DNA from: Myxococcota bacterium
GTDB lineage: Bacteria > Myxococcota_A > UBA796 > CAJQPC01
DNA length: 64,000 bases
Reading direction: 5' to 3'
Assembly: GCA_036229005.1 (NCBI GenBank)
Contig: JAZAMN010000073.1
Coordinates: 32,001 to 96,000 of the forward strand
The position numbers were made by a program, and so were the translations under genes. Each line of letters opens with the position of its first letter. Position 1 is the first letter of the stretch. The notes below the pieces were generated by a model that saw only the letters and a list, made by a program, of their open reading frames with translations, did no database searches and was not told the DNA's origin. This document shows, in pieces, positions 1 to 64,000 of this stretch.

Positions 1-951
1 CAGCGAGCTCCCCTCCAGCACATAGAGCAGCGGCCCCCGGCGCCCCGGGACGATGACGTGCATCGGCTGCTTGGAGGCCCCCATGAGCGCCTGGACCAGC
101 CGGTCCTCCAGCGCGACGGCCTGGGGCTCCTCACTCAGCGCCGAGGCCAGCCGGTCAAAATCGCTCATCATGGCCGGGACCTCGACCAGCCACTCCTCTT
201 CGGCCTCCAGGCGCCGCTCTCCGCGGGCGATGAGCTCCTCCTCCAGCACCACCTGCACAAAGTGCCGCCCAGGCGCCACAGAGGCTCCCAGCGCCGTGGG
301 CTGAGGCGCGCCGCCGTCCACGGAGACCTGGGCGCCCGGAGGAGCCCCGACCACCCGCAGAGTCGCCTTGGGCGCGAGCTGGATCTCCGCCCGCACCGAG
401 TCGTAGGCGATGCGCTCGGGCTCTTCAGGGATCTCCGCCGCGGTGATCTTGCGGTCCGGCTGCAGGCCCGCGGCGTCCACCCAGGCCTTGGGGACCACCT
501 TGCCGTGCAGCTCCGTCCGGTAGGGGGCCGCGGCGGGGTCGGTGGCCAGGGTGTCCTGGAAGTAGCGCTGCACCGCGAAGCCCTCGTAGAGCAGCGCCTT
601 GTAGACCAGCTCCCGGTCGGCCTCGTCCCGCAGGGTGTGGACCTCGGCGGTGGCCGCCTTGAGGCGGCTCATGATGGCCAGCTCGCCGTCGAACTCCTCG
701 ACCAGCGGCCGCACGGCCTCGAACTCCGAGCTCAGGCGCTCCAGCGCGGCCTCGTCCGCCTCGCTCACGCCAGTGACCGGGACGACCTGCTCGACCGGCA
801 CCCGCTTGAGGCTGGGGTGCAGCGTGGGGTCCGAGTCCATGCCCAGGAACACGACCGAGCCCTGCCGGGCCTTGGCCTCGACCGCAGTCACCTCCGCGTC
901 CTGGGCGACGGCGAGGGGTGCGGAGAGCGCGAGCAACATCATCAGCGGCAT
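1..951 (-). CDS. Secreted protein with PEGA-like domain (partial, runs off window start; not in ORF track)
   Basis: Manual translation from ATG 951: MPLMMLLALSAPLAVAQD (signal peptide) ... ATLRVVGAPPGAQVSVDGG...VAPGRHFVQV (PEGA-like). Start overlaps the kinase stop. Confidence 0.7.
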   Translation of the reverse strand, partial: MPLMMLLALSAPLAVAQDAEVTAVEAKARQGSVVFLGMDSDPTLHPSLKRVPVEQVVPVTGVSEADEAALERLSSEFEAVRPLVEEFDGELAIMSRLKAATAEVHTLRDEADRELVYKALLYEGFAVQRYFQDTLATDPAAAPYRTELHGKVVPKAWVDAAGLQPDRKITAAEIPEEPERIAYDSVRAEIQLAPKATLRVVGAPPGAQVSVDGGAPQPTALGASVAPGRHFVQVVLEEELIARGERRLEAEEEWLVEVPAMMSDFDRLASALSEEPQAVALEDRLVQALMGASKQPMHVIVPGRRGPLLYVLEGSSL

Positions 952-2726
952 GAGAGCGCGCTCCCGTCGGGGGTACAGGTCACGCCCATTGGCTTGGTGA
1001 CCTCGATTGAACCAGAAAGCTCCGCGCCGTCCACCGTCGCCGACACGCTGCAGCGGCCGGCCGGCAAGTCCCGAAGCAGCGCAGAGCTGCTCCCCTTCCC
1101 CTTCACATCTCCGCAGCGCACCGAGACCGCGCTGGCCCCATCCACGCTGAACTTGGCCGAGCGCAGGCGCTCCACCTCCTCGGTGACCGCCTCGACCTCA
1201 GCCGGGGCCTCCACCACCTCCGCCGGGGCCGTGCGCTCAACAGGCGCCGTGCGCTCAACCGGTGGGGTGCGCTCCACAGGCGGCTTTGGGGTCTCGAGCG
1301 GCTGCATGGCCTCGCTGGCTGCCGGGTCCACCTCCGAGCCCTCCTGGCCCGCCTCCACGGGGTCCCCCTCCTGGGCATCCACGAGGACAGGCTGCTCGCC
1401 TCCGGCCTCCTGGGTCTCAGCGGGGTCCTCGACCGGAAGCTGCTCGGTGGGCTCCGTCGGGGCCTCGATGCCCACCGGCTCCGGCTCCTGGCCCGAGTAC
1501 ACATAGGCGGCGCTGACTCCGACCAGCAACAGGATGCCAGCCACGATCCAGGGGATGCGGTTGGGCTCGCTGCCGGGTGCCTGGTCGCTCTCCACCGGCC
1601 CCGAAGATGCGCCGGCCTCCGGCCCCGTCGCGCCCTCGCTGTCAGCCGCGGGGGCACCGCCGACATCATCGAAGGCGTCGAACACCAGGGTGGGGTTGGA
1701 GTTGGAGGTGACCGCAGCCGCCTCAGAAATGGGGGTGCCGCTGGTGCTCAGGCCCTCTTCGGTCAGGGTCCCGCGCGCCGGCCGGGTCTTGTCGTCGAAC
1801 ACCTCGGGGATCCGAGGCAGCACCCGCTCGCAGAAGTCATGCAGGCGCTCCCCGCTCAGGCGCCGCCGAAGCTCCTTGAGCTCCTTGGCCATCTCTCCAG
1901 CGGTGGGGCGGTCGTCAGCCTGGTAGGCCAGGGTGCGCGCGATCAGGTCGGCGAGCGCCTGCACCGCCTCCTGGTCCTCCTGCTCCGAGAGCTCGGAGAC
2001 CACGCGCTCGTGGGCGGCCTTGATCTGCTCGGCGTGGCTCTCCGGGCGCAGCTCGATGCGGCCCAGCGCTTCCCGGGCGATCAGCTCGTAGAGCACGCAC
2101 CCGACAGCGAACACGTCCCCTGCACACACGTCCGGATCACCCAGCAGCCGCTCGGGCGACAGGTACCCCAGGCTGCCGTAGCGGATCGCCCCCGTCTTGG
2201 CCTCGCGCTCCGCGAAGTCGGCGCGCGCGATGCCGAAGTCCAGCACCTTGACGTCCCCGTTGGGGCTCAGGCGCACATTCGAGGGCTTGATGTCCCGGTG
2301 CACGACCTGCAGGGGCTCCCCGCTCTCCCCGGGGCTGGACCACGCGGCGTCCAACGCACTGGCCACCCCGTATGCGATCTCCACGCACGCCGGGGCGGAG
2401 AGCCGCGCATCGAGCGCGTCGTTCGCCTGCAGCAGCACCTCGAGGTCGTAGCCCTTGATGTGCTCCATGACGATGGCCCAGCGGCCGTCCAGGCGGAGCA
2501 GGTCGTCCACACGGACGATGTTGCGGTGCTGAAGTCGCCCCAGCAGGCGCGCCTCATCACGCAGGCGCTTGGAGGCGTCCGTGAAGTTGGAGAGCTCCGC
2601 GTTCAGGAGCTTGACGGCGACCTCCTTGCGGAAGCCACCCTGAGACTCCATCTCCGCCAGGTACACGGTGCCGAAGGCGCCGCTGCCCAGCTCGCGCATC
2701 AGCTTGAAGCGTCGACCGGCGTTCAC
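942..2726 (-). CDS. Membrane Ser/Thr protein kinase (Hanks type) with TM helix and small extracellular beta domain
   Basis: LGSGAFGTVY, VAVK, HRDIKPSN, DFG, YLSPE motifs; TM IPWIVAGILLLVGVSAAYVY. Likely start GTG 2726 after GGGAGAG (track start 2759). Confidence 0.95.
   Translation of the reverse strand: MNAGRRFKLMRELGSGAFGTVYLAEMESQGGFRKEVAVKLLNAELSNFTDASKRLRDEARLLGRLQHRNIVRVDDLLRLDGRWAIVMEHIKGYDLEVLLQANDALDARLSAPACVEIAYGVASALDAAWSSPGESGEPLQVVHRDIKPSNVRLSPNGDVKVLDFGIARADFAEREAKTGAIRYGSLGYLSPERLLGDPDVCAGDVFAVGCVLYELIAREALGRIELRPESHAEQIKAAHERVVSELSEQEDQEAVQALADLIARTLAYQADDRPTAGEMAKELKELRRRLSGERLHDFCERVLPRIPEVFDDKTRPARGTLTEEGLSTSGTPISEAAAVTSNSNPTLVFDAFDDVGGAPAADSEGATGPEAGASSGPVESDQAPGSEPNRIPWIVAGILLLVGVSAAYVYSGQEPEPVGIEAPTEPTEQLPVEDPAETQEAGGEQPVLVDAQEGDPVEAGQEGSEVDPAASEAMQPLETPKPPVERTPPVERTAPVERTAPAEVVEAPAEVEAVTEEVERLRSAKFSVDGASAVSVRCGDVKGKGSSSALLRDLPAGRCSVSATVDGAELSGSIEVTKPMGVTCTPDGSALSCR
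1224..1285 (-). repeat. Three 18-bp coding repeats (PVERT[P/A]) in the kinase extracellular linker
   Basis: GTGCGCTC[A/C]AC recurs at 18-bp spacing; protein PPVERTPPVERTAPVERTAP. Confidence 0.8.
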
Positions 2727-2727
2727 C

Positions 2728-3225
2728 CTACTCTCCCGAGTCGTCGGTGCCAGCGTCACCCGTGTCGCCGCCTGACAGGTCCAGGCGGCTTCCGATGCAG
2801 TCCTCGGTGTCGGCGATGGTCAGCTCCGCGATGGCCTCGTCTTCGCCCTGAAGCTCCTCCGGCAGCGGGGAGTGGTCGTTCTGGGTGAGGTTGGCCTTGA
2901 TGGCTCCGCTCCCCTCAGCCATTGGCTCAGTCATGTCCAACACGTTGGAGTACACCGGGAAGTAGACGCTGTCGTCGCTGGCGTTGGGGTAGAAGTGCCA
3001 GTGTCCCTCGCCCTCCGCGTTCTCCGTGACCGGGCCCAGCATCACCATGTTCTCGACGGACACCACGAGCTGGAAGGTCGGGCAGATGGGACGGGTCTGG
3101 TCCTCCGCCGACATGTAGATGGGGTTCGGGAAGAGGATGTCGATGTTGGGCGCCGCCACCTCGTCGACCGGACCGACATAGGTGGGGGGAGCGCAAGCGA
3201 ACAGGGAGAGGATCAGGGTCGGCAT
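2728..3225 (-). CDS. His-motif lipoprotein, possibly metal-binding
   Basis: MPTLILSLFAC lipobox; GEGHWHFY and NLTQNDHSPL motifs. Likely ATG 3225 (track start 3252). Confidence 0.75.
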   Translation of the reverse strand: MPTLILSLFACAPPTYVGPVDEVAAPNIDILFPNPIYMSAEDQTRPICPTFQLVVSVENMVMLGPVTENAEGEGHWHFYPNASDDSVYFPVYSNVLDMTEPMAEGSGAIKANLTQNDHSPLPEELQGEDEAIAELTIADTEDCIGSRLDLSGGDTGDAGTDDSGE

Positions 3226-3270
3226 AGGGAGCAGTATACCTGTAGTTGACACCCTTGATGCCGCTGAGCG

Positions 3271-3714
3271 CTATCGGATTCGCACCATGCACTCCGCCGG
3301 CAGCACGTGAGCGTCCCGCTCGGGATCCAACAGCGGGTAACTGTGGGTGACCACGACCTCTGCGCCCTCATCCAGGCAGATCTGTCTGAGGTTCCGTAAG
3401 GTGTTCCCCGCACGCAGCTCGGCGACCGTGAAGCAGGCCACGCGGAGCTCGTCCAGACCACCCTGGGCCTTGATCCACGCGCTCAGCGCCTGGGTCGGCC
3501 CCACCCCCTTCCACCCGATCCCGAAGGTGGGCGTGCCGAGCACCAGCCCCGCGTAGTCGAAGGGATCCAGCTCCGCGGGGAGCGCGTCGAGGGCGTAGGC
3601 GTCGACCTGGAAGGCGCGCGCCTGCAGCCGCTCCACCATGTCTGGAACCACCCGGCCGCAGTGTCCGCGGGCGTTGTCGTAGACCACCAGGATGCGCAGA
3701 GGAGTAAAGGGCAT
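3271..3714 (-). CDS. Flavodoxin-like protein
   Basis: ILVVYDNARGHC (degenerate P-loop), GLVLGTPTFG, VACFTV; GGAGG upstream. Confidence 0.75.
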   Translation of the reverse strand: MPFTPLRILVVYDNARGHCGRVVPDMVERLQARAFQVDAYALDALPAELDPFDYAGLVLGTPTFGIGWKGVGPTQALSAWIKAQGGLDELRVACFTVAELRAGNTLRNLRQICLDEGAEVVVTHSYPLLDPERDAHVLPAECMVRIR

Positions 3715-3879
3715 GCTCCTTTCTTCCTCTCCCGGAGCGATCCGTCAACTCTGTGAAGGGCCCAGTGGAAAACATCGTGTCAACGGGCAGTCGACGCAGA
3801 GAGACCGCGCTTGACCTGCAGGCCCCGCAAACAGTAAAGACCCCCACGGCTACAATGGCGGCCGACAGGAGATGCTCAC

Positions 3880-4866
3880 ATGGCGCGTTGGCTTGTGTCC
3901 CAGGGAGACCGACAGTTCTCCGCCGCGGATCTGGACGAGATCAAGAAGCTGGCGAGAGACGGAAAGATCACCCAGATGGACATGATCCAGCCGCCGGGGG
4001 CCAGCGACTGGCTCTACGCGACCGAGCTCCCTGAGCTCAAGGGCCTGCTCAAGTCCAGCGGCAACGACGACCTCTACGAGGACGACGACCTGCCCAAGAA
4101 GTCCAAGCTCCCCATCGCCATCGCCCTGCTGGCGGTCATCGGCGTGGGGGCGTACTTCGCCTACGACGCCTACACCAAGCTCCCCGAGGCCTCCGACCTG
4201 GAGCTCCTGGGCGAGGGCGGCCTGGCCATGTCCGAGATCCTCATCACCGACGCAGCGCCCCTGCTCTCCGCCCCCGACGGCAGCCAGGTCGCCACGCTGG
4301 AGAAGGACAGCGAGGCCAGCATCCTGGGCAAGCGCGAGGGCTGGTACCACGTCCGGAGCGAGGGTGGACAGGAGGGCTACGTCAAGGCCTCCTACGCCAT
4401 CCCCGCCTACATGTTCGCGGACGCACAGACCCAGCAGGACCACGACCCGCTCTACAACCCGAACAACTACGTCTCGGTGAAGAACGCGTCCTGGATGCAG
4501 GTGGACAGCCGCAACAAGAACTTCACGCTCTTCCAGTTCATGGTGCACAACCAGTCCAAGTTCCCCATGACGGGCCTGGTCCTGGTCGCCACCATCAAGG
4601 ACAAGTCCGGCAAGGAGCTGGAGCGGGTCGAGATCCCCGTCGAGGGCCAGATCCCGCCCCACGAGGCCACCATGATCGGCACGCTGGAGGAGGACGACGC
4701 CGAGCGCCGCCTGATCACCAACGTCAGCTACGCCGAGATGTCCGCACAGGACACCGGCCTGCAGAAGTTCTGGACCGACGGCGTGGGCGTGGAGCTGCAG
4801 TCCAGCGGCTTCTCCGAGGCCACCATCGATGTCCTGGAAGTGCGGGCCATTCCCCCCTCGGAGTGA
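3880..4866 (+). CDS. GYF_2-like N-terminus, TM helix, bacterial SH3 domain and C-terminal beta domain
   Basis: LDEIKKLARDGKIT...PGASDW...LPEL (GYF_2-like); TM LPIAIALLAVIGVGAYFAY; SH3b VATLEKD...GWYHVR...GQEGYV; AGGAG RBS. Confidence 0.8.
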   Translation: MARWLVSQGDRQFSAADLDEIKKLARDGKITQMDMIQPPGASDWLYATELPELKGLLKSSGNDDLYEDDDLPKKSKLPIAIALLAVIGVGAYFAYDAYTKLPEASDLELLGEGGLAMSEILITDAAPLLSAPDGSQVATLEKDSEASILGKREGWYHVRSEGGQEGYVKASYAIPAYMFADAQTQQDHDPLYNPNNYVSVKNASWMQVDSRNKNFTLFQFMVHNQSKFPMTGLVLVATIKDKSGKELERVEIPVEGQIPPHEATMIGTLEEDDAERRLITNVSYAEMSAQDTGLQKFWTDGVGVELQSSGFSEATIDVLEVRAIPPSE

Positions 4867-4890
4867 GTCGGTTCACCTCGCAGACACCAC

Positions 4891-4910
4891 GGGCCGCCTT
4901 CGGGCGGCCT
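4891..4910. terminator. Hairpin between convergent genes, possible terminator
   Basis: GGCCGCC-TTCG-GGCGGCC; no clear T-tract. Confidence 0.5.
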
Positions 4911-4965
4911 GCCCTGCTTCAGGGGGGAACACCCAGACCGCCAGCGAGGTGCGCCGACCCATTCC

Positions 4966-6129
4966 CTACTGGAGGGTAGCCGTCCCAACCAGCCCCACGT
5001 AGCTGGCGCCCTCGATGGTGTTCCCGGTGGACGGGTTCACGCTCTGGCTGCCCTGGCGCCGCATCAACTGGATGCTCATCAGCGCGCCCGAGGGGTAGCT
5101 GGTGAGCAGCGAGCTTGGGATGGTCGCGCCGCCGTTGTCTTCGGCGTGGCAGTAGAGCTCCCCCAGCACGGCGCTGCCCTGGGCGTTGAACACCGTGATC
5201 CAGATGATGAAGCTCTCGGCCTCGTAGGCGGGGGACCAGGTGAAGGTCAGGCCGTTCCGGGAGAGCTTGGTGAACGCCGAGTTGGAGGGGTTCAGGATGG
5301 TCAGGGGCTGGAAGGTGTCAAAGCCAAAGGTGGTCTCGACCACGTCCGAGACCTCCCAGCCGGCGCTGGGGACCTGCAGGTCGTAGGCGCTGTTCCAGAG
5401 CTTGTCGGACTCGCTCAGGGGCTGGCTCAGGTAGATCACCGAGCCGCCCTGGAGGCTCTTCTGCAGGGGGATGGAGTCGCTGCCCGCGCTGACGTAGGCC
5501 CAGTCGCCCATGTCCTTGTAGACGCTGGTCGGGGGCGTGCTGGCGCTGGTCGTGGCGCAGCTCCCCTGGGCGGGGAGGTCGTTGAGCCAGCTCCCGCCCA
5601 CCGGGTCGTGGAAGACCGCGCCGATGCTGTAGGAGAGCTGGCTGCTCACCCCGAAGCACTCCGGGCAGCCGTAGACCATGTAGCTGTACTCGACCAGCCC
5701 CTCGAGCTTGCCCGTGGGGGTGACGTCGGTGTCCGTGTCGCTGTCGGTGTCCGCGTCGGTGTCCGCGTCCCCGCCGCCGTCGGTGTAGGTGAAGGCGTTG
5801 TAGGCGACCGCCTGCTCCGTGCCGTTGTCCACCGTGACGTCCACCGGAGCCGCGACGGCGACCGCCGGGCTGGTCACCAGGAGCTGGCCGTCCCCGAGCA
5901 CCGTGGCCGAGAGCTCCGCGCCGCCGAACCAGACCGTGGGCGAGACGCCGAAGCCCTGGCCCAGGATCTGCACCGTGGTGCCCCCGCTGGTGGGGCCGAA
6001 TGCGGGCTCCACGCCGGTGATGCAGATGTCCGCCCCGCAGTCCCCGGCCGCGCTGCTGTCCAGCGCGGTCTCGAAGCCCTCCTCCAGGCCGAACTCACCA
6101 CAAGCGAGAAGGAGCAGCAGCGCAGGCAT
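4966..6129 (-). CDS. IPT/TIG-domain lipoprotein with Asp/Thr linker and unknown C-terminal beta domain
   Basis: MPALLLLLAC; ITGVEPAFGPTSGGTTVQILGQGF...AFTY (TIG); DADTDADTDSDTDTD linker. Confidence 0.85.
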   Translation of the reverse strand: MPALLLLLACGEFGLEEGFETALDSSAAGDCGADICITGVEPAFGPTSGGTTVQILGQGFGVSPTVWFGGAELSATVLGDGQLLVTSPAVAVAAPVDVTVDNGTEQAVAYNAFTYTDGGGDADTDADTDSDTDTDVTPTGKLEGLVEYSYMVYGCPECFGVSSQLSYSIGAVFHDPVGGSWLNDLPAQGSCATTSASTPPTSVYKDMGDWAYVSAGSDSIPLQKSLQGGSVIYLSQPLSESDKLWNSAYDLQVPSAGWEVSDVVETTFGFDTFQPLTILNPSNSAFTKLSRNGLTFTWSPAYEAESFIIWITVFNAQGSAVLGELYCHAEDNGGATIPSSLLTSYPSGALMSIQLMRRQGSQSVNPSTGNTIEGASYVGLVGTATLQ

Positions 6130-6132
6130 CGT

Positions 6133-8841
6133 CTACCACCGCAGCGAGAAGAAGTCGGAGGAGCTGTAGCCGCTGTAGTAGTAGCCCCAGCCATCCGGGA
6201 AGTGGTCGCAGTAGCTGCCCGTCAGGCTGCCACACCAGCCCGCGCCGAAGCCCGCTCGGAGCTGCGTGCTCCCGATGCCCATGTCGGCCTCTGCCCAGGA
6301 CAGGCGCACGCTCTCGCTGTCGGGGTAGCTGACGGTGGGCTTGGACAGGGTGACGAAGGTGCTGTCGTAGCCCTGGAGCTTGGCGACGCCGCTCTGCAGG
6401 CTCAGGCGGTAGTAGGTGTAGTCGCCGCTGGTGGCCACGGCCCACATCTCGATGAACGCGGTGGCCGGGTCGATGCCGGGGGCGACCTTGTATTCGAGCT
6501 CGAAGGTGCCGCCGCTGACCCGGTAGCGGGCGTTGATCAGGTCGACCGTGTCGCCGTTGTTGTCGCCGATGGGGTCGTTGCTGGTGCTCACGTAGAGCCA
6601 GGGGGCCTCGCCGAGCACGACCTGGGCCTGCGCGGTGTAGGCCACGCCAGCGCCGTCCACCAGGTCAAGCTGCAGGTCCAGGGTGTCCCCCAGCGCCGCG
6701 CCCGCGTCCACGCTGACCTCGAAGTCCTTGGAGCGGCTGGAGCCGACGCCCAGGCTGCCCAGCAGGGTCGCGGTGCCCGGCGTGGTAGCGCTGGCCGTGC
6801 TGGTGCCGAGCACGCTCAGGGTGCCGGTGACCAGGCCGGTGGCGTCCAGGTCGCCCAGGTTGGTGACCTCGATGTCCAGCTCGGCGCTCTCGCCGGGCTC
6901 CAGCAGGCCGTCGCCGTCGCCCCCGTCCCCGTCGTCGATCTCGATGGCGGTGATGGTGGGGACGGCCCAGGGGACCGAGATGGAGACGGGCACGGTCCAC
7001 GACTCGACCTCGTCCTCCAGCAGCAGCTCGGCCTGCACGTCCTGGCTGTCGGTGTGGGCGGTGGACACGGTCAGGGACATGCCGGACAGGCTGGCCTCCT
7101 CGCCGGCCTCCCACGCATCCGAGGTCAGGGCGTAGGGGCCCCCGCTGTCCACGCTCAGGTCCGGGTCGGCGCTCAGCAGGGTGGCCTGCACGCCCCCAGC
7201 GCTGGAGGCGCCGTCATTGCGGAGCAGCAGCTCCAGATCCAGGCTGTCCCCGGGCGAGATGACCAGCGGATCCGTGCTCTGGCTGACCAGCACCGGCTCG
7301 GGCGGCTGGGGCAGGTAGACCAGGGCCTCCTCCCCAGCGCTCAGGGCGGGCAGCAGGCTGGCGTCGTAGTCCACGCCGCCGTAGCGGATCCCGAAGTCGG
7401 CTACCTGGCCGGCGACCGCGCTGTCCACCCGCACGAACCAGCGCTGGGCCGGAGCGGGCGGGAGCAGGTCGTACTGGTCGGTGAGCTCCAGCTCCAGGTC
7501 CAGATCCCCCGCGCTGGCCACGTCGGCGTAGACCTGCGTGGACCACAGCGGCGCGTCCGGGTCCCCCACCCCGATGTCCACCTGCACGAGGCCGGTGCCG
7601 CCCAGGTCCAGGGAGAGGGCGGCCGCGCTGGCCTGCCCCACGAGCAGCTCGCCGGGGAAGACCCAGCTCTGGGTGTCGTCGCTGAGGGTGAGCTCCATGG
7701 GCAGGTGGCTGTGGTTGGGCCACTCGCTGTCCACCACCACGTCGAAGGCCATGGTCTCGGTGGCCCCGGCGCCGATGCTGCTCAGCTCCTGGGGGCTGTT
7801 GGAGACGGTCGCGCCCCCGGCCGGGAAGCTCAGGGAGACCTCCAGCGGGCCCCCGGAGAGGTCCACCCGGTTCTCCAGGCTGACCTGCACGCTCGCGCTG
7901 TCCCCGGGCTCTACCGGGGTGTCCGCCCAGCCCACCGTGGGCCACACGTCGATGCTCAGGGGGCCCACGGCCACATCGTCGATGAACCAGTCATCGCTCA
8001 CGGCGCCCGCGTAGCGCCAGGCCAGGTAGACCGCCTGCTCGCCGCTGTAGGCGCTCAGATCCACCACCACGGAGCGCTGCCACTCCTTGTCCAGGGGAGC
8101 GGAGAGCTCGGTGAGCTGCACATAGTCCCCATCATCCGGCAGCCTGGAGCCCGTGGACACCCAGAGGCTGTGCTGCGCCAGCGAGGTGCTCTGTCCGTAC
8201 TCCTGCCAGGTGACCTGCACGCGCTCGGTGTCCGAGAGGTCCAGGGCCGGGGAGATCAGGTAGTCGTCCAGGGTGTTGGAGGCGTCGCTGCCCCGGAAGT
8301 GGGCGACCGAGTGGGTGCCGCTGACCGCGTGGGACTCGGAGAGCGCCCAGGGGAAGCCAGCGAACGAGACGCTGTCCTGCGCCCAGCCCAGCCCCCAGAT
8401 GTCCGTGGCGCCGTCCTCCAGCTCGAAGTCCTCGGTGAAGGGGAGCGCCAGGCCCACGACCTGGACGTCCACCGAGAAGACCTCGTCGTCGGCGTCCTCC
8501 GGGAGGGTGGAGGTGGACGGGATCTCGTTGAGATCGACGGCCTTGAAGTAGTACTCCAGCGCCGGAGAGGCGACGGCCTCTCCGGGGATCTCGCCGGTCC
8601 AGGTGGCCCCGCTGTCCGCGGTCTGGAGCTCCGCGAGGTTCCAGAAGCCGGAGCCCTGGGTGCGGTAGTAGACGGTGACCTCGCCGACCCCGTCCTCGTC
8701 TGCGGCCGCGAGCTCCAGCGAGATGGGCGAGCCCACCAGCACAGCCCCAGGCGGTGTGTGCGAGAGCTCGGGGGGGGCCAGATCCGCTTGGGAGTCCTCG
8801 ACCTGATCCTTGTTGCAGGCCAGCAGCAGGAGCCAGATCAC
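6133..8841 (-). CDS. Large multidomain surface lipoprotein with cleaved-adhesin/MAM-like domain and Ig-like repeats
   Basis: MIWLLLLAC; DDYLISPALDLS...VDLSAYSG...YLAWRY...WFIDDV; DDGDGGDGDGLLEPGE Ig-like repeat. Confidence 0.8.
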   Translation of the reverse strand: MIWLLLLACNKDQVEDSQADLAPPELSHTPPGAVLVGSPISLELAAADEDGVGEVTVYYRTQGSGFWNLAELQTADSGATWTGEIPGEAVASPALEYYFKAVDLNEIPSTSTLPEDADDEVFSVDVQVVGLALPFTEDFELEDGATDIWGLGWAQDSVSFAGFPWALSESHAVSGTHSVAHFRGSDASNTLDDYLISPALDLSDTERVQVTWQEYGQSTSLAQHSLWVSTGSRLPDDGDYVQLTELSAPLDKEWQRSVVVDLSAYSGEQAVYLAWRYAGAVSDDWFIDDVAVGPLSIDVWPTVGWADTPVEPGDSASVQVSLENRVDLSGGPLEVSLSFPAGGATVSNSPQELSSIGAGATETMAFDVVVDSEWPNHSHLPMELTLSDDTQSWVFPGELLVGQASAAALSLDLGGTGLVQVDIGVGDPDAPLWSTQVYADVASAGDLDLELELTDQYDLLPPAPAQRWFVRVDSAVAGQVADFGIRYGGVDYDASLLPALSAGEEALVYLPQPPEPVLVSQSTDPLVISPGDSLDLELLLRNDGASSAGGVQATLLSADPDLSVDSGGPYALTSDAWEAGEEASLSGMSLTVSTAHTDSQDVQAELLLEDEVESWTVPVSISVPWAVPTITAIEIDDGDGGDGDGLLEPGESAELDIEVTNLGDLDATGLVTGTLSVLGTSTASATTPGTATLLGSLGVGSSRSKDFEVSVDAGAALGDTLDLQLDLVDGAGVAYTAQAQVVLGEAPWLYVSTSNDPIGDNNGDTVDLINARYRVSGGTFELEYKVAPGIDPATAFIEMWAVATSGDYTYYRLSLQSGVAKLQGYDSTFVTLSKPTVSYPDSESVRLSWAEADMGIGSTQLRAGFGAGWCGSLTGSYCDHFPDGWGYYYSGYSSSDFFSLRW

Positions 8842-9452
8842 AGGCCCTCCTGGTCACAGAGGGGGTCTTCGTCGACGTTCAGCACGGGCGGCAGGTCGAT
8901 GGGGGTGCTCTCGCTGTCCTCGTCCCCGTAGAGCCAGCAGTAGGTGGCGCACTGGTAGGAGATGATGTTGCCGTTGATGTCCCCGACGGGCAGGCAGCCG
9001 TAGCCGCTGGGGCAGTCGGTGTCGTCGCCGCACTCGACGCCGCAGTAGTCGTTCGCGCCCCAGTTCAGGCACATGTTGGCGCCGTCGCCGCCGCACTCGG
9101 AGTCGTCGTTGCAGGGCTTGCAGTAGTAGCCGGAGGCCTCGTAGCACTCCCCCGACGCGGTGTTGCAGAACTCGCCGAAGCCGCAGTCGAGCTGGGTGTC
9201 GCGGCAGGAGCCGGGCACGCACTCGCGGACGTCCGTGTTGCAGACATCGCCGGGGTAGCAGTCGGAGTCCTCCAGGCACCCGTCCTGGCAGCTCTGCTCG
9301 GCGCAGTACTGCTCCATGCCGCACTGATCTGAGGTCGCGCAGGGGACGGGCTTGCAGACGCCCTCCAGACAGACGGAGCCGAACTCGCAGGCGATCTCCT
9401 CGGAGCACTCCACCTCGGGCCCACCGCAGGCCATCATGAGCATCAGGATCAC
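8838..9452 (-). CDS. Cys-rich repeat lipoprotein
   Basis: MILMLMMAC; 28 Cys in 204 aa in C-x5-C-x5-C repeats; GTGA overlaps at both ends. Confidence 0.85.
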   Translation of the reverse strand: MILMLMMACGGPEVECSEEIACEFGSVCLEGVCKPVPCATSDQCGMEQYCAEQSCQDGCLEDSDCYPGDVCNTDVRECVPGSCRDTQLDCGFGEFCNTASGECYEASGYYCKPCNDDSECGGDGANMCLNWGANDYCGVECGDDTDCPSGYGCLPVGDINGNIISYQCATYCWLYGDEDSESTPIDLPPVLNVDEDPLCDQEGL

Positions 9453-11074
9453 TGGGAAGCCCCCTCGGCGCTGCCGGAGTCTTGGGTTCCGTCTTCAGCG
9501 TCGGTCGCGCTCCTGGCGCGGAGCTCGTAGCTGACGGAGATGTAGCTGTTGGGCGGCGGCATCTGCTCCTCTTCGAAGCGGATGGCGTTGCGCTCGGCGA
9601 TGTAGGTCCAGTCGCTGCCCTCCTCCAGCGTGCGCAGGAAGGAGTCCAGGCTGTCGGTCTCGTAGAGCTCCACCTCGAAGGTCTCGGGGTTGGGGTTCTC
9701 GGAGAGCTCGAACTCCAGGGCCAGGCCGCTCAGGACCAGGCCCAGGTCGGCGGCGATGGGCGAGAAGTCCTCGTCGCAGATGGAGTCGACCAGGCCCTCG
9801 GTGCGGTTGGCCAGGTCCACGTAGCGCTTGCCGTAGTCGGCCACGCCGTCCTCGCTGGAGCAGGAGGGCTCCCCGGAGAACTGGGGCGGGTAGGCGCCCA
9901 CCACGGCCGAGATGTTGAAGCGGGTGTGGTTGCGGTAGGCCGACTCGCCCTTGAGGTCCGTGAAGAAGCGCAGGTACTCGTCGACGGGGGAGCCGGAGTC
10001 GTCGTCCTCGTCCGAGACGAAGATGAGCGAGAGGTTGGCGTCCTCCCGCAGGAAGCCGGCGTTGTCCTCGGAGATCAGGGGCTCCGAGAGGCTCATGCGC
10101 GCGGCCTCGTAGCCCATCTCGATGCCCACCCCGGAGGTGCCCTGGGCGACCATCTCCGAGAAGATCTCGGAGGCGCCCTCGGTCTCGGGGTCGATGATGG
10201 TGATCTGGTTGTTGAGGGTGAAGGCCTCCCCCAGCGCCAAGGATCCCTCGATGCCGCCGTTCTCGGCGGAGTCCGCGCTGCGGGCCACGACGATGAAGCC
10301 CCCGGCGGCCACGGTGGTGCCCTCCGGGAAGATGTAGTCGTTGCGCCCGGCGTCGCTGAGGTGCATGCCGGACAGGTCCAGGGCCTTGTCGGTGGTGTTC
10401 TTGAGCTCCACCCACTCGCCCAGGTTGTCGGCGACGGCCGCGGGGTCCGCCATGAACTCGTTGATGATGAGCTCACCGGACTTGGGGGCCTCGGCGCTGG
10501 TCTCGGAGCCGCCCGTGTCCGTCGTGCTGCCGGTGTCCTCGCTGGCGGTGTCCGCGCTGCCGGTGTCCGCGAGCCCAGCGGCGCAGGCGGTGTTCTCGGA
10601 TCCGGGGGTGCCCAGGTCCCCTCCCCCATAGGCGGCCGCGCCGGCGCACCAGCTCCCGGGGAGGTCGTTGAGGGTGCGGGTGGCCTTGTCGGGGTCCAGG
10701 GCGAAGCTGGCTCCGGTGGGGATGCCCCAGTCGCGGTCGAAGTCCACGCGGTCGATCTCGGAGCCCGCGGCGGAGAGCAGGCGGATCTCGTCGTCGCCGC
10801 CCACGAACTTGCCGGAGAACTGCTCCTGGACCGTGTCGGTGGTGGTCACGGCGATCTGGTACTCGACGTCGACGCCCTCGAAGTACTGGATGAAGCTGTC
10901 GAAGTTGCTGGCGAGCTTGTCCTGCTCCTCGAACATGGAGCAGGAGTTGTCGACCACCAGCAGCACATCGACCTGGTTGCGGCCGTTCTGCTGGAAGATG
11001 TCGGTGTGCTTCTGGTTGTAGAACTCGTAGTCCTGGCAGCCGAGCAGGCTCAGCAGGAGGGCAAAGCTAGGCAC
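9449..11074 (-). CDS. VWA-domain lipoprotein with inserted, permuted lamin-tail domain
   Basis: LLGC lipobox; VDVLLVVDNSCSM (MIDAS), IAVTTTD, GFLREDANLSLIFVSDEDD; LTD motifs LIINEFMADP, GEWVELKN, GTPGSEN. Confidence 0.85.
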   Translation of the reverse strand: MPSFALLLSLLGCQDYEFYNQKHTDIFQQNGRNQVDVLLVVDNSCSMFEEQDKLASNFDSFIQYFEGVDVEYQIAVTTTDTVQEQFSGKFVGGDDEIRLLSAAGSEIDRVDFDRDWGIPTGASFALDPDKATRTLNDLPGSWCAGAAAYGGGDLGTPGSENTACAAGLADTGSADTASEDTGSTTDTGGSETSAEAPKSGELIINEFMADPAAVADNLGEWVELKNTTDKALDLSGMHLSDAGRNDYIFPEGTTVAAGGFIVVARSADSAENGGIEGSLALGEAFTLNNQITIIDPETEGASEIFSEMVAQGTSGVGIEMGYEAARMSLSEPLISEDNAGFLREDANLSLIFVSDEDDDSGSPVDEYLRFFTDLKGESAYRNHTRFNISAVVGAYPPQFSGEPSCSSEDGVADYGKRYVDLANRTEGLVDSICDEDFSPIAADLGLVLSGLALEFELSENPNPETFEVELYETDSLDSFLRTLEEGSDWTYIAERNAIRFEEEQMPPPNSYISVSYELRARSATDAEDGTQDSGSAEGASQ

Positions 11075-11981
11075 CGCTGTCTCCAGTGTCGGTGGACTCG
11101 TCGGATTCGGAGGCGTTGCCTGGGTCCAGGCGGTCCACCATCGCGGTCAACAGGGCGTCGGAGAGCCCCGGGGTCTGGCTGTTCCAGTGGAAGGAGGTGA
11201 AGATCACCTGGCCGCGGCCGGCCTCGAAGCTCAGCAGCAAGGGGACGCCCTCGGCGGTGGCGTAGCCCTCGGACTCGGAGACCTTGTACTCGACGTCGCC
11301 GGTGGCGAAGACCTCGACGTCGTCGGCGACGGACTCCACGAAGGTCCAGTCGGAGTAGTCGAAGTGCACGGACATGGTGTCCGAGCCGACCTCGGTCTTG
11401 AGGCCCTCGTCCTGGAGTTGGGCGGTGAGCTGGCCGGCGACCGCGACCTGGGCTGCGTCGTACACCCCGCTCTCATCTTGGTAGAACTTGACCTTCTCGG
11501 GCCACACGGCCTCGACGAGGTCATAGCTCCAGTCGCTGACGACCAGGGTGCGCCCGTTGCCTTCCACGTAGGTGCGCACGCGCTCGATGACCTCGGGGTC
11601 GGCGACAAAGGCGTCGTCGTCTTCGATGCCGTTCCACTGGACCTCTCCGAAGCCGCGGGCCCCGGAGTTGACGAACACGGCGTCGAAGCTGTCGATCTCG
11701 GCGTCCTCGTCCGCGTCCACGTAGGTGAACAGGGTCTCGGACTTGAGGGCGATCTGCTCGGGGTCCACGTCGTCGTCGTAGGCGGGGGCGGAGATGAAGC
11801 CCTCGTAGACGGTGTGGGCGACGTCCAGGCGGCCCAGGTTGCGCTCGACCGCGTCGAAGTCGCCGGACACGACCGCGATGTTGTCGAAGGGCTGGAGGAT
11901 GATCTCGTTCTCCGTGCACCCCAGGGAGAGGAATCCCAGGGGAGCCAGGAGGACGGCGAGGGCGCAGGTCCTGCGCTTCAT
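11067..11981 (-). CDS. Lipoprotein with class I glutamine-amidotransferase-like fold (probably non-catalytic)
   Basis: MKRRTCALAVLLAPLGFLSLGC; IAVVSGDFD, FDAVFVNSG, LVVSDWSY, GRGQVIFTSFH. Real start ATG 11981 (track 12299 overlaps upstream gene). Confidence 0.7.
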   Translation of the reverse strand: MKRRTCALAVLLAPLGFLSLGCTENEIILQPFDNIAVVSGDFDAVERNLGRLDVAHTVYEGFISAPAYDDDVDPEQIALKSETLFTYVDADEDAEIDSFDAVFVNSGARGFGEVQWNGIEDDDAFVADPEVIERVRTYVEGNGRTLVVSDWSYDLVEAVWPEKVKFYQDESGVYDAAQVAVAGQLTAQLQDEGLKTEVGSDTMSVHFDYSDWTFVESVADDVEVFATGDVEYKVSESEGYATAEGVPLLLSFEAGRGQVIFTSFHWNSQTPGLSDALLTAMVDRLDPGNASESDESTDTGDSGA

Positions 11982-11998
11982 GGGGGCTCCGCGCACGC

Positions 11999-13774
11999 TC
12001 ACTCGAGGATGAAAGCGGCCTGAAGGTAGATGTAGGAGTCGGCCTGGTTCTGCTGGTAGATGCTCTCTCGCAGGCCGAACTCGCGGCCCTGGATGAAGCT
12101 GTACGCGATGAAGTAGACCTGACCGGGATCCAGGAGGCTGAGCTCTTCGGCGATGTAGGCGTGCACGCCGTCGTCCCAGGGGATGGAGGCGGCCATGCCC
12201 GGGTCCGTGGTGCCGTTGTAGGTGGTGCCGCTGATCTCGGTGTAGAAGATGGCGTCGGGGTAGGTGCACGCGCCCAGGCCGCCCTCGGTGTTGGACCACT
12301 GGTAGTTCAGGTCCGTCGAGCGGTCGTGGGTGTAGTTGCCCCAGAAGCCGGGGGTGTCCAGGTACCAGTTGCAGGGCACGGTGGGCTGGACGTCCTCGAT
12401 GATCTCCTCCTCGAGCCCGTCGGGGTCGCCCTGCAGGTGCAGATCGTAGAGGTTGTCGGGGACGTAGTCGTCGATGGTCAGGTCGTAGCCGACGTAGCTG
12501 ATCATCCCGGAGTTGGAGTCGACGGTCTTCTCCAGGGTGACGGTGTTGGCGTCGGACTCCAGCCAGACGTAGTCGCCCGCGGAGACGGTCGTGGGGTTGG
12601 GGCAGTCTTCGGCCTCACCTTCGCTACCGGAGCCGGTGACGGGTCCGACCACGTTGCCGTCGTAGGGGGAGGGCTCGGGCTTGGAGCCCATCCCGCCGCC
12701 GCCGCTGGGACAGGGCGGATCCAGGGGCACAAAGAACACCGCGCCAGCGTTCACCCGCTCGACCAGCGCGCCGCTGTCGTTGTCGATGCCCCGGGTGACG
12801 GTGAAGGAGAGCGAGACGGCGACCTCCTCCAGGGACCAGGTGCCGCCCTGGACCTCGAAGGCGTCGGGGATGCGGAGGCCCTCGTCGTCGGTGGTGATGA
12901 GCACGTCGCGGTCACCGAGCTCCGCGGCGTTGGACAGGGTCATGCGGCCCCAGAGGTTCTCCGAGTCCAGCACGGTGATGCTGTCCACGCGGATGTCCGG
13001 GTTCAGGCCGTCGCTGTCGTAGAAGGTGATGTCCGTGACGTCCTGGATGAAGTTGGTGTCCCGCGCCTTGACGGTGAACTCCACCTGGGTGCCCTGGGTG
13101 GCCTCGGCGGGGTCCCAGGTCGCGGCCAGGGCGACGCGGTCGACCATGAATCCGTCGTAGAGGTTCACGACCTTGGGGCCGTCCTCCGTGTAGATGTCCC
13201 GCAGGCCGGGGCGGGCGTCGCCCTCGATGGAGATCTCGGCCTCCAGCAGGGTCTGGGAGAGGACCTGGACCTCCAGCACGTCGATGTCGTCGCCCAGGTT
13301 GACCCAGGTGCGGCCGTCCTTCCACTCGGTGTTCTGGCCCTCCAGCGTGATGGACACGGTCTCGCCGACCTTGCCCCGCTCGGGGGTGACCACGAAGGTC
13401 TCGCCGGTGACCCGGAAGCCCTTCTCGATGGCGTAGCTGCGGCCGCTGGTGTCGATCTGGATCTTGCGGGGGCCGACCTCGGCGTCCGGCTCGATGCTGA
13501 TGTCGACCAGCAGGGTCCAGTTGTCCTGGACGGTGACGCCGTCCACCCGGATCCCGGCGCCAAAGTAGACATCGGTGGCGCCGTCGAAGTCGAACACGCC
13601 GTTCTGCGCCTGGATGCCGACCTGCATGGAGCGGCCAGCGGGTCCGGCGGGCGGAGAGACGGTGAACAGCGAGTCCGGCGCGGCCTGCTCACCGCTGTCG
13701 TCTGGCTGGGAGTTGCAGCCCAGCACGAGCAGAGGGGCGGCGGCGAGCGACAGCAACAGCCAGCTTCGCGACAT
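11999..13774 (-). CDS. Lipoprotein with three Ig-like repeats and unknown C-terminal beta domain
   Basis: MSRSWLLLSLAAAPLLVLGC after AGGAG; three ~85-aa repeats ending AEVGPRKIQI / ARPGLRDIYT / AELGDRDVLI. Confidence 0.8.
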   Translation of the reverse strand: MSRSWLLLSLAAAPLLVLGCNSQPDDSGEQAAPDSLFTVSPPAGPAGRSMQVGIQAQNGVFDFDGATDVYFGAGIRVDGVTVQDNWTLLVDISIEPDAEVGPRKIQIDTSGRSYAIEKGFRVTGETFVVTPERGKVGETVSITLEGQNTEWKDGRTWVNLGDDIDVLEVQVLSQTLLEAEISIEGDARPGLRDIYTEDGPKVVNLYDGFMVDRVALAATWDPAEATQGTQVEFTVKARDTNFIQDVTDITFYDSDGLNPDIRVDSITVLDSENLWGRMTLSNAAELGDRDVLITTDDEGLRIPDAFEVQGGTWSLEEVAVSLSFTVTRGIDNDSGALVERVNAGAVFFVPLDPPCPSGGGGMGSKPEPSPYDGNVVGPVTGSGSEGEAEDCPNPTTVSAGDYVWLESDANTVTLEKTVDSNSGMISYVGYDLTIDDYVPDNLYDLHLQGDPDGLEEEIIEDVQPTVPCNWYLDTPGFWGNYTHDRSTDLNYQWSNTEGGLGACTYPDAIFYTEISGTTYNGTTDPGMAASIPWDDGVHAYIAEELSLLDPGQVYFIAYSFIQGREFGLRESIYQQNQADSYIYLQAAFILE

Positions 13775-13940
13775 GGACGGTCTCCTGAGACGGACGGGCC
13801 CCGCAGTATAGCGACGCCGTGACCCGGCCCGCAATGGCCGTCGACCGCGACTGCTGGCGCAAAAGGCAGGTAAGACAGGCGCAGGGTGTTGGCGCTGGGC
13901 GGGGCCAATAGCCTGGGGGCTTCCAAACGGAGATGCCCAA

Positions 13941-15212
13941 GTGACCCTCATCGCCCTGAGCCTGTTTGCCTGCAAGGACGGCGGCGGCGCCGACACCGCG
14001 CCCACCAACTCCGCCCCCGAGATCACCTCGCTCGCGCTCACCCCGTCCGAAGCCGGTGTGGAGGACCCCATCGTCGCGGCGGTGGAGGCGAGTGATGCAG
14101 ACGGCGACACCCTCTCCTACTCCTACGCCTGGACCGTCGACGGAGAGGCCGCCGGGGACGACAGCGACACCCTGCCCGCGGGGACCGCCACCAAGGGCCA
14201 GTCCGTGGTGGTCAGCGTCTCGGTCAGCGACGGGGAGGAGGAGGTCAGCTCCGAGAGCGCTGCGCTCACCATCGGGAACACCGCTCCGGCTGGCGGGGCG
14301 GTCTCCATCCTGCCGGGGACCCCCAGCGCCGGCGAGGACCTGATCTGCCGCCTGACCACCGAGCCCACGGACGCCGATGGCGACGCCCTTGGCTACACGG
14401 TGACCTGGACCGTGGACGGCGTGGCGGTCTCCCCCCAGGGCGTCGACACCGAGCTCCCCGACGACCACGTCCTGGCCAGCCAGACCCGGGGTGAGGAGAC
14501 GTGGGCCTGTGAGATCACCGCGGACGATGGGGAGGCCTCGATCACTCTGGCCGCCAGCGTGACCCTGCCCCCCGCGCCGCAGGTGCTCATCATCTGGGAC
14601 ACCGAGTCGGAGGGGACCCCTGGTCTGGTGAGCGCGCTGGAGGACTCCGGCGCCATCGTGACGCTCTCCGACACCGACGAGACCGGCTACACGGGGCTGA
14701 ACCCGGCGCCCGACGCCTTCGACACGGTCATCCACCTGAACGGGACGACCTACACCACCGACATGCCCACCGAGGGCCAGACCGCGCTCGTGGACTTCGT
14801 CGACAACGGCGGCGGCTTCATCAGCACCGAGTGGGACGCCTACGAGGTGTTGTACAACCGGCACCAGGTGCTGCAGGCCATCGTGCCGATGCGGCGCGAC
14901 AACGGGTCCGGCGGGACCTTCACGGAGCACACGCTGGTGGGTGAGCACCCCGTGACCGACTCCCTCCCGGAGACCTTCACCGTCACCGCGAATTGCAATG
15001 GCAACGTGGGGAGCGCCGTGGAGGCGGCCCAGGTCCTGGCGACCACCGTCCTGTGGGGGGACACGGTCGCCGTGATGTCCTACGGCAGCGGCCGCGTGGC
15101 CGGGTTCGCCTATGCCGGCAACTACGCCAACGACAGCAGCGCCTACTGCCTGAACGACCCCGCGATCAGCACCATGATGGTGAACGCGGTGTGGTGGACC
15201 GCGGGGATGTGA
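13941..15212 (+). CDS. Lipoprotein with two Ig-like repeats and C-terminal GATase-like domain
   Basis: MTLIALSLFAC; repeats SDADGDTLSYSYAWTVDG / TDADGDALGYTVTWTVDG; ALVDFVDNGGGFI, YGSGRV. Confidence 0.75.
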   Translation: MTLIALSLFACKDGGGADTAPTNSAPEITSLALTPSEAGVEDPIVAAVEASDADGDTLSYSYAWTVDGEAAGDDSDTLPAGTATKGQSVVVSVSVSDGEEEVSSESAALTIGNTAPAGGAVSILPGTPSAGEDLICRLTTEPTDADGDALGYTVTWTVDGVAVSPQGVDTELPDDHVLASQTRGEETWACEITADDGEASITLAASVTLPPAPQVLIIWDTESEGTPGLVSALEDSGAIVTLSDTDETGYTGLNPAPDAFDTVIHLNGTTYTTDMPTEGQTALVDFVDNGGGFISTEWDAYEVLYNRHQVLQAIVPMRRDNGSGGTFTEHTLVGEHPVTDSLPETFTVTANCNGNVGSAVEAAQVLATTVLWGDTVAVMSYGSGRVAGFAYAGNYANDSSAYCLNDPAISTMMVNAVWWTAGM

Positions 15213-15255
15213 GCCCGGCCCCTGAGGCGCCGGCCGAGCGATCGAGCCCGGAGCC

Positions 15256-16473
15256 TCAGGGCAGGCTGACGAACATCGTCAGCAGGCACATTTCGTCTTG
15301 GGTGCCGTCACCCCAGTTGGTGACCTCATCGACCGAGGTGCTGTCGTAGGTGCAGCGCATGCCGATGGCGTCGCTGGGCTCGACCCGCACGGGCTCCGTG
15401 AAGGTGTAGGCGAGCTGCCAGTTGAAGTCCCAGCGGGGCACGTCGACCAGGCAGGTCTCGCTGCCGTCTTCGTGCTCCAGCCAGGCCTGCTCGGAGCGGC
15501 CGAGCTTGTGCATGTGGGGGGCGACGGCCCACAGGTTCAGAGCGATGGGCACCCCAAAGTCGGAGAGGCTAACGACGCTCTCCTCGCTGTGGGACTCCTG
15601 GCCGGGGGGGATGTTCAGGGTGGCATCCACCCAGAAGAAGGAGAGCATCTCGGTCTCCACCTGGGGCTCGATCTGGAGGTTGACCTTGGTGCTGTCCAGG
15701 TGGTCGTCAGACGCGTTGTTGTAGTGCATCTGCACGACCACGGGCATGTCGGGCTTGACGCGGATGCCGGTGCCCTCGGGGTAGCGGTTCACCGAGGTGC
15801 CCGGGGCCCAGGAGGCCAGCATGGAAGCGTCCACCCGAGCGTCGCCGAAGCAGGTGTATCCCTCGCCGCTGTCGGCGTCGTCGAGCTCGTAGGCCTCGGC
15901 GAGGGCGGCCTCGTCGCTGGGGGCGTACACGATGAGGTGGTGCACGATCTCAGGGTTGCCCGGCAGCACCTCGAAGCCGGTCAGGAAGCCCTCTTCGGTG
16001 ACACCGGGGTCCACGATGAAGCAGCGGTATGCGTCCGAGCTCTGAGCGAACGCGACCTCCACCTCTCCCAGGTCCAGAGTGTGGCTGACCTCCTCCAGCT
16101 CAGGGAGCGGGTCGGGAGCGCCGGGGTGGTCCTCCGGATTGCCCTCGACCAGACCACCGTCCACCCAGTCGCGGATGGTGGCGATCTCGTCCTCGGAGAG
16201 CCACTTGGCGTCGTGGTAGTCGTTGCAGGCGCCGCTGGCATCGGCCAGGTAGGGCGGCATGCGGCGGCTCTCCACCGAGTCCAGGACCTGGTTGGCCAGC
16301 AGGCTGACCTGCTCGTAGTCCTCCAGGCCGAAGGGACCGATGGCGCCCGCCTGGTGGCAGCTCACGCAGTTGTCCCGCAGGATGGGGGCCACGTCGCGGT
16401 TGTACTGGACCGCGCTGGGGTCGGCGGAGTCGCCAGGAGAGTCGCTGTTGCAGGCAAGGAGGAGGAGGAGCAT
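15256..16473 (-). CDS. Copper type II ascorbate-dependent monooxygenase-like lipoprotein with N-terminal c-type heme motif
   Basis: MLLLLLAC; CVSCH; VHHLIVY (CuH), PHMHKLG and DEMC (CuM). Confidence 0.85.
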   Translation of the reverse strand: MLLLLLACNSDSPGDSADPSAVQYNRDVAPILRDNCVSCHQAGAIGPFGLEDYEQVSLLANQVLDSVESRRMPPYLADASGACNDYHDAKWLSEDEIATIRDWVDGGLVEGNPEDHPGAPDPLPELEEVSHTLDLGEVEVAFAQSSDAYRCFIVDPGVTEEGFLTGFEVLPGNPEIVHHLIVYAPSDEAALAEAYELDDADSGEGYTCFGDARVDASMLASWAPGTSVNRYPEGTGIRVKPDMPVVVQMHYNNASDDHLDSTKVNLQIEPQVETEMLSFFWVDATLNIPPGQESHSEESVVSLSDFGVPIALNLWAVAPHMHKLGRSEQAWLEHEDGSETCLVDVPRWDFNWQLAYTFTEPVRVEPSDAIGMRCTYDSTSVDEVTNWGDGTQDEMCLLTMFVSLP

Positions 16474-16477
16474 TCGG

Positions 16478-17041
16478 TCAGCCCTGGGTTTTGGAGACCA
16501 CCTCTCTTAGCCCAAGGTGCCGCTCCAGTGAAAGCAGCAACTCCTGCCGGCCCGAGGAAAACCCGTGCCAGGCCCGCAACTGGGGGAAGAAGACGAAGGC
16601 CAGCCCCATGAAGGCGAGGGCCCCGCGGTACAGCGGCTCGGGCGCCTGGAGGGCGGCGGTCGCGAGCAGCAGGATGCCGACGACGGCGTAGACCGCAGAC
16701 CAGCTATGGATGCGCGGGTGGGGCGCCAGGGTGCCCACGAGTCGGCTCCCCTCTCCGTCGGCGTGGAGCTCGGCGTGCAGCAGGGGCTGGAAGGGAGAGA
16801 GATCCTGGCTGCGGCGTAGCTGAGCGAGCTCCCAGTTCTGGGCGTCGATGCGCCCCCAAAGAGGCTGGGGACTCTGCGGCGCGCGGAGCACCTGGAGGAC
16901 GATCCCCCCGGGGCTGAGCTTGAAGACCAGCGGCCAGCGGCCCTCCAGCGGCTCGAGGTGCTCCCGGGCCCGGGCGAGCAGCGCATGGGGAGGCTGTTCG
17001 CTGCGCAGGGTGACCTGGCTCTTGAGGGTGAAGGGGTTCAC
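16478..17041 (-). CDS. Hypothetical membrane protein (two C-terminal TM helices)
   Basis: Fits between nqrM and the monooxygenase with 4-5 nt gaps; two hydrophobic segments. Confidence 0.65.
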   Translation of the reverse strand: MNPFTLKSQVTLRSEQPPHALLARAREHLEPLEGRWPLVFKLSPGGIVLQVLRAPQSPQPLWGRIDAQNWELAQLRRSQDLSPFQPLLHAELHADGEGSRLVGTLAPHPRIHSWSAVYAVVGILLLATAALQAPEPLYRGALAFMGLAFVFFPQLRAWHGFSSGRQELLLSLERHLGLREVVSKTQG

Positions 17042-17046
17042 CGGGC

Positions 17047-17226
17047 TCAGCGGGCGAACTGCTTCTCGGCGTGGCAGGCCCGCCGCTTCTCGAGCTCACA
17101 CACGCAGTCTTCGCCGCCCTTGCCTCCGCAAGAGCCCTTGAGCTCCTTGTTGGAGAAGATGACGCCGACGGCCAGCCCCGCCATAGCGAGGCCGACGATC
17201 CCGGTCGCGAGGAGAATGGTGGCCAT
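17047..17226 (-). CDS. nqrM: Na+-NQR maturation factor NqrM (DUF539), 59 aa; missed by ORF track
   Basis: Manual translation MATILLATGIVGLAMAGLAVGVIFSNKELKGSCGGKGGEDCVCELEKRRACHAEKQFAR; TM plus KGSCGG; AAGGAGG RBS; directly after apbE. Confidence 0.9.
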   Translation of the reverse strand: MATILLATGIVGLAMAGLAVGVIFSNKELKGSCGGKGGEDCVCELEKRRACHAEKQFAR

Positions 17227-17259
17227 GGGCCCTCCTTTGGGGACGCTCCCCTAACCGGA

Positions 17260-18369
17260 CTACTGCTGGGGTGCGGGGAAGTTGCTGCTGCGCAGGGCCT
17301 GGAGCTGCTCTCCATCACGGACCAGCATGAGCACCGCGAGGCCCTGCTGCTCGGCGAAGGCCATGCCCTGCTCCGGGCCCATCACGGACAAGGCAGTGGC
17401 GTATGCGTCCGCCATCATGCAGCTACTGTGAAGCACGCTGACGCTGGCCAGCGTGTGCTCGACGGGCCTACCGGTCTTGGGGTCGATGGTGTGCGAGAAG
17501 CGCTGACCGTCCACCGTGAAGAAGTTCCGGTAGTCCCCGCTGGTCGCCATGGCGGCCTGGGTCATGGGGACCACCTGGAACACGCCGCCCTCCTGGGTGG
17601 GGCGCTCCACGGCGATGCGCCAGGGACTCCCCTCCCCCTGCGACTGGCTGGCGGGCTTGGCCTGCCCGACGCGGATCTCGCCGCCGACCTCGACCATGTA
17701 GGACAGGTGTCCGGCCTGCTCCAGGGTCTGGGCGACGCGGTCCACGGCGTAGCCCTTGGCGATGGCCGACAGGTCCACCCGGATGTCGTCCCGGGAGCGG
17801 GTCAGGGTCTTGCCGCCAGCGGCGTCCTCCCCGAAGCTGATGGCGCCGAAGTCCACGCGCGCGAGCGCCGACCCGATGTCCTCGTCTGCGGGCAGATCGC
17901 TGCGGCTGGGGTCGGGTCCGAAGCCCCAGAGTTGCACCAAGGGACCCACGGTGGGGTCGAAAGCCCCCTCGGACTCCTTGTGGACCTGCTGGGCGGCCGA
18001 CATGACCTCGAAGAACAGGGGCGAGGCCTCGAACGCCACGTCCACCGGCTGCTCGCCGAAGCGGGAGATCTCGGAGGTGGGCAGGTAGGTGGACATGCTC
18101 TGGTTCACCCCCTCCAGCGCCTGGGTGATGGCCTTCTGCAGGCGCTCGTGGGCCTCGGGGTTCAGCTCCCCGGGGATGCGCACGGTCCAGGTCGTGCCCA
18201 TGGTCTCCCCCCAGAGGGAGGTGAGGGGCTGCTGGGCCTCGGCTTGCTGCGCCCACTGCTCCTTGGCCTCCTGGCCGCGCTGCCACCAGACGACGGTGAC
18301 CACGCTGAGGAAGACCGCCGGGATCGCCATTCTCTTGAGGATGGCCTTGAGCTCGGGGGACATGGACAT
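17260..18369 (-). CDS. apbE: FAD:protein FMN transferase ApbE
   Basis: GETMGTTW, GAFDPTVGPL, DLSAIAKGYAVD, ATSGDYRNFF, SHTIDPKTG, ADAYATA; next to nqr. Confidence 0.97.
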   Translation of the reverse strand: MSMSPELKAILKRMAIPAVFLSVVTVVWWQRGQEAKEQWAQQAEAQQPLTSLWGETMGTTWTVRIPGELNPEAHERLQKAITQALEGVNQSMSTYLPTSEISRFGEQPVDVAFEASPLFFEVMSAAQQVHKESEGAFDPTVGPLVQLWGFGPDPSRSDLPADEDIGSALARVDFGAISFGEDAAGGKTLTRSRDDIRVDLSAIAKGYAVDRVAQTLEQAGHLSYMVEVGGEIRVGQAKPASQSQGEGSPWRIAVERPTQEGGVFQVVPMTQAAMATSGDYRNFFTVDGQRFSHTIDPKTGRPVEHTLASVSVLHSSCMMADAYATALSVMGPEQGMAFAEQQGLAVLMLVRDGEQLQALRSSNFPAPQQ

Positions 18370-18442
18370 TCACACCTCCAAAAAGAGAGACCCGCGAAGG
18401 GAAATCCCAACGCGGGTCTGTGCAGACGAGGACAGGCTGGGC

Positions 18443-19690
18443 CTACCCGCCGAAGTCGTCGAGCATGATGTTCTCGGGCTCGACGCCCAGGTCGATCAGC
18501 ATGTTGATGACGGCCTGGTTCATCATGGGCGGACCACAGAGGTAGTACTCGATCTCTTCCGGAGCGGGGTGCTTGGAGAGGTACTCGTCGTGGGCGACCT
18601 GGTGGATGAAGCCGGTGAGGCCCTTCCAGTTGTCCTCCTCCGTCGCGTCGGACAGAGCGATGAACCACTGGAAGTTGTCGTTCTCCGCCTGGATCTCGTT
18701 GAAGTCCTCGACGTAGAAGGCCTCCCGCCAGGAGCGCGCGCCGTACCAGAAGGTGACCTTGCGGTCGGTGTGGATGCGCTTGAACTGGTCGAAGATGTGG
18801 GAGCGCATGGGGGCCATGCCGGCACCACCACCCACGAAGCACATCTCGTTGTCGGTCTCGCGGGCGAAGAACTCACCGAAGGGGCCGGAGATGGTGACCT
18901 TGTCACCGGGCTTCTGGGCGAAGATGTACGAGGACATCTGGCCGGGAGGCACCTTCATGAAGCCCTTGGCCTTGCGGTCCCAGGGCGGGGTGGCGATCCG
19001 GATGTTGAGCATGATGATGCCCTCCTCTCCGGGGTAGTTCGCCATCGAGTACGCGCGGGTGACCAGCTCGTCGACGGTGGACACGAGGTCCCACATCTTG
19101 AAGTTGTCCCAGTCGCCTCGGTACTGGTCGTCCACCACCATCTCGCTGTACTTGGCGACGTGGGGCGGAGCCTCGATCTGGATGTAGCCACCGGCCCGGA
19201 AGGGCACTGCCTCGCCTTCCGGCAGGCTGATGACGAACTCCTTGATGAAGGTCGCGACGTTGTCGTTGGACTTGACCGTGCACTCCCACTTGCGCACGGA
19301 GAAGACCTCAGGCTCCACCTCGATGCGCATGTCGGACTTGACCTTGACCTGGCAGCTCAGGCGGCAGCCATGGCGGGCTTCGCCGCGGGAGATGTGGGTC
19401 TTCTCGGTGGGCAGCATGGAGCCGCCGCCCTCGTGCACGTGGACCTTGCAGACACCGCAGGTGCCGCCGCCGCCACAGGCCGAGGGGATGAAGATCTTGT
19501 TGTTGGCCAGGGTGTTGAGCAGCGTGCTGCCCGCCTGGGTGACGATGGGGTTCTCCTCATCGTCGTTGACGATGATCTTGACCTCGGCGGCGGGGACCAG
19601 CTTGGCCTTGGCGGCCAGCAGGATGCCCACGAGGGCCATGAGGATGACCACGAAGGCCAGGATGCCCAGTCCGACTACCATCCAGTTCAT
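18443..19690 (-). CDS. nqrF: Na+-translocating NADH:quinone oxidoreductase subunit F
   Basis: [47 protein letters not shown]. Confidence 0.98.
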
Positions 19691-19700
19691 TTGAGGACCC

Positions 19701-20318
19701 CTAGAGCTGGATACCGGCGAAGGCCATGAAACCGATGGCCATCAATCCGGTGAGGACGAAGGTGATGCCCAGGCCGCGGAGGGCCGGGGGCACGTTGGAG
19801 TAGCGCATGCGCTCGCGAATCGCGGCCAGGGCGACGACCGCCATGGCCCAACCCAGGCCCGAGCCGACGCCGTAGACGACGGACTCGCCGAAGTTGTAGT
19901 CCCGCTCGACCATGAAGAGGCTGGCGCCGAGGATGGCGCAGTTCACGGCGATGAGGGGGAGGAACACGCCCAGGGCGTTGTAGAGGGCCGGCGAGTAGCG
20001 GTCCAGGGCCATCTCGACGATCTGGACCATGGCGGCGATGGTACCGATGAAGACCAGGAAGTTGAGGAAGCTCAGGTCCACCGAGGCCAGGTCCGGAGAG
20101 ATCCAGGCCAGCGCGCCCTCCCGCAGGAGGAAGTGGTGGATGGCCTGGTTGGCCGGCACCGTGACGGCGAGGACGAACATGACCGCGCCACCGAGACCGA
20201 TGGCGGTCTCGACCTTCTTGGACACCGCCAGGAAGGAGCACATGCCCAGGAAGAAGGCCAGCGCCATGTTCTCGACGAACGCGGCCTTGGCGAAGAGGGA
20301 AAGGAGGCTCTCGAGCAT
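19701..20318 (-). CDS. nqrE: Na+-NQR subunit E
   Basis: [31 protein letters not shown]. Confidence 0.97.
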
Positions 20319-20320
20319 GA

Positions 20321-20968
20321 TCAGCCCTCCGTCTCGATCTGGTCAGGCTTCCAGGTGCGCAGCGCCCAGATGAAGAAGCCGATGAGGAAGAAGGCGCCGG
20401 GAGCCAGCACCATCAGACCGTTGGGGTTGTACCAACCGCCCTCGGTGATGGGGTTGAGCAGCGTGACGCCGAAGAGCTTGCCCGTGCCGAGGAGCTCGCG
20501 GAAGAAGGCCACGACCAGCAGCACCAGGCTGTAGCCCAGGCCGTTGCCGATGCCGTCCAGAGCGCTCATGCCCGGGCCGTTCTGCATGGCGTAGGCCTCA
20601 GCGCGGCCCATGACGATGCAGTTGGTGATGATGAGACCGACGAACACCGAGAGCTGCTTGCTGACCTCGAAGACGTAGGCCTTGAGGACCTGGTCGGTGA
20701 TGATGACCAGGGAAGCGATGACGGTGAGCTGGACCACGATGCGGATGCTGGGCGGGATGTAGTTGCGCAGCAGGGAGATGAGCACGTTGGACAGCGTGAG
20801 CACGACCGTGAGGGCGATGCTCATGACCAGCGCGGTCTCCAGCTTGGTGGTCACCGCCAGCGCCGAGCAGATGCCGAGGACCTGCAGGGCGATGGGGTTG
20901 TTGTTGAACAGGGGGTCGATCAGCGCCTCGCGCTGCTGCTTCCCGAAGATGCCGTGTTGTGCACTCAT
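20321..20968 (-). CDS. nqrD: Na+-NQR subunit D
   Basis: [33 protein letters not shown]; start ATG 20968. Confidence 0.97.
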
Positions 20969-20972
20969 GGGG

Positions 20973-21773
20973 TCACCTCTGCTCCGCGAGGAGGGGTCCG
21001 TAGGCGGCCTCACCCATCCAGAAGTGGATGCCCTTGGTCACGCCGTTGCTGGTCAGGGTGGCGCCGGAGAGGCCGTCCACGTTGTAGGGGTCCTCTGCGG
21101 GGGTGCCCGCCTGTCCCTTCTTGACGCCCAGCGCGACGCTGCCGCCGTCGAAGATCTTGCGGCCGGGCCAGAGCCCACGCCAGCGGGAGTTGTCGACCTC
21201 GCCACCCAGGCCCGGAGTCTCTCCGTGCTCGTAGAAGATGAGGCCCTTGACGGTGTTGCCGTCCGCCGCGTCCACAGCCATGAAACCGTAGAGGGTGGAC
21301 CACAGCCCGGGGGCGGTGATCGGGAGGATGAGGCGCTCGCCGTCATCGGTCTTGATGCGGTAGACCTTGGCGCAGTTGGGCAGGCGGGTGACCTTCGCGT
21401 CGTTGGCCTCGACCTCGAAGCTCATGGAGGGCTCCTTGGTCGCCTTCTTCTGGTCGTAGCTGACCAGGTCCAGGCTCTCGCAGTCGCCCTGGGCTCCGGG
21501 GAGCTTGACGAACTCGGGGCTCACGGAGCCGTCGGAGAAGAAGCCCTGCACCGCGGAGGCCTCCAGCGCGCCGACCTCGTCGTCGTTGGAGCCGGAGTCG
21601 TTGGCGTCCTGGATCAGACCGGAGACGGTGAGCACCTTCTTCTGCTGGTCCAGGATCTTGTTGGCGTCCTGCTTGTCCTTGAGGGCGACAGCCGCGCCGG
21701 ACACGAAGACGGAAGCGACCAGGCAGACCGCGCCGGCGAAGCCGACGATGTAGCCAGTGGAATCAAGCTGCAT
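20973..21773 (-). CDS. nqrC: Na+-NQR subunit C
   Basis: [29 protein letters not shown] (FMN-Thr). Confidence 0.97.
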
Positions 21774-23040
21774 GGCGAGCGGCCCTCCGCTTGATGTTCG
21801 CCTGCACCATGAAGTGATCGATGAGCGGGGCGAAGAGGTTCATGAAGAGAATCGCGAGCATCATCCCCTCGGGGTAGGCCGGGTTCACGACCCGGACCAG
21901 GACCACGAGGATGCCGATGAAGGCACCGTAGATGAGCTTGCCCTTGGAGGTGAAGGCGCTGGTGACGGGGTCGGTGGCCATGAAGACCATGCCGAAGGCC
22001 CAGCCGCCCAGGACCATGTGCCACCAGAAGGGCATCGCGAACATCGCGTTGCTGTCGGAGCCGATGGCGTTGAGACCGAGCGCGGTGAGCGCGGTTCCGA
22101 CGACCACACCGAGCATGGTCTCCCAGGCGCCGATTCGGGTGGCGATGAGCACGCCCGCGCCCAGCAGACAGGCCAGCGCGCTGGTCTCGCCCATGGAGCC
22201 GGGGATCATGCCCAGGAAGGCGTCCATCCAGGACAGGGTCATTCCCGCGCCCTCGCCCATCACCGCGTTGTCGATGCCGTTGTAGGCCACGGTGGCGGGG
22301 TCGGCGGCGGCGGCCTTTCCGAGCCAGGTGGCGCCGGAGTAGCCGTCAGCGCCCACGGCCTGCCAGACCTTGTCGCCCGAGATCTGCGCCGGGTAGGCGA
22401 AGAAGAGGAAGGCGCGGCCGGTCAGGGCGACGTTGAGCACGTTCATGCCCGTGCCGCCGAACATCTCCTTGCCGACGACCACGCCGAACATGATGCCGAG
22501 CGCGACCTGCCAGAGGGGGATGGTGGGGGGCAGGATCAGGGGGAAGAGCATCCCGGAGACCAGGAAGCCCTCGTTCACCTCGTGCTTGCGCACGACGGAG
22601 AAGGCGACCTCGGCCACACCGCCGGCGGCCTGGGTGACCAGGAAGATCGGCACGAAGTAGATGAGGCCGAGCACGAAGCAGGCGACCACTGAGGCGCTGA
22701 GGTCCCCCGCAGTGGCCAGGGAGACGTCCCCGAAGAGGGCCTGGAAGATGGCCATCTGGAAGTCGTCGCGGACCGGAGCGCCCTCGGAGATGGCGCTGAG
22801 GGCCTGGAACCCGGTGTTCCACTGCGCCATGAGGATGACGGGCTGGAGGGCCAGCACCACCGTGATCATCATGCGCTTGAGGTCGAGGGCGTCACGGATG
22901 TGGGCACCCTTCTTCGTCACCGTACCCGGCGTGAAGAGGATGGTGTCCGGCATCTCGTAGACCGGATGGAGCTTGTGGAACTTCCCACCTTCTTCGAAGT
23001 GGGGCGCCACCTTGTCCAGGGCGTTGCGAAGGAACTGCAT
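21763..23040 (-). CDS. nqrB: Na+-NQR subunit B
   Basis: HIRDALDLKRMM, FGGTGMN, DGYSGAT (FMN-Thr), MATDPV, PAYPEGMMLAIL. Confidence 0.98.
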   Translation of the reverse strand: MQFLRNALDKVAPHFEEGGKFHKLHPVYEMPDTILFTPGTVTKKGAHIRDALDLKRMMITVVLALQPVILMAQWNTGFQALSAISEGAPVRDDFQMAIFQALFGDVSLATAGDLSASVVACFVLGLIYFVPIFLVTQAAGGVAEVAFSVVRKHEVNEGFLVSGMLFPLILPPTIPLWQVALGIMFGVVVGKEMFGGTGMNVLNVALTGRAFLFFAYPAQISGDKVWQAVGADGYSGATWLGKAAAADPATVAYNGIDNAVMGEGAGMTLSWMDAFLGMIPGSMGETSALACLLGAGVLIATRIGAWETMLGVVVGTALTALGLNAIGSDSNAMFAMPFWWHMVLGGWAFGMVFMATDPVTSAFTSKGKLIYGAFIGILVVLVRVVNPAYPEGMMLAILFMNLFAPLIDHFMVQANIKRRAARHAA

Positions 23041-24410
23041 CAGCCTTCCGCCTCCAGGGTGTTCAGGTTCTCGCGAAGGATGGGCCCGTAGTTGTACTTG
23101 CCGGAGCAGACGACCGTGCAGAGCGCCAGGTCCTCTTCGTCCAGCTCCAGGCAGCCCAGGGCCTCGGCCTTCTCCAGGTCACCGGAGATGAGGCTGCGGA
23201 GCAGGAAGGTGGGCATGATGTCCAGGGGCATCACGCGCTCGAAGGAGCCCACGGGCACCATGGCCCGCTCGGACCCGTTGGTGCTGGTGGTCAGATCGAA
23301 CTTCTTGCTGAGGCCGAAGAGCTTGCTCAGGAAGGCCGGCATGGTGCTGAACTTGTTCAGCCCGGGGTTCAGCCAGCCCAGGAACTCGCGCTCGCGGCCC
23401 TCGGCCAGCACGCTCACCTGCTGGTGGTAGCGGCCGAGGTAGCCGAGCACGTCGCCGGAGGCGACGTCGCCCTTGAGGACGGAGCCGGAGATGACCCGGA
23501 CCTCGCCCTCCCCCAGCTTGCCGTCGACCAGGGTGTCGATGCTCGCGCCCATGCGGGTGCGGTAGAGCTGGGGTGCCGTGACCTTGGGGCCAGCCAGGGA
23601 GACGATCCGCTCCACGTTCAGCTTGCCGGTGCGGAAGAGCGCGCCCCAGAAGGCCACGTCCGCCACGCTCAGGTGCCAGACCTGCTTGCCGCGGGCGACG
23701 GGCTGCAGGAAGTGGATGTGGGTGCCGACCAGGCCGGCGGGGTGCGGACCGGAGAACTCGTGGACGTCGACGCCCGAGGCCTTGAAGTCCGCGCCGGGGC
23801 GCTGGCAGAAGTAGACCTTGGGGGCCAGCTTCTTGACGACCTCGAGGCCGGCGGCGATGTCCTCTTCGCGGCCCTTGAGGGCGACGGCGGGATCGGCGGC
23901 CAGGGGGTTGGTGTCCATGGCGTTCACGAAGATCGCCAGGGGCTCCGCGTTCAGCTCGGGGACCCGCGAGTAGGGCCGGGAGCGGAGGGCCGTCCAGGCG
24001 CCGGACTCGACCAGCAGGGCCTTGATCTGGGCCACGTCGAGCTCGCTGGCGGACTTGCCGGTGTAGGCCGCGAAGGCCTTGAAGTCCTCGGCGACGGGCT
24101 CTCCGGCGCGCTCGCTCTCGGTCAGCTCGATGACGACCGACTGCAGGGCGCGCTTGTCGCCGCGGTTGACCGCCACGATCTTGCCGGCGCCGGGCGCGGT
24201 GTGAAGAACACCCTCGCGCTTGCGGTCCTCAAAGAGGGCCGTTCCGCGCTGGACGGTGTCGCCAACGATGACCTTCATGCGCGGGCGCATGCCGACGAAG
24301 TCGGCGGCCATGACGGCGACGTGGGTCACCGCGGGGGCCTCGGCCACTTCCTGCTTGGGCTCTCCCGTGATGGGGATGTCCAAGCCCTTCTTGATGGTGT
24401 GCAAAGCCAT
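23040..24410 (-). CDS. nqrA: Na+-NQR subunit A
   Basis: [31 protein letters not shown]; start ATG 24410. Confidence 0.97.
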
Positions 24411-24507
24411 ATGCAGCAGCACTCCGGGTCTGCGTTCTTGATGAGGGGGGCAGCTTGGCGCGTGCCTATCCCACGGGGGCAGCGCGGGCCACAGCCCCGT
24501 TCCAGGG

Positions 24508-25248
24508 TCAGCGGGGCCCACCGAAGGCGCGGGTGGACCGAGCCAGTGTCTCAACCTCGTTTCGATACAGTTCACCGCCCAGGCGCCCGCCCGGGTTGAT
24601 CAGCAGAGAGCCCACCTTCAGGTCCATCAAAGCGGGAAACAACTCCCGCCCGCGCCAGACCCGATAGTTCCCCACCCTGGGCTCCTTGAGGCGCAAGGAA
24701 AGCAGGTCGGTAAAGGCGGCGTAGACCGGCCAGCCCTGCAAGGTCTCCACGACCAGCGGCGCCCCCTGATCGTCCAGCCTCAGCAGCAGCCGGGCCGAGA
24801 GCATCTCCCGGTACATGGCGCGCCGGAGCTCGGGCGCGCGGCTCTTGGCCAGGCCTCGGATGGCGTCGAGCAGGGCCGGGTTCTCGGTGTCCTCGCTGGG
24901 GCCCTGGTGCTGGTGGAGTTGGAGTGCGCCCTCCAGGCCCAGAAGGTGCAGTACGCGCGCCGCGCGCGCCGCGATGGCTTCGATCTCCTCGACCCCATCG
25001 ACCCGCTGGAGGGTCTTGAAGGGGCTGACCTGGGTGAAGCCCTCGGCGCGCACGCCCTGGACCGCCTCCAGCCCGAACTTGCGGCCCTTGGGCAGGTAGT
25101 GGCTGGAGATGGGCTCGGTGCGGATCCGTGCCCCCTCCCGGTGGAAGATCAGCCAGAGGGGAGGGGCCTCGACCACCAGCCGGCCGCCGGGCCCACCGCT
25201 GTCGACCATGGCCCTCAAGGCTTCGTTCAGGACTGTCTCAGTGCTCAC
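24508..25248 (-). CDS. Two-domain protein with C-terminal SseB-like domain
   Basis: YAAFTD...GRELF...LLINPGG typical of SseB-family proteins; likely GTG 25248 after AGGAG. Confidence 0.6.
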
Positions 25249-25350
25249 GAGGTGCTCCTGGTACCGACCCAAGCCCTATCGCACATCCCTTCGCAAGACT
25301 GTCTCTCGGATGGGACAAGCCAATCCCCCTCCGACTCGATAGCGACGCCC

Positions 25351-27128
<1,778 letters not shown>

Positions 27129-27132
<4 letters not shown>

Positions 27133-27737
27133 AGGTCCTGGGGCTGGATGAGGCGGGCCGCGGCTGCGTGCTGGGGCCCCTGGTGGTCGGCGCCTTCTGC
27201 GTGGAGGAGGCGGGCATCCAGGCCCTCAAGGACGCCGGCGCGACCGACTCCAAGAAGCTGAGCGCCAAGAAGCGGGAGTCGCTGATCGAGCCCCTGGGGC
27301 TGCTGGGCGAGCACCGGCTGATCGACGTGAGCGCCCGTGAGATCGACGGCGGGAACATCAACGACCTGGAGCTGACCGCCTTCGTCGATCACATCCAGCA
27401 CTTCCGGCCGGACCGCGTGATCATCGACGCGCCGGTGCACCCCAAGGGCATCCCCAACTTTGTCGCCAAGCTGCTGGCCGCCCTGGACTACGAGCCTGAG
27501 CTGGTGGTCGAGCCCAAGGCCGACCTGAACTACCCCCCCTGCGGCGCCGCGAGCATCTTCGCCAAGGTGCACCGGGACGCGCAGATCACCCCCCTGGGCG
27601 CCGGCTCGGGCTACCCCTCGGATCCCAAGACGCGCGCCTGGATCCAGGGCTTCTTCCAGCGCGACGAGCCCCTGCCTGACTGCGTGCGCACGCGCTGGGA
27701 TACGGTCCGGAAGCTGCGACAGCTCCCCCTGCTCTGA
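27129..27737 (+). CDS. rnhB: Ribonuclease HII, archaeal/eukaryote-like motifs
   Basis: GLDEAGRGCVLGP, DSKKLS, KAD, AASIFAKVHRD, GSGYPSDPKT. Confidence 0.93.
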
Positions 27738-27746
27738 GGGTCCCCG

Positions 27747-28430
27747 ATGCTCTCCCTGGTCCTGCCCCTCTACAACGAGGCGGCCTGCGTGGACGCCACG
27801 GTCCGCGATCTGCTGGAGGCCCTCAAGGGGGTCGGGCTGGAGCTGGTGCTGGTCAACAACGGCAGCCAGGACGACACCGGCCGCCGCATCAACCAGCTCG
27901 CGGTGGACAACAAGAAGGTCAAGGCCTTCCACCTGCAGGACAACGCCGGCTACGGCGGCGGGATCCGCTTTGGCCTTCGGATGGCCAGCGGCGACATCCT
28001 GGGCTGGGCCTGGGGGGATGGTCAGATCGCCCCGGAGCACGTCCGGGCCTGCCTGAATCTGGTGCGCCGCGAGGGCGCGGACATCGCCAAGGTGCGCCGT
28101 GTGGAGCGCCAGGATGGCCGGGATCGGGCCCTGGTGAGCGCGGTCTACTCGCAGGTGATGCGCCGGGGCTTCGGGCTCCAGACCACCGACGTGAACGGCT
28201 GTCCCAAGCTGATGCGCCGCGCGACCTACGAGCGCCTGGACCTGCGCTCGGACGACTGGTTCCTGGACCCCGAGCTGATGCTCAAGGCCGCCGAGCTGGG
28301 TCTTGACGTGCGCGAGGTGGACGCCACGATGCTCCCCCGCCCGGGCGGCTCATCCAAGGTCAACTGGCGCACGGTCGTGGAGTTCAACCAGCGCCTCTTG
28401 GCCTGGAAGCGGGGCTGGCGGCCGGAGTGA
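27747..28430 (+). CDS. Family 2 glycosyltransferase (Dol-P-Man synthase-like)
   Basis: LSLVLPLYNE, VNNGSQDDT, NAGYGG, WGDGQ. Confidence 0.9.
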   Translation: MLSLVLPLYNEAACVDATVRDLLEALKGVGLELVLVNNGSQDDTGRRINQLAVDNKKVKAFHLQDNAGYGGGIRFGLRMASGDILGWAWGDGQIAPEHVRACLNLVRREGADIAKVRRVERQDGRDRALVSAVYSQVMRRGFGLQTTDVNGCPKLMRRATYERLDLRSDDWFLDPELMLKAAELGLDVREVDATMLPRPGGSSKVNWRTVVEFNQRLLAWKRGWRPE

Positions 28431-28446
28431 GCCCTGGGACGCCCCC

Positions 28447-29793
28447 TCAGGCCAGCAGCTCCGAGATCACGCCCCCCTCCAGGTCGGGGTGGCCGAAGTC
28501 TTCGACCCACTCCTCGCCCTTGACGCCCATGGCCGTGGCCAGGGTGTTGAAGAGGCGGTTGTGGGTGATGCCCCCCAGGTCCAGGTGCTGGCCCACGGCC
28601 AGGCGGCCGCCCGCGGAGCCTGCCAGGATGAAGGGCACGTTGTTGTAGGTGTGCGAGGGCCCGGCGCCCAGGTCGTTGCACCAGACCGCGCAGCCCTGGT
28701 CCAGCACGCCGTGCTCGTTGAGGCGGTCCAGCAGGTGCAGGAAGGTCTGGGCGAAGAGCCGGTCGATGGCCTTGTGCATCTCGTAGGCGCCCTCGATGGC
28801 CTCGCCGTCAGACCCGTCCGAGTAGATGCGGTGACTGACCCAGTGGAAGGACGGTAGGCGCTGCCCGTTGACCGTGTACTCGGTGCTGTCGTTCCCATCC
28901 CCGATCTGCAGGGTGCCCGAGCGCACGAAGCCACACGAGGCCGCCAGCGCCATCAGGTCCATCTGCCAGCGCGCGTAGTTCAAGCGCTCGTCGTCCAGGC
29001 GGGAGAGGCCCACGCCGTCGCGCATGGCGTCCTCCTGCTCCTGGCTCAGGCGGCAGGAGAGGCGCTCGAAGTCGCGGATGCTCTCGCGGTGCAGGTCCAG
29101 GCGGGCGACGTCCGAGCTGGAGAGCCCGGGGTGGGCCATCAGGGCGTCGAGCTGCGCGGCGAGCACGTCGTTGGCGCTCTGGCGCTGCAGGTCCAGCACC
29201 TCGAGGCTCACCCCGTCGGTGAGGCCCAGCATGCGCTGGTAGGCGGTCCAGGGGTCGTCCTCGGCGGCCCGCAGATCCTTCTCCCCGCGGTAGGACAGGA
29301 CCTCCTCCAGGTAGCCGTTGCGGGGCCCGGTGTAGAGGGTCAGCGGCTCCCCGCCGTTCTCGTCGAAGTGCCGGGCGACGTAGCTGTCGATGGACTCGCC
29401 CATGGCCAGGCTCCCGGCCCCGCTGGGGTCATCGGAGACCTCGTGCGCGGTGAGCACCTGGTTGCCGCCCCCGGAGTGGCCGCAGCCGTTGCTGGAGAAG
29501 GCGAACTTGAGGCCCTTCACCGCGGCGATGGACGACCCGTAGGGCGCGAGCTCCGAGAGCACCCGGTCGCTGTCGGCCTCCAGGATCTCGCGGGAGAGCT
29601 CGCCCTCGGCGCTGGGCCAGAAGCCCTCGGCCTCGCCGTTGTCGGCCTGGCTCACGCCGTTGCCCTGGCGCACAAAGAAGAGGAAGGGGTCGCCCTCGGC
29701 GGCCCGGGCCTCACCGTGGATGGACTCCAGAAAGGGCAGGCCCAGGGTGAGTCCGGCGGTCCCGGTCAGGAAGATTCGGCGGGAGGTCTTCAT
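28447..29793 (-). CDS. DUF1552 (HXXSHH) family protein with Tat signal
   Basis: SRRIFL Tat motif, LPFLES, SIDSYVA, FHWVSH, VPFILAGSAGG; coupled to DUF1592 gene. Confidence 0.9.
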   Translation of the reverse strand: MKTSRRIFLTGTAGLTLGLPFLESIHGEARAAEGDPFLFFVRQGNGVSQADNGEAEGFWPSAEGELSREILEADSDRVLSELAPYGSSIAAVKGLKFAFSSNGCGHSGGGNQVLTAHEVSDDPSGAGSLAMGESIDSYVARHFDENGGEPLTLYTGPRNGYLEEVLSYRGEKDLRAAEDDPWTAYQRMLGLTDGVSLEVLDLQRQSANDVLAAQLDALMAHPGLSSSDVARLDLHRESIRDFERLSCRLSQEQEDAMRDGVGLSRLDDERLNYARWQMDLMALAASCGFVRSGTLQIGDGNDSTEYTVNGQRLPSFHWVSHRIYSDGSDGEAIEGAYEMHKAIDRLFAQTFLHLLDRLNEHGVLDQGCAVWCNDLGAGPSHTYNNVPFILAGSAGGRLAVGQHLDLGGITHNRLFNTLATAMGVKGEEWVEDFGHPDLEGGVISELLA

Positions 29794-31862
29794 TCTGCGT
29801 CCATCCGGGTGCGGAAGCTGGGAGAGCTGACCAGGGCGACCAGCAGCTCGACGATGGGGAGCCCCTCGGCACTCTGGGCGCCCAGCTCCTCCAGCAGGGC
29901 GTCATCCGCGGCCTCGGTCGTGCGGCCGTGGGTCCAGGAGAGCCAGTGGCCGGCGTAGCAGCGGTGCGTCTCGGGGTGCTGGGCGATGATCTCGACGAAC
30001 TCGCGCCCGTGGGTCCAGCTCTCGCTGCCCCCGTCAAAGGAGAAGGTGCCGGAGGCGTCCACGGGCTTGCCGTTGTCCTCGCTCCGGATCTGACCCATCG
30101 CGTCGTAGGCCTCGAACGCAAAGCCCGGGGGGTTGATCATGGTGCTGTGGCACCCAGCGCCGCAGGTCCCGTCCCCCGTGTGGGCCTCGACCCGCTCCCG
30201 GTTGGTCTGGTCGGGGTCCAGCCCGGGGAGCCCGGTGACGTTGTCCGGCGGATCCGGCAGGTCCCGGCAGAGCACCTCCAGGTTCACGAACACGCCGCGG
30301 TGGATGGAGGACGGCGTGGTGCTGTCCGCGTGGTGGGAGAGCCAACCGGCCTGGGTGAGCAGTCCGCCGCGCTCGTTGGGGTCGAGCTCCACCCGCTCCA
30401 TGCCTGTGTCCAGCTCGCCGGCGTCCAGGCCGTAGACCGGCGCCAGGTCCGCGTTCACGAAGGTGAAGGGCGCCGCATAGAGGCTGTAGACGCCCGACTG
30501 CTCCTGGAACACGACCTCGTCCACGAAGAGCTCGACCTCCCGGCGCATCGCGCTGTTCAGGTCGGCGCTCCACACCGGGAAGCGCTCGGGGTCCTTGTAG
30601 ATGTTCTCGTAGGTGTCCAGGGCCATGAGCTGGCCGTGGAAGTCCTCGACCACCGCCCGGGCCCGCGGATCCTCAAGCATGCGCCAGGCCTGCGCCTGGA
30701 CCTCGGCCTCGGTGCCCAGCTCTCCCGCCGCGGCGGCCTCGAAGAGGGTCGCATCCGGCATGGAGTTCCACAGCGCGTAGCTGAGCTTCGCGGCGATCTC
30801 CCAGTCGTCCAGGGGGATGCGGCCGTCCTCGTCGGTCTCCTGGCTCGCCTCCACCCGGTACAGGAAGTGGGGGGACTGGAGCATGGTCGCCAGCGTGAGC
30901 TGCACACCGTCCGCGAAGTCGTCCCCGCTCTCGAAGATCTCTGGACCCTGCTGCCACAGCGAGGTCATCGTTTCGATCTCCGCGTCCGTCAAGGGGCGAC
31001 GCCAGGCGCGCTGACCGAAGGCCGCGATCCACGCCTCGGCCTCGGCCTGGCCCGCGGTGGACTCCCCCAGCAGCGAGCTGCCCCGCACCTGGAGGTAGTC
31101 CACGGACAGGTTGCGGTCGTTGCCCGCGTCCGCGTCGTAGCAGTCGTTGGTGAACTTGACCGAGACGTTGTGCACGCCGGCGGCCAGCTCCACGTCGTGC
31201 TCGTAGAGGGTGTAGGTGGGCGTGGTCTCCCCCTCCCCCACCAGCACATCGTCCACGTAGAGCTCGTAGGTCGCATAGACCTCGTCCCCGCAGTCGCTGC
31301 CCAGCAGCTCGGCGCCCACCGCGTACTTGGCGTTGTTCGGCAGCTCGAAGTCGGCGCTCAAGGTGCCGGTGGACCAGAGCATCCACCCGCTGCTGATGCC
31401 GCCACCGGAGGTGGTGACCACCCCGTCGGCCTCGGCCTCGATGACCTCGACGTGCTCCTCCCCGCCGCTGCGGGGGTCCTGGGGCACCACGGCGGCATAG
31501 CGGTCTGGATCGCTGACCGTCAGCCGCGCCAGCTCCTCGGCCGCCCGCTGGTAGTCCTGGAAGCGCACCGCGTCGACCTGGAGGGCCTCGGCGTTGTTGT
31601 TGAAGCCTTCGGAGAGGGTGTCCTGCAGGAAGGCGTCGGACAGGCCGGTCTCGGCCTCCAGCGCCAGCAGGTCAGCGACTGTGTTCTCCCACTGGGTGTG
31701 GGTCAGTCGCGCAACCCGAGGGCTGGCCGTGACCTCAAGCTCCGCCTCGGTCGTAGGCGTCGCGTCCTGCTGGCAGCCACCGCAGGCGATCAAGAACAAT
31801 GCGAGCACAGGAGTCCTCCCTGCGCTCAGCGTCTCACGAACAGGCGTTCGAAAGGCTGTCAA
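29790..31862 (-). CDS. DUF1592-family (PSD domains) lipoprotein with inserted carbohydrate-binding-like module
   Basis: RLTHTQWENTVADLL, AWRRPL, LQSPHFLYR, LSYALWNSMPD, RGGLLTQ, SIHRG, CGAGCH. Start uncertain (GTG 31808 gives MLALFLIAC). Confidence 0.88.
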   Translation of the reverse strand: MTAFRTPVRETLSAGRTPVLALFLIACGGCQQDATPTTEAELEVTASPRVARLTHTQWENTVADLLALEAETGLSDAFLQDTLSEGFNNNAEALQVDAVRFQDYQRAAEELARLTVSDPDRYAAVVPQDPRSGGEEHVEVIEAEADGVVTTSGGGISSGWMLWSTGTLSADFELPNNAKYAVGAELLGSDCGDEVYATYELYVDDVLVGEGETTPTYTLYEHDVELAAGVHNVSVKFTNDCYDADAGNDRNLSVDYLQVRGSSLLGESTAGQAEAEAWIAAFGQRAWRRPLTDAEIETMTSLWQQGPEIFESGDDFADGVQLTLATMLQSPHFLYRVEASQETDEDGRIPLDDWEIAAKLSYALWNSMPDATLFEAAAAGELGTEAEVQAQAWRMLEDPRARAVVEDFHGQLMALDTYENIYKDPERFPVWSADLNSAMRREVELFVDEVVFQEQSGVYSLYAAPFTFVNADLAPVYGLDAGELDTGMERVELDPNERGGLLTQAGWLSHHADSTTPSSIHRGVFVNLEVLCRDLPDPPDNVTGLPGLDPDQTNRERVEAHTGDGTCGAGCHSTMINPPGFAFEAYDAMGQIRSEDNGKPVDASGTFSFDGGSESWTHGREFVEIIAQHPETHRCYAGHWLSWTHGRTTEAADDALLEELGAQSAEGLPIVELLVALVSSPSFRTRMDAE

Positions 31863-31880
31863 TCCGGCAACAGTGCCGGG

Positions 31881-32621
31881 TCAGCGCCGCTCGATCGCCT
31901 CTACCGCGAGGCGGTCCGCCCGCTCGTTCTCGGGGATCCCGACGTGCCCGGCGACCCAGTCCAGGCTCACGCCGGGGCGCTCCTTGAGGCGGGCGCGCAG
32001 GCCCAGGATCAGCTCGGTGTTCTTCTTGGCCTTCCAGCCCTTGGCCAGCACGCCGAAGCTGTACTGGGAGTCGGTGAACAGGGCCACGGGGGCGTCCGGC
32101 GCGATGCCCGCTTCGTCCAGCAGGTCCAGCGCCAGGCCGATCGCGGAGAGTTCGCCCACGTTGTTGGTGGCGCGGCCCAGGTAGGCCTTGCGCTCCAGCA
32201 GGGTCCCATCGGCCAGCTTGACCACGGCGCCGGAGCCCGTGGGTCCCGGATTGCCCTTGCAGGCGCCGTCCGTGAAGCACAGGTGCGTGCCCTCGGGCAG
32301 GGCGGCGATGCGCTTGGCGGCGTCCTTCTTGGCGGCTGCGGCCTGGGCCTGGGTGCGCGTGCCGGCCTTGCCGAAGCCGGAGCCCTGCTTGCCCCCGCTC
32401 TTGCCCTTGGGGCGCTCCGGGGCGGCCTCCCCCTCCCCCAGCTCGACGACGGCGCCGCCGGTGGGATCGCCCAGGCCCTTGGTGCCGGCGCGGTAGACCT
32501 TGGCCGACTCCTTGGGGCTGTAGCGGATGGGGGTGCGGCCGCCCTCGGAGACGTAGGCTCCGCTGTCGGTGATGGCCGCGTAGACGGTCTTGCCCTTGAA
32601 CTTGACGGGGATCCACTTCAT
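31881..32621 (-). CDS. rnhA: Ribonuclease HI with N-terminal extra domain
   Basis: FTDGACKGNPGP, TNNVGEL, TDSQY, WVAGHVG, NERADRLA; start ATG 32621. Confidence 0.93.
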   Translation of the reverse strand: MKWIPVKFKGKTVYAAITDSGAYVSEGGRTPIRYSPKESAKVYRAGTKGLGDPTGGAVVELGEGEAAPERPKGKSGGKQGSGFGKAGTRTQAQAAAAKKDAAKRIAALPEGTHLCFTDGACKGNPGPTGSGAVVKLADGTLLERKAYLGRATNNVGELSAIGLALDLLDEAGIAPDAPVALFTDSQYSFGVLAKGWKAKKNTELILGLRARLKERPGVSLDWVAGHVGIPENERADRLAVEAIERR

Positions 32622-32640
32622 GCGGTGCCGACTAACCCCC

Positions 32641-32669
32641 TTGACCCGTCCAGGCCCCGTGCACAGACT
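32641..32669 (+). promoter_or_regulatory. Possible sigma70-type promoter
   Basis: TTGACC-17 bp-CAGACT. Confidence 0.4.
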
Positions 32670-32712
32670 GCGTCCGACCCCGGAGGCGACCCACTCGCCC
32701 GGGAGGGACACC

Positions 32713-32742
32713 ATGCAGCGCTCGGTACACACCCCCGCCTGA
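32713..32742 (+). promoter_or_regulatory. Putative 9-aa leader peptide (MQRSVHTPA)
   Basis: GGAGG 6 nt before ATG; followed by hairpin GGCCAGCC (32793-32800)/GGCTGGCC (32826-32833). Confidence 0.45.
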
Positions 32743-32850
32743 ATCCCCCTGAGCCCCATTCTGGGGTTCTCCCCGCGCCGTCGTGCGCGTCAGGCCAGCC
32801 AGAGACCGCCCCACAGTCGGGGTCGGGCTGGCCGTGCTGTGAGTGTTGTC

Positions 32851-33204
32851 ATGCCCAATGAGAGCGGGCGGCGGAAGCGCCGCCCCGATCCCTTCTTCGA
32901 GGCCTCCCGCCGCAAGCAGGCCCAGCGCAAGGACCTCCAGGTCTGCGCGCAGGTCGCCCGCTGCCTCTGGGAGTCCCTGCCCATGGCCGGCGATCCGCTG
33001 CTGCAGCGGGTCCAGGTCCTGGAGGTGGTGCCCGCCCAGGGCCTCGCCGTGCTCGAGGTCCGCATCTGGTCCCCCGAGCCCCTGGTCCAGACCCTGCAGG
33101 CCCTGCGCAAGTCCAGCTCCTGGCTGCGGGAGGAGGTCGCCCAGGCCATCCACCGCAAGCGGGTGCCGACCCTGCGCTTTGTGTGGTGGCACCCGGAGAT
33201 GTGA
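32851..33204 (+). CDS. RbfA-like ribosome-binding factor paralog
   Basis: WLREEVAQAIHRKRVPTLRF matches the RbfA C-terminal signature; N-terminus divergent. Confidence 0.75.
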   Translation: MPNESGRRKRRPDPFFEASRRKQAQRKDLQVCAQVARCLWESLPMAGDPLLQRVQVLEVVPAQGLAVLEVRIWSPEPLVQTLQALRKSSSWLREEVAQAIHRKRVPTLRFVWWHPEM

Positions 33205-33252
33205 TCCTGCCGCCTCCGGGGGGTCGACCCCTCGGCCCTCCGGAGGTCCCCC

Positions 33253-33759
33253 ATGTCCCAGCCCCCCATGCGCGTCGTCAACGCCGCCGACGCCCCTGAA
33301 GAGACCCACTTCTCCGGCGACACCGGCCACCACTACCGCGTGCTCACGCCCCACAACCGCGAAGACGGCAGCCTGGGCGTCAGCCTCAACCGCCTGCCCC
33401 CGGGCAAGGTCGCCGTCCCCTTCCACTGGCACGCCCTGGAGCACGAGGTCTTCTACATCCTGGAGGGCCGCGGGGTCTTTCGCTACGGCGACCAGCTCCG
33501 AGAGGTCGGCCCCGGCGACTGCCTGTCCTGCCCCGCCGGCACGCGCACCGCCCACCAGCTCGGGAACCCCTTCGACCAGGATCTGGTCTACCTGGGCATG
33601 GGCACCCACGAGCCGAACGAAGTCTGCGGCTACCCCGACAGCGACAAGCTGCTGGTCCGCCACGCCCAGGTCGTCGGCCGCATGGAGGCCACCCCCTACA
33701 TGGACGGCGAGCCAAAGACCCCGCGCCTGCTGGCCCTTTGGGAGAGCCTGGAGCCGTGA
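33253..33759 (+). CDS. Cupin-domain protein
   Basis: PFHWHALEHEVFYILEG, AHQLGN, YPDSDK; GGAGG RBS. Confidence 0.9.
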   Translation: MSQPPMRVVNAADAPEETHFSGDTGHHYRVLTPHNREDGSLGVSLNRLPPGKVAVPFHWHALEHEVFYILEGRGVFRYGDQLREVGPGDCLSCPAGTRTAHQLGNPFDQDLVYLGMGTHEPNEVCGYPDSDKLLVRHAQVVGRMEATPYMDGEPKTPRLLALWESLEP

Positions 33760-34655
33760 TCCTGCTGCTGGCCTGCCTGGAGACGTCCAGCCCGACCTCG
33801 CCGGTGGAGGGGGTTTCAGCGCGTGTTGAGGGGGATGCGGTTGAGGAGGTGGACGTGGCCCCCGCCAGCGCCGTCCCCACCTCTCCGACCCTGAGCCTCC
33901 AGCAGATCTCGGAGACCCTGTCCCCAAGCGAGGTCACCCTGTCGCCGCGGGAGCCCCTGCTCTGCGATGGCGCCACCCCCTTCGCGGAGAACCTGAACGT
34001 GCTCTGCATCCACAGCGAGCCCGCCGGCGCCTGGGACGTGGAGGGCCCCCACCCCGGAACCCAGGGCATCTCGCTGATCCTGGAGCGCCACTCGTGGACC
34101 AGCGCGGAGGACGGCCAGGCGGCCCGGGATGGGCTGATCACCCAGGTCGGTATGGGCGCCGGCGGGGAGCAGGGCGCGTTCAGCTGGTGCCACCTGCAGC
34201 TCACCTGGGACGCGGAGGGGGCGTGGATGCTGAGCCGGCCCTGCGCGGTCAGTCACCACGTGCGCTGGTCGACGGCGCTCCATGCGCTGCTGGTGGAGCA
34301 CGGCACGCCGACCCTGGGGGCGGTGGGCGCCCGGGGGAGCTCCGGGGGGTGGGCGAAGCTGATCGATGCCCAGGGATCTCCCCTCACCCTCAGCGCATCA
34401 CAGAGCGCGCGCAGCTTTGTACGGGTCACCGCAGTCGAGGACTGGGACGTGCTGAACCTGCGCGCTCGCCGCCCCCAGCCCGGCTGGGACCTCCCCCCCA
34501 AGGTGGGGGCGCTGGCGCCCGATGCCCAGTGTGTCCCGCTGCGCGTGCACCCTCGGGGGAGCGAATGGCGCTACGTGGAGGCCCCCGATGGGACGCTGGG
34601 CTGGGCCCACTCCAAATACCTGGAGGCCCAGCCGACCAGCGAGTGCTTGCGCTGA
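33756..34655 (+). CDS. Putative lipoprotein with C-terminal SH3b-like domain
   Basis: GTG overlapping cupin stop gives MILLLAC; DVLNLRAR...WRYVEAPDGTLGWAHSKYL. Confidence 0.65.
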   Translation: MILLLACLETSSPTSPVEGVSARVEGDAVEEVDVAPASAVPTSPTLSLQQISETLSPSEVTLSPREPLLCDGATPFAENLNVLCIHSEPAGAWDVEGPHPGTQGISLILERHSWTSAEDGQAARDGLITQVGMGAGGEQGAFSWCHLQLTWDAEGAWMLSRPCAVSHHVRWSTALHALLVEHGTPTLGAVGARGSSGGWAKLIDAQGSPLTLSASQSARSFVRVTAVEDWDVLNLRARRPQPGWDLPPKVGALAPDAQCVPLRVHPRGSEWRYVEAPDGTLGWAHSKYLEAQPTSECLR

Positions 34656-34657
34656 GC

Positions 34658-35893
34658 TCAGGCGGTGGTCTGGCGACCCTTGTCGAGCAGGGCGCCCAGG
34701 ACGCGGTCGGGGCGGGTCAGGGTGCGCAGGGTGCCGCCGATCAGGCCGACCAGGCCGGCGCCGGCGACCATCGCGGCGCGCTTGAAGCTGAACTTGTTGC
34801 TCTTGCGGTGCACGGCCACGTCGGAGATCAGCTTGTCCATCGTGGGGTCGATGGCGGCGTTGATCTGCTGCTCGGCCAGGGCGGTCTGGGTGTGGCTGCT
34901 CTTGAGCCCCTGGGCCTTGTTCGCCGTGTACTTGAGCTTGCTGGAGGGCACCTGCGCGCCGCCCAGGTGCGGGACCATGTCGCCACGCGCGTTGACCCGG
35001 GTGGACTTGGCGCCCTTGCGCTGGGGGTCCTTCTTGCCGGTGACCTTGGCGGCGGTGCCCATGTCGATGGCGGCGGCCTGGTAGGTCAGAAGGCGCAGCT
35101 TCTCGGGCGCGATGGCCGAGGCCAGCACGTAGAAGCGCTGGGCCATGGCTCCCCCCAGAGAGTGCCCGGTGATGGTGATGCGCCCGTACTGCGCGGCCTC
35201 GTTGGCCCACTCGGTCATCACCCCCTCACCGTTGGCGAAGGCCGTGCGCCCCACGCCGCTGGGGTCCAGGTCCGCCAGAAAGCCCTTGGCCTGCCCGTCC
35301 TCTTCGGTGGCCGCGCTGCCCCCGGTCCCGCGGAAGCTGACGATGGCGTTCTTGGTGGTGTCCCCGTCCGCGGGGAGCATCATGGTGGCGTTCAGCCCGG
35401 CCTCGTTGTTGTAGGTCTTGGCGACCTTGTATTCGGAGGCGTAGGCGGACTCGGTGTCCGTCTGGTCCTCGTCGTCGCCCAGGATCTCGTCGATGCCCTT
35501 CTCGTTGGTGGACGTGGTGTTGATGTCCATCCCGCTGATGCTGTCCCCGGCCTCCAGCTTGAGGTAGGCCAGCTCCTGGCTCAGGAACTGGAAGAACTCG
35601 ACCTCGCCCTGGAGCATGGGCGCATAGTGCTTGGAGAAGTGCTGCAAGAAGCGCCGCTTGACCTGGGGGTCCTTGGAGGACTTGGCCTTCGCGTAGCGGG
35701 CCTTGAGCTGGGCGTACCCAAGCTGCGGGTCGTCCACGACCTCCTTGGACACCGCGCTCAGGCCACTGTCGCTGCTCAGGGGGTCGGCCAGGTGGTCCGA
35801 GCTGGGCACCGGTGCCCCCGTGGTGGGCGACCGGGTGTCCTCGACCGAGGCGGTGGCCCGCTCTCGGGTGATGGGGGGCATGAGCTCGGGCAT
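34658..35893 (-). CDS. Class 3 lipase-like alpha/beta hydrolase without signal peptide
   Basis: IVSFRGT, ITGHSLGGAMAQ, GDMVPHL, SSH; ATG 35893 after GGAGG. Confidence 0.85.
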   Translation of the reverse strand: MPELMPPITRERATASVEDTRSPTTGAPVPSSDHLADPLSSDSGLSAVSKEVVDDPQLGYAQLKARYAKAKSSKDPQVKRRFLQHFSKHYAPMLQGEVEFFQFLSQELAYLKLEAGDSISGMDINTTSTNEKGIDEILGDDEDQTDTESAYASEYKVAKTYNNEAGLNATMMLPADGDTTKNAIVSFRGTGGSAATEEDGQAKGFLADLDPSGVGRTAFANGEGVMTEWANEAAQYGRITITGHSLGGAMAQRFYVLASAIAPEKLRLLTYQAAAIDMGTAAKVTGKKDPQRKGAKSTRVNARGDMVPHLGGAQVPSSKLKYTANKAQGLKSSHTQTALAEQQINAAIDPTMDKLISDVAVHRKSNKFSFKRAAMVAGAGLVGLIGGTLRTLTRPDRVLGALLDKGRQTTA

Positions 35894-35975
35894 GGTGGGC
35901 CTCCGGAGCTTGAGAGATACCCCGCTTCTCCTCAAGTTGCTGGAGTTTCGGCGCTCAGGGGCTCCCAGCCGGTCT

Positions 35976-36231
35976 TCGGGCCGGGCATCCTGGGTCGAAC
36001 GCCCGCTCGGGCCGGGCATGCTGGGTCGAACGCCCGCTCGGGCCGGCCATCCTGGGTCGAACGCACGCCCCAGCCGGGCATCCCGGGTCGAACGCCCGCG
36101 CAGACAGGTGCTCAGCGCCAGATCCGCCCTCGATGCCCCAGTTCCCCGGGCGTTCAACCCCAGATCCCCCAGATCCCCGGGCGTTCAACCCCAGATGCCC
36201 AAAATCCGCGGGCGTTCAACCCCGGATGCCC
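35976..36231. repeat. 31-bp-period array: four direct plus three inverted copies
   Basis: Units TCGGGCCGGGCATCCTGGGTCGAACGCCCGC at 35976, 36007, 36038, 36069; inverted core GGGCGTTCAACCCC at 36148, 36179, 36210. Confidence 0.9.
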
Positions 36232-36232
36232 C

Positions 36233-38488
36233 CTACTCCACCACGAAGCTCTCCCCCGTCGACCGCGTGAACTCGTACAGGGAGTGGTTGAAGCAGCCCG
36301 CGCCGCAGCCCTCCGCATACAACCCCTCGCGGGCGGCCTGGACCTGCGGGTCGCGCCAGAGCTCGCCCAGCGGCCGCTCGAACACGTTGCCCACTGCGAT
36401 GCCCTCGGCGCCCCACACGCAGCAGGGGAGCAGCTCGCCGGTGTAGGTCACGCCGTACTGGTCCACCAGCCCCAGGCAGCGCACGCGGGACAGCTCGCCG
36501 GCGTGGTAGCGCAGGCTCTGCTGGTCAAAGTGCCGGCGCTCGGCCATGCGCTCCTCCCGGGCGGCCAGGTGGGCGACCGCGGCCTCCCAGGCGGCGTGAT
36601 CCTCGGCCGAGCTCAGGGCCAGGTCGGGGGCGTCGTTCACCGGCCAGAAGTCAAAGCCCGCGCCCAGCTCGCAGGCCAACTCGTAGACGGGGACCAGCTC
36701 CCCGATGTTCTCGCGGTTGGCCGTGAAGTAGATGCTCAGGGCGATCTCCGGGGCCCCCTCGCGCAGCGCCCGGATGCCCTTCATGGAGCGCTTGAAGGCG
36801 CCAGCCTGTCCTCGCAGGCGGTCGTGGGTCTCGCTGAGTCCGTCCAAGCTCACGCTCAGAGAGTTGACCCCAGATGTGCGCAGCTCTTCCCACCGCTTCT
36901 CGATCAGCGTCCCGTTGGTGGTGATGTTGACGGCCATCCCGAGCGCGCGGGCCCGCTTGACCACCGTGAAAAGGTCCGGGTGGATGAAGGGCTCCCCGCC
37001 GGTGATCACCAGGGTCTTGGTGCCGATGCCCGCCGCCTGCTCCAGCAGGGTCAGCACCCGCGGAAGGGGCATGTTCTCGGGGTTGTCCCAGAGATCGCAG
37101 AAGCTGCAGCGCAGGTTGCAGCCCCGGTTGATCAGCAGGAGGAGGGTCAGAGGCTTGGAGGGCTCTCGGGGCGGCAGGTGCACCTCCACCGGATCCACGT
37201 CCCGCTCAAAACGCACGGGGGGCTGGGGGGCCCGCCCGAGGTCACGCTGGGCCCGGATCCACGCGTTGTAGTCCTGCCCGCGCCCGGCACCCTCGGCGTA
37301 GAGATCCAGACAGGCCTGCTGGATGGGGCCCCAGTCGTACCAGGCGACGAACGCGCGGGCCGCCTGGCCCATGGCGCGCCGCGCCTCGCTGTCATCGAGC
37401 AACTCCAGGACGGCCTGGGTGAAGGCGTCCGGGTCATCGTGGCGGGCGATCACGCTGTCGGGCGCCTGGATTCCCTCGGCCCCCTTGGTGAAGCTGACCG
37501 TGGGCTTGCCGGCGGCGAAGTACTCCAGGATCTTCATGCGGGTCCCGCCCCCGCTGGGCACCGGGCAGAGGCACACGTCCGCGCTCTGGATCCAGCCGGC
37601 GAGGTCCTCGACGGGCCCCAGAAAGCGGATGTTGGGGTGCGCGTAGTAGGTGGGCGGGGACATGCCCGCGATGCAGACCACCACGTCGGGGCGCACGCGG
37701 AGCAGGCGGGGCAGGAGCTGCTCGGCGATGAAGCGCACGGCCTGGGTGTTGGGCCAGTAGTGCAGGGTGCCGTGGAAGAAGAGCAGCGGTGTGTCGGTGT
37801 CCAGGCCCTGGGCGTAGCGCTTGTAGGGGCGCGGGGGGCCTTGGAAGCTGAGGGTGTCGACGCCGTGGGGGAGCACGGTGATCTTGTCGCCGGGGACGCC
37901 GCCGGTGACCATGCGCTGCTTGTCGTCGACGGAGACGGCGATGACGTGGTCGACGCGCTGCAGAGCCCAGAGCTCCAGGGCGCGGACGTGGCGGAGCTCG
38001 TCGTCGCTCAGGCCCAGGACGTCCTGGAGGCGGTCGTACTCCACGTTGTGTTGGACGATGGAGGACTGGCCTCCCAGCAGCTTGGCGGCCAGGATGCAGG
38101 GCAGCGCGTAGCCGGGGAACTCGGCCTGGTAGACCTGGATCTGCTCGCGGCGGCCGACGTAGAGCACGCGCGCCCACCACTGGGGGTCGAACTGGGGCTG
38201 GTAGAGGAAGGTCTCCTCGGCCGGGTAGCCGACGAGATCGCAGAGGCGCTGGGCCTGCCGCACGCCCAGGTTCATGCCGGGCCACTCCTGGGCGGCGCGG
38301 AAGCGGGGGCTGTAGGGGACGCGCTCGCGGCGCCCGGCTTCAAAGCGCCAGTAGGCGTCGCGGTCCTCGGTCACGATGCAGACCGTGGCCCCCAGCAGGG
38401 AGAGGGCCTGGGCGGTGCGGACGATCTTCACCGCCGCGCCGTGGTGCGTGGGGAAGAGGTCCCCGCGGGTGACGAGGGCGATGCGCAT
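36233..38488 (-). CDS. GT4 glycosyltransferase fused to radical SAM/SPASM-like domain
   Basis: GT-B: PHGVD, GGTRMKILEYFAAGKP; rSAM: CNLRCSFC, ITGGEP, ITTNGT, VSLDG; C-terminal C...GELLPCC...CGAGC. Confidence 0.9.
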   Translation of the reverse strand: MRIALVTRGDLFPTHHGAAVKIVRTAQALSLLGATVCIVTEDRDAYWRFEAGRRERVPYSPRFRAAQEWPGMNLGVRQAQRLCDLVGYPAEETFLYQPQFDPQWWARVLYVGRREQIQVYQAEFPGYALPCILAAKLLGGQSSIVQHNVEYDRLQDVLGLSDDELRHVRALELWALQRVDHVIAVSVDDKQRMVTGGVPGDKITVLPHGVDTLSFQGPPRPYKRYAQGLDTDTPLLFFHGTLHYWPNTQAVRFIAEQLLPRLLRVRPDVVVCIAGMSPPTYYAHPNIRFLGPVEDLAGWIQSADVCLCPVPSGGGTRMKILEYFAAGKPTVSFTKGAEGIQAPDSVIARHDDPDAFTQAVLELLDDSEARRAMGQAARAFVAWYDWGPIQQACLDLYAEGAGRGQDYNAWIRAQRDLGRAPQPPVRFERDVDPVEVHLPPREPSKPLTLLLLINRGCNLRCSFCDLWDNPENMPLPRVLTLLEQAAGIGTKTLVITGGEPFIHPDLFTVVKRARALGMAVNITTNGTLIEKRWEELRTSGVNSLSVSLDGLSETHDRLRGQAGAFKRSMKGIRALREGAPEIALSIYFTANRENIGELVPVYELACELGAGFDFWPVNDAPDLALSSAEDHAAWEAAVAHLAAREERMAERRHFDQQSLRYHAGELSRVRCLGLVDQYGVTYTGELLPCCVWGAEGIAVGNVFERPLGELWRDPQVQAAREGLYAEGCGAGCFNHSLYEFTRSTGESFVVE

Positions 38489-38512
38489 CAGGGGGCCATT
38501 CTATCGGGGGCG

Positions 38513-39697
38513 CTACTGGGCGGCGTGGGTCTGGATGACCTCTTGGGCGGTCTCGTAGCTGCCGTAGCCGATGTTCCCGTAGAGCAGCTCCATGTCGGGC
38601 CCCAGGATCACCCAGGCGGGGAAGCCGATGTCCTCCTGGCTGTACTCCTCCAGGAAGTCGTGCAGGGTGTTGTAGGCGAAGCCCCGGTCCAGAAAGAGCG
38701 GGCCGTGCACGCCAAAGCGCTCGGTCCACTGGTCCACGATCTCCTGGGAGGGCGGCACCAAGGGGTCGCTCAGGCCGTTGCCCATGAAGGTCGCCATGTC
38801 GACCTGGATGCCCTGCGCGGCGAGCTCCGACTGGAAGGCCGGGAAGTCCTCGGCCATGGTCTGACAGGGGCCGCAGTTGTACTGGCTGATGTCCAGGATC
38901 AGGTAGCGGTCGGCGAAGTCGTGCAGGTACACGCGCTCCCCGCACAGGTCCTGCTCGAAGGCGTTGGGGAAGGTGTCGCCCACCTGCAGGTCCCAGTCGC
39001 CCTCCAGGGTCCCGGGATCCGCCTGGGGCCAGCCGCCAGCGTAGGGGGTCTGCCGCTCCGGAAAGGGCTCGGGCAGCAGCGTGTCGGTCTGGGTGACGGT
39101 GGCGCTGCCGGTCGCGGAGAGGAGGGCTGTGCCGCCCGCCGACAGGGTGATCTCCGCCTCCCAGGAGTAGGTGGCCCCGCTGTCGTCGCCCGTGGAGATC
39201 ACGCCCGTCGGCGAGGCCATCCGCAGGTTCTCCCGCGACACCCGCCACACCTGGCCGTCCGCCCCCAGGCCCCACCACTCGGGGCGGCTGGGCTCGCCCT
39301 CAGAGATCTGCGCGAAGCAGTCCGCCCCCTCGGTCATGGTGGCGTCGCCGCCCGTGATGACCTCGCAGTCGGGGCAGAGGTAGGGCTGGTCGAGGATCTC
39401 CACCCCGGTGTAGGAGCGGTGGTAGCTGCAGTCTGTGAGCCCCGCGGCCTCCGCCTCCTCGTCAAAGGACAGGGTCCAGGTGGTCTCCGAGCTGAGCTGG
39501 CGCGCCGGGATGGTGGCGGGGGTCTCGGGCTCCTGGGAGACCCCGCAGGTGAACCCGGGGTCGCCGCTGTCGTGGGGTCCGGTGTCGGTGTCGCCCGGGC
39601 GGTCGCTGTCCTGGGTGTCGCCGGCGGGGCTGTCCACCGCGGGCTGGCTGTCGCCGCTCTGGGGGCTGCGGCAGGCCAGGGAGAGGAGAAGAAGCAT
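38513..39697 (-). CDS. Lipoprotein with C-terminal thioredoxin/TlpA-like domain
   Basis: MLLLLSLAC (ATG 39697); VGDTFPN...ILDISQYNCGPC...GFPAWVILGPD. Confidence 0.8.
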   Translation of the reverse strand: MLLLLSLACRSPQSGDSQPAVDSPAGDTQDSDRPGDTDTGPHDSGDPGFTCGVSQEPETPATIPARQLSSETTWTLSFDEEAEAAGLTDCSYHRSYTGVEILDQPYLCPDCEVITGGDATMTEGADCFAQISEGEPSRPEWWGLGADGQVWRVSRENLRMASPTGVISTGDDSGATYSWEAEITLSAGGTALLSATGSATVTQTDTLLPEPFPERQTPYAGGWPQADPGTLEGDWDLQVGDTFPNAFEQDLCGERVYLHDFADRYLILDISQYNCGPCQTMAEDFPAFQSELAAQGIQVDMATFMGNGLSDPLVPPSQEIVDQWTERFGVHGPLFLDRGFAYNTLHDFLEEYSQEDIGFPAWVILGPDMELLYGNIGYGSYETAQEVIQTHAAQ

Positions 39698-39821
39698 GGG
39701 GGCACCTCGGGGTGCAGGGTATACCGACACACATGTCGTGGTCTGCGGCGTGCCGCCTCGGGAGATCCCCTGCTGGTCGGCTGGCACGAGGTCTGCAGAG
39801 CCCTCACCACAGGAGGTCTAC

Positions 39822-40259
39822 ATGTCCCGCTACTCCACCCTGCTGCTCCCCCTGCTCCTGGTCGCCTGCGGCGATGACCCGCCCGAGGCCTTCTCCGACT
39901 GCGCCGCCAGCGAAGGCCACGACGACCTGGATCTGGCCACCTTCGAGGACGGCTCCGGCGAGTCCCTGAGCATCGACGGGGACACCCTGTCCGTGGCCGT
40001 GGGCTACGGCGGCGGCTGCGAGGAGCACGCGTTCGAGATCTGCTGGCCGGACAAGGCCTTCATGGAGTCCAACCCCGTGCAGGTGAACCTGGAGATCTGG
40101 CACGGCGGCCCCCAGGACAACTGCGAGGCCTACCTGACCGAGGTGCTGGAGTTCGACCTGGCCCCCCTCAAGGCCGGGTGGCAGGACGCCTACGGCGAGG
40201 GCGCCGGCACCATCACGATCCACGTGCTGGGCGAGTCGGTGGACTACAGCTTCGAGTAG
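39822..40259 (+). CDS. Small lipoprotein, NigD C-terminal-like domain
   Basis: AGGAGG RBS; LLVAC; YGGGCEEH...ESNPVQ...DNCEA...FDLAPL. Confidence 0.7.
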   Translation: MSRYSTLLLPLLLVACGDDPPEAFSDCAASEGHDDLDLATFEDGSGESLSIDGDTLSVAVGYGGGCEEHAFEICWPDKAFMESNPVQVNLEIWHGGPQDNCEAYLTEVLEFDLAPLKAGWQDAYGEGAGTITIHVLGESVDYSFE

Positions 40260-40274
40260 CCCACCGACCGGGTC

Positions 40275-41795
40275 TCAGAGCCCCAGCAGGGCCTGGACCT
40301 GGGGTGCGGTGGCGTCGATCTCCGCCTGCACCTGGGTCTTGTACTGCGCCTGCATCTCGGCGACGGCCTTGGCCTCGGCGGCCTCGGAGGTCTTGACGAA
40401 GGGCGCGCACTTGGCGTTGTCCGCCTCCAGCCGCTTGGAGGCGGCGGCGGACTGCTCGGGGGTGAGGATCTTGTTCTTGGTCGCGCTGTCGTAGCGCACG
40501 GTGGCGTTGGTGCGGCAGCGGGACAAATCGCCCTCGGCCTTGCGGTAGACGTCGACCTGGGGGCTGCTCATGCCCAGGCTCACCAGGGTCTCCAGGCTGT
40601 CCGGGAGGTTGCGGACCTGGGGGGCGACCCACTGGCTGGGGCGCTCGGTGGTGAGCGCGCCGGGCTTCACGGCGTAGCGGCGCCCATCCAGGCTGATGGC
40701 CAGGCTGCCGTACAGCACCAGCATGGCCTCGCCGGCGGCCGGGAGCTCAGAGCCGCTGCCAGCGGGGGAGAGCTGATCGGGTTGAGCCACGAAGACCCAG
40801 GCGCCTGCGGGGGCCCGACGGGCCGCCTCGAAGGTGCCGGCCAGAGACTTGGTCCCCTCCTTGAGGTCCTCCTTGGGGAACACGCGCGCGAGCTCCCGGT
40901 CGTCGACGGAGGACTCCGCGGGGGGATCCCAGGCCTGGGCCCAGGCGTCCCACTGGACCTCGCCGGCCTCGACGGAAAGCGTGAGCATCTCGTTGCGGCC
41001 GTGGTTGACGGGGTAGAGCGCCCAGGTGCCGGCGGCGAGCTCCTTCTCCTGCTGGTTGTTGATGCAGACGGCCTCGGTCTGCTGCCAGGGGCGCTCCAGG
41101 GGCCCCACGAGCGCCACCCGGTCGGCATCGGAGCGCACGCGCACCTGCTGGGCCTCCGCCACATCCAGGTAGGTGACGGGCGTGGCGGAGAGCTGGCCCA
41201 GGCAGACCATGTCCTGGTAGCGCAGGTGGCTGAGCTTGCTCTGGTCCATCCGCTGGCTGTCGGTGCGGCCGGTGATCAGCAGGCCCTGGTTGGCCCCCAG
41301 GGCGCGGTGCTCGGCCTCGCTGCCGTCCAGCTCGGCGCTCAGGTCGGCCTTGGGGTTGGTGATGGTCAGGGTGAAGGGGCGCTCCAGGCCCATGTTGGGC
41401 TGGTTGACGTGGCCGACGAAGATCAGCCACTCCCCCGCGGGCCCGCTGACCACCACCTCGCTCTCGTTGCCGACGTCCGCGCAGTAGACGGCGTTGTCGG
41501 GGCGCTGGACGACCATCATCCCCTTGCTGGTGCCGCCCTTCACCTTGATGCCCGGCTGGGTCATCTTGATGCGCAGCTTCTCGGCGGGCTCGTCCAGGGT
41601 CAGGATGACCGGCGTGGTCAGCTCACCGGCCGGGCAGTTGGTGAACAGCTTGGTGTTGTCGATGGCGATGGGGCCCGAGTAGTCCGCCACCCAGGGGTTG
41701 CTGGGGGCGTCGGACAGGTTCACCTCGGCGACGGGCTGGGGGCCGCCGGCCTGGAAGAGGCTGGGGAGAAGGCTCAGGGCAAGGAGAGAGAGCAT
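40275..41795 (-). CDS. Secreted hypothetical protein, paralog of 41904-43523
   Basis: Hydrophobic N-terminus after GGAGG; shares PQPVAE.NL, SNPWV.DY, VVSGPAGEWLIFVGH, ERPFTL, AAGEAML, L.ADNAKCA with neighbour. Confidence 0.8.
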   Translation of the reverse strand: MLSLLALSLLPSLFQAGGPQPVAEVNLSDAPSNPWVADYSGPIAIDNTKLFTNCPAGELTTPVILTLDEPAEKLRIKMTQPGIKVKGGTSKGMMVVQRPDNAVYCADVGNESEVVVSGPAGEWLIFVGHVNQPNMGLERPFTLTITNPKADLSAELDGSEAEHRALGANQGLLITGRTDSQRMDQSKLSHLRYQDMVCLGQLSATPVTYLDVAEAQQVRVRSDADRVALVGPLERPWQQTEAVCINNQQEKELAAGTWALYPVNHGRNEMLTLSVEAGEVQWDAWAQAWDPPAESSVDDRELARVFPKEDLKEGTKSLAGTFEAARRAPAGAWVFVAQPDQLSPAGSGSELPAAGEAMLVLYGSLAISLDGRRYAVKPGALTTERPSQWVAPQVRNLPDSLETLVSLGMSSPQVDVYRKAEGDLSRCRTNATVRYDSATKNKILTPEQSAAASKRLEADNAKCAPFVKTSEAAEAKAVAEMQAQYKTQVQAEIDATAPQVQALLGL

Positions 41796-41903
41796 GGGGT
41801 CCTCCACAATGGGGGGCCCACCTCACCCACTCTCTTGGCCCACGCCCCCTCCAGTCACATCAAGTCACAAGCGAGGTGCGGCTGGGTCCCCGCGGCGCCG
41901 AGC

Positions 41904-43523
41904 TCAGAGACCCAGGCGCGCCTGGATGCCCGGCAGAGTGGTCGCGTACTGGGCCTCCAGCAGGCTGCTCCACTCGGCCTGCATCTCGACCACGGCCTTG
42001 TCCTTGGCGGCCGCGGCGGCCTTGGCGTGCACCGCACACTTGGCGTTGTCCGCCGACAAGCGGTCGGAGGCGGCCTTGGCCTGGGCCTGGGTCAGGATCT
42101 GGCCCTCGGTGGCGTTGGCGTAGCGGGTGGACGACACGCTGCGGCAGTTGGAGTCCGCGCCGTCGGCCTTGTAGAAGGCATCAACCGAGGGGGTGCGCAG
42201 GCCGTGTGCCATCAGGGAGCCGAAGTCGCCGGGCATGTTGCGCAGGGTGGGCTGCACCCAGGCGGCGGGGGGCTGGATGGTCAGGGCGCCCTCGTCCACG
42301 CTGTAGAAGCTGCCGTCCGCGCCCAGGGCCATGTCCGCGTGGATCAGGAGCATGGCCTCACCGGCAGCGGGGGCCTCGGGGGTGCTGCCTTCTCCCACCC
42401 ACATGGGGCTGAGCTTGCTGCCGTCCGCGACGAACACGAAGCTGGTGGGGGGCGCTGCGCGCATCAGCTCGTAGGAGCGGGTGATGTCCATCGCCTTGCG
42501 CTCGATGCCGGCGTGGGGGAACACGCGCCAGATCTCGCGGTCGCTCAGGGGGGTGTCCGCGGCCGGCTCCCAGGCAGGGGCCCACTGCTCCCACTCGGCC
42601 TCTCCGGAGGAGACGCTCAGGGTGTAGATGCCCTTGGAGCCGTAGGTGGAGACCGGGTAGACGGCCCAGGTGCCGGCGGGCACCTCCTGGTCCCCGCTCA
42701 TGCAGGTGGCCTTGATGTCGCGCCAGCGGCCGTTGATGGGACCGACCAGGGCGACGCTGTCCCCGGCGTCACCGCTGACGCGCAGGCGCTGAGCGGTCTC
42801 CAGATCCAGGTACATCGCGGGGGCCTCTGCGGTGCGTCCGTGGCAGATGCGGCCATCCCGGCGCGCGGGGAGCAGGTCGCTCTGGTCGCCATCGGCCAGG
42901 TGGTAGGCGGTGACGGCGAAGCTCTCGCCGGTGCGGATGCTCCGGTGCTCGACCTCGCTGCCGTCCAGGTCCGGGGTGAGGTCCTTGTTGGGGTCCTCGA
43001 CCGAGAGGGTGAAGGGGCGCTCGATGCCGATGTTGGGCTGGCCGTTGTGGCCCACGAAGATCAGCCACTCGCCGGCCGGGCCGCTCACCACCAGCTCCTC
43101 GTCGTTGGAGATCTCCGAGCAGTAGTAGCTTCCGTCCGGGGACTGCACGACGAAGAGCCCGCGGCTCATCCCACCCTTGAGCTTGATCTCCGGCTGGGTC
43201 ACCCGCACCCGCATCTTCTCGACGGGCTGGTCCACCGTCATGATCACCGGCGTGGTCATCTCACCCGTCGAGCAGGCGTCGAAGACGTCCACGACGTTGA
43301 GCGCGATGGGGGCGGCGTAGTCGACCACCCAGGGGTTGCTGTCCGCGTCGTTCAGGTTGATCTCCGCGACGGGCTGGGGGGCCCCGAGCGAAGGCATCGG
43401 CTTGCTCTCGGCCTCGCCCTGCTGGGTGGTGGGCAGGCCTTCGATGGTGACCGACTTCTTGGCGGCCTCCTTGGCCTTGTCCAGGGCGCCAGAGACGATG
43501 AGCAGGGTGAGGAATGAAAGCAC
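41904..43523 (-). CDS. Secreted hypothetical protein, paralog of 40275-41795
   Basis: Same shared blocks, collinear along the whole length. Confidence 0.8.
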   Translation of the reverse strand: MLSFLTLLIVSGALDKAKEAAKKSVTIEGLPTTQQGEAESKPMPSLGAPQPVAEINLNDADSNPWVVDYAAPIALNVVDVFDACSTGEMTTPVIMTVDQPVEKMRVRVTQPEIKLKGGMSRGLFVVQSPDGSYYCSEISNDEELVVSGPAGEWLIFVGHNGQPNIGIERPFTLSVEDPNKDLTPDLDGSEVEHRSIRTGESFAVTAYHLADGDQSDLLPARRDGRICHGRTAEAPAMYLDLETAQRLRVSGDAGDSVALVGPINGRWRDIKATCMSGDQEVPAGTWAVYPVSTYGSKGIYTLSVSSGEAEWEQWAPAWEPAADTPLSDREIWRVFPHAGIERKAMDITRSYELMRAAPPTSFVFVADGSKLSPMWVGEGSTPEAPAAGEAMLLIHADMALGADGSFYSVDEGALTIQPPAAWVQPTLRNMPGDFGSLMAHGLRTPSVDAFYKADGADSNCRSVSSTRYANATEGQILTQAQAKAASDRLSADNAKCAVHAKAAAAAKDKAVVEMQAEWSSLLEAQYATTLPGIQARLGL

Positions 43524-43679
43524 GGGAACTCCAACAAAATCAGGACGCTGCGGCTATCCGCCCCGCCCCCGACCGGCCAGCGGACCGCAGGCCTCTGCGC
43601 GCACCGCACGATCCCCGTCCGGGGTCCCCCAGCCCACCGCGTTAGGCCCGCAGCCACCATCCGAAATCGAGGTCCCCAC

Positions 43680-45347
43680 ATGGCTGAGTTCGTCTACCAG
43701 ATGATCGGCACCGAGAAGGTGCTGCCCTCTGGCCGCCGCATCCTGGAGCCCACCTGGCTGAGCTTCTTCCCCGACGCCAAGATCGGCATGCTGGGCCACA
43801 ACGGCGCCGGCAAGTCCACGCTGATGCGCATCATGGCCGGCCTGGACGAGGACTACAACGGCCAGACCATCCTGCGGCCAAACGCCTCGCGTGGCTACCT
43901 GCCCCAGGAGCCCCAGTTGGACGAGTCCCTGACCGTCCGCGAGAACATCGAGCTGGGCCTGTCCCACTGGCGTCAGCTCCTGGCCGACTACGAGGCCGTC
44001 TCCGAGGGCTTCGGCGACCCCGACGCCGACTTCGACAAGCTGATCGAGCGCCAGGCCCGTCTGCAGGACGAGATCGACGCCGCCGGCGCCTGGGACATCG
44101 ACCGCACCCTGGACATCGCCATGGACGCCCTGCGCGTGCCCCCTGGCGACTGGAAGGTGGAGAACCTGTCCGGCGGTGAGAAGCGGCGAGTGGCCCTGTG
44201 CCGTCTGCTGCTCGAGAAGCCCGACATGCTGCTGCTGGACGAGCCCACCAACCACCTGGACGCCGAGTCCGTGGCCTGGCTGGAGCGGCACCTGGCCGAC
44301 TACCCCGGCTGCGTCATCGCCATCACCCATGATCGCTACTTCATGGACAACGTGGCGCAGTGGATCCTGGAGTTGGACCACGGCAAGGCCTACCCCTTCG
44401 AGGGCAACTACTCCGGCTGGCTGGAGCAGAAGACCGAGCGCATGCGCCAGGAGAAGAAGTCCGAGAGCCGCCAGGCCAAGCGCATGGCCGAGGAGCTGGA
44501 CTGGATCCGCAAGTCCCCCAAGGGCCGCCAGGCCAAGTCCAAGGCCCGCGTGACCGCGTACGACGATCTGGTCGCGAGCAGCCAGAAGGACGAGCGGCAC
44601 AGCACCGGGGCCACCATCCAGATCCCCCTGACCAAGCGCCTGGGCAATGAGGTGCTCAGCGTCGACAAGGTCACCAAGGCCTACGGCGACAAGCTGCTGT
44701 TCGAGGATCTGAGCTTCAACCTGCCCCGCGGCGGCATCGTCGGCGTCATCGGCGCAAACGGCGCGGGCAAGACCACCCTGTTCCGCATGATCGTGGGCAA
44801 CGAGCAGCCCGACAGCGGCAACCTGGAGCTGGGTGAGACCGTGGACCTGGCCTACGTGGACCAGTCCCGCGACGCGCTGGACCCCAACAAGTCCGTGTGG
44901 GAGGAGATCAGCGGCGGCCACGACATCGTGGTCATCGGCGACAAGGAGATGAACAGCCGCGCCTATGTGAGCCTGTTCAACTTCAAGGGCTCCGACCAGC
45001 AGCAGAAGGTCGGCACCCTCTCCGGCGGCGAGCGCAACCGCGTGCACCTGGCCAAGCTGCTCCAGAAGGGCGGCAACCTGATCCTGCTGGACGAGCCCAC
45101 CAACGACCTGGACGTCGAGACCCTGGCCAACCTGGAGGAGGCCCTGCTGGCCTTCCCCGGCTGCGTCGTGGTCATCAGCCATGATCGCTTCTTCCTGGAC
45201 CGCATCGCCACGCACATGCTGGCCTTCGAGGGCGACTCCCACGTGGAGTGGTTCGAGGGCAACTTCCAGGAGTACGAGAAGGACAAGAAGCGCCGCCTGG
45301 GCGACGTCGGTCCTACCCGCATCAAGTACAAGAAGTTGACCCGCTGA
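43680..45347 (+). CDS. ettA: Energy-dependent translational throttle protein EttA (ABC-F)
   Basis: 555 aa; LSFFPDAKIG, two Walker A sets, LSGGEKRRVALCRLLL, PKGRQAKSKAR, LSGGERNR, HVEWFEGNF. Confidence 0.97.
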   Translation: MAEFVYQMIGTEKVLPSGRRILEPTWLSFFPDAKIGMLGHNGAGKSTLMRIMAGLDEDYNGQTILRPNASRGYLPQEPQLDESLTVRENIELGLSHWRQLLADYEAVSEGFGDPDADFDKLIERQARLQDEIDAAGAWDIDRTLDIAMDALRVPPGDWKVENLSGGEKRRVALCRLLLEKPDMLLLDEPTNHLDAESVAWLERHLADYPGCVIAITHDRYFMDNVAQWILELDHGKAYPFEGNYSGWLEQKTERMRQEKKSESRQAKRMAEELDWIRKSPKGRQAKSKARVTAYDDLVASSQKDERHSTGATIQIPLTKRLGNEVLSVDKVTKAYGDKLLFEDLSFNLPRGGIVGVIGANGAGKTTLFRMIVGNEQPDSGNLELGETVDLAYVDQSRDALDPNKSVWEEISGGHDIVVIGDKEMNSRAYVSLFNFKGSDQQQKVGTLSGGERNRVHLAKLLQKGGNLILLDEPTNDLDVETLANLEEALLAFPGCVVVISHDRFFLDRIATHMLAFEGDSHVEWFEGNFQEYEKDKKRRLGDVGPTRIKYKKLTR

Positions 45348-45352
45348 GGCGG

Positions 45353-45648
45353 GTCATTGCCCTGTGGGGGAGTGTCCCCCACACCCCCTGTACGGGCTCA
45401 TACGAGCCCGGCGCGACCGAGGGGCCGGTCGCGCGGAGCGGGGCCGACGCGACAGTTCCCCGCGAGAAGCGGGCTCGTCGGGCCCCACTCCCAAATCGCT
45501 GAAAGCGAGTCATCGCTCTGTGGGGGAGTGTCCCCCACACCCCCTGAACGGGCTCCTCGGAGCCCGGCGCGACCGAGGGACCGGTCGCGCGGAGCGGGGC
45601 CGACGCGAGAGTTCTCCGCGAGAAGCGGGCGCGTCGGGCCCCACTCCC
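45353..45648. repeat. Two tandem copies (156-bp period) of a multi-hairpin element
   Basis: Each copy: GTGGGGGAGTGTCCCCCAC, GGGCTC-N4-GAGCCC, CGCGACCG-N6-CGGTCGCG and long GGAGCGGGGCCGACG...CGTCGGGCCCCACTCC stem. Confidence 0.9.
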
Positions 45649-45659
45649 TGAGCGCGCCA

Positions 45660-47120
45660 GGTATCGGGTATCGGGTATCGGGCATCAGGTATCGGGGGGG
45701 CGCGCGGCGACAGGCGACCGGGGACCGGCAACCGCCGATGACGCTTCTCCGGGCTCCTGCGTCGGTGGCAGCCGACTGGGTCGGACGTCTCGGGGCGGCG
45801 CCGGTCCTCCGTCCGGCCGACAGCTCGGACTGAGGACGGCGTTCCGTGGGGGCCCTGGAGACGGCTGGGGCATCAGCTAGCGGGGGGGCGCGCGGCGACA
45901 GGCGACCGGGGACCGGCAACCGCCGATGACGCTTCTCCGGGCTCCAACGTTGGTGGCAGCCGACTGGCTCGGGCGTCTCGGGGAGGGGCCGGTCCTGCGT
46001 CCGGCCCACAGCTCGGTCTGCGGACGGCGTTTCGTGGCGGCCCAGGAGACGGCTGGGGCATCAGGTATCGGGCATCAGGTATCAGGGGCGCGCGGCGACA
46101 GGCGACCGGGGACGGGCAACCGCCGATGACGCTTCTCCGGGCGCCGGCGTCCGTGGCAGCCGACTGGTTCGGGCGCATCGGGGAGGGGCCGGTCCTGCGT
46201 CCGGCCCAAAGTTCGATTTGCGGACGGCGTTTCGTGACGGCCCCGGAGACGGCTGGGGGTATCAGGTATCGGGTATCAGGTATCGGGGGGCGCGCGGCGA
46301 CAGGCGACCGGGGACCGGCAACCGCCGATGACGCTCTGCTGGGCCCCGGCGTTGGTGGCAGCCGACTGGTTCGGGCGCCTCGGGGAGGGGCCGGTCCTGC
46401 GTCCGGCCCACAGCTCGGTCTGTGGACGGCATTGCGTGGCGGCCCAGGAGACGGCTGGGGGTATCAGGTATCAGGCGTCAGGTATCAGGGGGCGATCGGG
46501 GACCGGGGACCGCCGCTGACGCTTCTCCGGGCTCCGGCGTTGGTGGCAGCCGACTGGTTCGGGCGTCTCGGGGAGGGGCCGGTCCTGCGTCCGGCCCACA
46601 GCTTCGCCCCCGGATGAAGCTCCAGGGCCGCCCCCAAGACGGCGCCTCGGCCCACCATCGGCGTCATGACCGATACCTGATACCCGAGACCTGAGCCCCC
46701 GCGCGGCGACAGGCGACCGGGGACCGGCAACCGCCGATGACGCTCTGCTGGGCTCAGGCATTGGTGGCAGCCGACTGGTTCGGGCGTCTCGGGGAGGGGC
46801 CGGTCCTGCGTCCGGCCCACAGCTCGGCTTGCGGACGGCGCTCCGTGGCCGCCCCGGAGACGGCTGGGGGTATCAGGTATCGGGCATCAGGTATCGGGGG
46901 CTCGCGGCGACAGGCGACCGGGGACCGGCAACCGCCGATGACGCTTCTCTGGGCTCCGGCGTTGGTGGCAGCCGACTGGTTCGGGCGCCTCGGGGAGGGG
47001 CCGGTCCTGCGTCCGGCCCACAGCTCGGTTTGCGGACGGCGCTCCGGGTTCGCCCCGCAGGCGGCGTCTCGGCCTGGAGCGGCGTCATGCCCGATACCCG
47101 ATACCTGATCTCCGATACCC
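45660..47120. repeat. Tandem array A: seven ~200-bp REP/BIME-like units
   Basis: Core GGCGACAGGCGACCGGGGAC...GGTGGCAGCCGACT...CCGGCCCAC at about 45706, 45894, 46094, 46296, 46491, 46705, 46906; GGTATC[A/G] heptamer linkers. Confidence 0.95.
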
Positions 47121-47183
47121 GCCCTCCCCAACACGCCCCCACAACTCGGCTGCCACCACGAAAACGACGGGAACTCAAGGTTT

Positions 47184-47232
47184 TCGCCGGTCGCCGGTCG
47201 CCGGTCGCCGGTCGCCGGTCGCCTGTCGCCGG
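47184..47232. repeat. Heptamer microsatellite (TCGCCGG)x7
   Basis: Directly visible; one copy is TCGCCTG. Confidence 0.9.
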
Positions 47233-47250
47233 CCGTCGAACGCCGCCCCC

Positions 47251-49200
47251 CTACTCCAACGCCACCTCAACCTCCGCGCCCCCCCGCCGCACCACCAGCG
47301 TCATCCCCGGCCCCGAGTAGTTGTCCAGCGCCCAGGCCGTCGCTTGCTGCGCCGCGTGGGGGGCCAGCTCCAGCACGTCCATCCCCATCACGACCACGCC
47401 CAGGAGCACGTCTCCCCGCTGCAGCCCGGCGGCCTCGGCCATGGAGCCCGACTCCACAGCGGCGACCTCCAGCTCCCCGCTGGCGTTGGTGGACACCGAG
47501 AAGCCCTGCTCCTCCAGCAACTTGGCCTCGCCGGTCTCCAGCACCACGTCCTGACTCGCCACCCCATCCTGGACGGTCACGCTCACCCGCTCCAGCGGCC
47601 GCTGCGCCAGGAACACCGCGTACTCCCCGTCGTCCAGCCCGGTGATCTCGAACACGCCGTCCTGATCGCTCAGCGCGCCCGCGCCCACCGGGTTCACGGT
47701 CTCCCGCTGCGCGAAGGTGGTCAGCACGGGCTGGTTGTTCTCCGGCTCGCCCGTCAGCCCGGAGTACACGACCCCCGTGATCACGCCCCCGCCGCCGATG
47801 TCGATGTCCCCAAGGTCCACCACCCCCGACTCCACCCACACGTCCGGCTGGGGCGCCCGGGACTCGCCGGTGGTCAGCTCCACCAGGTAGCGGCCGGGCT
47901 CCAGCCCCTCGGCCAGGAAGCTGCCGTCCTTCTCACAGCGCCCCTGCCGCGCGACCACACCACCGCCCGAGAGGTCCGCGGCCAGCTCTCCGAACTCCGG
48001 CACCTTGGCCACCGTCCAGCGACAGCGGGCCGGCGAGCTCCCCCGAAGCACCCGCCCGGTCACCGCGCCCGTCGCGTCGCGGAAGTCCAGCAGCGCGATG
48101 TCCTCGTCTGCGCCGACCAGCACCGATCGACCCCCGGCGCGGACGGCGACTTCTCCTGGTGGGCACTGGCAGCTCGTGGGGTTCCCCGAGCACATCCCCC
48201 CCAGCGGCAGCCTCGGGCGCGTGCAGAACACCGGCGTCACGGTCACGCAGGAGTCCTCCGGGAAGCCCAGGCACTTGACCTCCACCAGGCGGAAGGGCTC
48301 CAGCACAAAGTCCAGCTCCAGGCTCTCCTGGCCGGGGGCAAAGCGCACTGGGTGGCTGGCCTCCTTGAAGCCGGGCTGGCTCGCCTGGGCCGTCAGGGTG
48401 TGCGTCTCCGAGGCCGGCAGGAAGAGGGAGTAGGTGCCGTCTGCGGCGAGATCGACGTGCACACCGAGCCGAAACACCCGGACCCTGCCCTCCGTGATGG
48501 GATCCCCCGCAAGCGAGGTCACCCGACCGTGGACCTCCACGCCCTGCTCGATGACCACGACCTTGTCGGTCTCCTCCAGGGTGTCGATGGCCACGCGGGC
48601 CTGGCTCCAGCCGGGGACCTGGATCTCCAGCGTGCCCTGACCGCAGGCCGTCTCGATGGGGGTCCAGCCCTCCGCCTCCAGAGCGATCTGACGCTCCAGT
48701 GAGGGCTGCACGAAGCCCTCGCTCTGGATGCGCGCGGTCACCGTCCCCGGGCTCAGCGGGTTGCCCTGGGGGTCCTCCACGCGGAGCTGGATGGGACAGC
48801 GCTCCGGCGTGATGAAGTCGTAGGGGCCGGCCTGCGCCTCGACCACGTGGGCGCTGGGATCCGAGCTGCGGGGCCCCAGGTTGATGTTGTCGCCGGGCTG
48901 CGCGAGCAGGGTGTAGCGCCCGTCCGCGTCGCTGCGCACGCTCGCCACGCGGCCCTGACCGGCGCGCCAGAGCCGCACCTCGATGTCGTCGGCCGGGCTC
49001 CCGTCCGGGAAGCGGAGCTGCCCCTGGACCTCCTCGAGATCGCCGGGGTCGGGCTCGCTCAGGCGCACCGAGGGGGTCTGCACCTGGGAAAGCTCGGGGG
49101 CCGCGCGCTCGGGCTTCAGCGAGCCCAGGAGCGCCACGACGCCCACCACGAGCGCCAGGACGAGGCCGCCCAGGAGCCCAACCAGCCAGCGGCGCTTCAC
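47251..49200 (-). CDS. Membrane-anchored protein with carboxypeptidase-regulatory-like repeats and C-terminal PDZ domain
   Basis: GTG 49200 gives MKRRWLVGLL TM; SDADGRY, SDQDGVFEITGL; VESGSMAEAAGLQRGDVL...LVVRRGG (PDZ). Confidence 0.8.
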   Translation of the reverse strand: MKRRWLVGLLGGLVLALVVGVVALLGSLKPERAAPELSQVQTPSVRLSEPDPGDLEEVQGQLRFPDGSPADDIEVRLWRAGQGRVASVRSDADGRYTLLAQPGDNINLGPRSSDPSAHVVEAQAGPYDFITPERCPIQLRVEDPQGNPLSPGTVTARIQSEGFVQPSLERQIALEAEGWTPIETACGQGTLEIQVPGWSQARVAIDTLEETDKVVVIEQGVEVHGRVTSLAGDPITEGRVRVFRLGVHVDLAADGTYSLFLPASETHTLTAQASQPGFKEASHPVRFAPGQESLELDFVLEPFRLVEVKCLGFPEDSCVTVTPVFCTRPRLPLGGMCSGNPTSCQCPPGEVAVRAGGRSVLVGADEDIALLDFRDATGAVTGRVLRGSSPARCRWTVAKVPEFGELAADLSGGGVVARQGRCEKDGSFLAEGLEPGRYLVELTTGESRAPQPDVWVESGVVDLGDIDIGGGGVITGVVYSGLTGEPENNQPVLTTFAQRETVNPVGAGALSDQDGVFEITGLDDGEYAVFLAQRPLERVSVTVQDGVASQDVVLETGEAKLLEEQGFSVSTNASGELEVAAVESGSMAEAAGLQRGDVLLGVVVMGMDVLELAPHAAQQATAWALDNYSGPGMTLVVRRGGAEVEVALE

Positions 49201-49204
49201 GGCC

Positions 49205-49828
49205 TCACTGGGTCTTGTAGGCGGCCTTGCGGACAAAGAGGGGCTGGGGCTGCCCGCCGGAGGCCGTGGCCTTGCCCACGCGGATCTCCAGCTCACCGGT
49301 GGCGTCGGGCACGGGCACCTGCAGCTTCACGAACACGAAGCTGGGGCCGGCGCTGGCCAGGGTCTCGCGGCGCACCTCGTTCCGGGTCGCGCCCACCTTC
49401 ATCCCGTCGGCGTAGACCTCGGTCACCAGCCAGTAGGCCCGGCCGTCGAAGTCGCTGGGCGCGCGGGCGACCAGGATGGGCAGCTCCAGCACGACCACAC
49501 CGGCGGCGGGGGAGCTGAGCTGGGGTGCGTAGCTGTCGGCCAGGGCGTCCTTGCCGATGGTCTCGGGGAGCTTGCCGGCGGCGGTCGCTGCAGAGGCCGG
49601 GGCCGCCTTGGGGGCGGGGGCCTTCACGGAGAAGTTGAAGTCGTCGTCCTCCTCCAGCTCGAAGGTGTCCTCGTCCAGCTCCTCGGCGGCCTTGCGCTTG
49701 GCGGCCTCGTCGCCCTCCTTGAGGAAGTCGAACTCGTCGTCCTCCTCGGCGGCCTCGTCGTCCTGGGCCACGGCGGGGGCGGGATCGGCAGCGAGGAGCA
49801 GGGAGAAGAGCGTGAGCAGCGTGGACAT
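49205..49828 (-). CDS. Secreted hypothetical protein with acidic N-terminal region
   Basis: GGAGG then MSTLLTLFSLLLAADPAPAVAQDDE; track start 50830 is antisense to the permease. Confidence 0.75.
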   Translation of the reverse strand: MSTLLTLFSLLLAADPAPAVAQDDEAAEEDDEFDFLKEGDEAAKRKAAEELDEDTFELEEDDDFNFSVKAPAPKAAPASAATAAGKLPETIGKDALADSYAPQLSSPAAGVVVLELPILVARAPSDFDGRAYWLVTEVYADGMKVGATRNEVRRETLASAGPSFVFVKLQVPVPDATGELEIRVGKATASGGQPQPLFVRKAAYKTQ

Positions 49829-49891
49829 GGGTCCTCCAATCGCGACGCCGCACCATAACCGCAGAGCCGTCGGGAGCGTTAGCTTTGGGGC

Positions 49892-51289
49892 ATGGACAAC
49901 CCCTACCGCCGCGCCTGGGCGCGTCGACGTGCGCACGAGCGGGAGCATGCCGGCCTCGGACCGGGGCTTCGGCGCTGGCTGCCCGTGCTGGGGCTGGGCG
50001 CCGCTGGACCCCTGCTCAAGCCGGTCTTCATGGCCTGGCTCGCCGAGCCCGCGGGCGGGAGCCTGCTGGAGCTCGCCGCGGACAGCACCCGGGTCTCGGA
50101 CGGGGTCGCTGGGTTGGGCCTGCGCCTGGGCATGCTGCTGGCCGGCGTGATGTCCCTGGTGACCTACACCGCGCTGGTGCGCGGCCCCGAGCGCGCCATC
50201 CTGGATCCCTTCCCCGCGCAGCCCCGGGCCCTGGTCCACTACCTCGCGCTGCGCTGCGCCTGGGAGCGCGTGTCCCTCCCCGTGGGGGCCGCCGCCATGC
50301 TGCTCCCCGTCCTGTTCGCCGGGCACCCGCTGGCCTGGGCGCTGGGGAGCCTGGTGGCCGCTGGGGGCTGGCTGGTGGGCCTGCTCGCCGGCTTCACCGT
50401 GCACCTGGGCAGCGTCTGGGCCGCCGAATCGCCCGCGCTGGCCGGGATCCTCAACCTGCTGCGCGGGCAGAACCCCAAGCTCCAGGCCGCGCTGATCTAC
50501 GGACCGGGCGTAGCCCTCGCGGTGGGGACCGCTGCGGTTTTCCTCGCCAGCGAGGGGGTGCGATTGGTGCTCGCGGGCCAGCCTGTCGGGGTGGTGGGCC
50601 TGCTCGCCCCCGTGGGCATCGGCCTCCTCTCCTTCCTCCCCGCTGGGGCCCTGGCGGAGCGCTACCACTTCCGCACAACCCTGCTGCTCGCCGAGGTCGA
50701 CGGCGCCTACGCCCAGGCCGAGCAGGACCCCGAGCAGGCCCGCCGCGTCTACCTGGACTGGATCGTCCGCCTCTTCCCGGCCGGTCCCCACGGCGCCTTC
50801 CACCTGGAGCTCCTCAAGGAGCTGCGTCACGGTTGGCGGGGCCTGCGCTCCTGGATCACCGGGGCCTGGGGCCTGGGGGGCCTCGCCGCGCTCGCTGGGT
50901 GGTCCTCGGATCCCCAGGCGTCCGCGCGCGCCCTGGTCATCGGGGCCGCCTGCCTGCTCGCCATCGCGTCGGTGGGGGTGCGCATCGGCAGCCGCGATCC
51001 CCTCTGGCTGGACCAGGCCCTCCCGCAGCGCCCCCGGATCCGCCTCAGCGCCCGCGCCGTCGCCATCTTCGGCTGGCTGCAGCCCATCGTCCTCTTGCCC
51101 TTCCTCAGCCTCGCCCTGCGGCAGAGCCTCTCCCAGGCCCTGGTCACCGCCGGGAGCTTGGAGTTTGCCGCGCTTCTGCTCGCCGCGATCTCCGCCGGCT
51201 TCTCCTCCTTGCGGGGGAGGGGGTGGGCGCCCTACCTGCTCTCAGGGCTGGCTCTCTGGGCCGTCCTCGTTGGAGGCAGCGTCTTCTGA
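49892..51289 (+). CDS. Multi-TM ABC exporter permease
   Basis: About 10-12 hydrophobic segments; stop overlaps the ATPase start (TGATG). Confidence 0.75.
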   Translation: MDNPYRRAWARRRAHEREHAGLGPGLRRWLPVLGLGAAGPLLKPVFMAWLAEPAGGSLLELAADSTRVSDGVAGLGLRLGMLLAGVMSLVTYTALVRGPERAILDPFPAQPRALVHYLALRCAWERVSLPVGAAAMLLPVLFAGHPLAWALGSLVAAGGWLVGLLAGFTVHLGSVWAAESPALAGILNLLRGQNPKLQAALIYGPGVALAVGTAAVFLASEGVRLVLAGQPVGVVGLLAPVGIGLLSFLPAGALAERYHFRTTLLLAEVDGAYAQAEQDPEQARRVYLDWIVRLFPAGPHGAFHLELLKELRHGWRGLRSWITGAWGLGGLAALAGWSSDPQASARALVIGAACLLAIASVGVRIGSRDPLWLDQALPQRPRIRLSARAVAIFGWLQPIVLLPFLSLALRQSLSQALVTAGSLEFAALLLAAISAGFSSLRGRGWAPYLLSGLALWAVLVGGSVF

Positions 51290-52011
51290 TGTCCGCGATC
51301 ACCGTCTCGGGACTGCGCAAGGAATACGGCCGCGTCGTGGCCGTGCACGAGGTCTCCTTCTCCGTGGAGCCCGGCGAGCTCGTCGCCCTCATCGGCCACA
51401 ACGGCGCCGGCAAGTCCACGACCATCAAGATGCTCACCGGGCAGCTCCTGCCCACCGCTGGGAGCGTGCACCTGGCCGGCGTGGACGTGGTCAAGCAGCC
51501 CGGGGAGGCGAGGGAGAAGCTGGGCTATGTCCCCGAGGATCCCCACCTCTACGACTACCTGTCCTGCCGCGAGTTCCTTGAGCTGGTCGCGTCCCTGCGA
51601 GGACAGGCTGAGATCGACCACGCCCTGGAGCTGGCTGGCCTGGGCGAGGACGCCGATCGCCTGATCCGCGAGTACTCCCAGGGCATGCGGCGGCGTACCG
51701 CTCTGGCCGCTGCGGTGGTCGGGAAGCCCCCGGTGCTGGTTCTGGACGAGGCCCTCAATGGCCTGGACCCGCCCTCGGCCTCCCGCGTCAAGGCAGGCCT
51801 GCGCGGTCTCTGTGATGGGGGCTGCGCGGTCCTCTTGTCCACCCACGTGCTGGACACCGTGGAGCGTCTGGCCGATCGCGTGATCATGCTGGCCCACGGC
51901 CGGGTGGTCGCCGACGAGCGCGTCTCGGAGATCGGCTCCGAGGGCCTGGAGCGCCTGTTTCTGGAGCGAATCGGAGCCAGTCATCAGGCTGGACCGGGCG
52001 CGGGCGCTTGA
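51289..52011 (+). CDS. ABC transporter ATP-binding protein
   Basis: GHNGAGKST, YSQGMRRR, LVLDEALNGLDP, STH. Confidence 0.93.
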   Translation: MSAITVSGLRKEYGRVVAVHEVSFSVEPGELVALIGHNGAGKSTTIKMLTGQLLPTAGSVHLAGVDVVKQPGEAREKLGYVPEDPHLYDYLSCREFLELVASLRGQAEIDHALELAGLGEDADRLIREYSQGMRRRTALAAAVVGKPPVLVLDEALNGLDPPSASRVKAGLRGLCDGGCAVLLSTHVLDTVERLADRVIMLAHGRVVADERVSEIGSEGLERLFLERIGASHQAGPGAGA

Positions 52012-52087
52012 GCGCCACCTGATCAATCTCATTGCGCCGCGGCCGTGTTTTCGTTAACCACCGGCGTCGCTTTTGGAGCACCCCCTC

Positions 52088-52393
52088 ATGGCCAAGAAGA
52101 GCAAGATCGCTCGCGATGAGCAGCGCCGCGCTGCCGTCGAGAAGTTCGCTGACCAGCGCGCCGCCCTTGTGGCCGTGTGCAAGGATCCCAACGCGAGCCT
52201 CGACGAGAAGCAGGAGGCCTACAAGGCCCTCGCCAAGCTGCCTCGCGATTCCAGCAAGACCCGCACCCGCAACCGCTGCAAGACCACCGGTCGTCCCCGC
52301 GCCTACCTGCGTGATTTCGGCCTGTGCCGTATCGCGTTCCGCGAGATGGCCCACCGGGGAGAGCTCCCCGGCGTCAAGAAGGCGAGCTGGTAA
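52088..52393 (+). CDS. rpsN: 30S ribosomal protein S14, long Zn-independent type
   Basis: MAKKSKIAR...LPRDSS.TR.RNRC..TGRPR...[11 protein letters not shown]; 101 aa; incomplete Zn ribbon. Confidence 0.97.
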
Positions 52394-52403
52394 GGAGCAG
52401 AAA

Positions 52404-52565
52404 ATGAAGGTCGTCAACTCCCTCAAGAGCCTCAAGCTCGCAGCCGGTGACACGCAGATCGTGCGCCGCCGCGGCAAGGTCTTCCTGATCTGCAAGAGCA
52501 ACCCCAAGCTCAAGGCTCGCCAAGGTGGAACCAGCAAGAAGGCCAAGCGCCGCGCCAAGCGCTGA
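52404..52565 (+). CDS. rpmJ: 50S ribosomal protein L36, type B (YkgO-like), with basic C-terminal extension
   Basis: [21 protein letters not shown]...[23 protein letters not shown] plus [12 protein letters not shown]. Confidence 0.93.
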
Positions 52566-52587
52566 GCACCACCTTAGGTTCAACAGC

Positions 52588-52620
52588 AAGAGGCTCGGCC
52601 AGATGGTCGGGCCTTTTCTG
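52588..52620 (+). terminator. Rho-independent terminator
   Basis: AGGCTCGGCCA-GA-TGGTCGGGCCT stem followed by TTTCTGCTTTCT. Confidence 0.8.
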
Positions 52621-52649
52621 CTTTCTGGCACCCCTGTCCCTGCAGCCCC

Positions 52650-54977
52650 GTGAGCGAGCCCATGAGCACCCCCACCGCGCCTGAGAAGCCTGAGATCCCC
52701 AGCAACTTCCTCTCGGACATCATCCAGGCCGACCAGGCCAGCGGGCGCTACGACGGCCAGGTCGTCACGCGCTTCCCGCCGGAGCCCAACGGCTACCTGC
52801 ACATCGGGCACGCCAAGGCGATCTGCACGGACTTCGCTCTGGCCAAGGCCTTCGGGGGCCGCTGCCACCTGCGCTTCGACGACACCAACCCCGAGAAGGA
52901 GTCGGACGAGTACGTGCGCTCCATCAAGGAGGACGTGCGCTGGCTGGGCTTTGACTGGGGGGAGCACCTCTACTTCGCCTCGGACTTCTTCGAGAAGATG
53001 TACGAGCTCGCCGTGGACCTCATCGAGCGCGGCCTGGCCTACGTCGACAGCCAGACGCTGGAGGAGATGCGCGCCACCCGCGGCACCGTGACCGAGCCGG
53101 GCACCCCCAGCCCCTACCGGGACCGCTCCGTGGCCGAGAACCTGGACCTCTTCGCCCGGATGCGCGCCGGTGAGTTCCCGGACGGCGCCCACGTGCTGCG
53201 CGCCAAGGGGGACATGGCCGCGGCCAACATGAAGCTGCGGGACCCGCTGCTCTACCGCATCCGGAACGTGGCCCACCACCGCCAGGGCGAGAGCTGGTGC
53301 ATCTACCCGATGTACGACTACGCCCACCCCCTGGAGGACGCCCTCGAGGGCGTGACCCACAGCTTCTGCACCCTCGAGTTCGAGAACAACCGGGACATCT
53401 ACGACTGGGTCATCAACAACGTCGACCGTGCCCAGCTCAAGACCCAGCCCCGGCAGTACGAGTTCGCGCGCCTGAACATCGGCTACACCGTCATGTCCAA
53501 GCGCCTGCTGCTGCAGCTCGTCGAGCAGGGCCACGTCAGCGGCTGGGATGATCCCCGCATGCCAACCATCGCCGGGATGCGCCGCCGCGGAATCCGCCCG
53601 GAGGCCGTGCGCCACTTTGTGGACCGCGTGGGCCTGGCCAAGGCCAACTCCCAGGTGGACGCCGAGCTGCTGGACGTCACCATCCGCGAGGACCTGAACC
53701 ACGAGGCCCGCCGGGTCATGTGCGTGACCGACCCGCTGCCCGTGGAGATCACCAACCTGCCCCCCGGCCAGGTCGAGTGGCTGGAGGCCAGCTACTGGCC
53801 CCACGACGTGCCCAAGACCGGTAGCCGCCAGGTGCCCTTCACCCGCAACCTGGTCATCGAGCGCGAGGACTTCGCCGAGGTGCCCCCCCGCAAGTGGCGG
53901 CGCATGACCCCCGGCGTCGAGATCCGCCTGCGCTACGGCTTCTACGTGACCTGCACGGGCGTGGAGAAGGACGCCCAGGGCGAGATCACCAAGGTCCTGT
54001 GCACCTACGATCCCGACAGCCGCGGAGGCACCACCGCCGACGGCCGCAAGGTCAAGGGCACCATCCACTGGGTCAGCGCGGACCAGGGCGTGCCCTGCGA
54101 GCTGCGGCTCTACGACCGCCTGCTCTCCGTGGAGAACGCCAGCTCCCAGAGCTTCCTGGAGGACCTCAACCCCCAGAGCCTGCGCGTGACCCGGGGCCTC
54201 ATCGAGCCCCAGGTCGCCAAGGAGCTGGCCGCCGCCCCAAGCGCGCTGCGCTGGCAGTTCGAACGCCAGGGCTACTTCTGGGCCGATCCCGTCGACAGCG
54301 CCCCGGACGCGCTGGTGTTCAACCGCATCGTCCCCCTCAAGAGCTCCTGGGGCAAGGAGGCCCCCAAGGCCGCGCCCGCGCCCAAGCCCAAGAAGCAGAC
54401 CAAGCCCAAGGCCCCCAAGGCCGGAAAGCGCCCCGAGCTGAGCCCCGAGCAGGAGGCCGAGGTCGCTCGACTCACGCAGATCGGGGCCCCCCGCGACGCC
54501 GCTGTGGTGCTCCAGGGTGAGCCGGCGCTCCTGGGCTGGTTCGAGGACAGCGTGGCGGCGGGTGGGGATCCCAAGACGGTGTCCTCGCTGGTGGTCAATG
54601 AGCTGCGACGGGCTGCAGGGGACCGGGATCTCGGAGCGTTGGGCTTCACCGGCGCGGAGCTCGCTGAGCTCGCCTCCCTCCTGGACGCGGGCACGATCAG
54701 CTCCAAGGCCGGGAAGAAGGTCCTGGGTGTGCTGGTCAAGGAGGGCGGCAGCCCCAAGGCCATCGTGCAGGCGCTGGGCCTGGCCCAGATCTCCGACCCC
54801 GCCGAGATCCGCCCCCTGATCCAGGGCGTCCTGGACGCGAACGCCGCCAAGGTCGACGCCTACAGGGGCGGCCAGAAGGGGCTGATGGGCTTCTTCATGG
54901 GCCAGAGCCTGCAGGCCAGCGGGGGCCGCGCCGACCCCCAGGTGGTCCGCAAGCTGCTGGTCGAGCTGCTGGGCTGA
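52650..54977 (+). CDS. glnS: Glutamine--tRNA ligase with C-terminal GatB/YqeY domain
   Basis: TRFPPEPNGYLHIGHAK, VMSKR, GWDDPRMPT, KVKGTIHWVS, QFERQGYF; tail GLAQISD...GFFMGQ...GRADP. Confidence 0.96.
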   Translation: MSEPMSTPTAPEKPEIPSNFLSDIIQADQASGRYDGQVVTRFPPEPNGYLHIGHAKAICTDFALAKAFGGRCHLRFDDTNPEKESDEYVRSIKEDVRWLGFDWGEHLYFASDFFEKMYELAVDLIERGLAYVDSQTLEEMRATRGTVTEPGTPSPYRDRSVAENLDLFARMRAGEFPDGAHVLRAKGDMAAANMKLRDPLLYRIRNVAHHRQGESWCIYPMYDYAHPLEDALEGVTHSFCTLEFENNRDIYDWVINNVDRAQLKTQPRQYEFARLNIGYTVMSKRLLLQLVEQGHVSGWDDPRMPTIAGMRRRGIRPEAVRHFVDRVGLAKANSQVDAELLDVTIREDLNHEARRVMCVTDPLPVEITNLPPGQVEWLEASYWPHDVPKTGSRQVPFTRNLVIEREDFAEVPPRKWRRMTPGVEIRLRYGFYVTCTGVEKDAQGEITKVLCTYDPDSRGGTTADGRKVKGTIHWVSADQGVPCELRLYDRLLSVENASSQSFLEDLNPQSLRVTRGLIEPQVAKELAAAPSALRWQFERQGYFWADPVDSAPDALVFNRIVPLKSSWGKEAPKAAPAPKPKKQTKPKAPKAGKRPELSPEQEAEVARLTQIGAPRDAAVVLQGEPALLGWFEDSVAAGGDPKTVSSLVVNELRRAAGDRDLGALGFTGAELAELASLLDAGTISSKAGKKVLGVLVKEGGSPKAIVQALGLAQISDPAEIRPLIQGVLDANAAKVDAYRGGQKGLMGFFMGQSLQASGGRADPQVVRKLLVELLG

Positions 54978-55029
54978 GCCCCGCGTCCGAGTTAGGTCCC
55001 GACCCCGCCACTCCTGGGAGAGTCAACCC

Positions 55030-55437
55030 ATGTCCGAGCCCACCTTCCACGCCTACGTGCGTCGCGACGAGCTGCCCCCCGTGTCCGAGATCGTGCGGGC
55101 CATGTCCTCGCGCGGCTGGCGCGTGTCCATCAGCGGCGTCGAGACCCTGGCCGAGGCCAGCGACGGCGCCCTGCCTGTGCAGGTCGATGATCAGGACACC
55201 GCGATCACCTTCAAGCGCCTCGAGGACGGCAAGGGCGAGTTCGACGCCCTGCGCAGCGAGCTGCCCCAGCACTTCGACCAGGAGACCTACAAGGAGGTCC
55301 TGCGTCAGATGGAGCTGCGCCTGAGCTTCACCGGCGACGCCGTGTGGGCCCGGGAGATGGCCCGCTCCGTGGCGCTGCTGTCCGCGGGGGCCTTCGAGAA
55401 CCCCCAGGACAACAAGCTGCTCTTCTACGGGCGCTGA
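55030..55437 (+). CDS. Hypothetical protein
   Basis: GGGAGAG RBS; GC3-rich codon usage; fills gap after glnS. Confidence 0.7.
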   Translation: MSEPTFHAYVRRDELPPVSEIVRAMSSRGWRVSISGVETLAEASDGALPVQVDDQDTAITFKRLEDGKGEFDALRSELPQHFDQETYKEVLRQMELRLSFTGDAVWAREMARSVALLSAGAFENPQDNKLLFYGR

Positions 55438-55509
55438 TTCCGCAGCGCCTGCCTTACTGAGCCCGCCTACTGGGCCTGACTGCTGGGCCCGACTGGTGGG
55501 CCCGCCCGC

Positions 55510-56166
55510 CTACACGGCCATCAGGGCCGACTGCAGGCGGGTGGTGTACGCCGCCAGCGCCATCGACGCGCCAGGCGGCATGCTCAGGAAGGACAGGGCG
55601 ACCTGATAGGGGAACTCCGAGTCCTCGGGGTCGCCGCTGCATCGGACCAGGCGCGCGCTGCAGCGCCAGGTCTGGGGGTCTCCGGGGATGCCCAGCTCCA
55701 CTAGGAGCAGGGAGCGCGCGGGCATCGGCTGGGGGCTGTGGATGCTCAGGCCCTCGACCGAGAAGTCCACGTAGGGGTCGGCGACCACCCAGTTGCCCTC
55801 GCAGTCCTTGCCCGCCAGGTAGTCCACGATCTCGGTGGGCGTGGCCTGGCGGATGCGCACCTGCAGCCCGCCGTTCATGCGGGGGAAGAGCCGGCGCTCG
55901 GAGACCTCCTTGGTCTCGGTGTCCAGGCGCAGGTAGTCGCGGCCCACCTGGACCACGGTGCCCACCATGCGGACCTGGTTGCCGCTCCCGGTGGAGAGCA
56001 CGAGGGTGTCGTTCAGCGCGATGCCGGCGGAGCCCTCGTGGATCCGCAGGGTCCAGCGGCCGTCGTCATCCTGGGTCGCGACGCCCTGCCGGAGCATCTG
56101 CCGGATGGCACCGGGCGCGATGATCTGCACCTCCAGGTGCTCGGTGAAGCTGCTGTCTTCCATCAT
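55510..56166 (-). CDS. PilZ-domain protein
   Basis: ERRLFPR and DFSVEGL match the PilZ RxxxR and DxSxxG motifs. Confidence 0.8.
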   Translation of the reverse strand: MMEDSSFTEHLEVQIIAPGAIRQMLRQGVATQDDDGRWTLRIHEGSAGIALNDTLVLSTGSGNQVRMVGTVVQVGRDYLRLDTETKEVSERRLFPRMNGGLQVRIRQATPTEIVDYLAGKDCEGNWVVADPYVDFSVEGLSIHSPQPMPARSLLLVELGIPGDPQTWRCSARLVRCSGDPEDSEFPYQVALSFLSMPPGASMALAAYTTRLQSALMAV

Positions 56167-56289
56167 GGGTCAAAGCCTCCGATTGCCCCCCTCAGCGGAT
56201 TCCGGGGCCCGGTGCTGAAGAGGCAACCCCGCGCCCGGGCGTGGTAGCAAGACCTCAAGTACGCCTCTCACCGGGCGATTCGGGGAGCC

Positions 56290-59200
56290 ATGTTTTCGAT
56301 CACCGCCTCGATCCTCCTGTCGGCCCTGCTGGCGTGCCGCAGCGCGCAGTCTCAACCCACGGCTCTGGACGACAGCCCAGCGGAGACAGGGGAGGAGGGG
56401 CTGGGGCCCTGCGAAGACCCGGGCTCACCCTCTCTGGACGGGGTGCTGACCATCGATCGTTGCTGGACCGTGGTCGCCAGCGAGGACACCCGACCGCTGG
56501 CCGAGGCCTGGATGTCCGGAGCGCTGCTCATGGGCTGCGAAGACGAGCTGCCGGAGATGCTGCTGTTGGCCTCGCCGGACCCCGACAGGCCCTTCATCCG
56601 GCTCGGACTGGACGAGAGCCTGGACGGTCAGGCCTACCGCATCCGACACGACGACAGCTCCCTCTCCATCACCGGCGGGAGCCTGCAGGGCCTGCGCTTT
56701 GGCCTCAGTGACTGGGTCGCCAGCCTGGACCGGGTGGACCTGGAGGGGGGCGCGCAGTGGCGGCCGGATCCCACGGACACGCTGAGCACGGGGCCCACGA
56801 CCTGCTCGGACTACGACGCCACGTGCGCGGACACCGAGTCCTGCTGGACGGAGACCGGGTGGACGCCCGTCGAGCGCGTGCTCTGGCGCACCCAGGAGGT
56901 CGACAACGCGCCCCAGGTGCAGGACCGCATCGCGTTCGCGAGCTTCAAGGGCACCCAGAACAGCCACTTCCTGCCCAACCTGGTCTACTCAGAGCTGGGC
57001 ACCTGCGAGAGCCCCCAGGACACCAGCGCCTTCTGGGAGGGCCTGCTGGGCTGCGACCGCCAATCCGAGGGCACCTGCCTGGAGGTCCAGCGTCGCCTGG
57101 ACGCCGTGGTCGCCGGGCGCTTCACCCAGGCCCTGGACGAGGGCCACCCCATGAGCGTGGGGGACTCCGTTGAGCGCTACACCGGCTGCGATGGGGCCCT
57201 GCTCTACCAGGACTTCGTGGACTACCTGGCCCTGCGCGGGGTCGAGCTCGTGCCCACCGTCTACGGCCTGGAGACCCGCATCCCGGGGACCCCCGTGGCC
57301 GGCCCGCGCATCTCGGACGAGGACCCCGCCGAGCTCTGGGGCGTCGCCGGGGACGCCACCCTGAGCCAGGGCCTGGGCCTCGCCACCACGCTCCAGGCCT
57401 GCGCGCTGGACGCCGGCACCTTCCTCTCGCCCGGGGACTGCTCGCTGCTGGACGAAGACGGCCACGTCCAGGGCCCGCTGTGGGTGAGCGAGCGCTACGA
57501 CGTGGACACCCTGGCGCCCCCCGAATCCGTGGGGGCCTGCGGTCCGCTGGAGCTCTGCGCCACCAAGTCGGCCTGCTGGGAGGCGGGCCCCGGGCACGAT
57601 GGGCAGGCGCTCTGGCCTGCGGCGGAGTGCAACAACCCCGTGCTGCGCTGGATCCTGCCCCAGGATGGCCGCTGGTACGCCCTGCACTTCGAGGGCGGCA
57701 TGGTCGAGAACCGCGACCTGCAGATCAAGCTGATCACCAAGGATATCAAGGGCTTCACCAACGTCATGGACGTGGAGCTGCTCTCCACCACCGACGCCGA
57801 GGGCGAATACCTCAACCCCCTGGACGCCGTCGGGGATGCCCGCGCCGTGCGCTACTCCGTGGTGTTCCGGGCCCCCGCCGCCCACGCGCGCCTCCAGGAC
57901 GCCTACCTGCAGATCATGGGGGCTCCCGGCGCCCAGGCCTGGGTCGACAACCTCCAGCTCGCCCAGGTCGAAGGGCAGCTCCGGCACGTCGACGCCGACT
58001 CCGTGCTGGGACCGGAGTGCCTGGTCGTGCACGACGCCGCAGAGGCTCCGCTCGCGGTGGACCCCTTCTTTGAGGGCCAGACCGGGGAGGTGCTCGGCGG
58101 CGCAGCCTTCCAGGCCGACTGCCTGTCCCCCGGGGAGCAGGTCCAGGTCGCCTACCGGAGCTGGACCCACTTTGGCCTGTGGCCGGGCATCGCCACGCGG
58201 CAGAAGACCTACACCTACAGCCCCGGCGTGTTCAACCCGCGCTACTGGGACGACGCCACCAGCCCCACCCGCCAGGTGCAGGCCATGGGCGCGCAGGACC
58301 CCGCGTGGATGCTCATCTCCGATCTGGGGGGGGAGGCGAGGGGAGTGGACCGCCTGGACCCCTTGGTCGACCTCCACACATCGCAGGTCCTCAGCGCCTT
58401 TGTGTGTCAGGTGGAGAGCGAGGTCTGTGAGGGCTGCGGCGACTGCAGCTCCAGTCTGCTGCCTCTCTCCGACCCCGAGTTCGCCCCCTGCGCCTGCGCG
58501 GACTGGGAGACCGACACCGGCCCCCGCCTGCTGATCGCCGGGGACATGTACAGCGCCTGGCACAACGGCGGCGACACCGACACCGTGCCCGTCCGCGAGG
58601 GCTATCAGGTCCCCCACGGCGGCGACTGGGAGGGCTCCTGGGAGGCCCGGCACGACCTGCCCTCCGACGCCGTCTTCCTGACCTGGTGGCACTACGACAG
58701 CCGCCGCGCCGGCAAGGCCGTCGGGGGGCAGGAGACCGCCCTGGGCTTCGTGCTGGACTACGCTGAGACCGGCCACGCCACCGTCGGCGCCTCCGCCTGG
58801 GACCCCGACAACCAGCGCGTCTGGGCCGCATTGGCCGCTGGCACCGACCGCACCCACGACCTCTCCGTCGCCGGCGTCGCGCAGTTCGGCTGGGGCAGCG
58901 ACGCCCAGGGCCCGCGGGTCATGGCCAACGCCGGGCGCTGGTTCTGGAACCCCGGCTGGTCCCACGTGGCCGGCTGGCTCCAGTCCACCGACGCGGGCAT
59001 GCCCGGGGGCGACGAGTCCAGCCAGTGGAGCGCCAGCGGCATGCACCTGGAGCCCTCCACCGGCGAAATGATCTGGCCCCAGGTCGGCGACTGGCAGGTC
59101 ATCGACGGCGACAGCGCGAGCTGGGTCGGCCCCATGCGCCAGGTCCGCTGGGAGGGGCAGGAGGGCGGCGAGCGGGTGCTCGTGCGCTTCTACGCCACCC

Positions 59201-59550
59201 TCCCGGCCGGGTGCAGTGTACAGACCACCTTTGCCCACGACGGCCCCAGCGAGGACCTGCTGTCCGTGACCATCACCCCCGACGCCCATGACCACCGCGT
59301 CTGGTCCGCCTCGGTGGACCTCCCCACCGGGGCCAGCTCGGTGCGCCCCGAGCTGAGCTTCACCGGCTGCGCGGGCGGGGTGCTCGATGCCGTGACCCTC
59401 TACGCCAGCCTCCCCGTCGTCGACTTCCCCTACGCCTGGGAGGGCGAGGGCTTCGAGGACTGGCCGGGCGAAGAGACGGTCGACGCGCGCTTCAAGATCT
59501 GCGGGGACGTGGAGACCTGGGACTGCGTGAATGGGGGGACGTGGGAGTAG
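56290..59550 (+). CDS. Large lipoprotein with GH20/hexosaminidase-like framework and inserted beta domains
   Basis: LLAC lipobox; QAYRI...ITGGSLQGLRFGL (GH20 domain 2-like); FVDYLALRGVELVP; LLIAGDM; LPSDAVFLTWWHY. Confidence 0.6.
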   Translation: MFSITASILLSALLACRSAQSQPTALDDSPAETGEEGLGPCEDPGSPSLDGVLTIDRCWTVVASEDTRPLAEAWMSGALLMGCEDELPEMLLLASPDPDRPFIRLGLDESLDGQAYRIRHDDSSLSITGGSLQGLRFGLSDWVASLDRVDLEGGAQWRPDPTDTLSTGPTTCSDYDATCADTESCWTETGWTPVERVLWRTQEVDNAPQVQDRIAFASFKGTQNSHFLPNLVYSELGTCESPQDTSAFWEGLLGCDRQSEGTCLEVQRRLDAVVAGRFTQALDEGHPMSVGDSVERYTGCDGALLYQDFVDYLALRGVELVPTVYGLETRIPGTPVAGPRISDEDPAELWGVAGDATLSQGLGLATTLQACALDAGTFLSPGDCSLLDEDGHVQGPLWVSERYDVDTLAPPESVGACGPLELCATKSACWEAGPGHDGQALWPAAECNNPVLRWILPQDGRWYALHFEGGMVENRDLQIKLITKDIKGFTNVMDVELLSTTDAEGEYLNPLDAVGDARAVRYSVVFRAPAAHARLQDAYLQIMGAPGAQAWVDNLQLAQVEGQLRHVDADSVLGPECLVVHDAAEAPLAVDPFFEGQTGEVLGGAAFQADCLSPGEQVQVAYRSWTHFGLWPGIATRQKTYTYSPGVFNPRYWDDATSPTRQVQAMGAQDPAWMLISDLGGEARGVDRLDPLVDLHTSQVLSAFVCQVESEVCEGCGDCSSSLLPLSDPEFAPCACADWETDTGPRLLIAGDMYSAWHNGGDTDTVPVREGYQVPHGGDWEGSWEARHDLPSDAVFLTWWHYDSRRAGKAVGGQETALGFVLDYAETGHATVGASAWDPDNQRVWAALAAGTDRTHDLSVAGVAQFGWGSDAQGPRVMANAGRWFWNPGWSHVAGWLQSTDAGMPGGDESSQWSASGMHLEPSTGEMIWPQVGDWQVIDGDSASWVGPMRQVRWEGQEGGERVLVRFYATLPAGCSVQTTFAHDGPSEDLLSVTITPDAHDHRVWSASVDLPTGASSVRPELSFTGCAGGVLDAVTLYASLPVVDFPYAWEGEGFEDWPGEETVDARFKICGDVETWDCVNGGTWE

Positions 59551-59551
59551 C

Positions 59552-61731
59552 GGTCGGGTATCGGGGGGCAGGTATCGGGTATCGGGTATCGGGTCTCAGT
59601 CATCACGCCGCTCCCCTCCGAGGCGCGCTCTCCCGGCCGAACTCGGCACTCCATCCGGGGACCGGCGCTCCAGTGGCCCGCACGAAGTGCCGGGCCCTCC
59701 CCGAGACGTCTCCCCAAGTCGGCTGCCACCGGCGCCTCGAGCCTGCCTCAACGTCATCGACGGTCGCTGGTCCCCGGTCGCCGCCAGGGGGGCTCAGGCG
59801 TCGGGGCTCAGGTATCAGGTCTCAGGTCTCGGTCATCACGCCTCTCCTCTCCGAAGCGTGCTCTCCCGGCCGAACCCGGCACTCCATTCCGGGACCGGTC
59901 CAGACCGGCGCTCCCGTGGCCCGCACGCAGTGCCGGGCCCTCCCCGAGACGCCTCCCCAAGTCGGCTGCCACCGGCGCCTCGACCTGGCTGGGCGTCATC
60001 GGCGGTCCCCGGTCCCCGGTTCCCGGTCGCCGCCAGGGGGGCTCAGGCGTCGGGGCTCAGGTATCAGGCGTCGGGTATCGGTCATCACGCGGCTCCCCTC
60101 CGAAGCGTGCTCTCCCGGCCGAACTCGGAACCCCATCCGGCAACCGGCCCCTCCGTGGCCCGCACGCAGTGCCGGGCCCTCCCCGAGACGCCTCCCCAAG
60201 TCGGCTGCCACCGGCGCCTCGAGCCTGCCCCAACGCCATCGACGGTCCCCGGTCCCCGGTCCCCGGTCGCCGCCAGGGGGGCTCAGGCGTCGGGGCTCAG
60301 GTATCGGGTATCGGTCATCACGCCGCTCCCCTCCGAGGCGCGCTCTCCCGGCCGAACCCGGAACCCCACCCGGCAACCGGCCCCTCCGTGGCCCGCACGC
60401 AGTGCCGGGCCCTCTCCGAGGCGTTCCTCCAAGTCGGCTGCCACCGGCGCCTCGAGCCTGCCCCAACGCTATCGGCGGTCCCCGGTCCCCGGTCCCCGGT
60501 CGCCGCCAGGGGGCTCAGGCGTCGGGGGCCAGGTATCAGGCGTCGGGTATCGGTCATCACGCCGCTCCTCTCCGAAGCGCGCTCTCCCGGCCGAACCCGG
60601 AACCCCATCCGGCAACCGGCGCTCCCGTGGCCCGTACGAAGTGCCGGGCCCTCCCCGAGGCGCCTCCCCAAGTCGGCTGCCAGCGGCGCCTCGAGCCTGC
60701 CCCAGCGTCATCGGCGGTCCCCGGTCCCCGGTCCCCGGTCGCCGCCAGGGGGCTCAGGCGTCGGGGGGGCAGGTGTCAGGCGTCGGATATCGGCCATCAC
60801 GCCGCTCCCCTCCGAGGCGTGCTCTCCCGGCCGAACCCGGAACGTCATCCGGGGACCGGCGCTCCCGTGGCCCGCACGCAGTGCCGTGCCCTCCCCGAGA
60901 CGCCTCCCCAAGTCGGCTGACAGCGGCGCCTCGAGCCTGCCCCAACGTCATCGGCGGTCCCCGGTCCCCGGTCCCCGGTCGCCGGCAGGGGGCTCAGCGT
61001 CGGGGGTCAGGTATCAGGCGTCGGGTATCGGTCATCACGCCGCTCCCCTCCGAGGCGCGCTCTCCCGGCCGAACCCGGAACGTCATCCGGGGACCGGCGC
61101 TCCCGTGGCCCGCACGAAGTGCCGGGCCCTCTCCGAGACGCCTCCCCAGGTCGGCTGCCACCGGCGCCTCGACCTGGCTGGGCGTCATCGGCGGTCCCCG
61201 GTCCCCGGTCGCCGCGAGGGGGGCTCAGGTATCAGGCGTCGGGTATCGGTCATCACGCCGCTCCTCTCCGAGGCGTCGTCTCCAGGGCGAGCCCGGAACG
61301 TCATCCGGCAACCGGCGCTCCCGTGGCCCGCACGCAGTGCCGGGCCCTCCCCGAGACGCCTCACCAAGTCGGCTGCCACGGGCGCCTCGGCCCGGCAGGG
61401 CGTCATCGGCGGTCCCCGGTCCCTGGTCCCCGGTCGCCGCCAGGGGGCTCAGGCGTCGGGGCTCAGGTATCAGGCGTCGGGTGTCGGTCATCACGCCGCT
61501 CCCCTCCGAGGCGTGCTCTCCCGGCCGAACCCGGAACCCCAGCCTGCAACCGGCCCCCGTGGCCCGCACGAAGTGCCGGGCCCTCCCCGAGACGCCTCCC
61601 CAAGTCGGCTGCCACCGGCGCCTCGAGCCTGCCCCAACGCCATCGGCGGTCCCCGGTCCCCGGTCCCCGGTCGCCGCCACCCACCGACCCCCGACCCCCG
61701 ATACCCGATACCCGCCCCCCGATACCCGACC
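59552..61731. repeat. Tandem array B: nine ~238-bp units bounded by 35-bp terminal inverted repeats
   Basis: TCATCACGC-type anchors at 59600, 59833, 60082, 60315, 60554, 60794, 61032, 61250, 61488; TIRs 59552-59586 and 61697-61731. Confidence 0.95.
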
Positions 61732-61737
61732 TCCGCC

Positions 61738-62523
61738 TCACTCCGTCGGCACCTCATCCTCAACAACCACCGCAACAACCGGCACCCCAAACACCCGGCT
61801 CCACCCCCGCGAGCCGTCGTCCAGGCGCAGCCAGAAGCGGTCGCCGACCAGGGTGCAACCGGGCAGACGCGCGCCCCAGATCACGTCGTCGGCGTGCTCC
61901 AGCAGTGCCTCGCCGGCGAGTACACAGCTCAAGGAAGGCTCGGTGGGGTGCAGGATCCGGAGTCGTGGGCCCAGAGCGGCGACGCGCTCCAGATCCACCT
62001 CTCCCACCTGCTGCCCCTTGCTGGGGTCGATGCGGCTCCAGCTCCGCTCCCAGGTCGCGGCGTCCAGGATCCGGCGCTCGGCGGCCAGGGGAGCGTCGTC
62101 CAGGGGGAGGCGGTCGCAGAGCTCCGAGAGCAGGGTGGCGGCGTCGGAGACCAGGCGCTCGCGCATCAGGCGGTGGCCGGGCTGCTGATCCTCGAGGCGG
62201 CGGGAGAGGGACTTGCTGGCCTGGAGCACGGCGACGTCCACCGCCTGGTCCACCAGGGCGCGGGCTTCGCCCAGATCCGTCGGGATCTCGGCCCCTTCGA
62301 GGTGATCTCGGGCCAGAGAGAGCAGGGTGGTCTGGACGTGGAGCTGCCAGGCCCGCAGGCTGAGGATCTGACGGCGGCTGCCGGGCACCGCGCGCAGGCG
62401 CTGACCACGGCCCTGGAGCTGCAGGTGCTCGTCGGCGTGATCTTGCAGGACCTGGGCGATGCGGGCCCGGAGCTGGCCGCAGAAGCGCGGACCAGGAGCG
62501 GGGCCGGGAGGGACGACAGCCAT
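61738..62523 (-). CDS. Hypothetical protein
   Basis: Only plausible ORF between the array and the ligase; ATG start; no motif recognised. Confidence 0.5.
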   Translation of the reverse strand: MAVVPPGPAPGPRFCGQLRARIAQVLQDHADEHLQLQGRGQRLRAVPGSRRQILSLRAWQLHVQTTLLSLARDHLEGAEIPTDLGEARALVDQAVDVAVLQASKSLSRRLEDQQPGHRLMRERLVSDAATLLSELCDRLPLDDAPLAAERRILDAATWERSWSRIDPSKGQQVGEVDLERVAALGPRLRILHPTEPSLSCVLAGEALLEHADDVIWGARLPGCTLVGDRFWLRLDDGSRGWSRVFGVPVVAVVVEDEVPTE

Positions 62524-62582
62524 GGCGGACGGGCTAACTCTCCCCGGTCCGTGCTACGAGAGACACTGGACGGGAGCCCCCA

Positions 62583-63932
62583 ATGGACATCCGGAACCTG
62601 CGCAGCGCGGTCGAGCTCCGCGCCCTGCTGGAAGAGCGAAAGCCCCGCCGCATCCAGGTGGGCGTGACCGACCTGGACGGCGTGCTGCGCGGCCGCATGG
62701 TGCGCACCGAGCGCGTGCTGAGCGCCTTGGAGACGGGGATGGGGCTCTGCGACCTGTACCTGGGCTCGGATCTGGACGATCAGCCCTACGCCGGGCTGCG
62801 CACCAGCGGCCGGGTTGCCGGCTTCCCCGACGCCCCGATCAAGGTCCTGCCGGAGACCCTCCGCGAGCTGCCCGATGACCGCGGGCTGCTGATCCTGGGC
62901 GAGTTCGCCGGGCGGGCCGAGAGCCTCTGTCCCCGCAGCGCGCTCCGGCGGGTGGTCCAGCACCTGGCGCAGACCGGGTTCAGCGCCAAGGTGGGCTTCG
63001 AGTACGAGTTCACGCTCTTTGAGACCACGGACGACGGCGAGCTGGAGCTGGAGCCCATCTCCCTGGGCCAGCAGGGCTACTCCCTGGCCGACGCGGACGT
63101 GCACGCCGAGCTGGTCGACGCCCTGTGGGACCACTGCGAGGCGCTGGACCTGCCCCTGGAGAGCCTCCACCCCGAGTCCGGCTCGGGCGTGCTGGAGGCG
63201 GCGCTGGCCGCTGACGCGCCGGTGGCCGCTGCGGACAAGGCCGCGTTGTTCAAGACCTTCGTGAAGTCCTTCGCCCGCAAGCGGGGGCTGGTGGCCAGCT
63301 TCATGGCGCGCTGGACCCTGGATCAGCCCGGGCAGTCCGGTCACATCCACATCAGCCTCCAGGACCAGGACGGCCGGCCCGCGTTCTTCGACAAGGGCGC
63401 CCCCTTCCGCATGTCCCGGACCATGCGCGCCTTCGTGGCCGGGCAGCAGCGCTACCTGCCGGAGCTGCTGGCCCTGGCCGCCCCGACGGTCAACAGCTAC
63501 GCGCGGCTGCAGCCCTCGGAGCGCGTCCCCGCGGCGGCCACCTGGGGCGTCGAGAACCGCAGCACCGCCCTGCGGGTCATCCCCGGGGCGCCCAAGGCCC
63601 AGCGGGTGGAGTTCCGCATCGCCGGCAGCGACGCGAACCCCTACCTGGCCCTCTCCGCCGCCCTGGCGTCCGGGTCGGTGGGGATCAGCGAGAGCCTGAT
63701 GCTGGCCCAGCCGGTCAAGGGCAACGCCCACGACCAGGACTTCCCCGCCGAGATGCAGCTCCCCACCACCCTGGGGGAGGCCGCCGAGAAGCTGGCCGCC
63801 TGCGCGCCCGCCCGGAAGGTGCTGGGCGACGCCTTCGTGGAGCACTTCGTGATCTCCCGCCGCTGGGAGGAGCAGCAGTTCCGTCGCGCCGTGACGGACT
63901 GGGAGCTCCGCCGCTACCTGACCCGCATCTGA
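62583..63932 (+). CDS. Glutamine synthetase-family gamma-glutamyl ligase
   Basis: DLDGVLRGR, GFEYEF, HPESG, ASFMAR, SGHIHISL, PTVNSYARL, WGVENRSTALR, EFRIAGSDANPYL. Confidence 0.93.
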   Translation: MDIRNLRSAVELRALLEERKPRRIQVGVTDLDGVLRGRMVRTERVLSALETGMGLCDLYLGSDLDDQPYAGLRTSGRVAGFPDAPIKVLPETLRELPDDRGLLILGEFAGRAESLCPRSALRRVVQHLAQTGFSAKVGFEYEFTLFETTDDGELELEPISLGQQGYSLADADVHAELVDALWDHCEALDLPLESLHPESGSGVLEAALAADAPVAAADKAALFKTFVKSFARKRGLVASFMARWTLDQPGQSGHIHISLQDQDGRPAFFDKGAPFRMSRTMRAFVAGQQRYLPELLALAAPTVNSYARLQPSERVPAAATWGVENRSTALRVIPGAPKAQRVEFRIAGSDANPYLALSAALASGSVGISESLMLAQPVKGNAHDQDFPAEMQLPTTLGEAAEKLAACAPARKVLGDAFVEHFVISRRWEEQQFRRAVTDWELRRYLTRI

Positions 63933-63939
63933 GGGACCC

Positions 63940-64000
63940 GTGGAACACCAGGAGATCCGCGAGCGCATCACCGCGCTGGAGACCGAGCTCCAGGACATGG
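63940..64000 (+). CDS. Start of a gene truncated by the window end (possibly release factor 2-like N-terminal helix)
   Basis: GAGGG then GTG: MEHQEIRERITALETELQDM; too short to identify. Confidence 0.4.
   Translation, partial: MEHQEIRERITALETELQDM

Follow-up and report, generated by a model that had tools for sequence, protein, structure and literature searches.

Two tandem arrays of a non-coding, lineage-specific repeat family in a Myxococcota bacterium, likely related to heptamer-flanked PF05635 genes

On balance, though by no great measure, we favor the reading in which arrays A and B are a tandem-amplified, lineage-specific, non-coding family, likely the gene-less relatives of a heptamer-flanked cassette that carries a PF05635 gene. 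It is likely that the arrays belong to a poorly described repeat-plus-gene system rather than to a REP system, because their 7-base arms match those around a four-helix-bundle gene. The arrays do not amount to a new RAYT system.

Results

Two arrays of one family with heptamer-repeat arms

Both arrays lie in one contig stretch of 64,000 nucleotides (the window). Array A (45659..47115, plus strand) has seven tandem units spaced 188-221 bp apart and inward-facing H1 arms at both ends, and array B (59556..61737, plus strand) has nine units spaced 218-243 bp apart; these unit numbers come from this assembly, and the contigs of four sequencing runs span neither array. The left outer arm of array A (45659..45693, plus strand) is a run of the heptamer RGGTATC, which we call H1, and the right outer arm (47093..47115, minus strand) is an inverted H1 run. 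Each A unit is ordered as an H1 heptamer run, an H2 heptamer run, a GATGACG box, a GGCAGCCGAC box, a GGGGAGGG box, and a hairpin. Beyond the array lies a degenerate inverted half-unit (47130..47230, minus strand) ending in an H2 run, (GG[CG]GACC)n. In each B unit, H1 and H2 arms face one another on the two sides of a core of about 200 bp, and the right outer arm of the array is an inverted, partly decayed H1 run (61684..61737, minus strand). The earlier note had overlooked this main architecture of heptamer-repeat arms at array ends and unit ends. It had correctly joined the two arrays into one family: the reverse complement of B aligns with A, and the cores have an identity of 0.917 inside A and 0.911 inside B, compared to 0.76 when A and B are set against each other. 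A test of the core for internal phasing at 31 or 35 bp gave z values of at most 2.8 at any lag.

The arrays sit between protein-coding genes and thus are not rRNA insertions. Our Pfam coverage took in 12 genes from 43680 to 63932 and five ORFs of the arrays. Converging on array A is the host gene for an ABC-F ATPase (43680..45347, plus strand; two ABC_tran domains and ABC_tran_Xtn), which we take to be EttA-like by name; on the other flank, a host gene for a carboxypeptidase-regulatory-like and PDZ protein (47251..49200, minus strand) has its stop 21 bp from the array A side. A 1086-aa host gene (56290..59550, plus strand) stops directly before array B, which is followed by a 261-aa host gene (61738..62523, minus strand) kept in three congeners, its 3' end being free of repeats there; neither has a Pfam match.

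Array B overlaps with long open frames (885, 459, and 832 codons), and the arrays could on that account be translated repeat proteins, a reading to which we give almost no credence. All 12 frames have a negative codon score (-0.43 to -0.73), while two genuine genes reach +0.47 and +0.59. GC3 is near 0.75 compared to 0.96, the majority of the units have a length that is not divisible by three, and the three long frames are without Pfam match. The arrays are non-coding, as the earlier reading implied.

Copies of the family stand behind stop codons

The earlier note proposed a genome-wide search for further copies of the core, and this search returned 47 loci with 78 near-full cores in the same genome (G000), many copies being chimeric or truncated. 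The family was not found in 60 related genomes. A metagenome scan with a long pattern gave no match, and a short pattern gave 116 loci with little matching beyond the seed. The family is extragenic, as the earlier reading also implied: of the 33 internal loci, 16 are placed between convergent genes, compared to a background of 135 of 845 (p 1e-5), while H1 behind stop codons is on the sense strand in 49 cases and on the other in 11. These repeats break assemblies of the species, with 25 of 148 contig ends falling in them, which is the modest practical lesson of the arrays.

Location directly behind stop codons and the sense-strand bias would also suit 3' RNA elements maintained by the host as RNase III substrates, stabilizers, or terminators, in the manner of the 23S rRNA intervening sequences that bear an ORF; the Coxiella intervening sequence (IVS), which shares the protein family and the heptamer repeats, is described as cut by RNase III in the portion of its report available (PMC4990558). 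We nevertheless regard such a role as improbable for the following reasons: The same gene ends are repeat-free in three congeners (neither end tested carries a repeat; the neighboring genes differ, hence there is no exact empty site). A whole B unit folded with DNA energies is no better than shuffles (z -0.57), and an Rfam search of the window gave no match. Finally, GNA triloops are special in DNA, not RNA. A single RNA run contained four short partial matches in all, none within the arrays, too few to judge.

One hairpin per unit is under constraint

Each unit contains one GTGG-led hairpin. The B type (59916..59940, plus strand; others start at 59673, 60155, 60388, 60627, 60867, 61105, 61323, and 61559) has a 6-bp stem, one bulged base, a 3-bp stem, and a C-GNA-G loop. 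In the A type (45985..46009, minus strand; others start at 45821, 46209, 46411, 46599, 46820, and 47021, minus strand), the outer stem is intact and the inner stem is broken in all seven units. The C-GNA-G triloop formerly ascribed to array A is therefore not supported: its three inner pairs are for the most part disrupted, and folding predicts a loop of 5 nt. Array B does have both C-GCA-G (five) and C-GAA-G (four) loops, without the strict alternation reported for them.

The G-C to C-G swap beside GTGG was confirmed at pair 4:21 (CG in seven and GC in four of 11 distinct rows). Covariation had been claimed from the window, where it reduces to a single event, but across the 78 genome-wide cores the hairpin covaries: its pairs are the top two of 5778 column pairs by APC-corrected mutual information, and 10 compensatory events map to the tree, compared to 0-2 for six slid controls. 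The C-GNA-G loop is kept in 56 of 78 copies and GTGG in 64 of 78. For the two G's of GTGG, a complementary C is present in 68 of 76 and 70 of 78 copies, respectively; predicted folds show these G's paired, but the columns never covary. Around the hairpin, the genome-wide core alignment shows conserved boxes alternating with variable spacers of fixed length. A second, facing GTGG-led motif had been proposed; this motif, GGTGGCAGCCGAC, is indeed conserved, but it folds no better than shuffles (z 0.15 to 0.96, four folds) and has just five letters in common with the first; the unit is thus not a REP doublet. The proposal of selection on structure thus stands for one constrained hairpin, whose GNA loop suits single-stranded DNA, and we conclude that the conserved hairpin is likely a single-stranded-DNA structure.

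The elements of G000 have fuzzy heptamer ends, and 19 element ends yielded no target-site duplication above mismatched pairs, a single 21-bp match being a tandem copy. In sequencing run X3, three arms differ from those in the window, two by 14 bases and one by 7; the strain of this run has two more heptamers in the half-unit at 47130..47230 and one fewer in the right arm of array B (61684..61737). Such variation in units of seven, the fuzzy ends without duplication, the many chimeric and truncated copies, the truncated partner gene (see below), and the tolerance of a broken inner stem in all seven A units would be expected if no protein now acts on the family, which would instead spread by recombination and slippage at heptamer runs, with the apparent covariation arising when an imperfect palindrome is corrected by template switching, an established process at quasi-palindromes. 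We think this account unlikely, since palindrome correction should erase the bulge, and slippage alone does not explain 47 loci, one lineage, and a strand bias. It also leaves unexplained why, in two unrelated families of elements, the loop is fixed as G-N-A while its middle base is free to vary, and the conserved boxes with fixed-length spacers suggest recognition.

RAYT-like genes in this genome are not flanked by the family

The earlier note assigned the arrays to the REP/BIME repeats, as substrates of a trans-acting HUH enzyme, and proposed a search for Y1/RAYT genes flanked by the core. Six RAYT-like genes were found in G000, none of them so flanked (0/6), and neither the assignment nor the enzyme is supported: a PF01797 search of the genome (94% complete) gave no match. 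Five of the six are weak NF047646 matches below the cut-off, four of which adjoin other tandem arrays and the fifth, on contig C27, a short different repeat; the sixth, found with a profile from 35 RAYT-like proteins, is a degenerate ORF without flanking repeats. A GT(A/G)G tag with a stem-loop, as in REPs, is present at one hairpin per unit. We found no inverted doublets of the same or a related hairpin, the facing GTGG motif differing in sequence and having no supported stem, and no dispersal of the hairpin as an independent unit: all 33 exact structural matches are inside heptamer-armed elements, and of 58 profile matches, 56 are near heptamer runs and two in an array of the same family.

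The family could still be an orphan REP/BIME, in which a RAYT-type HUH nuclease, either lost, unassembled, or borrowed from another repeat family, acts on the GTGG-led bulged hairpin, the heptamer arms being passengers. The GTGG tag, covariation, GNA loop, and bulged stem fit this reading, as bulged stems are described as marking group 2 REPs and as required for TnpA-REP activity (PMC8266576, in the sections available), and so do the extragenic location between convergent genes, the six RAYT-like genes in the genome, and one RAYT-like pseudogene with heptamer elements upstream in the related genome G034. The cognate gene could also be missing from the assembly, given the contig ends that break in these repeats. 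We consider this reading rather unlikely. Beyond the six unflanked genes, none of 20 RAYT-like loci in five genomes has H1-type arms or the G034 hairpin (two have a short unrelated period-7 run), and in a second RAYT-like family a true heptamer run occurs in one of 30 loci, with 50-52-bp arrays in about half. The hairpin is never seen outside heptamer elements, the facing motif is no second copy of it, and pairing is possible for the two G's of the GTGG tag, in contrast to the unpaired tags described for REPs (PMC3733652, likewise in part).

The G034 pseudogene was rejected as the cognate enzyme: its 76%-identical paralogue and most of its relatives are flanked by 51-bp arrays. As a query it had no match in G000, and we read the heptamer elements upstream of it as a nested insertion.

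The arms match those of a four-helix-bundle gene

A gene on contig C18 matches PF05635 (23S_rRNA_IVP) and PDB 2GSC (E 1e-22) and is bracketed, like both arrays, by inward-facing H1 runs; it is truncated, lacking the last helix in this assembly. The H1 heptamer is the sole link between this cassette and the units, since they have no core sequence in common and no profile match, and no H2-flanked PF05635 gene was found in G000. To our knowledge, PF05635 proteins have no known function and no known enzyme activity.

Of 58 homologous PF05635 loci from many phyla, 41 are flanked by a period-7 run on one or both sides, 24 of them on both, compared to none of 46 control stretches, while periods 4-6 and 8-10 occur at no more than three loci per side. 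The other 17 loci have no period-7 run at the threshold used, and in many relatives PF05635 subfamilies are flanked by hexamers or octamers instead. Aligned heptamers have a 98% conserved G after a mostly-A position. On this cross-phylum profile, AGGTATC ranks at the 97.5th percentile and its reverse complement at the 40th; H2 (one form) is moderate, at about the 70th on either strand. Residue-to-base correlations between protein and heptamer were computed without kinship correction.

The H1 pattern occurs 135 times in G000 and 15 times in G034, where two copies of PF05635 are flanked by it; the remaining 59 genomes lack the pattern. With three heptamer patterns, eight of eight genomes with at least four matches carry PF05635 (base rate 28/61) and none of 33 genomes lacking it exceeds two matches, although these are related genomes and not independent; among genomes outside the pattern design, four of four with at least four matches carry it. 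The genomes G034, G022, and G007 also have their own heptamers flanking their own PF05635 genes, and in the cases examined a genome's dispersed heptamer is that of the arms of its own four-helix gene. Thus, among these relatives dispersed heptamers appeared almost only in genomes with a PF05635 gene. We found no description of this link in the literature searched, the coverage of which leaves out most subscription papers.

G034 has its own heptamer-armed element, unrelated to the G000 family, with 51 hairpin copies and a GNA loop in 44 of 50 among the copies listed. Its termini are inverted repeats of 13 bp, and 13 of 14 copies have target duplications of 5-7 bp by the same script as used for G000. 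The presence of duplications in G034 and their absence from G000 suggest a different motor in G034; no autonomous partner was found in 16 stretches around single ends.

Discussion

Under the reading that we favor, in which the arrays are gene-less relatives of the PF05635 cassette, we postulate that an oligomeric four-helix protein like Avd, which we take to be kin of PF05635 proteins, binds the heptamer arms on the strand with the conserved (A)G, and that the element is copied via a single-stranded DNA step. The triloop hairpin would fold quickly and mark the substrate for a nuclease supplied in trans, a role for which no mobilizing enzyme was found. Copies may be kept at the 3' ends of genes because their presence is nearly harmless in that position, and the arrays may have grown locally by duplication between internal heptamer runs. 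Growth of this kind would give two types of junction, one in A that joins a truncated tail to the following H1 and one in B that joins an inverted H1 to the following H2. Dispersal may have stopped, as the partner gene in this assembly is without its last helix. Avd itself is described as binding nucleic acid without detectable sequence specificity (PMC5758913, as far as available).

More tentatively, and with the odds against it, heptamer-armed elements could be a class of their own among extragenic replicators with a partner gene, a counterpart to REPIN/RAYT, in which an Avd-like oligomer and a C-GNA-G hairpin direct copying: the four-helix oligomer would read a genome-specific heptamer, and gene-less elements would be copied across the chromosome. 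Such a class, if real, would explain the long-puzzling genome-specific heptamer repeats and give the orphan PF05635 family a function. Heptamer repeats are reported as over-represented in many bacterial genomes, with their origin unexplained in the text available (PMC4692102, PMC4679880). The present locus ties them to PF05635 proteins in a testable way and supplies candidates for the protein, for the strand that it would bind, and for the structural signal. In two genomes, independently of each other, the gene-less members have a GNA-triloop hairpin under constraint.

Comparison with known systems

As in the REP/REPIN/BIME systems with RAYT, the elements are non-autonomous extragenic repeats with a GTGG-led bulged hairpin in clustered arrays, and the organizing principle is a single partner gene flanked by the repeat (PMC8266576, PMC3733652, in the parts available). 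They differ in having no family-flanked RAYT, no independent dispersal of the hairpin, and no doublets of one hairpin, and the gene that shares their ends is non-catalytic as far as known. MITEs are similarly short and gene-less with inverted ends, and the G034 counterpart resembles them in its terminal repeats and target duplications; G000 elements, in contrast, have fuzzy heptamer ends without duplication, and no matching transposase was found.

Diversity-generating retroelements (DGRs) likewise have, a short way past a stop codon, a GC-rich DNA hairpin whose G..A loop is constrained and, in Avd, a pentameric helical-bundle accessory protein, but the DGR loop is a 4-nt GRNA in the published descriptions available (PMC3240598, PMC5758913). 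No reverse transcriptase match was found in G000, G007, or G022.

The C18 gene matches the four-helix protein of the ORF-bearing 23S rRNA intervening sequences (PF05635/TIGR02436; Xanthomonas XCC0516, PDB 2GSC), and its inverted heptamer runs recall the Coxiella IVS, with terminal inverted repeats and heptamer repeats before its ORF; that report does not, in the portion available, link the heptamers to dispersed repeats (PMC4990558). The arrays differ from such sequences in being without ORF, outside rRNA, dispersed at gene 3' ends, and tandem-amplified, and in holding a covarying GNA-loop hairpin. Dispersed heptamers are described as GGGAATC in Xanthomonas and Nostoc (PMC4692102) and TAACTGA in Beggiatoaceae (PMC4679880); a term search of the main texts of both papers gave no mention of a four-helix-bundle gene. 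The Xanthomonas heptamers, as described in the text available, are intergenic short runs, often convergent pairs close behind a stop codon, like the arrays (PMC4692102). Compared to these simple heptamers, the arms here enclose a conserved 200-bp core that is itself tandemly repeated.

Two arrays of one repeat family

The two tandem arrays of the window, array A (45659–47115; seven units) and array B (59556–61737; nine units), belong to contig C73 of a 6.4 Mb, 70% GC, 94% complete assembly of 74 contigs (G000), and the sequencing runs containing this DNA are marine metagenomes. As the earlier note claimed, they form one family, since array A aligns with the reverse complement of array B. Core identity is 0.917 inside A and 0.911 inside B but 0.76 between them, indicating that each array grew locally. 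Convergent gene ends border both arrays. Codon scores were negative in 12 of 12 reading frames through the arrays; thus, the open frames that run through B, though long, are not genes, and the possibility that the arrays encode repeat proteins, which the earlier note named as one that would refute its reading, is disfavoured. Contigs of metagenome run X2 reach into A and into B from either side, none crossing a whole array, and a second run (X3) differs from the window in three heptamer arms, by 14, 14, and 7 bases. We conclude that both arrays are real and that their arms slip by units of seven.

Several other features lie nearby. Gene-order breaks relative to three congeners (L113–L118) coincide with both arrays (45347 and 61738), and a 1086-aa gene without a Pfam match lies directly upstream of array B (56290–59550). 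A separate palindrome-rich repeat of 156 bp is present twice (45342–45648) between array A and the adjoining ABC-F gene, which we take to be EttA-like; its family has six loci in G000, and two of the others are no more than about 1 kb away from heptamer elements. The 31-bp units that form inverted blocks at 35976–36233 belong to a family of 21 G000 loci that also flanks a RAYT-like gene on contig C24. Such 31-bp arrays are often within or beside heptamer elements (C45:597, C64:23469, C8:126427, and C16:77408), which suggests common insertion sites at gene 3' ends.

Heptamer arms and genomic distribution

Both arrays, and most other loci of the family, are built upon runs of two heptamers, H1 (RGGTATC) and H2 (GG[CG]GACC), an architecture that the earlier note missed. 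These heptamers dominate the period-7 doublets of G000. Each array starts with an inward-pointing H1 run and ends with an inverted one, and in each B unit an H1 arm and an H2 arm face one another. The further genomic copies that the earlier note foresaw exist: a profile search of G000 gave 102 matches at 47 loci, with 78 near-full cores, 43 of which have an inverted arm within 150–275 nt. The 58 multi-run clusters comprise 25 at contig ends and 16 convergent, 13 tandem, and 4 divergent intergenic ones, so that the convergent setting accounts for 16 of 33 clusters compared to 135 of 845 long intergenic regions (p 1e-5). Where H1 follows a stop codon, it lies on the sense strand in 49 cases and on the opposite strand in 11. 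The unit was absent from the 60 relatives searched, five of which gave only 25–42-bp matches near E 5e-4.

A constrained GTGG-led hairpin

On one strand of every unit, GTGG precedes a stem that contains a single bulged base; most copies also have an inner stem of three pairs, which closes C-GNA-G. The stability of GNA triloops is specific to DNA. The compensatory G-C to C-G swap claimed by the earlier note is present, although it is a single event inside the window. Across the 78 cores, hairpin pairs are the two top APC-corrected mutual-information pairs among 5778, and parsimony on a tree gave 10 compensatory events over nine hairpin pairs, compared to 0–2 in six slid controls; these figures come from our own mutual-information and parsimony test rather than R-scape, and same-array copies among the cores are related. 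The C-GNA-G loop occurs in 56 of 78 cores (GCA 40, GAA 10, GGA 5, GTA 1), and GTGG is retained in 64. The inner stem is broken in array A. Of the two facing GTGG-led motifs proposed, the second, GGTGGCAGCCGAC, is highly conserved but folds no better than shuffles, as does the whole B unit.

Relation to REP elements

The earlier note assigned the arrays to a REP/BIME-like system served by a RAYT, an HUH/Y1 transposase-like partner. According to published accounts, the tag of a REP is unpaired and group 2 REPs typically have a bulged stem (PMC3733652, PMC8266576), making the G000 hairpin REP-like in appearance; yet the system as a whole differs from REPs in gene flanking and in doublet formation. 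PF01797 has no match in G000, and five ORFs match a RAYT model weakly. Four of these adjoin other tandem arrays and the fifth a short different repeat, with H1 or core beside none of the five. A broader RAYT-like profile added one degenerate G000 ORF, without flanking repeats. Within G000, all 33 exact structural hairpin matches and 56 of 58 profile matches lie at most 200 bp from a heptamer run (baseline, 2.6% of intergenic midpoints), and the remaining two are inside an array of the same family. With no RAYT-like gene flanked by the family, no hairpin doublets, and a hairpin that never travels alone, the REP/BIME assignment is not supported; what the earlier note observed largely stands, as does its structural intuition.

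A related genome, G034, has one RAYT-like pseudogene with heptamer elements upstream, 1 of 30 loci examined in its family; about half of these have 50–52-bp arrays. The degenerate G000 ORF, the sixth RAYT-like one (L341:875–1665, contig C57), has no clear HUH motif but retains the palindromic motif that lies upstream of the other five. Pfam misses a divergent family of HUH/Y1-like plus helix-turn-helix proteins (L311–L340, in relatives), which is present in 27 of 61 genomes; tandem arrays of 50–52-bp period flank about half of 30 loci and parallel the 31-bp families beside G000 RAYT-like genes.

Heptamers and a four-helix-bundle gene

G000 has four matches to PF05635, a four-helix-bundle family, of which the gene on contig C18 lies between two H1 runs that face inward. 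Its protein is related to pentameric XCC0516 (2GSC, E 1e-22) and lacks the last helix that ten aligned relatives have. Among 58 homologous loci from many phyla, a period-7 run, each time of a heptamer particular to the locus, is found on at least one side in 41 and on both in 24 (control stretches, 0 of 46), and the flanks share an inverted match of at least 10 bp in 30, compared to one control. The aligned heptamers have a 98% conserved G, mostly after A, upstream on the sense strand of the gene.

Across 61 genomes, the H1 pattern occurs only in G000 (135) and G034 (15), where it flanks two PF05635 copies, and H2 is confined to G000 except for one match in G015. Two further patterns from relatives' arms are dispersed, one in G007, G018, G021, G034, G040, and G054, and the other in G022 and G054. 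PF05635 is present in all eight genomes with four or more heptamer hits (base rate 28 of 61), four of which played no part in pattern design, while the 33 genomes lacking it have at most two hits each; this association covers three arm patterns in 61 genomes, the related ones not being independent. Our literature search found no description of a link between heptamer repeats and four-helix-bundle genes, and one paper reports heptamer repeats preceding the same kind of ORF in the Coxiella IVS (PMC4990558).

In several relatives, a second PF05635 subfamily (L002, L003, L004, L094–L109) is flanked not by heptamers but by runs of hexamers or octamers, together with a conserved hairpin upstream; thus, repeat period may track protein subfamily. 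One four-helix cassette (L085, genome G007) is enclosed as a whole, outside its arms, by a direct repeat about 16 bp long that resembles a target duplication or attachment site.

A gene-less counterpart in G034

A gene-less element of 189 bp, with heptamer arms pointing inward and 13-bp terminal inverted repeats, occurs in G034, a genome from another family. A 5–7-bp target duplication flanks 13 of 14 copies examined, which suggests a transposase-type motor that G000 does not show. One end holds a hairpin with 51 occurrences; of the 50 listed, 44 have a GNA loop. As the element and the G000 core show no similarity in sequence, the combination of heptamer arms and a GNA-triloop hairpin arose at least twice. 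The element resembles a MITE (L272–L284; about 50 copies), and no autonomous partner was found in 16 stretches.

Proposed mechanism and placement

We propose that a four-helix oligomer would bind the heptamer arms, that copying would proceed via single-stranded DNA with the triloop hairpin as a structural mark, and that arrays would grow when stretches between their internal heptamer runs are duplicated. The search of G000 for a catalytic partner gave no HUH gene in context and no reverse transcriptase. The G000 core and the C18 cassette have nothing in common except the arms, which is the weakest link. The arrays are a variant form of non-autonomous extragenic repeat, best placed among heptamer-armed four-helix-bundle cassettes. 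For comparison, we take Avd, a protein of DGR systems, to be kin to PF05635. Avd is reported to bind both DNA and RNA, with no detectable specificity (PMC5758913). DGR targets reportedly need a DNA hairpin that follows a stop codon and has a constrained loop (PMC3240598), which is no more than a parallel to the G000 hairpin.
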